The notes under the pieces were generated by a model that saw only the letters and a program-made list of their open reading frames with translations, had not been told where the DNA came from and did no database searches. From Octopus sinensis (Eukaryota), in the NCBI RefSeq assembly GCF_006345805.1, contig NC_042999.1, positions 142,662,001-142,726,000 on the forward strand: a stretch of 64,000 nt of DNA. Direction: 5' to 3'. Both the position numbers and the translations under genes were made by a program. This document shows, piece after piece, positions 1 through 64,000 of this stretch (its first letter is position 1; every line of letters begins with the position of its first letter).

Positions 1-158
1 ATAAAACTAGCCTTTGTTACGGTGACATAGTTTAGCCATTGAATTGTAATAAATACGGCACAGTGCACAGAATATTTCCTTTCTTTCAGGTTCGACGCCT
101 GTAGCAAAAAAGTGATATGCCTGTTTGCTCTCACCAGTATTGCCAAGGAGTTCAAATG

Positions 159-270
159 TCTCTCTCTCTCTCTTCTTCCTTACGCCTCTCTCTCTACTCT
201 CGGTGGCTGTCACAGATGTAATATATCCCTTTTACCCTCTCGGTAACTTTCAGAGATAAATTCTCTTTCG

Positions 271-357
<87 letters not shown>

Positions 358-406
358 TTATATATATATATGTATACACACACACACACACACATATATA
401 TATACA
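159..406. repeat. Compound (CT)n/(AC)n/(AT)n microsatellite
   Basis: Direct reading of dinucleotide runs; explains ORF-track entries 194..391 and the start of 7..213. Confidence 0.95.
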
Positions 407-799
407 TGGAAAAAAAAAGAATAAAATGGAGAAATTGATATATAAACATCAGTTTATTCAAAGATATTCAACCAGTTTCAATATGAAAATTTTAAATTAA
501 TTAAATTCAATTTCTATAATTAAATTAATTGGATATGGAAACGGCTGTAGGGATAAGAATTTCATATCATATTGATTTGAATATCTTTGAATAAACTGAT
601 GCCTGTATGTCAATATCTCCATTTTCTTTTTCTCATTCATACAAAACAAGTTCAAAATCAAAAGAAACGCGAATAAATGTTTTTAAGTAAACAAAAACAA
701 AAGCAAAATGTATCTCTATTCTGGCACTCCGTGGATTATGACGACGAATGTTCCAGTTGAGCAGATCAATAGAACAGCCTACCCGTGAAATTAACGTGT

Positions 800-1015
800 T
801 AATGACTGAAACCGCCATAGACGCGTACTCTTAATATAGTTTTAGGGAAATTCAGCGTGACACAAAATGTGACATGACTGGCCCCTTTGCATTACAGGTA
901 CAAATCATTTTTTGCCATCTGAGTGGATTGGAGCAACCTGAAATAAAGTGTTTTGCTCAAGGACAGAATGCATCGATCGTGGGCCAAATACTCTAACCAC
1001 TTGGCCATAAGCTTT
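800..1015 (-). mobile_element. Degenerate tRNA-derived SINE (family C)
   Basis: Ends in ctctaaccacttggcc, the reverse complement of a tRNA-like A-box head. Body gaaataaagtgttttgctcaaggaca is SINE-like. A similar head remnant lies near 49000-49030. Boundaries approximate. Confidence 0.5.
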
Positions 1016-2007
1016 CACTAGTATCTGTGTTACAAACAATATAAACAATGTGTTTAAAATAATAATTTTATGCAAAGTTACCCTGATTAGAATTTGGCTA
1101 ATTAGCCAACAAACGAGTGCTTCATTTCCCGGGTAACACTGGTTGTCCTTCCACTAACTCTATTAAAATCTTCTTTCCGTCTTTCTTGGATGTTTACACC
1201 AGATGTTATTAGCTTCTCATCAATACACAAATAGTGTTTTTGTTCTCTTTACTTCTAATCTCAATTATTATTTCATAAACTTTTCTCATTGCTCAACTGT
1301 CTCTTGCAGTGAATAATTTATCTGTTCATCAACTTTCTTTTCGAAGGATATTCCTTTATTTCTTCTTAAATATCTTTTCATCTCTCTATCGAAACTCCAA
1401 TATTAGCGATTCAAAATCTACCACATTCCCTCTCCAACGTTCAACAATTTGGTTTTCTTCCTTTCATGCCTCAACAACTTCCCCTATTCCACCCGAAATA
1501 CATTTTCTTTAGCTTTCTTTTCTTTAATCCAGAACCCTCTCCATTAGATTCTGGTATTCTCCCTTTAAATTTCCCCCCGTGCCGTTGATTTCTACATCAT
1601 ATTCATCTGAAGCATTACAAATCGGTTTCAACATTCAATTACAAGTGTAACTTTAACTGTATCATACATGAACTTCTCTTGAACCAAGAATTTCTGTCTT
1701 CTTTGCTTTAGCCTTCAACTTTAACTGACCTGTTCCTATTTATAACTGATGGTTATTTCTGATATTTGTATCTAGCTATGTTCTAGTAATTCGGAGTCGG
1801 AATACATGTTCTATCAGCGATTTATCAAAATATTATTAATATGATTCCGATAGTTTTTTTTTTATTTGGATATTTCTGTGCATATTTATGAAATACATAT
1901 ATATTTATATATGCATATGAATTATATACATTGCAGCATGGGAGGTATTTATAAGCCATTTAAAAACACATAAAAATCGTTAGATTAATTTCAACATATA
2001 AATTTAA

Positions 2008-2058
2008 TTTGTCAAAATATTTTCGTCGCTTTGAAACCGCGACCTGTTCACTAACAAA
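2008..2058 (-). ncRNA. Hammerhead-like ribozyme motif, type I, G3:C8 variant
   Basis: Minus strand reads UUUGUUA-GUGAACA-G-GUCGC(GGUUUCAAA)GCGAC-GAA-AAUAUU-U-UGACAAA. Stem I has 7 bp with one G.U, stem II has 5 bp, stem III is the palindrome AAUAUU, and the core has a G3/C8 swap. Confidence 0.5.
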
Positions 2059-2069
2059 ACTTCGTGCAA

Positions 2070-2890
2070 CATTTTGAAAGAGACTTCGAGAAGTATCGCT
2101 TGAAGAAGGTGATGTGGGCAGCAGAAGAGAGAAAAGGTCTAGACCCTTGGGGGTCCATAAAAGATTTTGTTGCTAAAGTTTATCTGCAATAAATTGGTTA
2201 TACCTCTACACCACACAAAATATTTTGACATATTTTTCTATAATTCCTAATGATATTTAATTATAAAAATATAATAAGATTTTTTAAACATTGAATGACT
2301 ACGGTGGTCTAGTAGAGTAAAACAGCAATCAAAGGGGTCCATGGGTAAAAAAATAGTTGAAAATCACTGGTCCATTGAAATGCAGGAAAGATATAGCACT
2401 ATATAATTTGGTGTTGATGATGCTCAAAAATAAAGACGGGCTGATGGTGACAGTCAAAAGGAAGGTGGAGGAGGTCTATGAAATCTTTTACAGCAAGTAA
2501 TTTTGGCCAATAAAATAATGTTTTAAAGCTGAAGAGAAATAAAATCCCGGGAAAGGATGAGATAACAGCAGTTAAAAATATATGATAGTGGCTATAGAAA
2601 ATCTTTAATTTACGTTACAATCGATATTTGAAAGAGAGAAAAATACTCTCACTATAGGAGAAATTGAGATCTATCTTACTTTAGAAAATAGGTGATTGAG
2701 AAGATCTGAGAAATTATTGTCCCTATGCTTCTTGTCTAACTGTCATGAGCTATTTACATGGTTCGTAGTCATCAGACTATCGAAACATCTCGGTAACCAA
2801 CAGCCAAGAAAGCAAACAGGTCTTTGGAGGAATTTCAGCACGACAGACCACATATTTACTCCAATACAGCTTCTAGAACGAGTGAAAATG
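2070..2890 (+). pseudogene. RTE-clade LINE reverse transcriptase remnant, interrupted by a hAT-MITE-like fragment (~2137-2370)
   Basis: Translation RLSKHLGNQQPRKQTGLWRNFSTTDHIFTPIQLLERVK matches the RTE RT motif QP.EQAGFR...ST.DHIF. A K.PG.D.IT-like motif lies near 2545. Confidence 0.6.
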
Positions 2891-4330
2891 AATTAGCAGT
2901 CTTTTGCATCGCCTTCATTTTTTTTGTGTTTGTGTGTGTGTGTGGGGGGGTGTAGTGTTTTTGTTGGCAGCTGATCCACTTTGAAGTTTTCCAGTCATTT
3001 TCCAAGTTCTTCAGGCAGCAAAAAGGTATATTTACACACACACACCACACACACACACACACACACACCACACACACACACACACACACGAACATATATA
3101 TATATATATATATCTGAGGAAATTATATTTTATAAATTTTGAGAAATATTTTCTAAAGTATTTTCTCTCGGGAAATGCATGAACGTTATAACTTCCATTT
3201 TCCTATCTCCTGATTACAACACAGCTAACGGTTTATTGATGTGTGTCCCTTAACATGAAAGGTCAACACTATTCACTGTTTGTCATCCTAGTGTATTAGA
3301 TATTGATTTATCTAATGCATTAGTACACACACACAAACACACACACACTTGTATGTATTATGCGTGTGTGTATACATTTGGAAAGACTTGTAATAAACTA
3401 GTAGCCACTATCAAATAAAGATTCAGTATGAGAATATTTATTAAATTAAAATATATATATTAAATATATGTGTCGTGTGCCCATGTGTCTCTGCGTGTGC
3501 GCAGGCGTTTGACTACATGCATTTATTTGCTTATGTATATTCGTTAAATCCTCTTCCAATCTTTGCCATAAATATATATTTTCTTTTTCAACATTGTTTT
3601 ATGGTACCACATATCCTATCAGCTTTCACATTTTCACCAATCTCCATTGAACTTAATCCTTCAACCACTTATTTCTCTTCAACTAAACTTATCACTTTAT
3701 TCAATACATGACTCAGGTAATATCACAATTTTTTCCAGTTTTACTTCATTAAGTCTCCTGTGGCTTCCAGAAAAGATACCGTTTGTGAATTCACTTTTCG
3801 CACTAATACATTTTACACCTAACTTATGCTCTGTCTCATTTTATTGTCACATATTATGCTCACTCTTCTGGCCTATAGTTTGTTTTTTCTCACTACTTCT
3901 CACTCTCTTACCCATCTCTTTATTTTCGTTATATATTCTGCTCTTGTGTCCTGTTACCAGTCCTTATTTACATATCGAAGGATAAATATTTCTCTGTAGC
4001 TTTGAATTTTATATCTGTCTCTTATACTATCTCCCCATCCTTTAAGTAAATATTTCTTTGTTGGTGCATCTCTAAAATTACGACCTCTTCCTTAAAATAC
4101 ACATGTCTTTATCTTTAAATAATTCCATTATATTTTGTATCGTGTTACATTCGTACATACATATACAAATCCTAATTTCATACACTACAAATGATTGCAG
4201 AATCTGAGACTAGAAAAATGTGCAAGACTCTCTTAAGATGTAAAGAATGCTGAATAAAACAAGATACTTTCCTTCACAGCGCGGATCTTGGGGAGTTTTT
4301 ATAACACGCCTAAACGGAACAGTAAACTAT

Positions 4331-4498
4331 ACATACATACATACATACATACATACATACATACATACATGCATACATGCATACATACATACATACATAC
4401 ATACATACATACATACATACATACATACATACATACATGCATGCATGCATACATGCATACATACATACATACATACATACATACATACATACATACAT
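4331..4498. repeat. (TACA)n microsatellite
   Basis: Direct reading. Confidence 0.97.
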
Positions 4499-4659
4499 TA
4501 ATTATTATTATGGCTGCCCCCTCGTTATCGAGTATGGCCATTGCACGAAGCTTAACTGTTACTGGTGCTGTGATCAAATGTGACTTTTTAGCCCAGCTAA
4601 AGGTCTACAATGTCTTGTACAAAATTGGCAACTAAAACCTTTACTGGACAGTCTACAAA

Positions 4660-7600
4660 CCTTCTCGCCTCTCCTGAATGGCTACGAGAAAATCATGTCT
4701 CCCGGTCAGACCGGAGGACGAGGGAGCGTAGTGGTACTGATCCGTAAAAGCTTGGCTCTGCAGACAAGTACAGTCTATGTGGACCCTGAAGGTGGGCTGG
4801 TCGTCCTTGATGTGACATACAGCAGTAAGGCCTTCAGGTTGATCGGACTCTATGCACCTTGTGCTAGAGGCTTCCAAACTGATTTTTATCGGCGCCTACA
4901 GAACTTTCTCGTGACGTCGAAGACTTTAATAGTATTAGGAGACTTTAGGCTATCGTTGACGTACACATCGATAGTGTTGGCTCGATCCATAGGAAAGTGA
5001 ACTCACGTCTCGTGGATCTGCTTAAGCGGTTTCAGCTGGCAGATCGTTACAGACTTGACCATCCGAACGTCCCAGAGTGGACCTGGATGAGTGGCGACGG
5101 AAGGTTCAAGTCTTATCTAGACAGGATAGTGATAAGAACTAGAGATAAGTCTAGTTTTAGTTGTCCACAGCTCGTCCAGGTGCCCTATACGGACCATAGA
5201 ATGGTCAAGTGTAGACTGGACATAGGTAGCACACTAAAGATAGGAAACCGCTACTGGAAGCTGAACAAGTCTATTTTGACTTGTGAGGCATACCGCAGTC
5301 GGATTAAGGAGTTAGTGCAGAGGGCGTTAACCGGAGCCGTGGTTAATAACTGGTGGTGGTTCGCCCTGAAAAGAGCCATTCGATTCGAGTCAATTAGGTT
5401 TAGTAAGCAACTAAGACTAGATAAGGCTAGATTAGAAGGGCAATTAGCTAAGAAGTTAGAGGAGGCGTTGAGGTTGGGCTCTGCATCTCACATTTTGGCG
5501 GCGAGAACGGCTTTAGACCGTCACCTCAAAACCAAACATGAAGGGTGTAGAGTTCGGGCTAAAGTACGAGCATTGGGCCGCGAGGGAATTAATGTTGCCG
5601 GATGGGCCCGTACGATAGAAACCCGGCGTGGAAACAATGTCACAATTAGGTCTCTTGTTGACGGAAACGGATGCACGGTGAAGGAGCGGGACGAGATGTG
5701 TGAGGCACTTTACAAGCACTTCGCCGAGTTGTTCGGGAGGTGCGGGACGCTGGATCATGGTGAGGCCCTTAGGGACTTCCTGTCTTGTGGCCCGCGTCTC
5801 TCGGCACGAGAGGCTGAGTGCTGTGAGGGGCCAATCACAGCCCCAGGGAGAAGTCGCCGGGTCTCGATGGTCTGCCCTATGAGTTTTTTAAAAGTATGCC
5901 AGACTTGTTCGGGCACCTGCTGGCTAGCGTCTTCGCCAACTGGCAGCAGAATGGGAAAATTCCCAAGTCTGCGAGCCGGGGTGTGGTGACGTTGATCAGG
6001 AAGGACCCGAGCAAGGGGGACAAGATAGGCAACTTCAGGCCCATAACTCTGCTGAACACAGAGTTAAAGATTTTGGCCAAGGTGCTGGCGAAAAGGTTGG
6101 CGCGGGTCGTGGATAAACTTGTCGGAGAAGCGCAAACGTGCGCTATCCCGGGCAGGACGATGCACGACAATCTCCACCTTATACGCTACTCCTTAGAGAG
6201 GGTCGGGAAGCTTTCTGGCGCAGGGGGGGGGGCACTGGTATATTTAGACCAGTCTAAGGCATTTGATAGGGTCGACCATCGGTACTTGGCGGCGGTCCTC
6301 GGGGAGGCTGGCCTGGGCCCGACCTTTCGAGGTTGGATCGCTGCTTTGTATAGCGACATCGAGTCTGTGGTCAAAGTGAACGGCTTCCTTTCGAAGCCGT
6401 TCAGGATCGAGCGTTCAGTTCGTCAGGGGTGTCCCCTGTCCCCGCTTCTATATGCGTTGGCTCTTGAGCTCTTGCTGCGGAAGTTGGAGACAATAGGGGG
6501 CGCACCGCATGATCTATGGTGTGGAAGAGGAGCTACGGCTTACGCGGATGACATCTCCATCATCGTGGCAGATGATGACCAGCTTCCAGTGGTGGAAGAG
6601 GCCATCAAAAGCTACGAGGCGGTGGCAGGAGCAAAGGTGAACAAGGACAAGTCGGTCGGTTTGCAACTCGGCACCTTGAGGGGCAAGCCGATGCCGTCCA
6701 ATAACGTCGTGGGGCGTTGGACGGAAGGTCCTGTTAAGCTGCTCGGAGTCTGGTTCGGGCGAGACCTCCAGATAGAGAAAAATTGGAGTGAGGTGGCCGG
6801 CAAGGTGACCGCTCTAACCCAGACTCGGTCTGGACGAGCGTTATCCCTGCTAGGGAGGGTGGAGGTGGTACAGATGTTCATAGCATCAGTAGTCACCTAC
6901 CGCCTGACCGTGGTGCCTTGCCTTGATTTGTGGCTGAACAAGTTGGAGAGAATCCTTTTCCACTTCTTGTGGAAAGGAGGGAAGCCACTTATAAAGCGCT
7001 CTGTCTGTTGCCAGAAACCGCTAAAGGGTGGGCTAGGGATGCCTTGGCTGAAGATGCGAAAGGTCGCGTTAAGGTTGAGGCACCTCTGGCTTTACTTGGA
7101 TGGAGAACAGGTGTGGTCACCGCACGTTCGATTCTACCTTCCGCGATTAACGTCCTTAACGGACATTGGTAATTGGATCAAGCAGAGACCTAGGCTGGAG
7201 GACTGGCAATTGGAGTGCCGTCAGGCACTTCAGCTACTCTCTCGGGCGGGCAATGCCGGCAACAGGAGTTCCACCGCGGATTTCTATAGCGGGTTAGTGG
7301 AGGTTAAGTCCCAAGACGCCTTGGGGGAGACCCTGGGCTACGATGAAAATCAGTTGACCAACCTGTTCCGGAGAACGTTCGGGCCGGGGTACCTGGATAA
7401 TTACCAGAAATCCCTGGCCTGACAGTGTTTCCGTGCGGCGTTACCTGTTCGCGACAAGCTGTCAAGGCACGGAAGTGCCGTCTCGCCGACATGTCCGCGA
7501 TGTGAGCAGGATAGGGAAACCGTCTTGCACGCATTCGTGGAGTGTCCGGAGTTATCGGGACTGATTGCTTTCGCCGAACAACTGTTGTCAGTGAATGGAA

Positions 7601-7893
7601 GAGTACAGCTATCAGCGGAGTCTATCATTGAGATTGTGCCACCTCCTTTCCTCAGCAGGGAAAGGAAGGCTTGTTTTTCCTGCGTAGTAGCCATACTGAA
7701 AGAGACAGTATGAAAGACGCGTACGAAAGGTATAGTGACAGGTACCTTTGTATCCGGACAGGGGTTGGTTAACTTTTTCAGTTACCACCTCGGTAGTAAG
7801 ATCAGGCTGGAGAAGAGGTGTCTGTCACGAGATGTGTTTGCGAAAAGATGGAAGTCTGTAGCGTGCAAGCTGGGTATATCTGGCACCAGGTAA
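4660..7893 (+). pseudogene. Tx1 copy A ORF2 (APE endonuclease, RT, C-terminal CCHC), disrupted
   Basis: APE motifs GLYAP, GDF, SYLDR and YTDH; RT motifs FRPITLLN, DQSKAFDRV, RQGCPLSP and YADD; zinc finger CPRCEQDRETVLHAFVEC. There are frameshifts near 4960-5000 and 5845, plus two TGG-to-TGA stops (7420, 7711) where copy B has Trp. Natural stop TAA at 7891-7893. Confidence 0.9.
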
Positions 7894-7898
7894 GTGTG

Positions 7899-8087
7899 AC
7901 CGGAGAGCGGCGGCAACGGCAAGCCCGGGCCGCGCGCGGAGCTACCGACGACGGCTTCGGCGCCGCCGCGCTACCGGAAAAGCACTAATCGACGCGCTAG
8001 TTAGCAGGCCGGAGTCTTGTTCGTTATCGGAATCAACCAGACGGATCGCTCCACCAACTAAGAACGGCCATGCACCACCACCCACAG
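7899..8087 (-). rRNA. 18S rRNA: 18S rRNA fragment (retrocopy) inside the Tx1 copy A 3' UTR
   Basis: Reverse complement reads CTGTGGGTGGTGGTGCATGGCCGTTCTTAGTTGGTGGAGCGATCCGTCTGGTTGATTCCGATAACGAACAAGACTCCGGCCTGCTAACTAG, the conserved eukaryotic SSU segment before V7, followed by a GC-rich expansion. It is flanked by the direct repeat CAGGTAAGTGTG (7887-7898, 8085-8096). Confidence 0.93.
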
Positions 8088-8246
8088 GTAAGTGTGGCCG
8101 AAGTAAATTTTTTAAACTTTATATTGTAAATATTATATATATTTTTTTGTAATCACCAACGTTTTAAGCTACTACACCCTATATGTTTGTCTGTATTTGT
8201 ATGTCCCCTCCATGTAACGCCTTAATGGCAAATCTTTCATGAAATA

Positions 8247-8449
8247 AAGTAGCTTGCTTACCAACCACATGCTTCCGGGTTCAGTCCCATTGTGTGGCAC
8301 TTTGGGCAAGTGTCTTCTACTATAGCCTCAGGCCAACCAAAGCCTTGTGAGTGGATTTGGTAGACGGAAACTGAAAGAAGCCAGCCGTATATATGCATAT
8401 ATATATATGTATGTCTGTGTATATGTTTTTGTGTGTGTGTGTAAGTAAA

Positions 8450-8480
<31 letters not shown>

Positions 8481-8483
8481 GTA

Positions 8484-8550
<67 letters not shown>
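8247..8550 (+). mobile_element. tRNA-derived SINE family A, 5'-clipped left half plus (TA)/(TG)n
   Basis: agtagcttgcttaccaaccac...gggttcagtccc (B box)...gtagacggaaactgaaagaagcc matches the intact copy at 33011-33425. Confidence 0.85.
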
Positions 8551-8699
8551 AAATTTGTTATGTGGAAAGCCTAATTAACATCGGTATTAGTCCTGAGTTA
8601 GTATCGCTTATAGACATGCAATTTTAAAAAACTCAAAATCTATTGCAGTAGCAGAAGAAAATCGTCCAAAGGCGGTGGTGGCATTGCTAATACTGATAT

Positions 8700-9560
8700 T
8701 GTAAATAGACTAAAATAACATGGTCTTATATTTCATTTGAGAAGAATTTAAACCTTGAGACCTCTTTAATGCTGAATTATCAACATTTACCACGACCTTA
8801 CCAAGCAACCTGTGGTCTTTGTTTTTCATAACAACTATTTTCTTAAGTTTCGATTAATGCTTCAAATTTTCCCCGAGTTTTTATGAGTGATCCATCAAAT
8901 TGTTTTAGCCTGAGATCACACTTTTCTAATTTTTGATTTATTTAAATCCATTCAGAAATTCTGAGATATTTACCTGACAACCACTGTCAATTTGCATTCT
9001 AATGTTAACATAATTTAGTTTAACGTTGATCATAGCAGTGACTTTTATTCCAGTTTCTTAAACACTTAAAGAATTTCCGTTTCTAATTTCTTCAAGTATT
9101 CTTGAAAATTTCCATACTGCTTTAAAGTGATTCTGTTTTTTTTTTTTCGTCAAAAGTGATATTTAAAATCACATTTGTATTTGCTTCCATCAACATGCGT
9201 CACATTGATAACATTAAAATTTTTGTTTCATTTTATTTATCGTTTTTTTTTTTTAATTGCTCGAAATCAAGAAATCGTATTGAGCTGTTGCATGAATTCA
9301 ATACATGCTTAGCGCTGGATCATCTGAATAAAGATATTCTAATTCTTTCATACGATGCTCTGTCATCTTTGCGTGTCATCTTTGGGTTTCATTTAAATCA
9401 TGATCTTCAACCCTCTATTCTTTTGTTCCAATTTTATAAAATTTGCTACAGCAAATAACCTTAAAAAGATTCAGTTTGACATTGATATTAGGATAAATAT
9501 TTCAACAATTATCATTTTCTTTTATGGATGAACTGATGGCATTAGCACAGATCTTCTAAT
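8700..9560 (-). pseudogene. Ty3/Gypsy gag-protease remnant
   Basis: Minus strand encodes MQIDSGCQVN (retropepsin D-S-G, 8981-8997 region) followed by LKQFDGSLIKTRGKFEA. Many stops; boundaries approximate. Confidence 0.5.
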
Positions 9561-10559
9561 TGCTAAAGTTCCTTGTTTCAAGTTCTATACAGAGAAATGT
9601 ACTTACAACAACCCACTCTCTTTATACAATGCACTATTAACACTCCTACAGTTACTATAAATACATCCCCTACAATCTTTGATGATAGTTTTATGTTCAT
9701 AACATAGTGAAAACATCCTCCCAAAGGTTTAACCATACAATTGCCTAGGATCTGATATATCTCTGACTTCCTTTTAAGCTCGTGTATGGCACACATCAGC
9801 ATAATTAAAGTGAGTTTAGTGCAGTTGATACATGCACAAACATACGTTTTAGTCTGCTTCTATAAAATGCCATTCATTTGATTAATAAATCTTTCTTCAC
9901 CAACACACTACAACCATTAGCATACAAGGGACATTCTACATGGTCACTCAGCCTGTTAGGAATAACACTCAAATATCCCTCAAATCACAGCCTACCTACA
10001 TAAATGTTGTATTAGAATATATAGTCCCGCATACTTGATGGTCATGGCTAGAATGTCTTTTATTATAGATTAAATCAGTCAGAGTTGACCTGGAGTTCTT
10101 CCATATGTATACCTAGGATTACTGCAACAGTTCTGCTCTTCCTGTTTCTCTGAACCACCATTCTATGAGCTACTTCTGTTCAGTCTATGCAGAAATCTCA
10201 GTGGACTAAAGTCCATAAAAGGGTGATTTGGCCGATACATTTGATGGGGCGGAAAACCAAAAAGGGGCCCATGAATATCTAATAGGGCCCTCCCTAAACT
10301 TATAAAAAATCTCCTGGCACCCTTGATTTAGAGGAACACCCTCCTTCGTGAAAAGGAAATGTAAGGAGTCTTGTACTGCATGCAAAATTTCTGTCAGAGG
10401 TCTTAAAATAGTTACAAAGGAAAGTGGATATTCCTTTTTAAAATGTTCATTTAGGTTTATCAAACAGTAAATCTCACAAATTACAGGCCCATAACCTATC
10501 TGTCTATAATATATAAGATCTTGACCTAATATACAATTATCGCTGTATCATCGCGGGAG

Positions 10560-11284
10560 ATAAACGATCGACTGAAAAAAGTCGTCTTCAGAAGACCAGA
10601 AGGAATGCTTCAAAAGCTCATATGGTTATAAAAATCAATTACTGATTAACAAAGCCAAAATCGAAGATTGTAGATGGAGGAAGAACATTATAGGCATGTC
10701 ATAGAAAGAACGCATGAGTAAGACAATACCAATAACAGGTAGGTACATTAAATATATCATTATTAAATGACCAACGAACAAAAGGAGAAACTATAAAATC
10801 TTACTCTAGACCCCGTCCCTATTAGAAGACTTTTTCGAGAGACTAACTCTGCTTGGTGTTGACACTTTTAGCCAACATCATAATTGTGACTGGATTTGGA
10901 TTCAAATTCTATGGGAAGACACTCAACCATATTTTGTATTTGGGTAACCTTTCGGTTATTGTCTGCAATAAACAACCGAAAAAATTGTTAAATACAATAG
11001 TATACAGTACATATTCACGGGAGAAATTGTTTTGAAATTTAGTTTAGATTTTTTTTTTTTTTAATGGTTAAGGTAACTTTGAGAAGAGAACAATTCATGA
11101 AATATCCCTCATATCGTGGTATATAAAGAAGCAGAGATAAGTGAATTAGAAGAAGCACAAACTTACAAATACTTAAAAATTAATGAACTACAGAGAACAC
11201 ATAAACGAAAGGAAGAAGCTGGAAAAAATATTGTGGACACATTTGATTAATACTTCAAACAGAGCTAGATTCAAAATATAAGAG

Positions 11285-11290
<6 letters not shown>
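10560..11290 (+). pseudogene. R4/Dong-type (RLE) LINE remnant, left part
   Basis: Translates to EDQKECFKSSYGYKNQLLINKAKIEDCR, NHILYLGNL (degenerate NHLLYMDDL), QTYKYL and ILQTELDSKYKRI. Continues at 19631. Confidence 0.7.
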
Positions 11291-11316
<26 letters not shown>

Positions 11317-11695
11317 TGCAATTAAGGACAACTACTTAATAAGGAAAACTTAACAAGAAATTGTCAGGTAGATAGCGTATGTATAATATTGCCCTCTATA
11401 TATAAATTATATGTTCAATAAGAAATAATTATTTTCGAAATTTTTTTCTCTTATATGAGGTTTTTACGCTATCTACCTGACAATTTCTTGTTAGTTTTCC
11501 TTATTAAGTAGTTGTCTTAATTGCAAAATTTTTATTCCGAAAAAACTTTTCCTCTCCCGAAATGCAATTTTGTAAAAGTTTGCCACTCACCCGGATGTAA
11601 TAATATAACTCACCCATGTGCTTCGTTGATGTTGATCAGTTAGCTGTTCGGCTTAAGCGAGGCAGGGTCGTTGTTTATTTATAATACATTCAGTT

Positions 11696-11739
11696 GCCTG
11701 CTGATGATTACGTAAGTATGAAATCACTGTGATACAGGC
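11696..11739 (+). ncRNA. Type I hammerhead ribozyme, array unit 1
   Basis: GCCUG-CUGAUGA-U-UAC(GUAA)GUA-U-GAA-AUCA(CUG)UGAU-A-CAGGC; predicted cleavage after 11734. Confidence 0.75.
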
Positions 11740-12179
11740 CTATATTTTTAAATGTCTTACTTTGAAAAATTGCATTCGGTGGGAATTAGTAATATTTTTG
11801 GTAGAAATGACTGATTGTCCTCCCTAGCGTTTTGCATGTATATATAATGCCCTGGCTCTGGCATGTATGTATAATTATGCCCTCTATATATAATTAATAT
11901 GTTCAATAAGAAATAATTATTTTCGAAATTTTTTCTCTTATGAGGTTTTTACGCTATCTACCTGACAATTTCTGTTAAGTTTTCCTTATTAAGTAGTTGT
12001 CCTTAATTGCAAAATTTTTATTCCGAAAAAACTTTTCCTCTCCCGAAATGCAATTTTGTAAAAGTTTGCCACTCACCCGGATGTATATATATAAACTCAC
12101 CCATGTGCTTCGTTGAGTTGATCAGTTAGCTGTTCGGCTTAAGCGAGGCAGGGTCGTTGTTTTATTATAATACATTCAG

Positions 12180-12223
12180 GCCTGCTGATGATTACGTAAG
12201 TATGAAATCACTGTGATACAGGC
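12180..12223 (+). ncRNA. Type I hammerhead ribozyme, array unit 2
   Basis: Identical 34-nt core at 12185-12218 with a 5-bp stem I. Confidence 0.75.
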
Positions 12224-12666
12224 TATATTTTTAAATGTCTTACTTTGAAAAATTGCATTCGGTGGGATTAGTAATATTTTTGGTAGAAATGACTGATTGT
12301 CCCTCCTAGCGTTTGGCATGTATATATAATGCCTCCTGGCATGTATGTATAATTATGCCCTCTATATATAAATTAATATGTTCAATAAGAAATAATTATT
12401 TTCGAAATTTTTTCTCTTATGAGGTTTTTAACGCTATCTACCTGACAATTTCTTGTTAAGTTTTCCTTATTAAGTAGTTGTCCTTAATTGCAAAATTTTT
12501 ATTCCGAAAAAACTTTTCCTCTCCCGAAATGCAATTTTGTAAAAGTTTGCCACTCACCCGGATGTAATATATATAAACTCACCATGTGCTTCGTTGATGT
12601 TGATCAGTTAGCTGTTCGGCTTAAGCGAGGCAGGGTCGTTGTTTATTTATAATACATTCAGGCAGG

Positions 12667-12706
12667 CTGCTGATGATTACGTAAGTATGAAATCACTGTG
12701 ATACAG
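12667..12706 (+). ncRNA. Type I hammerhead ribozyme, array unit 3 (weakened stem I)
   Basis: Identical core at 12670-12703; stem I reduced to 3 contiguous bp by a local indel. Confidence 0.65.
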
Positions 12707-13142
12707 GCCTATATTTTTAAATGTCTTACTTTGAAAAATTGCATTCGGTGGGATTAGTAATATTTTTGGTAGAAATGACTGATTGTCCCTCCTAGCGTTT
12801 GGCATTTATATAATGCCTCCTGGCATGTATGTATAATTATGCCCTCTTATATAAATTAATATGTTCAATAAGAAATAATTATTTTCGAAATTTTTTCTTA
12901 TGAGGTTTTTACGCTATCTACCTGACAATTTCTTGTTAAGTTTTCCTTATTAAGTAGTTGTCCTTAATTGCAAAATTTTTATTCCGAAAAAACTTTTCCT
13001 CTCCCGAAATGCAATTTTGTAAAAGTTTGCCACTCACCCGGATGTAATATATAAAACTCACCCATGTGCTTCGTTGATGTTGATGATCAGTTAGCTGTTC
13101 GGCTTAAGCGAGGCAGGGTCGTTGTTTATTTATAATACATTC

Positions 13143-13190
13143 AGGCCTGCTGATGATTACGTAAGTATGAAATCACTGTGATACAGGCCT
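13143..13190 (+). ncRNA. Type I hammerhead ribozyme, array unit 4
   Basis: 7-bp stem I AGGCCUG/CAGGCCU enclosing the core at 13150-13183. Confidence 0.8.
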
Positions 13191-13621
13191 ATATTTTTAA
13201 ATGTCTTACTTTGAAAATTGCATTCGGTGGGATTAGTAATATTTTTGGTAGAAATGACTGATTGTCCCTCCTAGCGTTTGGCATGTATATATAATGCCTC
13301 CTGGCATGTATGTATAATTATGCCCTCTATATATAAATTAATATGTTCAATAAGAAATAATTATTTTCGAAATTTTTTCTCTTATGAGGTTTTTACGCTA
13401 TCTACCTGACAATTTCTTGTTAAGTTTTCCTTATTAAGTAGTTGTCCTTAATTGCAAAATTTTTATTCCGAAAAAACTTTTCCTCTCCCGAAATGCAATT
13501 TTGTAAAAGTTTGCCACTCACCCGATGTAATATATAAACTCACCCATGTGCTTCGTTGATGTTGATCAGTTAGCTGTTCGGCTTAAGCGAGGCAGGGTCG
13601 TTGTTTATTTATAATACATTC

Positions 13622-13669
13622 AGGCCTGCTGATGATTACGTAAGTATGAAATCACTGTGATACAGGCCT
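13622..13669 (+). ncRNA. Type I hammerhead ribozyme, array unit 5
   Basis: 7-bp stem I enclosing the core at 13629-13662. Confidence 0.8.
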
Positions 13670-14249
13670 ATATTTTTAAATGTCTTACTTTGAAAAATTG
13701 CATTCGGTGGGATTAGTAATATTTTTGGTAGAAATGACTGATTGTCCCTCCTAGCGTTTGGCATGTATATATAATGCCTCCTGGCATGTATGTATAATTA
13801 TGCCCTCTATATATAAATTAATATGTTCAATAAGAAATAATTATTTTCGAAATTTTTTCTCTTATGAGGTTTTTACGCTATCTACCTGACAATTTCTTGT
13901 TAAGTTTTCCTTATTAAGTAGTTGTCCTTATTGCAAAATTTTTATTCCGAAAAAACTTTTCCTCTCCCGAAATACAATTTTGTAAAAGTTTGCCACTCAC
14001 CCGGAAATATATATAAACTCACCCATGTGCTTCGTTGATGTTGATCAGTTAGCTGTCATTTGCGGAGCAGTTTGTTGCGTTTTGCGTTGTGAGAAATTTG
14101 CTGCTGCTTTTAAGAGAATTCGAAGTTATAATATCATTGTTTGTGTAAACTGTTCTGAACAGTACCCGTCGTAAACGATAATTTTCGCCCTACGGGGCAG
14201 AAAATTTTGTTCTAACCATATTCTTGTTACCTAAAGGTAACCTTCAGAG

Positions 14250-15672
14250 ATGGAGTTCGACCTAACGTCGAAGGAAGACTTTCCCGTGATGGGAAAAGGT
14301 GAAAAAGAGGAAAACCCAGTACCCAGGCAATCATTCTCGGCCGCGGTGGGCGGCGCCATGTTGGAGATAGAATTCAAGATTGAACAACTGTACGAATATA
14401 GGAATTTGGTAAAACTAGAAGGAGGAGAAATAAGGCTTGTGCCGCCGCAAGCGAAGGTGCAAGAAATTAAGGAAAAGATCGTAATCTATAAAGTGTACAA
14501 CTTTAAAGAAAAAAAGATCATGGAAGTAAAAAACGAAACCGTTGAGAAATGCTTGGCCCCGGTGTGGGATAAAATTCGCCATATAGTGAGAGGTGCACGA
14601 AGTGCCACGATCGAAGCACACTTTGACACGGCAGAGGTGGCGAAGGAGGTGTCGTCGTTGACCCTTAAAAACGACGACATCATGCTGCTACCCTCGTATA
14701 TGGGGAAGAGAACCGCAAAGGTAACGGTTGAAGACATACCCAGAGGATACGACACCATGTGGGTAGCAGCGGCGGTCTTACATGATGTAGAACGCGAAAT
14801 GAACATACTGCAAATGAGAAGGAAGGAAGCGGTACGTTGGAGGGGTCAGACTCTGGAGCTCCTCGTACAGGCAGAGAACAAGATCTTGGAGAGCCTGCCT
14901 GACAGGATTTTTAACGAGGATGGCACGTCCATGAGAGTGTCGGTGGAAGGACGAAGACCCAGATGCTTCAAGTGTGGAGAAAAGGGTCACGTCCGTTCCA
15001 ATTGCATCAGGAAAAAAAGAACAGAAGATGCGGCCCCTCCAAGTGTACCCAATGCGGAGGGAGAGGAAGCTAAGAAGAACAACAAAACGACCAAGACAAA
15101 TACGGAAGCAAAAATAGACCAAATAGAACCGATGGAATACACCCAAGTTACGCACAAAAGAAAAAAGAAAATACCCTGGACTCCCCTCCCCAAACAAGGA
15201 AAAAAACAACTAGCACTACAGACACACACATTAAGCAAATCCCCCAACCCTACCCCCATGGCACTGTTTTCATTGGAAAACAGTTTGCCAACCCCTCCCC
15301 GTAAAACAAGATCCTAAAAAATGTTTATTGAAAAACGAAAAAATAATTGCGTTTGATGAAAAAAACGAAAAAGTTTACAAATGCTGCAAACTGTCGAGGT
15401 TCATGCTGTATAGCAGAACCTCAGATGGAAAAGCAATTGCGCGCTTCGCCAAGGTAGGCGAGAACGAATGGAAGGAGGAGGTTCTTCAGGAACACCTGAA
15501 GAACCGCCTAATAAGAGATGTCACCAAAGAGGTGTTAGAAGGAAAACTAACAATAACCCCGGCAACCACACCAACCCAGAGCCCAGTGGCAACGCCGGTC
15601 AAAAGCCCTGCAGTAGCGGAAGAAAGGGAAGCAGGCAAAATTAGACCGCCGTGCTCCCTTTCACAAACGTGA
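14250..15672 (+). CDS. Tx1 copy B ORF1 (gag-like, CCHC zinc knuckle), one frameshift near 15303-15306
   Basis: ATG at 14250; knuckle CFKCGEKGHVRSNC. Removing one A from the run at 15303-15306 joins ORF 14250..15317 to ORF 15328..15672 (RKQDPKKCLLKNEK...). Confidence 0.8.
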
Positions 15673-15700
15673 GTATAGTTATTTCTCTCCCTCGCTCACA

Positions 15701-18700
15701 ATGGCCAAGCTGGGCTGCCTAAACATACGTGGAATGGGGTCGAAATGGAAACAAATTTGTTTCCTGAACGACCTCACGACACAAGGTATAGATGTTGCTA
15801 TCGTAACCGAGTCCAAGATGAGCGAGACCCAAGCGTTCTCACCTCTTCTAAATGGTTTCGAGAAATTTATTTCTCCTAGCCGAGGAGGAGGAAGAGGCGT
15901 GGCAGTCTTCATCAGGAAGAGCTTGGACCTGCAGGTAAGTACTGTCTTTCTGGACCCAGAAGGCAGGCTGGTTGTCCTGGATGTGACTCACGCAAGTAAA
16001 CAGTCCTTCAGGTTGGTAGCTGTCTACGCCCCGAACGAGGGTAGACAGACGGTTTTCTTTCGAAGCCTGGAGCCCTTTCTGGCGACGTCGAAAACAGTAA
16101 TACTAGTAGGGGACTTTAACACTGTCCTTGAAGCGCACATCGACAGTGTTGGCTCAACTAATAGGAAGGGGAATCCTAGCCTCAAGGGTCTACTAGAGAG
16201 CTTTGATCTAGTGGACCGTTACCGACTGGATGAGCCGAGCGTTCCACAGTGGACGTGGAGTAACTACGACGGCTCACACAGATCGTACCTAGATAGGATA
16301 ATTATAAAAAAAGAGATAAGGATACGTTTAGTTGTCCACAATTTCATATTGTACCTTACTCGGATCACAAGTTTGTGACGTGTGAGGTGCAATTAGACAA
16401 GTGTCATAGACAGGGACCCGGGTACTGGAAGCTGAACAAGGCTATTTTGAATTGTGAAGACTTCCGTACCCGGATTAAGGAGTTAGTTCAGAGGGCATTG
16501 TGCGGCACCGTCATTAACAATAGATGGTGGCACGCCCTCAAAAGAGCCATTCGATTAGAGTCCGTTAGATTTAGCAATCAGATAAGGACAGATAGAGCTA
16601 GTCTAGAGGGCGATTTAGTTAAGAATCTAGACGAGGCAATGGAAGCTGGCTCTGCATCCGGAGTACTCTGGCGGCAAGGACGGTATTGTACCGACACCTT
16701 GACTCCAAACACGAAGGTTGCAGAGTCAGAGCTAAGCTGCGCGCCGGGAAACGAGAAGGTGTTAACGTAGCCGGATGGGCCCGTCGTGTGGAGAGTAAGA
16801 GAGGCAACAGAGCCTCAATAAAATCTTTGACTGGCGAACAGGGACAAAAGATCTATGGACAGGAGGAGATGCAAAAGTTTCTTCACCAGCATTTCGCGCG
16901 CGCGTTCGGGGGTGGTGGCCCGCTGGACCGGGGGAGTGCCTTAAGGGACTTCCTGGCCGGCGGGCCGCGGCTCGCGGGGCGTGAGGCGGAGTGCTGTGAA
17001 GGAGCGATCACTCCCGCGGAAATAAGGGAAGTGCTGGCCGAGTGCGCCGGGGAGAAATCGCCGGGGCTGGATGGTCTGCCCTACGAGTTTTACCAAAATA
17101 TGCCGGATTTGTTCGGGGGAATACTGGCAGGCGTCTACACGAACTGGCAGCAGAACGGGAGAATTCCCAGTTCTGTAAGCCGGGGAGTGGTGACGCTAAT
17201 CCAGAAAGACCCGAGCAAAGGGGATATGATTAGTAACTACAGGCCCATAACTCTACTTAATGTAGAGTTAAAGATTTTGGCCAAGGTGTTAGCAAAAAGG
17301 TTGACGGTTGTCGTGGAGAACTTGTAGGGAGAGCACAGACATGTGCAATTCCAGGCAGGTCGATCCAGGACACCTTCACCTTATACGCTACACCTTAGAT
17401 AGGGTGGGTAAAGTAACCGGCAAAGGTGGGGTAATGGTCCACTTGGACCAAAGTAAAGCCTTCGATAGGGTAGACCATGGGTACCTGGCGGCGGTCCTCG
17501 AAGCGACCGGACTGGGTCCCGAATTCCGCGGGTGGATCTCCGCTATGTACAGCGGCATCAAGTCCACCGTCCAGATAAACGGTTACCTAACAGAACCGTT
17601 TTCGATCGAATGTTCAGTACGTCAGGGGTGCCCCTTGTCACCACTTTTGTACGTATTGGCTCTCGAGCCACTACTGCGAAGGTTGGAGAGGCTGGGGAGT
17701 AACTCAGATGGAATCGGAGGTGGGAGGTCGGTCACTGCCTATGCGGATGACATCACCCTCATCGTGTCCAAGGAGGCCCAACTACCTGGTGTAGAGGAGG
17801 CTATCAGAGGATACGAGGCGGTGGCAGGAGCAAAGGTTAACAGGGACAAATCGGTCGGCTTGCGCCTCGGCACCTGGAGGAACAAGCCGATATTGTCCAG
17901 TGTTGTGGGACACTGGACGGATGGCCCTGTTAAGTTGCTGGGAGTCTGGTTTGGACCGGACTCCCAAACGGAGAAGAACTGGAGCGAGGTGACGGGCAAG
18001 GTGGAGGCCATAATACGGACCTGGTCCGGAAGGTCTCTGTCCTTGAAAGGAAGGGCGGAGGTGGCGCAGATGTTTATTGCATCCGTAATCACCTACCGCC
18101 TGACCGTCGTCCCTTGCCCCGACTCATGGCTTAACAAGTTGGAACGAGCCCTCTTCCGCTTTTTGTGGAAAGGAGGAAAGCCACTTGTGAGACGCTCCGT
18201 GTGCTGTCAAGAACCGTTAAAGGGTGGGTTAGGGATGCCTTGGTTAATGATGCGCAGACATGCGTTGAGACTAAGACATCTCTGGCACCACCTGGAAGGT
18301 GATAAGGTGTGGAGTCCGTTGGCAGAGGGATTTTTTCCGAGACCGGCCTCCTTAGTTAATTTTAAACCCGGTTACATCAGAAGATGCAATCTGACTCCAT
18401 GGCAAAAGGAGTGCCGACAGGCACTCACGCTGATCCACAGGACGGGCAAGGCCGGCTGCGGAAATACCACCTCGGTATTTTATAGAGGGCTGGTAGAAGG
18501 TAAAAACGATGACGCCCTAGGAGGGGCTCTGGGGTTTGATGAAAACCAGCTTGCCAATCTGTTTAAGAAAACGTTCAGGTCGGGGTATTTGGATAATTTC
18601 CAAAGATCCCTGGCTTGGCAGTGCTACAGGAATGCTTTACCTGTTCGCGAAAAGTTATCACGGCACGGAGTTCCAGTGCCACCGACGTGTCAAAGATGCG

Positions 18701-19089
18701 GGCTGGACGATGAAACCGTTCAGCACGCTTTTTTTCATTGTCGGAAGTTGAACGACTTGATAAGTTACGCAGAACACGTGTTATCGCATCTGGGACGAGT
18801 ACAGCTGTCGGCTGAGTCTATGATTAAGATGATACCGCCAACTGGACTCTCGAAGGAAGGTGAGGCATGTTTTCACTGCACGGTTGCAGTGGTAAAGGAA
18901 TGCATGTGGAGAACGAGAATGGAAGGAACCGCGACAGGGTCATTTGTCTCCGGGCCCGGCTTGCTCACCTACTTCAGATATCATCTGAGAAGCAAGATGG
19001 GACTGGAGAGGAGGACCCTGCCGCGGGGAGTGTATGCGAATAGATGGAAGGAAGTGGAAAGAAAGGTGGGTACGAGAAGGCCAGCTTGA
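15701..19089 (+). CDS. Tx1 copy B ORF2 (APE-RT-CCHC), three frameshifts
   Basis: APE motifs MAKLGCLNIRG, AVYAP, GDFN and SYLDR; RT motifs PGLDGLP, NYRPITLLN, RQGCPLSP and YADD; zinc finger CQRCGLDDETVQHAFFHC. Frame changes near 16310, 16680 and 17320. Confidence 0.9.
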
Positions 19090-19331
19090 CCATGGAGGAG
19101 AGAGAGGAAGTGGAAGCTGCAGGGCCTCAACAATTGCCGGGGTGTGAAAGCTCCAGTATAATCACAAAGGTCAGCTACAAGTGTTTGTAACACTAGTTAC
19201 GCAAAAACTATTACTTATAACGAATACAAACGAAACTTTTTTTAATCGATTCTCTTAAATTTTCTTGTATGTATGTATGTCCTGTATTCGTCCTTTCTAT
19301 GTATTAATTTTTATAATTGTAATAAAGAAAG

Positions 19332-19588
19332 TGTTGATCAGTTAGCTGTTCGGCTTAAGCGAGGCAGGGTCGTTGTTTATTTATAATACATTCAGGCCTG
19401 CTGATGATTACGTAAGTATGAAATCACTGTGATACAGGCCTATATTTTTAAATGTCTTACTTTGAAAAATTGCATTCGGTGGGATTAGTAATATTTTTGG
19501 TAGAAATGACTGATTGTCCCTCCTAGCGTTTGGCATGTATATATAATGCCTCCTGGCATGTATGTATAATTATGCCCTCTATATATAA

Positions 19589-19591
<3 letters not shown>
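19332..19591 (+). repeat. Hammerhead array, right part (rest of unit 6 and terminus)
   Basis: Resumes exactly at the TSD, ends in the same gtatgtataat...tatataaat segment with which the direct array starts, then runs into (AT)n. Confidence 0.95.
19394..19441 (+). ncRNA. Type I hammerhead ribozyme, array unit 6
   Basis: 7-bp stem I enclosing the core at 19401-19434. Confidence 0.8.
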
Positions 19592-19630
<39 letters not shown>

Positions 19631-19634
<4 letters not shown>

Positions 19635-21060
19635 ATAATTTAAGACCCATTATGCTAAACTATAGTTAGGTTGTCAAATGGAAGCTTAGTGAATGAACAA
19701 GACGAGAAAGGAAAACAAAAAATGTAATGACTGCATTTAGAACACACCATTGCTTAAAGATTACATTTATCACGTATACGGAAACGCGGGACTATGAAGA
19801 TTTCTAATAAAAAGAAAAGGGAAGCTGGTACAAAATAGCCACAACGCACGAACAAACAAAAGTCTTTTTTCTGTCTTCCTCGAATGCAACAAATATAGAG
19901 ACAGACAATTGCGAGGAAAATAGAGAAACAACAACAGAGACAATAAAAACAACTAAAAGCTAAACTGAAAATGGGATTACAAAATGCCGTGCTTAAAGGT
20001 AGGCAAGAAAATCCCCTGCATGGCCAGTAACTGACAAGGAGTAGGCGTGGCTGTGTGGTCAGAAAGTTGCTTTGCAACCACCTGATTTCGGGTTCAATCT
20101 CACTGTGCGCACCTTGAGCAAGTATCTTCTACTATAACCTGGACTGATCAATACTGAGTGAATTTGGTGAACGGAAATGGTGTGGAAGCCCATCGCGCGC
20201 ATGTGTGTGTATGTGTGCGCGTGTGTATGTGTGTGCGCGTGTGTGTGAGTGCGTGAGTGTGTGTGTGTGTCTGTGCTCGTGCGCGTCTTTGTGTTTGTCC
20301 GCACCACCAACGCTTGACAACCGGTGCCGGTCTGTTTACGTTCCTGTAAGTTAGTGGTTCGGCAAGTACTGGAATCGATTATTCGACTTAACTCTTCGAT
20401 GCCCTAGTATGGCCGCAGTCCAATGAATGAAACAAGTAAAAGATAAATATCATTAATAAAAAAAGTAGGACAGCAAAATCCGAGAATTAAAAAAATTCAG
20501 TACTGTTTGAGAAGAGCAGAATTCAAAGATGAATCCAAAAGATTTTTGATCATGACACAAGACCAAACTACCAATACCATATAAGGATATAGAACACCAT
20601 AAGTAACTATAAAAGGAAACTCAGTCTGTCAACGACCTAACACTACTGCTTGGCTCTTGTAATGCCTGTAGCAGAGTCCATTCAAGAATGTGAACCAGAT
20701 CACCCATGTGAATAAAATTCAATATTAGATGTGCTACTTCCTATTGCATACACCAATTGTTACTTCTTGCTTACGCAGCTACCCCCCCCCCTACCAGTTT
20801 AGAAATCTTGAAAAAGATTATGGGTGCTGCTCTTTCTCCTTTGGCTCATTCATAAGAAATATGGGAAAACCGGTAATAGTATACAAAGCACATACAACCT
20901 TAAACCTAACACAGTAATAATAATATGGAAGCAAGATTAATGTCCTCATATATAGATGAATACAGTAGCTTAAAACAAATGACGGAAAAAATTAAACAGC
21001 AGCTTGGAGAGATAAAGTTTATATACATTTAAGACGGACAAACCAGCAAAATATTATACA
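19631..21060 (+). pseudogene. R4/Dong LINE remnant, right part (interrupted ~19755-20470)
   Basis: INNLRPIMLNYS*VVKWKLSE*TRRERKTKNVMTAFRTHH at 19631-19750, then EFKDESKRFLIMTQDQT (ETEGF..AQDQ motif) near 20520. Confidence 0.65.
20040..20450 (+). mobile_element. tRNA-derived SINE family A with internal (TG)n
   Basis: A-box tggctgtgtggtc, B-box gggttcaatctc, internal microsatellite and 3' tail gaaacaagtaaaagataaa. Confidence 0.8.
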
Positions 21061-21449
21061 CTATAAAGCATAGCATAATCAAACAAGTTAATTGTAAACA
21101 AAATCGAACACACATACATAGGGTATGAGTGGTGTTAGTTCGTGGAAAAAAATTCAAATATGAATTAGAAGCAGCTCGAAGTATATAAACAAAATCGAAC
21201 ACGCATACACAAGATATGTGTGTTGTTAGTTTGTGCGTCAGCTGCGGTTTTTAGGCGTAAGAGAAAATAGTCTCAATGCGCCTGATGTAAAAACACACCT
21301 GAAAGTAAGTCACAGTCAAGCGAGTCAACTCACTTAAGTCCCTTCTCAGAGCGACAGACGTCAATGTTTCATCATTGCTGCGACTTATCAATGTCGCATA
21401 CCGAACAAGGCCCACTGCAAGCCATATTGCCGATTATAACTATATACTA

Positions 21450-22250
21450 AATGGTTCAGACACCATCTACCGGCATGTCCAGCGAGAGAGAAACAACTTC
21501 AAAAAAATCTCAATTGGAAACAAAAGATTCAACGGGAGATAAATTGTAAGAAAGCTTAAAGTTCAATACAAACAGGATATAAAACAATAAACTAAACGCT
21601 GACATTTAAAGCATTGAGTGACTTGAGAAATGAACCAAGTAGCTGAAACGAAATTAAATGTTTCAAGAAGATAAACGAAGTCGTTATAAAAAAAAATGTT
21701 AAACGAAGTCTTTCCAAAAAAAAAAAAATTGATAAAGTAACAGTAGAAAATCTACTAAACAAAAAAAATTTGGGGGAAGACATGGGAAAACGTTTATGGC
21801 GGAGGTGAATATAGGAAAGAAAAAAAAAACTTTAAAAAAATGCAAAAGAAAAATTAAATCACGTGAGGCTAAAAATGGGAAAACATCATGACAGAAGGCT
21901 TAATGAAAGTCATGGGAGAAAATTACCTGGAGTAGACAAAATCCAATATTTATGGATACCACATCAACATGTTTAACACCTGTGTATGGTTAAATGCGTT
22001 AATAAAATAATAAGGTAGCCATTTCACATAGCAGAGTTGAGAGATTGACGGAAAGGAAAATAATTCTCCTATAAAACACCAAAGAAGCGGAGGATCCTAA
22101 GAACCAAAGACTAATCACATACCTAACTCCAATAAAACCATAATTCTGACATTAAGTTACACGGCATTTCAACATCACCAACAGAAACAATCTAACTGGA
22201 AAACAGAAGAATTACAAGAAAGAGCTCATATGGATGTAATGCAATATTAG
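21450..22250 (+). pseudogene. R4/Dong LINE pre-RT/RT N-terminal remnant
   Basis: Degenerate K.PG.D.I..W and PKN.R.IT.L motifs; heavily decayed. Confidence 0.45.
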
Positions 22251-22258
22251 AAGAATGT

Positions 22259-22675
22259 AAGGCGGTGAGCTGACAGAATAGCACGTCGAGCCAATTGCTT
22301 AGCGACATTTCGTCCTCAGACACTATGCTCTGAGTAGATTCCTCCGATGTCGACTTTGCTTTTCATCCTTGTAGGGTCGATAAAATAAGTACCAGTAGAA
22401 CACTGGGGTTGATGTAATTTTGCACTCCCTCAAAATTGCGGTCCTGGTGTCGACATTTTAAATCTACATTAGAAGATTTAGCACGCCGGGCAAAATGCTT
22501 AGCAGTATTTCATCCGTCTTTACCTTCTGACTTCAAATTCCGCCGAGGTCAGCTTTGTTTTTCATCCTTTCGGGGTCGATAAAATCAGTACCAGTTGAGT
22601 ACTAGGGTTGATGTAATCGACTTACGTCTTCCCTAAAAAATGCTGGCATTGTGCCGAAATTTGAAATCAGTATTA
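22259..22675 (+). mobile_element. Two adjacent tRNA-derived SINE family B copies
   Basis: aaggcggtgagctg...ttagc...aaattccgccgaggtc...ggggtcgataaa...agtaccag motif set, present twice. Confidence 0.8.
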
Positions 22676-23202
22676 AAAGATTGTGGACAGAAGCAGAACT
22701 TAGATATTGCATCTAGTATTATCATCTAACGGCACGGAGTGCATGAATAACTTGATGTTTGTAAGAGACTGAGGGTGGAGGTGTAGAAGAAAACACCGAA
22801 GCAAAAACACAAAAAAGAGTTTATCTAAAGAAAAAGGAACACGCCCCAATGGATGTCGGAGTGTTTACACGCGACGTTCCAGAGCAATTTCAGAAGTTCC
22901 ATCTTGTAAGAGGTGATCGGAGTGGAAGGTGGTCAAAGTCCTTTGGTGCCTTTATCTTACCTAGGTTAGGGTTTCCCTTCTATGTGGGAGATAATTATCT
23001 CTATTACATACGCGCGCGTGCGCACACACACGCGCATTCACACAAATACACACACATGCACACACGCACTCACCCACCCACCCACATCTACACACAAACA
23101 CACACAAATATATATGTGTACGTGTTTTACATGTTTTGTCAACTTTTTTGCACGACACGTTTTGTATTTTATCTATAGGCTCCTATGGCTAATAAAGAAA
23201 AG

Positions 23203-23204
<2 letters not shown>

Positions 23205-23244
<40 letters not shown>

Positions 23245-23262
23245 TAATAATAATAATAATAA
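23205..23262. repeat. (AAT)n microsatellite
   Basis: Direct reading. Confidence 0.95.
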
Positions 23263-23851
23263 CCTTTTGGAAAAAAATTCCTTCTTCAAATATTCATTTC
23301 CTAAACCAAATCAAAACATTTCCTTCGCCAACTCAATGTTGGTTTGTTGTTTTTCAAGCAATTACATTTTTTCTGAATATTTTATTTGCCTTATTTCAGA
23401 TTTAATAGAAAATACAATTCTGAATAAGATTTTGATTAAGGGTTTATATGGAAAACAAAATACTGGATTTTACGTGATCATAGCTAGCTTTATTTATAAT
23501 CAAAATAATTTCCGTATGCATATTTAGTTGGATTCCAAAAAAGGTAAATCTGATTTGGATTTCTGCAAAGTTGAGATGATCATATTGCCAATAAAAAGAC
23601 ATACTGGCCCAAGAAAAATTTCTCCTGAATTAATTAACAACAGAACTAAAATTGAAATGAACTACAACGTGTACATATGTTTATTAGCTGTGTGACCTTC
23701 TCAAAGTACAACAATATCAGTTTTAACGGTTTCAAGTTAAAGTTCTTGCAAAAACAAAACAAAATTGAAAACGAAATAGTACTACAACACGTTTTATATA
23801 AAATGTCCTAATGTTAATGGAACGTTGCCAATTCGGGATTAAACTCATAAG

Positions 23852-25582
23852 CAGTGGCGGCTCGTGTATAGGCACTGTGGAACTGCAGCACCCCCTATTT
23901 CCACTCGATATTATCGATAACATCTAATATGATGAGTACTTTTTTCTTTAATTCTTTCTTTGTACATGTACATTATATACTGCTTAAACTTAATGCCAGT
24001 AGCCATTCCCTAGTTTATGAAAACGCACGAAACTCCTTGTATAGAACTGTGCACTTCACAGTGTCTGGCTATTGTGCGCATGCTCACATGTCCGAGATAG
24101 AAAGCTGCACGCTAGGGAGTGAGAGCAGTGTGGTTCACGCAGTGCCGACCTTGGAGTGCTGGTGAAAGGTAGTATTTCTATTTGACTCCGCGTGTAGTGT
24201 GCTTAAAAACGTTTTTATATCCTTGAATGTAATAAAGTGTAGAATTAGATTATTATTCTGCTTCCAGCTACAGTGTTGTTGCCAGGATTTGAAAAATAGG
24301 GCATATTTCCCCCCCCCCCTTATTTTGTGATTTAGGTGGAATTTTTGAAAAACAAGGGGAATTCGCGGTGGTGTCCAGTGAAGAAGTAAAACACACTACA
24401 CAACAGTGTCTAAAACGCGAAACGATCAATTTTATGTATAAATATTCTTTTTATGTTTGTTTCCTTTTACACAATATTAAAACAACGAAAGACGGCGAGC
24501 TGGCAGAAATATCAGCACGCCGGGCGAAATGCTTAGCGGTGTTTCATCTGTCTTTACATTCCGAGTTCAAATTCCACCGAGGTCGACTTTGCGTTTCATT
24601 CTTTCCTGGTCGATAAATTAAATACCAGTTGCGAACTAGGGTTGATCTAATCGACTAGCCCCTTCCCCAAAATTGTCGGGCCTTGTGCCTAGAGTAGAAA
24701 GGAATATTTAAACAACAGAAGGCAGTGAGCTGGCAGAATCGTTAGCACGCTGGACGAAATGCTTAGCGATATTTCGTCTGCCGCTACGTTCTGAGTTCAA
24801 ATTCCGCCGAGGTCGACTTTGCCTTTCATCGTTTCGGGGTCGATCAAATAAGTACCAGTTACGCACTGGGGTCGATATATTCGACTTAATCCGTTTATCT
24901 GCCCTTGTTTGTCCTCTCTGTGTTTAGCCCTTTGTGGGTAGTAAAGAAATACGTATTTCATCTGCCGCTACGTTCTGAGTTCATATTCCGCCGAGGTCGA
25001 CTTTACCTTTCATCCTTTCGGGGTTGATAAATTGTGTACTGGGGTCGATCTAATCGACTGGCCTCCTCCTCCAAAATTTCGAGCCTTGTGCCTAGAGTAG
25101 AAAGGAATATTTAAACAACAGAAGGCGGTGAGCTGGCAGAATCGTTAGCACGCTGGACGAAATGCTTAGCGATATTTCGTCTGCCGCTACGTTCTGAGTT
25201 CAAATTCCGCCGAGGTCGACTTTGCCTTTCATCGTTTCGGGGTCGATCAAATAAGTACCAGTTACGCACTGGGGTCGATATATTCGACTTAATCCGTTTA
25301 TCTGCCCTTGTTTGTCCTCTCTGTGTTTAGCCCTTTGTGGGTAGTAAAGAAATACGTATTTCATCTGCCGCTACGTTCTGAGTTCATATTCCGCCGAGGT
25401 CGACTTTACCTTTCATCCTTTCGGGGTTGATAAATTGTGTACTGGGGTCGATCTAATCGACTGGCCTCCTCCTCCAAAATTTCGAGCCTTGTGCCTAGAG
25501 TAGAAAAAAAAGAATATTAAAACAACGGCTAAAACTTTTCTGAAGCGGCACCCCAACTAATTTGATCTACGAGCCGCCACTG
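23852..25582. mobile_element. Non-autonomous hAT DNA transposon
   Basis: Perfect 14-bp TIRs CAGTGGCGGCTCGT (23852-23865) and ACGAGCCGCCACTG (25569-25582). 8-bp TSD ctcataag/ctcacaag (7/8 match), the length typical of hAT. Confidence 0.85.
24491..25510 (+). mobile_element. Tandem SINE family B cluster including a 403-bp tandem duplication
   Basis: Marker ggaatatttaaacaacagaagg at 24701 and 25104; the two blocks are nearly identical. Confidence 0.85.
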
Positions 25583-25699
25583 CTCACAAGACACTACAAG
25601 GTCATCAGTGTTATCTTTTTGATATGTGGAAAGAACGACGAAACCATCCTCTGTGCACTTGTTCACTATTCACGAGATCAGATTGTGGATCTTTCATTT

Positions 25700-26338
<639 letters not shown>

Positions 26339-26463
26339 GTGATGGTAGAGAGAGAGAAGTTTCCTCTCATAAGTTTATTTCATGAAATGTCTGTGACAAT
26401 GGCAAATATAATTCGATTTTTGCCTAGAGATTAAACTGGAAGAAGGTACTGTAACTGGACAAG

Positions 26464-26533
<70 letters not shown>

Positions 26534-26569
26534 GAGAGAGAGAGAGAGAGAGAGAAATGCTACGTTCTG

Positions 26570-27150
26570 TGTGTTGTTTATGCATATAAGTTCTGGTTTA
26601 CATTTTTGTATTTGTCGTCATGTCTTTTTATTCTCTCTTGGTATCTATCATTATTGTTTCTATATCCATATCTTGTTATTTCGCTATTATTCTATTTCTT
26701 TCGGAAACATATATTGGCGTCCAGGAACTGAATCACCGTTTCCATCTTATATTTCTTTTCCTGGTGATGTTTGTCGGTAATATCCGGGCCATCTTTCGCA
26801 ATATTCCTGCCTGTGTGAATCGGTATAACGGTCACGTTGCTATTATCAGAGACCGCGTGAGGCGTGTGTTTGTACCATCTCTTATGGGTGCGTAGTCCAT
26901 AACGTATGAAACTTGAAACTCTATCATGTCAATTTACATTATTGCTTTTGGTCTGAACACAGTACAAAGGATAATATTTTTGTCACAGCATCCACATATT
27001 CTGCAATTATTTTTTTATAATCTACTTCATTATATATTTTGGGGTGTTGTAGCAAATCTTTGGTCTTATGCCGTGAATAAACACGGCTTTGAATTCTGTA
27101 AAGCGTTACACTTCCTCTCTGTCTGTGTGTTACTATACTCTTTGTACTGA
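26570..27150 (-). pseudogene. R4/Dong LINE C-terminal zinc knuckle plus RLE endonuclease remnant
   Basis: Minus strand gives NNCRICG and WYKHTPHAVSDNSNVTVIPIHTGRNIAKDGPDI (the RPDI-type RLE motif). Confidence 0.65.
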
Positions 27151-27449
27151 TAACTCTGCAATCAAATGTTCACTGTGCAATGAGGAATTTACTTAAAAAC
27201 ATCTCATTTACCTTAACATTAACCAATTTTCTTTCACTTCTTTTATACATTTCAGCTACGCGGTTGCGATCATGCTGGAACACCACCGTGGCTTTATAAC
27301 CTTTCAACAGTTCCCTTATGTGGTTGATTTTCTCACGGTGACGGGATTTCATATCACCACTCTTGCGTGTGCTTTTTTTTCTGGTTGTTGGCTCATTTGG
27401 TGTATGTAGGAGTTTGACACCGCCACACGCATCTGTACCTCTAGCTGTT

Positions 27450-28170
27450 ACGTTGATACATTTGGTATCATTGATAGGAGAATGTCTAGTTCCTCTTTGA
27501 CAGAACTTTAAATAGCCGTGAGCCTTTGAATCTTAAGCTATTATAGTACCTTGTCCCCACTTTTGACCGAGGGAACAGTACCGTTAATACTGCATAACTC
27601 TTGATGCCAAAGTTATCTACTAACCCTTCCAGAATTTTCTACACGTAAATTATTACATATCTCTTGCATCTCCGGTCCAGAGAATAAAGTTGTAGATTTT
27701 TCAACTTTTCCCAGTAGTTCATCTGCTGCACTGTGGCAATAATTTTAGTGCATCGCTCCATGCTCCGCTATTAGTTTGCCACAATGCGGTGACCACGGCT
27801 GAGAATAGTAGTCTAGACGGCTAATAACAAAGGTTTCCACAGGGTCGACCTGACTTCTTTATTCTCTTGTCCTGAAGGACTTCGGCACCCACCCTGCGAA
27901 TTATCTACACTTTGTTGCCAAGTTGGTAATGTACACGAAATGATGCGTCATTAAATACAATGATCCCTAGATCTCTCACTGTCTGTGACTCTAAGGCTGC
28001 AGTGCCTTCGGGTCCCGTATTTGCAGGCTATGATGCATTTGTGAGCTGATAGCACAGTGCTTGAAATTTTCATGAATTAAACAGCTTGTTGATTTGTTCA
28101 ATCCACTTGTATATTGCATTTAGGTCCCACTGCAAATTTGTGATATCGTCGGGGCATAATGATGAAGCTG
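27450..28170 (-). pseudogene. CR1/Jockey-group LINE 3' remnant
   Basis: Reverse complement aligns by eye with 63230-63850 (VRDLG, SRLDY.SQ.WSP and Y.NSL.F regions). Confidence 0.6.
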
Positions 28171-28189
28171 AGTGGCTGCATGAAATACA

Positions 28190-29847
28190 AGATAGGTTAA
28201 GAAATATAGAAGTTCAAGAAAACATAAAGGTAACTACAGAAATGATAAAAATGTAGTTAAGAAAATTTTCAAACTGGAAGAGCCCAGGACTCGATGGGTT
28301 CCAAGGGTATTGGAGGAAGAAGTTGAGAGGGATCCATGAAAGGATAGCACAACAGATAGATGAGTGCTTGCAGGAAGGCGCAGTACCCAGCTGAATGACA
28401 AAGGGGAAGACATTGTTATGTGCCAAGCATCCAACTTGCGACCAATAACATGCTTTCCGCTAATGTGGAAACTAATGTTAGGTGCTTTGGTCGGTGAACT
28501 GCAAAGATACTTGGAAAAAATTGGGCTGCTACCTAGTGAATAGAAAGGGTGCCGGCCGAAAAAGGTGCCGGAGAACGAAAGATCAGCTCTTAATTGATAA
28601 TCTAATTACCAGGAACTGTAAGAGAAGACATACAAACCTGAGCATGGCATGGTTTGACTATCGCAAAGCTCTTTCAGGCGATAACAATAACAACAACAAC
28701 AATAATAATAATAAATCCTTAATGAAAGTATGAAATATTGGAATACTGAATTGATCGGAGGAAAATAAAAAGTGAGCATCAAACATGGAACATCCAAGTT
28801 GATAGCTTTGCTTCTTTACTACTCGTATTGGCCATGACACCGCTCACTATGATACTACGAAAAGGTAAAATTGCTTACGATTTGGAAAAAAGAAATGGTC
28901 AGATAAATCATTTTCTTTTCATGGATGATATAAAGGTTTATGCGAATACTGAGAAACAGTTTGAAAGTCTTGTACATACTGTCTGCATTTTCTCAAATGA
29001 CGTAGGTATGGAATTTCGGGTCGAAAAGTGCGCTAGAAGAATGCCCCAAGTTGACACAGGAAGAATATAAGAAACGGAGGCACGATTAGGTTGTAAAAGT
29101 GTTACATTGAAAACAGTGCCAGGAATGGGGATTTGAAGCTGGAAACACATGGTACAATCACCGAGTCGAAAGAGTACTGGAGTTGGAAAACTGTAAGATT
29201 TTGTGGGACCTCTCTAATCAAACAGACAAGAAGTTAGAAAATAATAGACTGGACATAACAATTGTAGATAAGGAAAATCGAAGTTGCTTACTTATCGATC
29301 CATTATGCCCGTTTGATTCTAAAATCGTAAAATAAGAGGACAAAAAATATATAAAAAATACAATCCCTTAAAATTTGAAATAGGAATAATTTGGAGCATG
29401 AGAACAATAAAGGTCGTCCCTATAATAATTGGTGCGTAAGTCAAGATGTAGACAAATGGCTGAAAGAGATTGGATTAGAATGCCTTGTAGAACTTCTACA
29501 GAAAGTTTGTCTTCTAGGGACAGCAAGGATTATCAGGAGGGTTCTAAGCACTTGAAAGATAGCTGAAAACTTGTGGATACCTAAAGTTACAGGTAGCACC
29601 CGCTACCCACACAAATTCTACCAGGAATACGACTCAACCTGAGCCAGAATAATCAGGAAAGTATTAACTGAAAAGAACGGATAGCATGGTTCTGTAAGCT
29701 GCAGGTAGCAAGCCCGCGACGCATGCAAGACTCCAAACACCTTCAATACAGTAACCATCAGAGCATCACAACAAATCACAGCACATACCCAAGGCACACA
29801 GAGCTGTGCTCGGTAGTGAAGTGAAAGCACGCTATAAAATAAAACTA

Positions 29848-29894
<47 letters not shown>

Positions 29895-29940
29895 TAATAA
29901 TAATAATAATAATAATAATAAAATAATAATAATAATTATA
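28190..29940 (+). pseudogene. R4/Dong LINE remnant (RT plus RLE) ending in (AAT)n
   Basis: KSPGLDGFQGYW, DQLLIDNLITRNCKRRHTNLSMAWFDYRKA and NHFLFMDDIKVYA; RLE region NRLDITIVDKENRSCLLID. (AAT)n at 29852-29940. Confidence 0.8.
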
Positions 29941-29944
29941 AATT

Positions 29945-30280
29945 CCTCTCATGGCTTTTGATATTAACTGATTGAATCTCTGATCACAAGCAGAAGTAGT
30001 TGGGGTGCATCATATTCATGTGTTGAGAGAAATTTTGGGGGGTTTGAATAATTCACCTTTGGGATGGGCTAATCGACCAGAAGAAAATTCTAACTGGGCC
30101 CCACCTGCAAGGTCATGCGCTGTTTGTTTATCTTGATATGAAATTACCATGTCGCGCACATATGGTTGTGATGCATGTGTCTGGTGTACCCTTATCAGAG
30201 GGGTAATCATGATGGGTATATTGGGCTTCGTATATTTGTGTCCCAGTGTCACTTTGATGGCAGGCATTGCTCTTTCACTC
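29945..30280 (-). mobile_element. Unclassified interspersed repeat (family D)
   Basis: Reverse complement of 46365-46730 (catgaccttgcaggtggg, tgataagggtacac, tatacgaagccc). Confidence 0.6.
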
Positions 30281-30312
<32 letters not shown>

Positions 30313-30418
30313 TAATAATAATAATAATAATAATAATTGGTAATAATAATAATTGATAATAATAATAATTGATAATAATAATAATGATAATAATAGTAGT
30401 AGTAGTAGTAGTAGTAGT

Positions 30419-30468
<50 letters not shown>

Positions 30469-30520
30469 TAGTATAGTAGTAGTAGTAGTAGTAATACTGA
30501 TGATAATGACGATGATAACA
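30281..30520. repeat. Compound (AAT)n-(AGT)n-(AGC)n trinucleotide microsatellite
   Basis: Direct reading; explains the poly-L/poly-Y/poly-S ORFs. Confidence 0.95.
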
Positions 30521-30544
30521 ACTGGACAGGAAAACAAGAAAACT

Positions 30545-31770
30545 ACTAGCACCTAAGAATATGCACCACACAAAAACAGATGTTGATCGTGTCTACCTTC
30601 CTAGAAGTAATGGGGAAAGATAAATGATGCACGTAGAACTGTTCTATAAGACTTCCACAATAGCAAGGAACGGGTACTTATCTAGTACAGAGGATTGGAT
30701 GCTGCGGTTTGTATTCTAACACGAAAGCAGCAAAAAATCACATTCTATTGTCAAGGAAGCTTGCAAGTTCGCAAGGGAACTTGGCATGAACCCTGAATTA
30801 GATGAAGAGCCTGAAACCACTGCCACCAAAAAAAGCAAAACGGATCAAACACTGCAAAAAAGAAAGAGTAGACACAAATTCAGGAGCGGTGAAACCAGAA
30901 GCCTCTGCATGGAGAGTATATACTTCGAAGCCGAAATGCTGGTGTAGAGCAAGCAACAACCCATCAGTGGCTGAGAGGGTTTCATATTGGCTGCATAAAA
31001 TCAAAGTTTGCTTACCAAAAACTACCAAGCTAACGTTCTTCAAAACGGTTCTGACCCTAAATGCAGATTCTGCGACACATTTGACAAAACAGACCATTTC
31101 ATCTAGGGATGTCCTGTGCTGACACTAAACGAATACAGAAATTGCCACTATAGGGTAGATCAGTAATTACCTTGGAAACTATGTAAACATTACAAAATCA
31201 GCACTCCCGCTTACTGGTATGAACATCATCCTGAGTCAGTCGTTGAAGGTAGAACTGTCACTATCCTCTGAGATTTTCCAGTCAACACTGACAGTAAATC
31301 CAGGCTAATCGACCAGGCATAATTATTAAAGACAGGGAAGAAAATACTTGTAGACTAATAGATGTAAGTATTCCCACTGATAAAAATATATCTAAAAAAA
31401 TTTTGACAAATTAAGTAAATATAAGGACCTGGAAATTGAAATACGCAAGATGTGGCATCTTAAAGCAAGAACTTTTCCTGTTATTGTAGGCGCCCTAGGT
31501 ATGATAAAAAGGGGATGTCAGAAACATCTAGATAAGATCCCAGGAGAACCATGTCTCAGAGAAACCCAAAAGATTGTGCTGACAAATACTGTCTAGATCC
31601 TTAGAAATATCCTATCCATTCAAATGTCTGTATTGTATTACGTGATGATATTTCGCTACTGTCCCTGCCACTTCCCCTCCCCCAGCTTTCAGTCATACTG
31701 CAACACCTCTCACCCTGAGACGTTAGGTGTCTCTTGGCAACTGACTGTAACAAACATGCAGATTAAAAGT
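30545..31770 (+). pseudogene. R4/Dong LINE C-terminal region (CCHC plus RLE) and 3' UTR
   Basis: HHKKTDVDRVYLPR, PKCRFC, WYEHHPESVVEG, ANRP.II.KD, IDVSIP, KYKDLEIEIRKMW and PVIVGALGMI. Confidence 0.85.
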
Positions 31771-33010
31771 GAAATAATATTAATAATAACGTATAAAAAT
31801 ACGACAGATTTAGAAAAATACGTAATATTCAGATAAATCATGACAGGCCAGGGAAAAAATATAAAAATACTAATAATATTGTTTGATAAAGAAAAATAGA
31901 TGAGAGAATTGGACCAAGACCTGATTGACAAATCCCTAGGAATCAATGAAAGAGCTAGAAGAATATAACATGCAAATGAAAGACAAGGTTATGAATGAAT
32001 GTTATGGATGCCTTAGATTATATTAATACTAAAAGCAGATCTAACTGCATAAAAGAAATCCAATAATGTGGCAAGTTCCCTTGCTGAATTTGGAACCATA
32101 TTTCTCAAATTCTCAAAATTTCCCTATCCAGAACCACGAACTAATGTATCACCATAAAAGGAAAAGTATCGCTATAGAAAGTATTAACACCACACGTTAA
32201 CACCTTGACCAATCAGCATTGGCTGACTTATGGTTGATGCAGCAAACTATAAAGGAAATGTGCAAATTTTAACGACAAACAAATTTGCCCAAGATTCTAG
32301 AAGTGTGATTCACAGCTATAAAAGGTGGCAAACTCAATCTCAAATTCAGCTGTCTAAGGGAATCGATGTTACTTGTCTCAGTGAATTTGTCGCTTTCACT
32401 TCCATTATGTAACATACTTGTGTCGTAATTGCCAAAAGGCACCAACCTTGACTCGAAGTATCAAGAAAGGCACATTAATTACTCGCATATGCAGCAATTT
32501 AAATTCTGTGCACTACTTTCATAATATTATCTAGCAAGTTGTAATACAGACGATTTCTAACTGCTATGTTCGTTGAACATTGTTCCATTAATTTATTGGA
32601 AATACACTTGTGAATATAAACGATGCAGGTTAATAAAATATTTGAAAGCTCAATTAAATTTTACTGTGGTCATTGTCTTTACAGACAACCCGCCTAACAT
32701 TGTGAACAGCCAGCTAAGAGTATATGACTATCCAACACACTTAACAAGAATTTTCTTGGTATTCTACAACTAAAATATAGTTATTCACCCAACTGGACAC
32801 TAACTGAATTAGCATGACAAGACTGCCTGCCTTGTCTTACTAATTCAGAGAAATAATAGCAGCATTTAGGATATCCTATCCAAAAGCAGACAAATATATT
32901 TTCAGCGAATATCGCAGTCAGAGCTCTTCTGCAATAACAGGGTTAGTATAAAATATCTACTGCTGGGATATAAAATATTCAGTAAATAATGAAATTAATA
33001 CAAATACATA

Positions 33011-33425
33011 GGCGCAGGAGTGGCTGTGTGGTAAGTAGCTTGCTAACCAACCACATGGTTCCGGGTTCAGTCCCACTTCGTGGCATCTTGGGCAAGTGTC
33101 TTCTGCTATAGCCCCGGGCCGACCAATGCCTTGTGAGTGGATTTGGTAGACGGAAACTGAAAGAAGCCTGTCGTATATATGTATATGTATATAAGTGTGT
33201 GTGTATATGTTTGTGTGTCTGTGTTTGTCCCCCTAGCATTGCTTGACAACCGATGCTGGTGTGTTTACGTCCCCGTCACTTAGCGGTTCGGCAAAAGAGA
33301 CCGATAGAATAAGTACTGGGCTTACAAAGAATAAGTCCCGGGGTCGATTTGCTCGACTAAAGGCGGTGCTCCAGCATGGCCGCAGTCAAATGACTGAAAC
33401 AAGTAAAAGAGTAAAAGAGAGTAAA
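33011..33425 (+). mobile_element. Full-length tRNA-derived SINE family A
   Basis: A-box tggctgtgtgg, B-box gggttcagtccc, short internal (TA)/(TG) tract and 3' tail with aaagagt repeats. Confidence 0.88.
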
Positions 33426-34299
33426 GAGAGTACATATCAAATATGACCAAAGAAAAATTGTTTTCTGTCTTCAGGAAAGCCCCCTCCTCACTCCGCAAAA
33501 AAAAACAACTGAGGACAGTTGAGAGGAAAATGTAAAAACCACAATCTGGGTTATTTTTAAAAAACGTACTGTAAAAAGAAGCTGAAAAGGGGGCTAATAT
33601 CTGACAAGACCAAACAAAACGAAAATGGATAAAGCAAAAGAACTCAGCATTAGTCGTGGAGATCAGGATTAAGATATAAAGATTCCAACATAATTTGTCC
33701 CATTGGGGTATTTATTGAATGAAATTAAATGAAAGTGTTGTAAAAATAATGAGAAATTATTAGGGTCTATGATCAATGTCTATCAAAAATATATTAATAG
33801 AAACAATGAATTTCCAATATGTTCGTAAAAAGAAAATGTGTATATTTACCTGACAGTAACTTTTGCGTGTATGTTCTCTCTTTTGTCTGTATGTTCTCTG
33901 TTTTAATTATAGTGTAATCGGCAGATTTGAGAGATAAAATGTAACATTTCGAATAGTCTTATCAATTTTGCACATCTATATATACCTTCTTGTATAATGC
34001 TACGTCACATTAAAATCTCTTAATGAAACATTTGTGAATATATCTTAAAATCCATTCGTCTGTTTTACTACTGCATTACGCCCTGCGTATACTTCCATAT
34101 TATATTGGGTAATCTTGGATTTGCAGCATACTGATCTCCGGTGAACTTTCCTTTATCGATACATTCTTTGCTAGCTGACTGGATTGTTTTATTTGTTGCT
34201 TTGTGTTAATACTGTCTAGCCATCATAATGTGCTTCTGCCTTGATCTGCCTTGATCTGCTCAATACATTCCCATCAAATCTCTCACTATATATACGTAT

Positions 34300-34340
<41 letters not shown>

Positions 34341-36125
34341 CACAAGCAAAAGGCTGACTGTGTCTTCGAAGTTTGTTGATGGCTTGCTTGCCATCAACAG
34401 ACTGTTTTTCTGACTTTATATAGTTTTTAGCAGGTTGTTTCTATGGTAAGTAGATTTATGCAAATGAGAATTAAGTGATTTGTAGGTAAACAGGAGAAGT
34501 AGTTGTGTTTGAGGGAGAAGAGATAAGAGGCAAGTGTGAATATGTAGAATGCAGGTTGAGAGACAATATAGTGAAGGTTGTTATTCTGGTTTGATCGGGA
34601 AAATTTGTTATTGTTTAGAGTCTAGTCAAACGTAAAAATAAAAGGGTAAATAAGTGTGTTGTAGGTAAACAAGGGAAGTAGTTGTGTAGGAGGGAGAATG
34701 GAAATGTATGATGAAAATATGTATATGTAGGAAGCAGGTTGAGAGAAAGTATAATGAAGACAGTTGTTCTGGTTAGATTGCGAAAATCTGTTATTGTATA
34801 CAGTTCAGTCAAGCATGAGAATGAAGGAGTAAATAAATGTCATATTTATTGAGTTCATGATTTTTGTTGGTTGAAGTCTTGTGACAAATCAAGATTCTTT
34901 GTATATAAGTTTGGTTTTGCACTATTTTATGGTTCATAAAATAATGTTTAATATAATGCGCTTCGATCTGTCACACGGTGATGGTCAGATAGAGATTGAG
35001 ACTAGTGTTGCTGTTAGTAACTTTCCTTTATGAAATTTTATAATGGGTATTTACGAAAGTCTTGGATTTGAAAAGATTATGTTGCTACAAAATAATTATT
35101 GGGTTATTCCAATCTGTCTCTAGCGTGGCTGTTAGACAAAGGCTTGCATGTAACTGTATATTATTATTTATATATCCAGATAACTGCATAAGGATGTTTC
35201 ATATTTTCACAGACTTATCTGCCTATGAGGAGATACAAGCAAATAAAAATGTACATGTAACAATGTATGAACGTTTATGCATTCATACACTTGCTGTCAA
35301 AAATTACGTCATTGTAAAAGAAATAAGCTGAAAATTGTATTTAATGAATACGCGCGTTTCATATTTTTGATATCCTTTTATAGTAAGATTATCTATTTTT
35401 TTAAATACTTTCAAGGATTGAATCCAAAGAGAATTAATATATTGGAAGTTTTATATAAAGCAGTCTTTTTATTGAAATTAAAACAACAAAAGAACTTAAT
35501 TTAGTTGTTGAAGATTTCTGGTGAACTTATGCCGTTGCAAATGATAGCAATTCATACTGGTATTAAAAATTATACTTTTAATACAACACCCCACCCACCA
35601 GGCTTCTTCTTTCCTTGGCATAAGGAATTAAGAAGAAACCAGTGAAGTTCACTACACATAGATGAGTTACCTTGCTTCATAAATGAATGATATCGACTCT
35701 GAAAATTTTCGCCCCTTCGTTAGCTCTGTCGCGTGAGGAAAATTTAAGTAAAAAATAAATATAAAAAATAATTTAGGGTGAAATATAAATGCACACGTAT
35801 ACAGACACGCACACATACATACTTACACATATATACATACACACACACACACACACAAACACTCACACACATACATATACGTATATAAGTATGTGTGTGT
35901 GTGTATGTATGTGTGTATGTATGACTCACTACTCAGATTTTCTTTAAATAAATATTATTTCATTCCCCTTTCAGTATTGAGTAATCTGTTTATCTCCATT
36001 ACATTTCACACTAGTGTGATACCACCGTTTATCACACATACGCACAAACACATATGTACATACACATGCGCACACATACACGTGCATTCTAGAACTCACA
36101 TAAACACGAATACCATATTTGCACG

Positions 36126-36160
<35 letters not shown>

Positions 36161-36358
36161 TTACACACACACTTATACATATGCTACAATGTAGCTTTTA
36201 TTTAAAATACTGTTTGCAGTACTTACATTAATATTTCAAGCGTAAACTTGTACATCATTTAATGGATGAATGAAACTTCCGATATCTCTCTTAACAGACT
36301 GACATTTTGATTAAGAAATCATTAATATGCTCTTGTTTTCCTTCTCTCTCTCTCTCTC

Positions 36359-36393
<35 letters not shown>

Positions 36394-37342
36394 TTCTCCA
36401 TTTCTTTCTCTCTTTCTTTTGTAGCCAATTGTGTTCATTTATCGAAAAGAAATGTATTCTCTTAAGCTAACTGAACGATGTAATCGATTTATCAAGTTCG
36501 GGAATTTGACCTGGGGACCAAACCGTTTCATTGTACGAATATAAATATTTATGTTTTCATAAAAATTATTCGAATCTTTCCTATGAAGAAGTAGTCGATT
36601 TCTAACAAAGAAACAAAACTCCATCGCTGGAATTTGGATAAAAAAAAAAAAACGATAATTGATAAATGTTGAACTTTTGAAAAGTTTTACACACTTCTAC
36701 TTTTCTGCTTATAGATTGTATTTACAAAGTATATATTAGTTACTTCCTTTGCCTGAAAACTCGCTTTTCGAGATTGCCATTTAGACATTAGCTAACATAG
36801 CCGAGTACACCAATAAATCTAGATACTAATGTAAATTTATAATTTGGTTAGAGAACTTGCAGGTTTCGAAGTTACGTTGCCTGTAAATATTCTCTTTCTC
36901 ATTGATTTTGAAATGTTCACATCTGCGTAGTTTTTCTTTTCAGTCTCAAACAACTTTATTAATCCTGTTGCGTTTCTATTCGGCAGAAATTCTGATGGGA
37001 ATGTTTAACTAATATCCCTCGAGTTGGTAAGTATGTATGTATTCTCTAACAGAGGTAGTCTTCATATTTATCCAAGAACAATCATTCGGATGGATACTAA
37101 AGTACATTGTTTTAGCAACACCATATCACATTGGAACGTAGTATCCTAATCACATAATGACTTCCATAGAAATATGACATAATCGATAGTTTCGGTCGAC
37201 CCTTAGTGATTTAAATGCTTATCTGTTTATGTTGTTCAATAAGCATTTTGTAACTATCTCCTGCTTTCGTTTGGTAAAAGCTTAAGATTAGAAGTGAGGG
37301 CTACGGTCATTAGTCTAAATGAAGTTATTCTTCATATCAATG

Positions 37343-37481
37343 TGTTATGCAAATAACATTGATATAAAGAGCATACGCATTTGACAGGAAGAGGAAAAGA
37401 GAACGGCCATTCGGAATAACGTACAGAACTATGACTAAAAATTAGTTTCTTTGAACTAGGATTTACTGGTAATACATGACA
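37343..37481 (+). repeat. 5' LTR
   Basis: TGTTATGC...ACATGACA; TATAAA at 37363. Confidence 0.92.
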
Positions 37482-37544
37482 ATCAAAGAAACTAATTTCT
37501 GAAAATACACAATTGGGAAATGTTGCAGAGTAGTCTATAGAGAA

Positions 37545-40500
37545 TGAAATTTGCGAAAAGACGTGAAAGATATGGAAAGACACTTGAAACCTGACAGATT
37601 GAATGTAGACCCAAATTTTACAAATGCTGATAAAACTTTTAATCACTGGTTTAGAATTTTCACTAACTTTATAAACTCACTACCAGGGCAGGAAGGTAGG
37701 ATTATCGATAAATTCAATCTTTTGATTAATTATGTAGAACCGAACGTATACGAATTCATCAGCGAAGTTAAAGACAAAGAACAAGCTGTGAATACACTAA
37801 AGAGTGTACATTAAACCACAGAACATCGTAATGGCACACCATCTTTTAGCCACAAGAAAACAGAAACCAGGGGAATTTCTAGACCAGTTCTTAAACGAAC
37901 TCAAAATATTAGAGAAAGACTGTGATTTTGTTGCAGTGAGTGCTGAGCAGTACCGGTCTGAAATGATTCGAGAATCATTTATAAATGGACTCACTTCGAA
38001 TCAAATACGACAAAGACTATTAGAAAACAAAAGTGTCGACCTCAGTACAGCTTATGATCAAGCACGTTCACTAGATGTGGCGCAACAGAGTTCCAGTGTC
38101 TTTCTAAACTCTGAGGGTGCCAACTTCAGTCCAACTGCACCCATTGTAGCTAAGCCAATAGATTCCTTAAAGCAGGAAGGAAAACACTCTGCCGCGACCC
38201 GAAAAGGAGACCCCTCGCAATGTTGGTTTTGTGGATATTCCAGACACCCGCGGACTCACTGCCTTGCGCGGAAAGCAGTCTGTCACAAATGCCAAAAAAA
38301 TAGGGCATTTTGGAAAACTATGTAGGAGCAACGCAGCAACTGTAACACAGGATGATGGTAAATATGATTTACCTTCCGAGTAACCTCCATGGTTATACTG
38401 AACAATAGCTATAAAGCCGAAGCATTAATTGATAGCGGTAGCACTGACAAGACCTCCATCAGTGAAAAGCTAGTGAACACACTCAACATCAAGCCGGTCA
38501 AATTGAAGAACGTCATTGGTATGGCTTCTGCATCTCTTTCTGCGGAATCCAAGGGCTACTGCACTGTTTCACTAACAATGACTAATCAGAAATACTACCA
38601 TTTGAGACTGTTACGTGCTCAGAAACTTGTGTACTGACCTAATTCTGGGTACTGACTTCCAAGAACGGCATGAAAGTATTACCATACAATACGGAGAACA
38701 GAGACCACCATTAACATTTACTGCGCTAAAAGCTATGAAAACTGATTCTCCAAAGCTATTCGCTCATCTCAGAGAGGACTGTAAAACCTATTGTAGCCAA
38801 ATCGCGAAAATACTCGGAACGTGATTGAGAGTTCATCAGGACAGAAGTACGCCGCTTAGCAGATGCGAACATTATTGAACCTAGCAACACCCCTTGGAGA
38901 TCGCAAATGTTAGTAGTTCAAGAAAAAAAAAGCGAAGAATGGTGATTGACTACTCAGAGACGATTAACAAATATACACAGCCTGATACCTACCCCCTTCC
39001 TAAAATTGATGAGTTAGTGAACACTATCGCCAAGTACAAAGTCTACAGTACTATAGACTTACGTTCGGCATACTATCAGATTCCTCTATCAGAGAAAGAC
39101 CGTCAATTCACTGCCTTTGAAACTGATGGTAAACTGTGGCATTACACTAGGATGCCATTTGGAGTAACTAACGGCAGCGCATGTTTCCAACGTATAATGG
39201 ACGACTTCGTGAGTAAATACAAGCTACGAGATACGTTCCCATTCATAAACAATTTAACCATATGTGGGAAAGATCAAAATGGCCGCGATAAAACTTAGAA
39301 AAATTTGAAATGGCAGCAAAAAGTGAAGGGTTTACCCTGAATGAAGACAAATGCGTTTACTCAACAACAACTCTTGACTTTCTTGGATACCGTATCTCAC
39401 ACAATACCCTCAGCCCTGACCCAGAAAGGCTTGCTCCACTCAATCTTCCTACGCCAACTGACCAGAAATCATTAAAACGTATAGTCGGTATGTTTTCTTA
39501 TTATGTTAAGTGGATCTCCAAATTTTCTGACAAATTATATCCTCTAAATTACGTATTACAATTTCCTCTAAACAGCCAACAAGTAAAAGCATTTGAGTCA
39601 TTAAAAGTAGAACTAGCCAATGCTGCCATTCAAGTAATAGATGAGAACATTCCATTTACTGTTGAGACGGATGCTTCGGATTTTGTCATATCTGCAACAC
39701 TAAATCAAGATGGAAGACCAGTCGCATTCCATTCTCGCACGCTGCAAGGTAGCTCCTCAGTTGAAAAGGAAACACAAGCAATTATCGAATCAATTCATTA
39801 TTGGATACACTCTCTTCTAGGTAGACAGTTTACATTAATTACTGATCAACGTTCTGTTGCATTCATGTATAATTATAAAGCGACGAACAAAATTAAAAAT
39901 GATAAAATTATGAGCTGGCGCATTGCGTTAACTCCATGCTCATATGAAACCACAATATTATAAACCAGACTCAGTTAACTTAATTAAGGCCATGCAGCTC
40001 TTCGAGCGAATTTCCATCGATTTCAAAGGTCCGATTTCTTCCACGAAGCATCCTTATCTCCTAACAATTGTTGACGAATATTCTCGGTTTCCGTTTGGTT
40101 ATCCAGTATCAGACATATCAGCTCAGACTGTAATAAAGTGTCTTACAGACATGTTCTCAGTTTTTGTTATGCCCAGTTATATACATTCAGATCGTGGAAC
40201 TGCCTTTATGTCGACAAGATTGAGAGAATGGCTCCTCAGTAAGGGCATTGCAACGAGTAGGACGACACTGAAAACAGTCAAGTAGAAAGATATAATGATA
40301 TTATTAGAAGTCAGTACTATTCTCTTTGAAAACGCGTGCCCTTCCAGTATCTTCATGGGAAACAGTTCTTCCAGACACGTTGCATTCAATCAGATCTCTG
40401 CTAACGCCGCTCCACTAACGCCACTCCTCATGAACGTCTTTTTAACTATCAAAGACGTTCAGGAACAAGAACATCTATGCCAACATGGCTTCTTAATCCA

Positions 40501-40640
40501 GGACCTGCGCTTGTTCAAAGGAACAATCGCACTAACGAGTATGATCCTATCGTGGACCAAGTTGATTTAATCGAAGCCAACCCCCAATACGCTCACGTCC
40601 GTTACCGAGACGGTCGCGAAACCACAGTATCTACAAAACA
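37545..40640 (+). pseudogene. gag-pol (gag CCHC, protease, RT, RNase H, integrase), disrupted
   Basis: CWFCGYSRHPRTHC, ALIDSGST, RMVIDY, IDLRSAYYQIPL, MPFG, TDASD, FERISIDFKGP and IHSDRG in Gypsy order. The integrase HHCC region appears deleted near 39960. Multiple frameshifts. Confidence 0.92.
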
Positions 40641-40794
40641 ATTGACATAACCCAAACATTTGTCCCTCAAGAGCCAGACAGAGAGCCAACTGAAATTTCT
40701 CCTCCTCCTAGAGATAACAAAAAGCTGCATCGATCACTAAGGATTCGGAAAGACCCGGAAAGGCTTGATCTTTCTTTTACTAGGAGGGAGTGAA

Positions 40795-40933
40795 TGTTAT
40801 GCAAATAACGTTGATATAAAGAGCATGCGCATTTAATTGGAAGAGGAAGAGAGAACGGCCATTCGGAATAACATACAGGACTATAACTACAAATTAGTTT
40901 CTTTGAACCAGGATTTACTGGTAATACATGACA
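40795..40933 (+). repeat. 3' LTR
   Basis: Copy of 37343-37481, directly after the polypurine tract. Confidence 0.92.
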
Positions 40934-42879
40934 TAATGTTAACATTATCCTGAAGTTTACTGGAGATATACCCTTGTGTAGCTTATTACAGGGTTTTCAA
41001 GGTATTCCTATTCAAAATTTTGAGTTACTCTTGCCCATCAGTTCTGAAATTGCTAGGAAAAAAAATCACCGAAGAGTGAGTACTTCTTGAGGTGTTCACA
41101 ATCAACTCATAGAATGTTGTTCTATTAGTTTTTGATCACTTGGGTTGATGTATTACTTTTGCTGCTGTTATTTAGCAGATACAACACACTCAAAGGATGC
41201 CCAACTGATACTATGCTTCTTCCTCCTGTCTTCGTCTGAAATAGATTTTGCCAATATCATTGTTTCTGTTGACGCTTCCTGTTGATAGCAGAATCTTGCA
41301 AGTTTTAATTTCTACGGAGATTTCCCCTACAGACCTATCAAATATACCAAAAGTTTTTATTGGTATTGGAAGTAATAATGCACAGTGGAATACTGTCTTG
41401 TAAATGGAAGCTCCTGCTGCGATATTTTAAAAAATCTGGAATAATATTCATTAGTCACTATGCAAGGTACATTTTCCCCCGCACTTTGCATAATATATTT
41501 TTCTCAATACTAATAAAGCATTCGTTATGTGGAAAGAGATAGAGATCCCATTGAGGTAATAATTTGGAGTAAGGGAAGCAGTTTTATTCGCGTTCAACTA
41601 TCAAATATGAAAATTACTTTTGGCCAAATTCCATCCCTACATTCACTAATAATCTTACTAAATACAACTATCCCACAATATTGTAAATATTTCTGGAGGA
41701 GATCTTTAGATCGTCTACAAGTAATCTGTGGGGTACATTGGCATCTCTGGCTGTTATAGACTCAGGATGTCATAGGCCCATTAGATTTTATTATTAAAAT
41801 GACAGTAGACCAACTACAAAAAATAAACAGAGGTATAGTCAAATTGTTTCCTTATTATATATACTCTTCATATATTTATTAAATAGGAGATAATCGTTCC
41901 ACTTCTAGTTACAATTGTGAGAATTGTTGACCAAGTCTTCACGGACCTTTCCAATGGCAACAACAAAGGCAACAAGTACTGCTACTAAGTACAGCAAGTT
42001 CTGTATTGAAGCCATACTGTCATAAGATGTCGTAAGATGTCAAGAATAAAAAAGTTTTTTTTTTAACTTCAGACAGCACTGTTTATTTATCCAAATATTT
42101 TCGGCACATTTTTACACTTCTTTCCTTTCATCTACCTCCTTACCAGTCAGTCACTCTGCTGTTAGCTTTGCAACAGTCTTTGAGGAATTGGCTGTAATAG
42201 CCTGTTTAAAGTTTTTGCAATGGGCCCATACTTATATTATTATTTTTTTTTTTGCTAAGACAGTGTTTTTATTTTTGGTTACAAGATTTATTTGTGCAAT
42301 GACAATGCAACTTTGAACATCAATTTGCCTTTCCATAATTCTTTCGAATTACATATATGAATATTCTTTTCTGTTTTTTTTTTTATTATTCGAAGTCTTC
42401 CTGTGAGAAAAGAGCTGCTTTCTAATAAAAAATACAATGCTCGATCGTTGGAATATAGATATCAAAAACGAATTCTCATTTTAAACATGAGAAAAGTCAT
42501 ATATAATTTTACTGTTCTGCTTACAGATTGTATTTCTAATGTGAATATTAGCTTGTTAATATCTTTTTCTGAAAACCCCAGCCTTTCAAAATTGTCGTAT
42601 GTATGTATGTATGTATGTATGTATGTATGTATGTATGTATGTATGTATGTCCGGACTAGACTACTTCATGCGCAACTCCATTGTCTCCCGAGACAGAAAG
42701 GATGCCAATACAATACAATGTATGTATGTATGTATGTATGTATGTATGTATGTATGTATGTATGTATGCATGAATGTATGTATGTGTGTATGTATGTATG
42801 TTTATGTGCAGATTTATATGTTTTGTTTTATGTATGTCTTCTCATGCGTGTACTTGCATATCTAGACATGTTCATATAT

Positions 42880-44360
42880 ACTTAAATGATAAACTTCTGG
42901 AAAGTTTTACAGATTTCTATACTTACAGTGATGGATTGGATCTGTAATCTTTGTATCAGCTTTCTCCTTTCTGCTTTTGAGAAGCCTAATCTCTCAAGAT
43001 TGGTATTTAGGCTGTGAGTTAGATATCTCAGTGCCCCAATAGTTACAGGTATAACCCTGAACTTGTAATCTAGATAGAGTAACTGCAGATTTTTCAACAG
43101 TTCAGCGTAGGTGTTCTCTTTTTGACTGATCTTCTGCTTAATGTTAACATCCGCTGAGCAATTGATTTCCACGACTGTACAGTTTCTCTTCCCTATTCCA
43201 AATTCTTATATCAGGTCTCTTGTTTTTACACTTTATTGGGGGTTTCACTTGGACATTCCACCAGTACTCCTTTTTATCATGGCTTCCATCATACTGTGGG
43301 CTCTTATTTCTTTGTCCTCGGGTTTATCCTTTTGAAGGATCTCGTTATACAATATCCTAGCTACAACATCGAATCTAGGACGTTTACTCCCCATGACAAT
43401 AATCCCCCAAGGACAATTACTCCTGAGGACAAGAGATGATGATGTAAAACTTCTTAATATATTGGAGAGGGGGTAATTAACCAAGGGGCGGGGTAATTGT
43501 CCTAGGGGTACATGTCGTCTGGGGAATTGTCCTATGGGTGTTAATTGTCCTAGGGGGTAATTGTCCTGATACGACAACATCATGTTTCATCGGTAGATAC
43601 TACCGCGATGACATTTTTAGACAACTGCTTATGATATCGGTGAGATCTTCGGTGTTAACTCCACAAAGTCTGCATCAGTTTCGCATTTTACTGCTTTTCC
43701 TGCATCTCTGTCCTTTTTGTGCATCAGGTACTTGGTTGATATTTCCTGTTCTTGGGTTGCAAACACACACCTTTCAAAGTTGGAGGAAGCAATCCGGTTG
43801 TTGGTACATGATAGACTGCTTTGGTGATCAATGTTACTATCATCTCGCAGCTTTCTACTAACATATCCATGCCAAAGTCTTCTGCTCATACAGGCTCATC
43901 CCCAAACTCCCTTCTTTCCAGCTGCTTGTTCTGCTGTGGTGATGTTATTGCTTTCACAATGGTCTTGGAGGAAGATTTTTGCCATGTGGGTGGTTCTGCA
44001 TTTGGGGATCAATTTTGTCTCTGCCAGAGATAACCAATGTAGTATGCTACCGTTCCCATTGAGAGCTTGCTGGAACAAGTTGATAAGATATGGTTGGTAT
44101 GTTAACTTCTTTTAACCATATCCAACAATCAAGTCTCTTCCAGGTGCTTTTCTATCCTGAAGTTTCTGGATCACAGTTACAAGGGTATCACCATCAATGC
44201 TATGTCTGGGTGTAATGCAGGGACAATAACTTCTTCGGATTTCTTCTAGCCACAGAGAATCTTGGTTAAACTCTATCTCTTCACTCCAGATTTTCCTCCA
44301 GAAGGAGTCTATGTCTTCTCGTGAAGGAGCTTCCGTGATGTTCACTGCTTCTCCTCCCAT
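42880..44360 (-). pseudogene. R4-type LINE remnant (RT N-terminus and RLE C-terminus)
   Basis: KLQDRKAPGRDLIVGY, WLSLAETKLIPK and EINCSADVNIKQKISQKENTYAELL...VIPVTIGAL. Confidence 0.65.
43397..43570. mobile_element. Small MITE-like insertion with repeated subterminal motif
   Basis: Left aggacaattactcc against four right-hand taattgtcct/gaattgtcct copies in inverted orientation; no TSD confirmed. Confidence 0.45.
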
Positions 44361-44777
44361 GTATGTATGTATGTATGTATGTATGTATGTATGTATGTAT
44401 GTATGTATGTATGTATGTATGTATGTATGTGTGTATGTATTGTGTGAGTATGTATGCACACACGTGTATGTGTGTATGTATGCATGTATTATTAAAAGTG
44501 CAATAATCTAATCTAGAGAAACATAGCCGATTGAATTAGTCGGGTGCTGTGCTATTAATTTCTGGAGCTATATTGTATCTATGATTTGACTCATATCAGA
44601 GCAATTATAACCCGCAATAAAATAAGTGTCATTAGTCATAAATAAAGATAGCATGTTTGGGTAGCTTCCCCAGCTGAATTTGAATTCTCCTTTGTGTTTA
44701 GATAGGATGAAAAGGAATGGATTCCACCTTACTCGTTTGTTTTTTCAAGTTTATGTAAATTACGATTAGGAAAGTAG

Positions 44778-44852
<75 letters not shown>

Positions 44853-44871
44853 CAACAACAACAACAACAAC

Positions 44872-44902
<31 letters not shown>

Positions 44903-45461
44903 GTGGTATCATGGACAGTACGAAGGTCAGTGGGGACAGGCAGTCCCCTTGGAAGATGCCTCTCTTGTTTTCTATTGTTCCTAAGCTTCTTCCATATGCT
45001 GTCAGTTCCGTCCTCCACTTCGCCATACTTTTTCATGTATGTATGTATGTATGTATGTATGTATGTATGTATGTATGTATGTATGTATGTATGTATGTAT
45101 GTATGTATGTATGTATGTGTGTATGTATTGTGTGAGTATGTATGCACACACGTGTATGTATGTATGCATGTATTATTAAAAGTGCAATAATCTAATCTAG
45201 AGAAACATAGCCGATTGAATTAGTCGGGTGCTGTGCTATTAATTTCTGGAGCTATATTGTATCTATGATTTGACTCATATCAGAGCAATTATAACCCGCA
45301 ATAAAATAAGTGTCATTAGTCATAAATAAAGATAGCATGTTTGGGTAGCTTCCCCAGCTGAATTTGAATTCTCCTTTGTGTTTAGATAGGATGAAAAGGA
45401 ATGGATTCCACCTTACTCGTTTGTTTTTTCAAGTTTATGTAAATTACGATTAGGAAAGTAG

Positions 45462-45505
<44 letters not shown>

Positions 45506-45515
45506 TAATAATAAT

Positions 45516-45579
<64 letters not shown>

Positions 45580-45711
45580 GTGGTATCATGGACAGTACGA
45601 AGGTCAGTGGGGACAGGCAGTCCCCTTGGAAGATGCCTCTCTTGTTTTCTATTGTTCCTAAGCTTCTTCCATATGCTGTCAGTTCCGTCCTCCACTTCGC
45701 CATACTTTTTC
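44360..45711. repeat. ~680-bp tandem duplication
   Basis: (TATG)n-unique-(AAT/AAC)n-RT fragment block at ~44360-45034 and 45035-45711; unique parts appear identical and microsatellite lengths differ. Confidence 0.9.
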
Positions 45712-45975
45712 CAAGCAATCGTTCAACATTCGATTCAATACCAAATAGGTTCGTATATTCCATAATAATAGCAAGTGGTTTAGTTTTCTCCTATCTTTTC
45801 CCAGATCATACCCCAACTTTGTTTTCTGTAGTATTTCACTCAAGGGAATCATTCCTAGCACAAAGATCAGTGACGACACACTGTCCTCCTGGAAGATTCC
45901 TCTCTTGATTTTCACCTCTCCTAATTTTTGATTCCCTGCTGTCAATTCCGTTCTCCAAGATTTCAAACTGTTTCA
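45580..45975 (-). pseudogene. R4/Dong RT fragments
   Basis: KRGIFQGDCLSPLTFVLSMIPL and KRGIFQEDSVSSLIFVLGMIPL...NHLL. Confidence 0.75.
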
Positions 45976-46016
45976 ATTCCGATCGCCAACATTTCATACT
46001 GCTATTATTATTATTA

Positions 46017-46056
<40 letters not shown>

Positions 46057-46132
46057 GATATTGTTGTTGCTGTTGTTGTTTTTGTTGTTGTTGTTTTTGT
46101 TGTTTTTGTTGTCGTCATCGTCATTGTTGTTA

Positions 46133-46345
46133 GGGCGGTGAGCTGGCAGAATCGTTAGCACACCGGGCGAAATGCTTAGCGGCATTTCATTCGTCTTCAA
46201 ATTCTGAGTTCAAATTCCGCCGGGGTCGAATTTGTCTTTCATCCTTCGGGGTCGATAAAATAAGTACCAGTTTAGCACTGGCGCCGATGTAATCGACTAG
46301 ACTCCTACCCCAAATTTCAGGCCTTGTTCCAAAATTTGAAACCGT
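46133..46345 (+). mobile_element. SINE family B
   Basis: ggcggtgagctggcagaatcgttagcac head; same body as the 24721 copy. Confidence 0.85.
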
Positions 46346-46364
46346 TATTATTATCATTATTACT

Positions 46365-46830
46365 ATTGAGTGAGAGAGCAATGTATTCCATCAAAGTGAT
46401 ACTGGAGTAAAATATACGAAGCCCTGTATACCCATCATGGCTACCTGTCTGATAAGGGTACACTAGGCTCGTGCATCACAACCATATGTGTGTGACATGG
46501 TGATCTCATATCAAAATAAACAGTGCATGACCTTGCAGGTGGGACCCAGTCAGAATTTTCTTCAGATCGAGTAGCCCATTCCACTCAAAAGGTCTCTGAA
46601 TAAGGGTCGTTTAAGGATGTTGAACGAAACACCCATGTTTCCATAGGTAGATTATCCAAATCCCAAAGAATTCCTCTCAACACATGGCTATGATGCTCCT
46701 CCACTACTTTTGCTCGTGATCAGCGCTACCAAGAGACATACTCAACTGGTTAAGGATAAACAACTGACAAGCAAATCTGTGGTATTGAGCAGAATATTTG
46801 CTGTAGCCCATCTTTTATACCAAAACAAAA
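46365..46830 (+). mobile_element. Unclassified interspersed repeat (family D), second copy
   Basis: Inverted homolog of 29945-30280. Confidence 0.6.
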
Positions 46831-46884
46831 CAATGTACATGATAACACTTCCAATCAATTAAGATCAAAAGTATTATTATTTAT

Positions 46885-47143
46885 TGTAACATAATTTGTT
46901 ACGTACAATAAATAAGATAATAAGACAAGAGTAACAACAATGTAACAAACACACAAATCCCTATACCAACCAACAATCAATATTCTTTGGGAACTAACCA
47001 GCCGACATCTGACTTCACTGCAAACTAACACGAACTTCACTCGACTCCGAACTCTGAACCTTGAACTCACTCGAATCGTAACCAGTTATACTTTACTCGG
47101 ACCAGTCTACCTCTTGCAAGGGGGTGTTGTAACTCTCATCACA
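46885..47143. mobile_element. Candidate solo LTR
   Basis: TGT...ACA termini with TTAT on both sides, but the flanks are low complexity and there is no second copy in the window. Confidence 0.35.
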
Positions 47144-47160
47144 TTATTATTGTTATTATC

Positions 47161-47480
47161 AAGGTAGCGAGCTGGCAGAATCGTTAGCACGTTGGACGGA
47201 ATGCTACGTTCTGAGTTCAAATTCCGCCGAGGTCTACTTTGCCTTTCATCCTTTCGGGGTCGATTAGATAAGTACCAGTTACGCACTGAGGTCGATATAA
47301 TCGGCTTAATCCATTTGTCTGTCCTTGTTTGTCCTCTCTGTGTTTAGCCCCTTGTGGGTAGTAAAGAAATAGGTATTTCACCCATCGCTGCGTTCTAAGT
47401 TCAAATTCCGTCGAGGAAGGGTCGATATAATCGACTAGTCTCCTGCCCAGAATTTCAGTCCTTGTGCCTATAGCAGAAAC
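47161..47480 (+). mobile_element. SINE family B (composite form)
   Basis: Same motif set as 24721-25100. Confidence 0.8.
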
Positions 47481-48617
47481 GATCATCATCATCATCATGA
47501 TCATCATTATCATTACAGTAGGTTTTCAAAACTGTGGTGAGTAGGTCTTTCAAGCAGCCGGTCTCCGTATTCGTCACAAAAAATATTCACTAAATTGTAA
47601 GAAAGAATAGTAATATAATACAGGTAGAAATAATATTTTATTATTCAAAACTAGGGACTCCATAGATCATAGATGAGCAATCACTACGGAGTAATGGCAG
47701 GCTACTAATGAGCTGAGTTTGCAGTGTATGTTCCATTCTTGTTTGAATCACTGTAGCCAGTGAATGGAGTTATCGATCGCTCTATTAAACGCAATTTCTA
47801 AAGTTACGAATTACTTTCACGGCGTAAAATGAAATAGCAAGCAGTTAGAAGACACATTGAAAAGCTTCCATTGTGATTATGCAACTAGGATGTCTCAATT
47901 ACCAAGAATAATTTGAAAAGTTAGAATTTGACATCGTTGCATTATTGAAGATAAAGAAATATGCAGGGAAGGAATATTTCTTTACTGACACGACAGTAAG
48001 AAATAAGATGATTCTTAATAGGCACTCAATGTTGAAGTCTTCAACTTGAGAAACATTGAGAGGACTGAGGTTCATTGTGTTCGTGACATCTGTAACTATT
48101 TGAATGACTTTAATTGTAAAGGTTTTTGTATCTATCAATTTGAGAATTGCCTTGACATATGGAAGTAGTGAAATATTGTAAGCTCCCCATCACTCAAAGT
48201 CTCTGTCTCTGTCTGTATGTCTGTCTCCTCTTTTTTCCTCTCTTTATCTATTTATCAGCTTGTATTTCTGGTAGAACAGGCCATATCTCTATACTTGTCA
48301 TCAAACACAACTGCATCCACAACAATAATAAGTAAAGCAATAGTCTATGCCAGGCTTCTATAGAAAAGTGCTATCTAACAAACACTAATGACCAATTAAC
48401 AAGCAGGAAGTAGTCCTCGAATTCAGCACGACAAAGCGTGATCTAAGAACTTGAAGACACCAAGAAGTTAATGCAACTACATATGCTGTACATACCAATA
48501 CTTCCGAGACTACATTCTACTCATAGCTATGAAAGAATATTGTAAGGAACTAACTAGTCACCTACAATGCTGCTATCCATCCTCGTTGCGACATATAGCA
48601 TAATATGAAAGCATCTT

Positions 48618-48815
48618 AAGGCGACGAGCTGACATAATCGTTAGCATGCCGGGCAACTGGCTTAGTGGCATTTCATCTGTCCTTACGTTCTAAGTTCAAA
48701 TTCCACCGAGGTCGACTTTTCCTTTCATCCTTTCGGGGTCGACAAAATAAGTACCAGTCGACTTATTTCGCCCCACCCCTGCACCGAAATTACTGGCCTT
48801 GTGCCAAAATTTGAA
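48618..48815 (+). mobile_element. SINE family B
   Basis: aaggcgacgagctg head, gtcgactttt...ggggtcgac body. Confidence 0.8.
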
Positions 48816-49489
48816 ATTGTTATTAAAGCATCTTTTTTTATCTCTAAAATTCAATTTGATAGTCCAAAAATATATTAATCTTTTAAATAAACTAATTTTA
48901 TTCAATGTATTATATGCAATTTTCGCCTACATGAATATTACTCCGTATTAGACCATCTTGATAACCTCGCTCGGAGTTCGCAAAAAAGATCATGATGCTT
49001 ACACCCTAACCACTAAGCCACGCACCTCCACAAATTGTAAAATTAGTTGCCAAAAAATCATGAAATAAGAAAATTTTACTTTCTACATTATCAATTTACC
49101 ACCCACTATTTTAGATAATGAAATTTTTGTAATTTTTGTAAATTTCCAATTTTCAAAGAAAAGATTCTTTGTTTAAAATTAGCGTTTATTAAAGAAATAC
49201 AATAATAAAATGTTCTATTTCCAAATTCTTGGCCTATCTTAGCAGTCAGACTATTAATAACTTTGCGTTTATGTGTGTGTGTGTGTATGTGTGTGTGTGT
49301 ATTGGTCAATTAAAGAAATAGTTCAATATGTCGAGTAGCATATTTCTGTAAATATTGTTTTCAAATTATAAAATAAAAAATCATAAAATTTTTCATCAGA
49401 TTTTGAGATAATGATTTCGGTAATAACTGTTTTCACTGTCTCTTCCTTCAGGTCAGAGATGTATCTACTAAAGACTTAGCTAATGTTTT

Positions 49490-50450
49490 CTACATTTATC
49501 ACTACCGTCTGATAAATAGTACAATAAAATAAAGAGCTAATGGTTGGTGTGTAAATTTAAAAGGAAAGATCTTGTACCAATTACGGAATCATACTATAAT
49601 TTGAAAATGGATGAAAGCACCATCATAACTAATCATAAACAGCTTCTTTGTTATTTTGTTTCCCATGTGCTTCTGACACTATACAGAATATAGTTGAATA
49701 TTATCTATTTTGCATTGAAAATAGTGAGGATATCACTAGAAAAACTGTTTTCAATAAGATTGATGATTTCCTTGTTCAAGTTAAAATTCCCTGGGATAAA
49801 TGCGTTTCCTCAACCACTGATGGGACTGCGACAATGATGAATATTCTATCAGGAGCAGTGAATGCACGTGAACATGTTTTTTTTCTTCCATATGCTTCAG
49901 TACGCACACCATTATTCATAGAAAAACAGATTGGAAAAACACAAACTCGACTTAAGAGTCGACTTAAAAGAAATATGTTGATGTAACGTGTGCCAGTTAT
50001 ATAAAAATTCTATTCAAAATATCCCGATGTTTCAAAGCCTTTGTAAAGGAATGAATGTCAAATGCACACTTTTGTTACTGCTTTCTCTAGTTCGGTGCTT
50101 TCGGGGGCGAAATCCATGGTTCGGTTTTTCAAATTTCGTAAGGAAATCATCGTATGTCTCATCAAAATGAAGATTAACTTTGTCGCTTTCTCTGATAACT
50201 CAAAGAAGCCCATCACATTGCGGTTATATGGCTTCTATATTTGAACATTTAAACTGTTTTTACTACAAGAAAAAGATTATAGCACTTTTATTTTCAATTA
50301 GCAAAATCCGAGGACTTCATATTCTGTTAATGCCTGGAGAAGAAAGTGTCAAAAGAAAAAAGCAGGTTTTCAGTCTTCGCTCTATGCTGACGGGTTTGAA
50401 TCAAATTTTAAAAACTACAGCTGCATTATAGACAATACCATTAATCATCC
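49490..50450 (+). pseudogene. hAT (Charlie/Buster-type) transposase remnant
   Basis: MDEST, IPWDKCVSSTTDGTATM (W.KC...TDGA.AM motif) and downstream LC..M....LLL and F..R.EI motifs. Confidence 0.7.
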
Positions 50451-51023
50451 TTGCTTTTTAAATTTTTATACCCAAAAATACTTCTTACAGCGGAATACAA
50501 ATCACTTGAAAAATTAAGCTGAGCGTTAAATCCATTTGATGCAGTTGATACGGTAAGTATTCTTAATGAGGCAAAAATTCAACCTCTGCAGTCAAACGTT
50601 GACTTGGTGCGAAAATTAAAATTCTTAACGTGATGTTCAATAAAGTGATCAAAATGAAAAGAAAAAGCTGGTTACTGAAGCTTTGAAAATCCTTGTTCGA
50701 TTTTCCAACACATATCTCTGCCAGAAGGTATTCTCTGTAACAATGACTCGAACAAAAAGCAAAGCAAGCAATCAACTTCGCAAGTTGGACGTACTAAAGA
50801 AAGGCACACTATCTTCGCTTTCGTTACTATTAAAGAATTCCATGAAACAACTGCAAAAGTAACCTAACCAATAAATTATAACAAGAATAAATTATAACGA
50901 GTCTTGAGATATAAGATTAGATTCTTCATGGCATTTTATGGAGTGCTATTTCTGTCTGCTTTTCTTTTATGGAGTGGTATAGTTTTTTTGTTTTTTTTCA
51001 ATAAAGTAAAATGAAAAGCTGTA

Positions 51024-52226
51024 TACACAGGTTGAGCCAAAAGTTGTTTCTTTTTAAATTTTTGCTGGTGATTTTTGGCAACTTGAATCTCTATATTATT
51101 TTATTAATTTTATACAAATTCTTGTCCAATCGTGGCTGAATTGTTTATTGTTTAATTTCATATATAACATATAAACTTTAATTCTTTATTCTTTGTTTTA
51201 CATCTTTGGTAATGAGTTGCGAAAAAATTGCAATTAGAGCCATTTTACACAAACAGCTGGAAAAAAGACCGAATGCAAAGACAGTCGACGAATATGTGGT
51301 ACAAAACTGGTTCAGACGTTTCGAGGAACGTGGCACTAACCTTGAAGACAAACCAAGGTCACGGAAACTTTCTGTTGTGGAAGATAAGGCCTTGTCTGAA
51401 CAACAACCAAGCACAAGTACTCGTAATTGTCGGCAGAACTTGGTCCTTCGCAAAGCACCATCATTCTACACTTCCATAAGTTCGGCCTTATGGACAGACG
51501 CTGTCGAGAAGTTCTTCCTGAACTGACCAATGACCAGGCTCAATGACGAGTGAACATGCAAAAACCTGCTGGCAAATCCTCGAGATGTCCGTTTTTGGCG
51601 TCGAATTGTAAATGTGGATAAAAAATGGATCAATCAGTGGCTTCGTTTTGGCTAAGCTTCGGAACCTACTGTCAAACAAGGGTGGTTTGAACAGGTCATA
51701 CTGTGTGGAATTTTGAGGGCGTGTTGCACTTTGGGCTTGTCCCATATGGTCATGTTGTGACCGCTAACCTTTATGCTCAACAACTGTAGCGAGTGTATGA
51801 TGCTTCGAAAGCCCGCTACTTGGCGCTGGTCGATCGAGGATGCACACTCCTACAGTATGACAATGCCCTAGCATACACTGTCAATGTGACCAAGTGCAAA
51901 CTTGAGGGACTGAAGTTTTTTAAGTGCTGCCTCACCTTGCCCACAGTCAAGACCTTGCACCATCAGACTACTACCTTTTCTGAGCCATAGCTCATTTCTT
52001 TCACGGACGGAGGTTCATCAACGTGGATGATGTTGAAAGCAGGCGTAGAGAATTTCTTGCTTCTAAACTAGCTAAGCGGGGAATTGAACTTCTGACATAA
52101 AGATGGCAACATACAATAGAATATGATGGCATATATTTTGCTGAATAAACGCTTTTCGTTTGTAATCTGTTCGAACTATTAATTAAATCTTGAAATACGA
52201 AAAAAATCTTTTGACCCAACCTGGTG

Positions 52227-52228
<2 letters not shown>
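51024..52228 (+). mobile_element. Decayed mariner transposon
   Basis: Imperfect TIRs tacac-aggttgagccaaaag / tacaccaggttgggtcaaaag. Transposase motifs QNWFRRF, RIVNVDKKW, YDNA and AHSQDLAPSDYYLF. Confidence 0.85.
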
Positions 52229-52580
<352 letters not shown>

Positions 52581-54849
52581 CCTGCACGACTGTCTCTCTG
52601 TGTATTATTTCTACTTCGTTTTTGTATCTGGTTTGCAAAATTCGTTATATGAATTCGTGTGCTGAAACAAATTTTGTTGTGTTTAGGGAGAGTCATTTTG
52701 CCAATATTATTAGCACACTCTATACTAATTAACACGCGTATTAATGATGTTGGCACAATGACTCTCCCTAGACACAACAAACTATATTATTTCTATTACA
52801 TTTAAAGGTTCTTAATTAGTCTTTCAGTAATCTTTGGGGCTAATATCGTGAAAAAAAAAATAAGGAGATCACTGGCTTAGAGTACATGGCTGTAAATAGA
52901 TATTGAGAAAGAGAGATTAGAAGAAAGAGAGGGGAAGCGATTGAGAAAGCGATGTAGGGAGCGGGAGAAGAAAGAGAGTAGAAAGAAAGTATGAAGAGAG
53001 AGAAAGAACCTTCTGTTCGACGGCCTAGACACAGAAAAACAAAACAGTATAAAAATGGATTATTCCTTTATTGTATCTTCATTTGATACAATATTTTGTA
53101 CATTCAAACCAATACTCGCTATTTGGCACTCACATTTTCTATGATTCTGACTTCCTTCACTATAATTATTTCGGCATTTGTTTATGTGTGCATGTATGCG
53201 TGTATTTGTGGTGTGTATGGGTGTTTGTCAAATTAAAGACTGAACCAGAATATTGATACCTTGCTCGTAGAATAAGGACATTGTGATGTCAAGCTGCACA
53301 GTGTTATATTAAATCAAAGATGCTGACATTTTGCTCGGCTATCTTCAAGTCGTTGCAAATAAATAATTGTTTCAGCTGTCAAGTTACTCCGAGAAGAATG
53401 TTTTCATTGTATGGTTATTCTAAAGAGACGTGTTGTATGTGGTAATTACTTTAGTAGCTGAGACTAATACGACTTCGTTTTAACTTCATGGTAAAGATAT
53501 GCAATTGTATATCAAGACAGTGTAGTAGGCCTGCAAATGATACGTTCATACATCAGCCGTCTGCTTCTACAAAATTAGATTGAACGCTTCCTTAACATAT
53601 TTTAATTAATCAACTCGCTTCTTCAACTGTGATATAGATTTAAACACAACAAATGATATCAAATTTATGATTTACAGATAAAATATTTCTTAGGAGATTA
53701 GAAAATCGAGTATAAGGTTACTTGTTGACATTGTACAACGATAAGATAAATTACCGTTTGCATTTTAATTATACTTAATGATTGCCATTATTTCTCCTTG
53801 CGAAAACAGTCGTAGAATTTCCAGTTAGGGTTACAATTAGCTTTTTTCTTTACATTTTCTTTCCCTTATGAAATGAAAACGAGTGTTTAGATTAGATATT
53901 CCTACTGAAAATATCTTTAAGCTATTTATTGCAATATGGACAACGTTATTAAGAAAATTGGTTTTAATATGGAAAGTGGCAAACGCGAAGTATAGAAGAA
54001 ATAAACTTCTCATGTGTCATGACTGCATCTCATTTCGTTTTGCTGTCGAAGCAGTTTCGCTGAATTTTAGTGAGGAATGCATGATCGTCATATGACACCA
54101 TCACTTTTCTATGGTCTCCTCCTATTATTGGACTATGTGGCCTGTCATGAGCTGAAAAATATTGCTGGCCAAATATCAGCTACTTGACTTACGCTAATTA
54201 TATTTATCCTCAATCCAGTCACAATTCTCCCCATATGTTCTTTAACAGATCTGACATGGTCATGCGATCTGCTGGAAAAGGCTGCCAAATTTCCTTCAAA
54301 TCACACCCAACAACTTTTTTTGAAATTAGTATAGGAGAATGCATTGGCTAGTGTAGTCTTAGATATACTATGTTCAAAACAGTAAGATAATATGGCCACG
54401 GCTGGAACGCCTCTAATCCTAGGTTTCCTCATTCGAGGTAAATGATAACAGTATTACCACGCCCATCACTCCATTAACCACGCTATTCACTATATAAACC
54501 ACGCTTATTACTACATTAGCCACGCTGCTCAACATATAAACCACACCCTTCTCCCTATTTTCCACATCACTCACCATATAAATCACTTCTTATCATATTT
54601 GACATGTTTTACCAATATCCGTTACAGTTGTAAATTTTACTCCTTGCTGTATATTTTAGACCAAAGGGAATATGTTCAGTTTTTTCAGGCTCTTAAATTC
54701 AGCCTTCTCAAAGAAGTCTAGATCTGCATTAAAAAATACATCCTAATTCAATGCGGTGTTATATGTGTGTGTGTATGTGTGTGTACGTGCAGCTGGGAGG
54801 AGAAATCGTCAAATCATTATTCGTGAGTTATCAGAGGACGTGTAGATTA

Positions 54850-55287
54850 GTTACAGTTCAGTACTATCTATTACCACTGAAAATTTGGGTATGAGACGTT
54901 TTTCTGCCAAGTTTGTGCCAAAACTACTTTCAGCTGACCAAAAAGAAACTCGGGTTTCAGTTGCACAAGATCTTCTTGATTGTGTTAAGAACAATGAAAA
55001 CTTTCGAAAACTTTGCGTAGGCCTCTGAGCAGGTATCATCAAGCTTTTGGCAAACTTTGATGGAAATTTTCTACTCAGCTTTCTCTGTCATGATCAATGC
55101 AATGATCACATGCTACACACCTTTCTTCAAAGCACTGCTGTAAACAACGGAAGTGAACTAGGACGTTAAAACTTAGTGCATATGCGCAGCAGTGTTCAAG
55201 GTCAATCTGTGCCAAGTGGCTTCACTCTGCGTGCTTAAACTTCGTTACTATAGCAGCAGTCCGAATACTTATTGATCAGACCATGTA
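54850..55287 (+). mobile_element. Internally deleted mariner fragment
   Basis: LGMRRFSAKFVPKLLSADQKE (WVP/FVP motif); right end is the reverse complement of a mariner-type TIR tacatggtctgatcaataagtattcggactg. Confidence 0.7.
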
Positions 55288-55332
55288 TATAGAAAACAAA
55301 TTTTATTGTACACGAGTAGAAATATAGAAAAA

Positions 55333-55601
55333 AAGTTGAAAATGCATTGGAATTCATTTAGACTTCTTGTTTAAAAAAATTTTAAAGACTCAGCTGTTTT
55401 CACAAATTTCTCTGGTTTTCAAAAGTTGAGATAGAAAGGCGTGGAGTTATGCTGCAACTGTCTTGCAGCATAGACAGTTGCATCATAGCTCCACGTCTTT
55501 CTGCTTCCAATTTTGAAAATCAGAGAAATCCGTGAAATCGATTAAGTCTTCAAAAGATTTTAAATAAGAAATCTAAACGAATCCAAGTGCATTTTCAACT
55601 T
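55333..55601. repeat. Fold-back inverted repeat (MITE-like), ~130-bp arms with a 10-nt loop
   Basis: Arms aagttgaaaatgca...gcaactgtc and gacagttgc...tgcattttcaactt; loop at 55463-55472. Confidence 0.8.
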
Positions 55602-55603
55602 CT

Positions 55604-55638
<35 letters not shown>

Positions 55639-55688
55639 TATATATATACAGAGAGAGATATACATACATACATACATACATACATACA

Positions 55689-55719
<31 letters not shown>

Positions 55720-55729
55720 CAGAAACATG

Positions 55730-56700
55730 AATTGTTTGTGTCGATGGGGTCGTATGACAGTGCTGACATATGTGATCTAGTAGGTCTTTACATATTAAAT
55801 ACATTGAGATCTAAGTTCTTATCCCATGATATTGGTCTATTCCATGATGATAGTTTGGGCATATCTGATGACGGTGATGGACATATATTTTTAGTCAAAA
55901 TTATGGTACCCACTAATTTCTCTAAAGCTGATTTCTTAGATGTTTTCCTACACTTGAACTCGTGCTCTTATAATCCCTATCATAAACTGATTGAGGGACT
56001 CACGTATATACATAAACCGTCCTGTCACTTTCTATAATATTTAAAAACCTTATAACCGATATCAGTAATAAAATATCTAATCTCTCCTCTTTATGGAAAT
56101 ATTCGATAAAGCAACCTCCTACAATAATTATACCCTGGCTGACAATAGCTCCAAAAATATGATACCTTACAATCCTTCCATTAAAAATATGGAACCTAAA
56201 ACTAGACTCCGGAAAATAATATGGCTGCTACCCATTTTTTTCTCTTAGAATGCTAAGTCTAACATACATAAAAAAAATTCTTGGACTTAATAGATAGGCA
56301 TTTCCCGGTTAACCATAAATATATAAAAGATTTTAATAGACGTTCAATGAAAATTTTATATAGCTGCTGCCCCGATATGAAAATATTATCATTCGTAGAC
56401 CACATCAAGAACTCACTCCAAGTTGTAACTGTTGAAATCTCGAAGCTTTCTTACTTGATCAGGCATATTTGATCAACTAAGTGTTTTATGAAGCCGAAGT
56501 CACAGCAGTTCTCCAAAATAAGGAAATCCAAAAGAAAGATTATGCTGATTTATTCGAAAGTAATTTTAAAACGTGCAAACCACCAGTCTTCTTTTCGACA
56601 CATAGGTAAGAATAAAACTACAAAGTTAGCTAGCTGTATATGGGATCTGAAGGGTAACTATACAACACACTCAATCAAGTGGAGTTATATATAAATAGAT
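55730..56700 (+). pseudogene. Penelope-like element RT/GIY-YIG-region remnant
   Basis: MGSYDSADICDLVGLYIL and IGLFHDDSL (MGS.DGAE.C.LVG and GLYRDDGL of PLE RTs); KRANHQSSF...KLASCIWDLK from the endonuclease region. Confidence 0.75.
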
Positions 56701-56784
56701 CAAGACCCAGGCTAGGTGTGGCCGTAAGATCTCAAATACTTTTTGGATGCAAGAACTCTATTCGAAATTTTTAGTAAATTTAGA

Positions 56785-57135
56785 GTGGTGGTAAGACGTT
56801 TACTTCTCAACCACTGCCTGGCTCCGTGTCTTCTACTATGGCCTCAGGCCGACCAAAGCCTTGAGTAGATTTGGTAGGCAAAAACTGAAAGAAGCCCGTC
56901 GTATATGTTTATATTTATATGTGTCTTTGTGTATGTGTTAATCTCCCACTACCTCTTGACCAGTGTTGGTTTGTTTATGTCCCCGTTATTTAAAGGTTCA
57001 GTAAAACAGACCGATTGACTAAGTACCAGGCTTTAAAAAAAGTTCTAATGTCGATTTGTTCAATTAACCCCTTCAAGACAGTGTTCCAGCATGGCCACAG
57101 TCTAATGGCTGAAAAAAGTGAAAGATAAAAGATAA
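56785..57135 (+). mobile_element. Degenerate SINE family A
   Basis: gtcttctactatggcctcaggccgaccaaagcc...aactgaaagaagcccgtcg and 3' tail. Confidence 0.7.
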
Positions 57136-58099
57136 CAAATTTCTCTTGTCAAACTTCGAATTAAGTATGCAGTCTCACAGACTTTTACCTCCTCCCCGTG
57201 GAAATATTTTACACTTGCTTTATTAAATCTGATTCGAACACCATCCATTTTAATTAAACAGAAATAGGAGACGCAATTCTTATTTTCCTTTCCTTCTTTT
57301 CTTTCATTCTTACTTCTTTCATTTTCTTTTCCTTTTTACCTTTCACCTTTTATTTTTTCGTTCCGCCTTTTCTCACTCCACTTTTTGCCTTCACCTTCAT
57401 CTCGCTCCTTCTCTGTGTTTTTTTTTTTTTGTTTTTGTTTTTTCATAAACCAACGTCCTATCTTTTTCTTTTTCAAATAATACCAGCCATGTTGTATATT
57501 GAACCTGAAAGATTGCTTGGAAGCACAAGGCATGATATAAAAATCTTCTGGTGTATTGTATTTCCACAGCATGAAGCTAATTGTAACTCGTACTTAAGTA
57601 CTGTGTATGTAAAATGACATATATTGAAATTTTTTCACGGTAAAATGTTATTAAATTTCTTCATATAGTTATTGAAATTTTCTTTTGATGCCTTACTAGA
57701 TTGCATATAGTTAATGATGTGGCAGTGGAGAGCTAACATATCAATTACTTTTTAATTAATTACAATTTCACTTTTAGTGAAGAGAAAAATCATTAGCACT
57801 CATGCTTAGTCTTCCCACCAATTAACCGTCACTTGGCGTCTGAGGGATATAAAAATCTTGAGCTATAAACATTCACATATATGACAACTTAAAATAATAA
57901 TTGGGGGAATTTTCCCCGGATGCTATTTGCATAAGAAACATATAACTTAGTGCTGAGCCCAAAATTATAAAAAAATTACAACTATAGTGACGACAAAAAT
58001 TATTTGCTTAAATAATTAATAAATTGATAACACCTAATTCAATGTGATTTTTAAATATAAAGCGAAATGGCTCTTTGTCCTTCATCTAGACCTATAACT

Positions 58100-58460
58100 T
58101 TATCAGTTCATCGTTGTGTACATACATACATACATACATACATACATACATACATACATACATACATACATACACACACACACATACAACATACATACAT
58201 ACATACATACATACATACATACATACATACATACATACATAATATTTAAAGGATGACGGTTAAGTCAAGATACTTCCTTTCACAACCTTGCTACTAAGTC
58301 GGTGGACGATCAAAATTTACTCTAAAATAAGAAGAAAGAGAAGACATACATACATGCATGCATGCATACATATATACATGCATGCATACATACATACATA
58401 CATACATACATACATACATACATACATACATACATACATACATACATACATACATGCATG
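58100..58460. repeat. (TACA)n microsatellites
   Basis: Direct reading. Confidence 0.95.
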
Positions 58461-58740
58461 CATACATAATTAGCAACGGAAGAGGTATTAGCCCAAAATT
58501 AGCGACCTGCTTACATTCTTTAAAAAAATGTGTGCTTGTTGAAAGCCTTCTAAACTGTAGCATTTGTCTTAAGAAAGTATCACTTATAGATATATAGTGT
58601 TAAAAATACAGAAAAATATCCACAGCAGGCGGAGGTCGCCCAGCCTTGGATGATCGCTAATTTTGAACCAATAAATTTTTGTTCAACCTACTGGCTAAAT
58701 GCGTTATTGGTGACCTTTCAATGACTATATCTATTTCTAT

Positions 58741-58906
58741 TTCTTTACTACCCACAAGGGGCTAAACACAGAGGAGACAAACAAGGACAGACAAACGGAT
58801 TAAGTCGATTACATCGCGACCCCAGGGCGTAACTGGTACTTAATTTATCGACCCCGAAAGGATGAAAGGCAAAGTCGACCTCGGCGGAATTTGAACTCAG
58901 AACGTA
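58741..58906 (-). mobile_element. SINE family B fragment
   Basis: Reverse complement of 24790-24950. Confidence 0.8.
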
Positions 58907-59246
58907 CAGCAAGCAACTGGTGTTTTCTTGACAAAAAGGTGGCGTAGATATTTGCTGCTGCTCAAGCTAACTGGCAGAAATCTAGATTCAGAAATTTCAC
59001 CACTAATGTTGGGTGACCTCCGGCTGCTGCTGGTATTTTTCTATGTTTTTAATACAATATATCTATAAGAGATACATTCTGAAGATGAATACCGCAGTTT
59101 GGAAAGATTTCAACCAACACACATTTGAAGTATGTATACCAGTGGTTCCCAACCTCGGGCCGCGGACTCCTGGTGGTCCGCAAAGGTAGTGCAGGGATTC
59201 CGTGAACTAAATTCAAAATTTCATATATATATATATATATATATAT

Positions 59247-60023
59247 AGCAATAATAATTCTCTAAAAGAGATATAGACAGTAACTGCTCGATAACATAAG
59301 GGACTAAAGCCATCTGAATATGGCTAGGGACAGGGCAGGGTGGTGGGGGTGTTACTGTTGCATTTAGCCCCAGGCGAACATCGACGTCGCCAAATAGGCC
59401 CGACACCGTCACGGTGTCCTTTAACCTGCAAAGGGAGATAATTCCCCGATGAAGCGGAAACCACACACGGACCATGGTTTCAAGGTGTATTGCCTATCGT
59501 CAACGTGTGGTAGGCCTCCGCTTCCTCGACGAAATCTCACTCTGCAGGATATTCATATATAGATTTTCAAGCAAAATACATTTGCTGATTTCGAAAATCT
59601 GTTCGACAGCAATAATAATTCTCTAAAAGAGATATAGACAGTAACTACTCGATAACATAAGGGACTAAAGCCATCTGAATATGGCTAGGGACAGGGCAGG
59701 GTGGTGGGGGTGTTACTGTTGCATTTAGCCCCAGGCGAACATCGACGTCGCCAGATAGGCCCGACACCGTCACGGTGTCCTTTAACCTGCAAAGGGAGAT
59801 AATTCCCCGATGAAGCGGAAACCACACACGGAGAAACCATGGTCCGTGTGTGGTTTCCGCTTCATCGGGGAATTATCTCCCTTTGCAGGTTAAAGGACAC
59901 CGTGACGGTGTCGGGCCTATCTGGCGACGTCGATGTTCGCCTGGGGCTAAATGCAACAGTAACACCCCCACCACCCTGCCCTGTCCCTAGCCATATTCAG
60001 ATGGCTTTAGTCCCTTATGTTAT
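59247..60023 (-). mobile_element. Second hammerhead-bearing repeat element (361-bp period, 1.6 direct copies plus an inverted copy)
   Basis: Direct copies start at 59247 and 59608; inverted copy at 59833-60023; (AT)n on both sides. Confidence 0.9.
59464..59509 (-). ncRNA. Type I hammerhead ribozyme (C3U variant, GUC cleavage site)
   Basis: CACACG-UUGACGA-U-AGG(CAAUACA)CCU-U-GAA-ACCAUGGU-C-CGUGUG. Stem I has 6 bp and stem III is a perfect palindrome; predicted cut between 59470 and 59469. Confidence 0.8.
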
Positions 60024-60046
60024 ATATATATATATTATATATATAA

Positions 60047-62546
60047 AACACAAAGGATATCGCGGTACACGAGTTTCATAAACGACCCCTTAATGCTGTG
60101 TATTTCATGCTGTGCTGTATGAGACACGCTTATGTGCACGAGTAAGTATACACACACACACACACACACACACACTATAAATTTATAAAGCTAGTAACTT
60201 GTAGTGACGGGTTAGTGTAAACTGACCACTCACCACAACGATATCAAATTTCAACCTCGAAACTAAGAAGTGATTTATGACCATTACCACCCCATCAAAG
60301 CCAAAATTGTATTCTCAACATCTTATCTCTTTATCTCTTACTCTACCTTAAAGAATCAATTCTTTTATTATTATTTTTATATTTTTTATATTTTTAGTTA
60401 CTTTATCCTTTTTTTTTTTGCTAATTCTTATTTATATGTGGTTCTAACTTTATTATCCTTATTTTTACTTTTTATTATTTTGGGTTTTTTGATTTTATTA
60501 CCCTTGTCTTTTGCTTCCATTGTCTTTTACATCCAGTAACCCTGCCCCTTATTCCTTATTTTAACGTTTATTTTTTAACGTTTATTTCTTTGTCTCTATT
60601 TTTTCTCTTTTTTCTTTCTATTTTTTCTCTCCTTTTCTCTCTGTTTTCTTTTCTTTTTTCTTTCTTTCTATCTTTTTTCTTTCTATTTTTTCCTTCCTAT
60701 CTTTACAAGGGAAGTGAATACAAACACAGTTCAATCTATTTAACACTAGCAGTATCGCCCGGCGTTGCTCGGGTTTGTTTCGACCCGCTGGAATTGTAAT
60801 TTTAAAAAGTAAAAATTTTGTGAACATTTTTCTGGTCGAAATACACCGAAAAGTGGCGACACAACAGTGAAAAAATCGTAAAAAATAGGGATTTTCATAG
60901 AAAAAAGCAGCTTTTTGATGTAAATAATTTTTGGTGTTAACATGGTCCGATTTGAATTTTATGTTCTACGGAAGGAAGAGCAACCCTTCTTCTATCATAC
61001 TCTCAATTTTGGTCAACTTGCGCCGCAGGGTCTCGGAGGAGATAGTGTTAGTTGAAGTTTACCAAACGTGGCGCACACAGACAACTTCAGCTTTATATAG
61101 AGATAACACACACACATTAATACACATACATAGACACACACACACATGTATGTATGGATGTATATATGTACATCTGTCCACTTCTTGCAATATTTTTATC
61201 CTTCACTTTCTACACACACACACACACACACACACACCTTATTAGCTTACAATTTCTTTCTGTCAACAATTGACAACAGAAATTTAACGACAGAAAGTAA
61301 ATTAAAAACCAATTTACCTTTTCTGTATTGTTATGGCAATTCGACCGTCGGTGTGTTTTTGCAAATGTGTTCGAATGAGAAGTGAGTTGTGTTTGGCGCC
61401 TTTTTTACTAATAACAAACACACACGTGTTTGTATGTAGTTGTTTGAAACGTTTGTGTTTGTCACTGTCCTATATGTATGTGTATGCGTGTGTGTGAGGA
61501 ATGGCAAACCAGATAGATAGCGCGCGAAGTTCTTTTGAAGTTCGCGCTCCGCTTGTGTGTGTGTGTGTGCGTGCTTTAGGTGTACGTAGGTATGTGTACT
61601 CTCTCTGTCTCTTTACACACACTAACAAAAGCACTTCACTTACACACCACACTTTCTGTGTCGCACACTCCATCAAACACACACACACACACACGCACGC
61701 ACACATGTACATCAATGCTTTCGGAGTGAAATGTTAAAATATTGAGTTTTCTCGAATTTTGTCTTAATTGGGGGTGAAATTGAAAGAAATTTTGTATGGC
61801 ATGACCGAATGGAAGTACTTTAAAAAATCATAGGTAAACTCTAATTGAAGAAATTGTGTGAGGAGTAAATCGTTATGTATTTATTTGTTTCTGTTTGCTG
61901 TGTTTTTTTTTTTTTAGTAGTGGTTTAAGGTACACTTGCAAAGAGAAAGTGGGAGAAATTAGGGTGATAGCGTGAGTGAAGCAGATCGCTCCGTTTTGTG
62001 TGTGTGTGCGTGTGTGTGTGCTGTAGACCACACTAAGAAAAGCACTACACTTACACACCACAATGTGAGTTTTCTCTAAATTTTGCTTAATTGGGGTTGA
62101 AAATTTAAAAACCGGACCTGGCACGACCCGATGCATTCTACTCTTAAAAATGCTAGGTAAATTGTAATTGAAGAAATCCTATATTGTAGATTTCTATAAG
62201 AGACAAGGGGAGGCAGATAAAATCTGCCTTTTATAATAAGAGATTCACTCTATGTTGACTGATGATACAATATGGACAGATTTTCGAAATCCAATGAATC
62301 TTTATACAGTTATACAGTTACGAAATTTTACAAATGCCCTTTCTCAGGGAGATATGATGTACCTATTATAATGGGTAATATTACATGTACCTTTCATATT
62401 TTTTATAGTGTGATGTAACTCTTTGGAATAACAATGTTTGTGACTGAAGAGAGCTTTAAACCATCTTTTATATCAATTATACACTGAAGTTAGAAAGGGG
62501 TCGTTTATAAAGCTTGAAACTCGTGTACCGCGATATCCTTTGTGTT
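60047..62546. mobile_element. ~2.5-kb segment bounded by perfect 32-bp inverted repeats
   Basis: aacacaaaggatatcgcggtacacgagtttca (60047-60078) and its reverse complement (62515-62546), plus an inner taaacgacccctt match. No TSD or ORF seen. Confidence 0.6.
60745..62244 (+). mobile_element. Helentron/HINE-like non-autonomous rolling-circle element(s)
   Basis: 5' actagcagtatcgcccggcgttgctcgggt hairpin; 3'-type ends ctttatatagagat (~61085) and ggcagataaaatctgcc-ttttataataagagat (62212-62244); internal (GT)/(CA) tracts and repeated blocks. Confidence 0.5.
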
Positions 62547-62639
62547 CTGTTTTTGATTTTATTTGATATATTCCCTCTCACCTCTGCCACTATCTGGCAT
62601 ATACAGGTGCTTACACTTATCAAGTATTCACCCTAAATG

Positions 62640-63053
62640 GAGAAAGGCTGAAGACGCTCGACCTTTATTCTCTAGAAAAACGACGACGCCGTGGTGATCT
62701 CATTCTTGCTCACAACATCATAAGCGGAAAGTGTAACCTCTCGAAAGAGCTGTTCTTCACTCCTGCTCCAGAGCGTCGGCTGCGGGTGTCACTCCGAAAA
62801 GCTCTATCTGCGACGATTTCATCTCAATCGAAAGAGAGGGGCTTTCTCCGTCCGGGTTGCGGATCCGTGGAATAAGCTGCCGGACGAGATAGTGAAGATG
62901 CCAACGACCGCTCGGTTCAAAGTCTCCCTTGAGCACAAATGGCCTGAACTCTTTGCATGAGCACCACCCTGTACATAACTCCATGTTCCCCTACATGGCC
63001 TTGCTTTTTTGCTTTTTAAGCCAAAAAATTAACTTAACTTAACTTAACTTAAA
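62640..63053 (+). pseudogene. CR1-clade LINE 3' end with (TTAAC)n tail
   Basis: ERLKTLDLYSLEKRRRRGDLI...AFSVRVADPWNKLPDEIV...FK; short tandem-repeat tail. Confidence 0.8.
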
Positions 63054-63229
63054 TTTACAGTACCTACTATATATATATATTTATATATTTAAAACTCAGC
63101 GTGGTGGTATTTCTCAGATACCCTAAATTATAATTTTAAATAATTATTACCTTTGAAAGGTTTTTATTCCCATTCTGGCCACTTGATAAGATCGATATTT
63201 TAATATCGATCTTATCGATCTTATCAATG

Positions 63230-63950
63230 CAGTTTAATGCTGAAAAATTCCAAGCCCTGCGCTACCAGCACCCAAAACTGAATATAAAACTTACAGGGTA
63301 CACCGGTACACAAGGAATTTAAATCCCAGAGCCTAAGTCAGTGAGGGACCTGGGTATCGACATGAGTGATGATACCTCTTTCCAAGTGCACATTACCAGG
63401 ATGGCGACAAAGTGCAGACGACTGGCTGGGTGGATCCTAAGAACATTCAGAACTAGAGATAATGAAACCATGATGGTCCTCTGGCGGACATTCGTCCTCA
63501 GTCGCCTGGATTACTGCTCACAGCTATGGTCACCCACCAGTGTGAAATTAACAGCAGACCTTGAAGCAATCAGGAGAAGATTCACAAAGAAGATCATCTC
63601 TTTGCAACAGCTCAGCTACTGGGAAAGGTTGAAACAGTTAATACTCTACTCCCTGGAAAGCTACACCAATGCCAGAACTGGACGACACTGCATAGTGCCA
63701 AAGGTCCCGGTAATGCCATCACGCTTCAGGACCAGTTACTGCAACAGCCTGGGTTTCAGCTTTTTAATATTCTCCCAAAGAGTCTGAGAAACTTGCACAA
63801 AGTAGATGTAGGGGTTTTTAAATCAAAGCTGGACCTCTTCCTGTCGAGAATCCCAGATGAACCGACCTCACGGCAAGAGGTGCAAATGAAGGTAGTTATA
63901 TCAAATTCCATGCTTCACCAAGTGCCACATATTAGAGGAGGCTCTTAGTA
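63230..63950 (+). pseudogene. CR1/Jockey-group LINE 3' fragment
   Basis: VRDLGI, WILRTF, SRLDYCSQLWSP, YWERLKQL.LYSLE and FKSKLD. Confidence 0.8.
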
Positions 63951-64000
63951 ATAACAGTGTAGCAAAACGGCAGTGCATCGGCATGGCCACAGCTCTGAGC

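What the first reader, a model, noticed from the sequence alone, without database searches (positions are those of the whole stretch)
11316..19591. Retrozyme-like tandem array: six ~480-nt units, each with a type I hammerhead ribozyme
Seen: every unit has stem I-CUGAUGA-stem II (GUAA loop)-GAAA-stem III-AUA-stem I, and the 34-nt core is identical in all six while the rest of the unit varies by small indels. Cleavage-to-cleavage lengths are 484, 485, 480, 479 and 479 nt, the last after removing the Tx1 and one TSD. There is no ORF, and the direct array is terminally redundant by about 33 nt. Established: metazoan non-LTR retrozymes and Penelope pseudo-LTRs carry tandem type I HHRs whose transcripts are cut to monomers that can circularise. 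Inference: a non-coding, self-cleaving retroelement family copied by rolling-circle-type reverse transcription of a ~480-nt circular RNA. I do not know whether this family has been described.
Basis: partly seen in the sequence, partly recalled or inferred. Interest (0 to 1): 0.93.

Follow-up and report, generated by a model that had tools for sequence, protein, structure and literature searches.

The report
Hammerhead-ribozyme tandem repeat (retrozyme) array
This is a six-unit tandem repeat of a non-coding ~480-base element, probably in a cephalopod genome; each unit carries a hammerhead self-cleaving RNA motif, so it looks like a new family of the known animal "retrozymes", not a new kind of element.

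Summary
Window 11316-19596 contains about 6.1 head-to-tail units of ~480 bp (33% GC, no ORF). Each unit has an identical 34-nt type I hammerhead core. Cleavage-to-cleavage distances are 484, 485, 480, 479 and 479 nt, the last after removing a nested 5275-bp LINE and one copy of its 18-bp target duplication. A full hammerhead descriptor matches nowhere else in the 64 kb and is expected about 2.5e-5 times per unit by chance. The circular monomer folds far better than shuffles (z = -5.2).

Three caveats:
- The motif fails Rfam's curated thresholds: 17.4 bits against 52.
- It has a U·U at the base of helix II and a marginal helix III, so it probably cleaves as a dimer.
- The invariance of the core within this array is not evidence of selection, because other stretches are invariant for longer.

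A 64-nt inverted unit fragment sits at the left end. (TA)n microsatellite flanks both ends. Both are published hallmarks of insertions by Penelope-like elements.

No other copies were found in any searchable collection. I found no paper describing a cephalopod retrozyme. Verdict: a probable new family of the known metazoan non-LTR retrozymes. Activity and circular RNA remain untested.

The parts
11286..11315 (.). Left flank: (AT)n microsatellite abutting the element.
   Evidence: TRF 11286-11316, period 2, 16 copies. (TA)>=8 runs cover only 0.42% of the window.
11316..11379 (-). Inverted fragment of the unit (unit positions ~211-274) at the 5' end of the array. It shares a 3-nt GTA microhomology (11377-11379) with the start of the direct array.
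   Evidence: BLAST of the unit: 211-283 matches 11379-11307 on the minus strand at 95.9%. Inverted-repeat arms 11327-11379 pair with 11465-11516. Junction read from the sequence.
11377..14056 (+). Direct tandem array, 5.6 units of ~480 bp, up to the LINE insertion point.
   Evidence: TRF period 480, 96% matches, score 4976. Unit alignment. Pairwise substitutions 0.4-2.6%.
11694..11741 (+). Hammerhead copy 1. Helix I is reduced to 5 bp. Predicted cleavage after 11734.
12178..12225 (+). Hammerhead copy 2. Helix I is 6 bp including a G·U. Predicted cleavage after 12218.
12660..12710 (+). Hammerhead copy 3. Helix I has a 3-nt AGG bulge in its 5' strand. Predicted cleavage after 12703.
   Evidence: matches only the relaxed descriptor.
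13143..13190 (+). Hammerhead copy 4. Helix I is 7 bp. Predicted cleavage after 13183.
13622..13669 (+). Hammerhead copy 5. Helix I is 7 bp (AGGCCUG/CAGGCCU). Predicted cleavage after 13662.
14039..14056 (+). Left copy of the 18-nt target-site duplication of the nested LINE (TGTTGATCAGTTAGCTGT).
14057..19331 (+). Nested non-LTR retrotransposon, not part of the retrozyme. ORF1 has a CCHC knuckle (14250-15317). ORF2 carries an APE endonuclease, RT and zf-RVT and is split over several frames (15328-19089). There is no long poly(A).
   Evidence: Pfam hits. Nearest solved structure is human L1 ORF2p, E = 3.9e-25. Best named relative is from Argonauta hians, 55% identity.
19332..19349 (+). Right copy of the LINE target-site duplication.
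19350..19596 (+). The rest of unit 5 plus the last partial unit. The boundary with the flank is ambiguous between 19591 and 19596 because the unit's own TATATATAAATT merges into (TA)n.
   Evidence: BLAST: 377-479 matches 19332-19434 and 1-161 matches 19435-19596. Sequence.
19394..19441 (+). Hammerhead copy 6. Helix I is 7 bp. Predicted cleavage after 19434.
19592..19632 (.). Right flank: (TA)n microsatellite abutting the element.
   Evidence: TRF 19580-19632, period 2, 26.5 copies..

Best explanation
The locus is one integrated copy of a non-autonomous, non-coding retroelement of the metazoan 'non-LTR retrozyme' kind, in what is probably a cephalopod (octopod-like) genome.

Proposed mechanism. 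Only the sequence features are shown here; the rest is inferred by analogy with coral, mussel and axolotl retrozymes.
1. The + strand of the array is transcribed as a multimer.
2. Each type I hammerhead cuts after AUA (for example after 13662). It probably acts as a double hammerhead formed between two motifs, because helix III is marginal in cis and stable in trans.
3. The ~480-nt monomers, with 5'-OH and 2',3'-cyclic phosphate ends, are ligated by the host RtcB-type ligase into highly base-paired circles.
4. A reverse transcriptase supplied in trans copies the circle, or an uncut multimer, by target-primed reverse transcription. That gives a head-to-tail DNA array with no fixed end point. 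The most likely source is a Penelope-like element, given the insertion architecture.
5. This copy landed in a (TA)n microsatellite. Priming was at the unit's own UAUAUAUAAAUU stretch on the right. A second priming or template-switch event produced the 64-nt inverted fragment on the left.
6. An L1/Tx1-group LINE later inserted into unit 5-6 with an 18-bp TSD.
For: - Six exact hammerhead cores sit in phase with a 480-bp repeat.
- All invariant core positions are present: C3-A9, G12-A14, A15.1-U16.1 and H17 = A. The three helices are in the type I topology.
- No other descriptor match occurs on either strand of the 64 kb.
- Chance expectation is 0-0.003 strict, or 0.043 relaxed, matches per 64 kb. 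That is about 2.5e-5 per unit.
- Rfam's hammerhead HH9 model is the top weak hit and aligns the core correctly.
- Unit GC is 33%, and the longest stop-free stretch is 63 codons.
- The circular monomer has an MFE of -118 kcal/mol against -87 ± 6 for dinucleotide shuffles: z = -5.2, and 0 of 200 shuffles reach it.
- Helix III is worth -0.2 kcal/mol in cis and -12.1 in trans. This parallels the dimer-dependent newt and axolotl hammerheads. Axolotl HHR_Amex2 also has a U·U at the base of helix II and still cleaves (PMC7229834).
- Both array ends abut (TA)n, which covers only 0.42% of the window.
- There is an inverted 5' fragment with 3-nt junction microhomology.
- Published PLE insertion hallmarks are partial tandems, an adjacent inverted 5'-truncated copy, and (TA)n bias (PMC8557442).
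- Retrozymes have been proposed to be PLE-derived and PLE-dependent (bioRxiv 10.64898/2026.07.22.740005).
- The reported unit-length range of 51-972 bp, with most families having at most 7 units, includes this array.
Against: - No hammerhead family reaches Rfam's gathering score: the best is 17.4 bits against 52.
- Helix II is 3 bp with a U·U where G10.1-C11.1 is usual.
- No loop 1-loop 2 tertiary contact could be identified.
- The thermodynamic MFE of the isolated motif replaces helix III with an alternative helix: -13.8 against -11.8 kcal/mol.
- Three of the six copies have a weakened helix I, through non-compensatory changes.
- The core is no better conserved than several other stretches of the unit.
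- No second copy of the family was found anywhere I could search, so mobility and copy number are undocumented.
- There is no PLE in the window. The RTs present belong to APE-type LINEs and an LTR element.
- The inverted fragment and the direct array end at different unit positions. The ends therefore do not form the simple terminal inverted repeat drawn for PLEs.
Confidence: 0.7

Rival explanations
1. This is an ordinary satellite or local tandem duplication whose unit happens to contain a decayed or weak hammerhead-like motif. The array grew in place by unequal crossing-over or replication slippage. It makes no functional self-cleaving or circular RNA.
For: - The Rfam gathering score is not met.
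- There is a U·U at the base of helix II, and helix III is marginal in cis.
- The core is no more invariant than other parts of the unit.
- No other copies were found.
- The window holds another tandem duplication of similar period (403 bp) that has no ribozyme.
Against: - A complete hammerhead descriptor in a 480-nt unit is expected about 2.5e-5 times by chance.
- The monomer is far more structured than shuffles, z = -5.2.
- The ends carry an inverted fragment with junction microhomology and sit exactly in a (TA)n tract. In-place expansion does not predict either.
- Weak motifs with the same defects do cleave in axolotl.
Confidence: 0.15
2. The array is not an independent retrozyme family. 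It is a remnant of a Penelope-like element insertion: repeated, heavily 5'-truncated 3' portions (pseudo-LTR sequence) of an autonomous PLE that carries the same hammerhead.
For: - PLE insertions form partial tandems with an adjacent inverted 5'-truncated copy, prefer microsatellites including (TA)n, and carry hammerheads in their pLTRs (PMC8557442).
- In Xenopus, retrozyme consensus sequences are homologous to PLE pLTRs.
Against: - Six in-phase units of constant length, with no trace of a PLE ORF in or next to the array.
- PLE hammerheads are described as minimal, atypical variants. This motif has a 4-bp helix III and a 7-bp helix I.
- No PLE RT or GIY-YIG was seen in the window.
Confidence: 0.1
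3. The array was mobilised by an APE-type LINE, such as the L1/Tx1-group family nested in it, through twin priming rather than by a PLE. Alternatively, the nested LINE is a sequence-specific element that targets this repeat.
For: - A 5' inversion with junction microhomology is the classic outcome of L1 twin priming. This rests on established knowledge and was not tested here.
- A LINE of the L1 group lies inside the array in the same orientation with a clean 18-bp TSD.
- Some Tx1-clade elements are known to target specific repeats. This is from my own knowledge.
Against: - The unit shares no sequence with the LINE, including its 3' end (BLAST).
- The array has no poly(A) or other LINE-like tail.
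- The homologous LINEs fetched from Argonauta hians and another assembly are not next to any hammerhead repeat.
- One insertion cannot show site specificity.
Confidence: 0.05

Closest known systems
Metazoan non-LTR retrozymes (Cervera & de la Peña 2020, PMC7229834): Acropora 220-240 bp, Mytilus 350-390 bp and axolotl 330/350 bp repeats
   Same: - Head-to-tail repeats, each with one type I hammerhead.
- Low GC.
- No ORF, LTR, PBS or PPT.
- A monomer predicted to be highly self-paired.
- Array sizes from dimers upward.
- A U·U at the base of helix II, as in axolotl HHR_Amex2.
- Likely dimer-dependent cleavage, as in newt and axolotl.
   Different: - The ~480-nt unit is longer than the 170-400 nt reported in that paper, though it lies within the 51-972 bp range of the 2026 preprint.
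- There is no sequence similarity to any retrievable relative.
- The host appears to be a cephalopod, and I found no description of a retrozyme in that group.
- Expression and circularity are untested here.
Penelope-like element insertions and their pseudo-LTR hammerheads (Craig et al. 2021, PMC8557442)
   Same: - Tandem arrangement.
- An inverted 5'-truncated fragment next to the upstream end.
- Insertion into a (TA)n microsatellite, so no discernible TSD.
- A hammerhead in the repeated part.
   Different: - There is no RT or GIY-YIG ORF.
- The hammerhead has longer helices than the minimal PLE variants.
- The inverted fragment and the direct array end at different positions of the unit.
Newt/salamander satellite 2 hammerhead repeats
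   Same: A tandem genomic repeat of a few hundred bp, transcribed in the known cases into self-cleaving monomers. Helix III is weak and favours a double-hammerhead.
   Different: - This helix III has 4 bp and a 3-nt loop. The newt and HHR_Amex1 type has a single-base-pair stem capped by a tetraloop.
- This locus is a small array of six units, not a large satellite. Copy number elsewhere in the genome is unknown.
Plant LTR retrozymes (PMC4918200)
   Same: Non-autonomous, non-coding elements that are proposed to propagate through a hammerhead-processed circular RNA.
   Different: The plant elements have type III hammerheads in ~350-bp LTRs, a PBS and PPT, 4-bp TSDs, GC above 55% and Ty3/gypsy partners. 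None of these is present here.

Membership tests
Hammerhead ribozyme, type I | Invariant catalytic core: C3 U4 G5 A6 N7 G8 A9, G12 A13 A14, an A15.1-U16.1 pair, and H17 (not G) at the cleavage site. | tested here: met
   CUGAUGA ... GAA A..U A^C is present in all six copies. The Rfam HH9 alignment places the core correctly.
Hammerhead ribozyme, type I | Three helices around the core. Helix I is open, and helices II and III are closed by loops. | tested here: met
   - Helix I: 7 bp in 3 copies; 5 bp, 6 bp, or bulged in the others.
- Helix II: 3 bp plus a GUAA loop, above a U·U at 10.1/11.1.
- Helix III: 4 bp plus a CUG loop.
- The helices are weak: the hammerhead fold is -11.8 against an MFE of -13.8 kcal/mol, and cis helix III is worth -0.2 kcal/mol.
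Hammerhead ribozyme, type I | Score at or above the curated Rfam gathering threshold of a hammerhead model. | tested here: not met
   - No gathering-level hit in the window.
- No hit at E <= 10 in a 9-kb search.
- HH9 scores 17.4 bits against 52, E = 0.036, when only 111 nt are searched.
Hammerhead ribozyme, type I | Loop 1-loop 2 tertiary interaction. | tested here: inconclusive
   Helix I is a continuous 7-bp stem with no conserved internal loop, and loop 2 is GUAA. No contact is evident from the sequence. Mussel retrozyme hammerheads also lack the archetypal contacts.
Hammerhead ribozyme, type I | Site-specific self-cleavage. | not testable with these tools
   This needs in vitro transcription of one-unit and two-unit constructs.
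Metazoan non-LTR retrozyme | [quoted passage not shown] | tested here: met
   There are 6.1 units of 479-485 bp and six hammerheads in phase.
Metazoan non-LTR retrozyme | Low GC (below 45-50%), with no ORF, LTR, PBS or PPT. | tested here: met
   GC is 33%. The longest stop-free stretch is 63 codons. The array is bounded by (TA)n, not by LTRs. PBS and PPT motifs were not searched for explicitly.
Metazoan non-LTR retrozyme | A monomer RNA that is highly self-paired. | tested here: met
   The circular fold is -118 kcal/mol with 63% of bases paired, z = -5.2 against 200 dinucleotide shuffles.
Metazoan non-LTR retrozyme | Multiple dispersed genomic copies (mobility). | tested here: inconclusive
   There is only one array in the 64-kb window. 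Searches found nothing in the metagenome, prokaryote-genome and viral collections or in the protein database. The host genome itself was not searchable.
Metazoan non-LTR retrozyme | Expression as monomeric linear and circular RNA. | not testable with these tools
   This needs a Northern blot, divergent RT-PCR or RNA-seq back-junction reads.
Penelope-like element (autonomous) | An ORF encoding a PLE-type RT with a GIY-YIG endonuclease. | tested here: not met
   There is no ORF in the unit. The RT-bearing ORFs in the window belong to APE-type LINEs or an LTR element.
Penelope-like element (insertion architecture) | Partial tandems, an adjacent inverted 5'-truncated copy, and insertion into a microsatellite. 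| tested here: met
   compared with the description in PMC8557442.
Tx1 clade of LINEs (the nested insert) | Placement of the RT inside the Tx1 clade by phylogeny, and sequence-specific insertion. | not tested
   Only the domain content (CCHC ORF1, APE, RT, zf-RVT) and the nearest solved structure, L1 ORF2p, were established. No reference Tx1 sequences were available.

The most novel reading that the evidence does not exclude
This single locus preserves both junctions of a whole multimeric retrozyme integration: a (TA)n target, priming inside the unit's own UA-rich stretch, and an inverted 5' fragment joined through 3-nt microhomology. If that reading is right, it is direct structural evidence that animal retrozymes are integrated as multimers by Penelope-type target-primed reverse transcription. 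It would also place a previously undescribed ~480-nt retrozyme family in cephalopods.
Probability: 0.4. Interest if true: 0.5.

Novelty: new member of a known kind. Interest (0 to 1): 0.35.

Why it matters
Animal retrozymes are abundant sources of small circular RNAs. Their function and their mode of mobilisation are unsettled. The link to Penelope-like elements rests mostly on co-occurrence and on pLTR homology in frogs.

A cephalopod family would extend the known host range, although I only infer the host from sequence relatives. The clean junctions at this locus give a concrete architecture to look for genome-wide: a (TA)n target and an inverted 5' fragment. The weak, probably dimer-dependent hammerhead with U·U at 10.1/11.1 adds a second natural example of that variant, after the axolotl one. 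None of this changes the picture of what retrozymes are.

Tried and rejected
1. Rfam at gathering thresholds on the whole window and at E <= 10 on 11000-20000 gave no hammerhead. Only a 111-nt search gave a weak HH9 hit.
2. I looked for other copies with exact-pattern scans. The 23-nt core was scanned in metagenome, prokaryote-genome and viral contigs. A second unit segment was scanned in metagenomes. A degenerate core was scanned in genome contigs. All returned zero.
3. I concatenated all stop-free peptides of at least 30 aa from the six frames of the unit and searched the 5.8-billion-protein database, hoping for spurious gene calls on related satellites. There were no hits.
4. I asked whether the nested LINE family is tied to hammerhead repeats. 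Its closest retrievable homologues, an Argonauta hians contig (L001) and a 3-kb contig (L002), have no CUGAUGA...GAAA hammerhead and no similarity to the unit.
5. Exact look-ups of two window ORFs to identify the source genome found nothing on record.
6. The idea that core invariance shows selection is rejected: equal or longer invariant runs occur elsewhere in the unit.
7. A Helitron or Helentron carrier was considered because of the A/T-rich target. I rejected it on inspection: there is no 5'-TC or 3'-CTRR terminus and no subterminal 3' hairpin.
8. A minus-strand ribozyme, which would allow symmetric rolling-circle RNA replication, was not found by the descriptor scan or by Rfam.
9. The weak C/D-box snoRNA hits only reflect the CUGAUGA string.
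10. One literature search was badly framed and uninformative.

Full report
**1. What is in the sequence**

Tandem Repeats Finder reports one large array at 11377-14056: period 480, 5.6 copies, 96% matches. BLAST of one unit against the window shows that the array continues at 19332-19596, on the far side of a 5.3-kb insertion. Nothing else in the 64 kb resembles the unit.

The 34-nt string CTGATGATTACGTAAGTATGAAATCACTGTGATA occurs exactly six times, all on the + strand, at 11701, 12185, 12670, 13150, 13629 and 19401. Taking the last A as the hammerhead cleavage position H17, the cleavage-to-cleavage distances are 484, 485, 480, 479 and 5772 nt. The 5772 becomes 479 once I remove the insert (14057-19331) and one copy of its perfect 18-nt target-site duplication, TGTTGATCAGTTAGCTGT.

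The direct array is 6.1 units long. The longest stop-free stretch in any frame is 63 codons.

**2. Is the hammerhead real?**

Read as RNA, the motif is:

AGGCCUG / CUGAUGA / U-UAC-GUAA-GUA-U / GAA / AUCA-CUG-UGAU / A^ / CAGGCCU

- All invariant core positions are present: C3-A9, G12-A14, the A15.1-U16.1 pair and H17 = A.
- The topology is type I, with helix I open.
- A structural descriptor I wrote requires helix I of at least 5 bp, CUGANGA, a helix II hairpin, GAA, an A...U-closed helix III hairpin, and a non-G at position 17.
- The descriptor finds five of the six copies. It finds the sixth when relaxed, and nothing else on either strand of the window.
- In first-order Markov sequence of the same composition, it matches 0 to 0.003 times per 64 kb with both strands scanned, or 0.043 times when relaxed. 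That is about 2.5e-5 per 480-nt unit.

Chance is therefore not a credible explanation for finding the motif in a tandem repeat.

There are real weaknesses.

- No hammerhead model reaches Rfam's gathering score.
- Nothing is reported even at E <= 10 in a 9-kb search.
- Only when 111 nt are searched alone does Hammerhead_HH9 appear, at 17.4 bits against a threshold of 52. The core is then aligned correctly.
- Helix II has only three pairs above a U·U mismatch, where G10.1-C11.1 is usual.
- Helix III in cis is worth -0.2 kcal/mol.
- The nearest-neighbour MFE of the isolated motif prefers an alternative helix: -13.8 against -11.8 kcal/mol for the hammerhead fold.
- Helix III is nearly palindromic, and two motifs can form a 10-bp trans helix worth -12.1 kcal/mol.

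That is the situation described for newt and axolotl hammerheads, which cleave poorly as monomers and well as dimers. [quoted passage not shown] I conclude that the motif is a plausible but weak hammerhead that probably depends on dimer formation.

**3. The conservation argument does not hold**

In the alignment of all units, 58 of 500 columns vary, mostly through 1-4-nt indels. The invariant runs are 44, 44, 37 (the core), 37 and 36 columns. By my count from those runs, about 7% of all 34-nt windows are invariant.

Units differ by only 0.4-2.6% in substitutions, so the array is simply too young or too homogenised to show selection. The changes that do touch the ribozyme weaken distal helix I in three copies, and they are not compensatory.

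**4. Properties of the unit**

GC content is 33%. Folded as a circle, the 479-nt + strand has an MFE of -118 kcal/mol against -87 ± 6 for dinucleotide shuffles. That is z = -5.2, none of 200 shuffles reaches it, and 63% of bases are paired. The minus strand gives z = -4.4. No ribozyme of any Rfam class, and no hammerhead descriptor match, lies on the minus strand. Only one polarity can self-process, as in known retrozymes.

**5.

The first 64 nt of the reported interval (11316-11379) are an inverted copy of unit positions ~211-274. It is joined to the direct array through a shared GTA at 11377-11379.

Both outer ends abut (TA)n tracts: (AT)16 on the left at 11286-11316 and (TA)26 on the right at 19580-19632. 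Runs of (TA)>=8 cover only 0.42% of the window, so the element sits inside a (TA)n microsatellite. On the right, the boundary falls within the unit's own CTCTATATATAAATT, where element and target sequence overlap.

These features are what the literature gives as hallmarks of Penelope-like element insertions (PMC8557442):
- partial tandems;
[quoted passage not shown] A 5' inversion with junction microhomology is also the classic product of twin priming by L1. That statement rests on established knowledge and was not tested here. Either way, the ends argue that the multimer arrived as one reverse-transcribed piece and did not grow from a single unit in place.

This fits the retrozyme model of reverse transcription of a circular or multimeric RNA with no fixed end point. 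[quoted passage not shown]

One mismatch with the PLE diagram remains: the inverted fragment and the direct array end at different unit positions. A circular template would allow that. This last point is inference.

**6. The insertion and the host**

The 5275-bp insert encodes an ORF1 with a CCHC knuckle, then an APE endonuclease, RT and zf-RVT spread over several frames. Its nearest solved structure is human L1 ORF2p, E = 3.9e-25. It is an L1/Tx1-group LINE. Tx1 membership was not tested. It shares no sequence with the unit.

Its best named relative is a protein of the paper nautilus Argonauta hians, at 55% identity. The window also carries a repeat that I recognise, from memory only, as the abundant tRNA-derived SINE of octopus genomes. 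The host is therefore probably a cephalopod, but this is inference. Exact-protein look-ups did not identify the assembly.

**7. Search for relatives**

None was retrievable.
- Exact and degenerate core patterns, and a second unit segment, gave zero hits in the metagenome, prokaryote-genome and viral collections.
- A six-frame peptide query gave nothing in the protein database.
- The homologous LINE loci that I fetched contain no hammerhead repeat.

Copy number, dispersal and covariation therefore remain untested.

**8. Comparison with what is known**

Metazoan non-LTR retrozymes were defined in 2020 as tandem repeats of roughly 150-450 bp. They have a type I hammerhead, low GC, and no LTR, PBS or PPT, and they are expressed as 170-400-nt circular RNAs in coral, mussel and axolotl (PMC7229834). 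A 2026 preprint extends unit lengths to 51-972 bp and notes that 75% of families have at most seven units.

The present array meets every sequence-level criterion. It differs only in its own sequence, its somewhat long unit and its host. Full-text searches found no paper describing hammerhead repeats or retrozymes in cephalopods. The giant squid genome paper merely lists 235 Rfam Hammerhead_1 hits.

**9. Verdict**

- The classification as a retrozyme-type hammerhead array is well supported at sequence level, and the insertion architecture strengthens it.
- Cleavage, circular RNA, rolling-circle reverse transcription and the identity of the mobilising enzyme are all inferred.

This is a new member of a known kind. 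Interest is moderate to low (0.35). The most useful new point is the pair of preserved junctions, which fit PLE-type integration.

Noticed in passing
window 11316-11379: A 64-nt inverted fragment of the repeat unit sits at the left end of the array. It is joined to the direct units through a 3-nt GTA microhomology. It matches the unit consensus better than the adjacent direct copy does.
   Followed up: yes
window 11286-11316 and 19580-19632: The whole element is bracketed by (TA)n microsatellite on both sides. That implies insertion into a (TA)n tract and hides any target-site duplication.
   Followed up: yes
window 14057-19331: A nested L1/Tx1-group LINE in the same orientation as the array. 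It has a perfect 18-bp TSD, its ORF2 is broken into several frames, and its 3' end (…AATAAAGAAAG) has no long poly(A). Whether this family targets the repeat specifically is unknown.
   Followed up: partly
window 4695-7422: A second, GC-rich (45-55%) APE-type LINE fragment with endonuclease-like and RVT_1 ORFs. It is preceded by an (ATAC)n microsatellite at 4329-4498.
   Followed up: partly
window 37804-40285: A fragment of an LTR-retrotransposon pol region: RVT_1, RT-RNase H and integrase core, in consecutive ORFs on the + strand.
   Followed up: partly
window 24635-25506 (also about 20040-20160): A 403-bp tandem duplication, 2.2 copies at 98% identity, built around a tRNA-derived SINE-like sequence (…GGCAGAATCGTTAGCACGC…GAGTTCAAATTCCGCCGAGGTCGAC…). 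There is no hammerhead in it. A related SINE-like segment lies just right of the array.
   Followed up: no
L001 (Argonauta hians contig BAAFZT010000001.1), 6585-6855 and 13124-13305: The closest named homologue of the nested LINE lies between (TG)n/(TA)n microsatellites. This hints that the LINE group may favour microsatellite targets.
   Followed up: no
window 4329-4498, 25915-26181, 58119-58468: Long (ATAC)n/(TACA)n microsatellites recur three times in the window.
   Followed up: no
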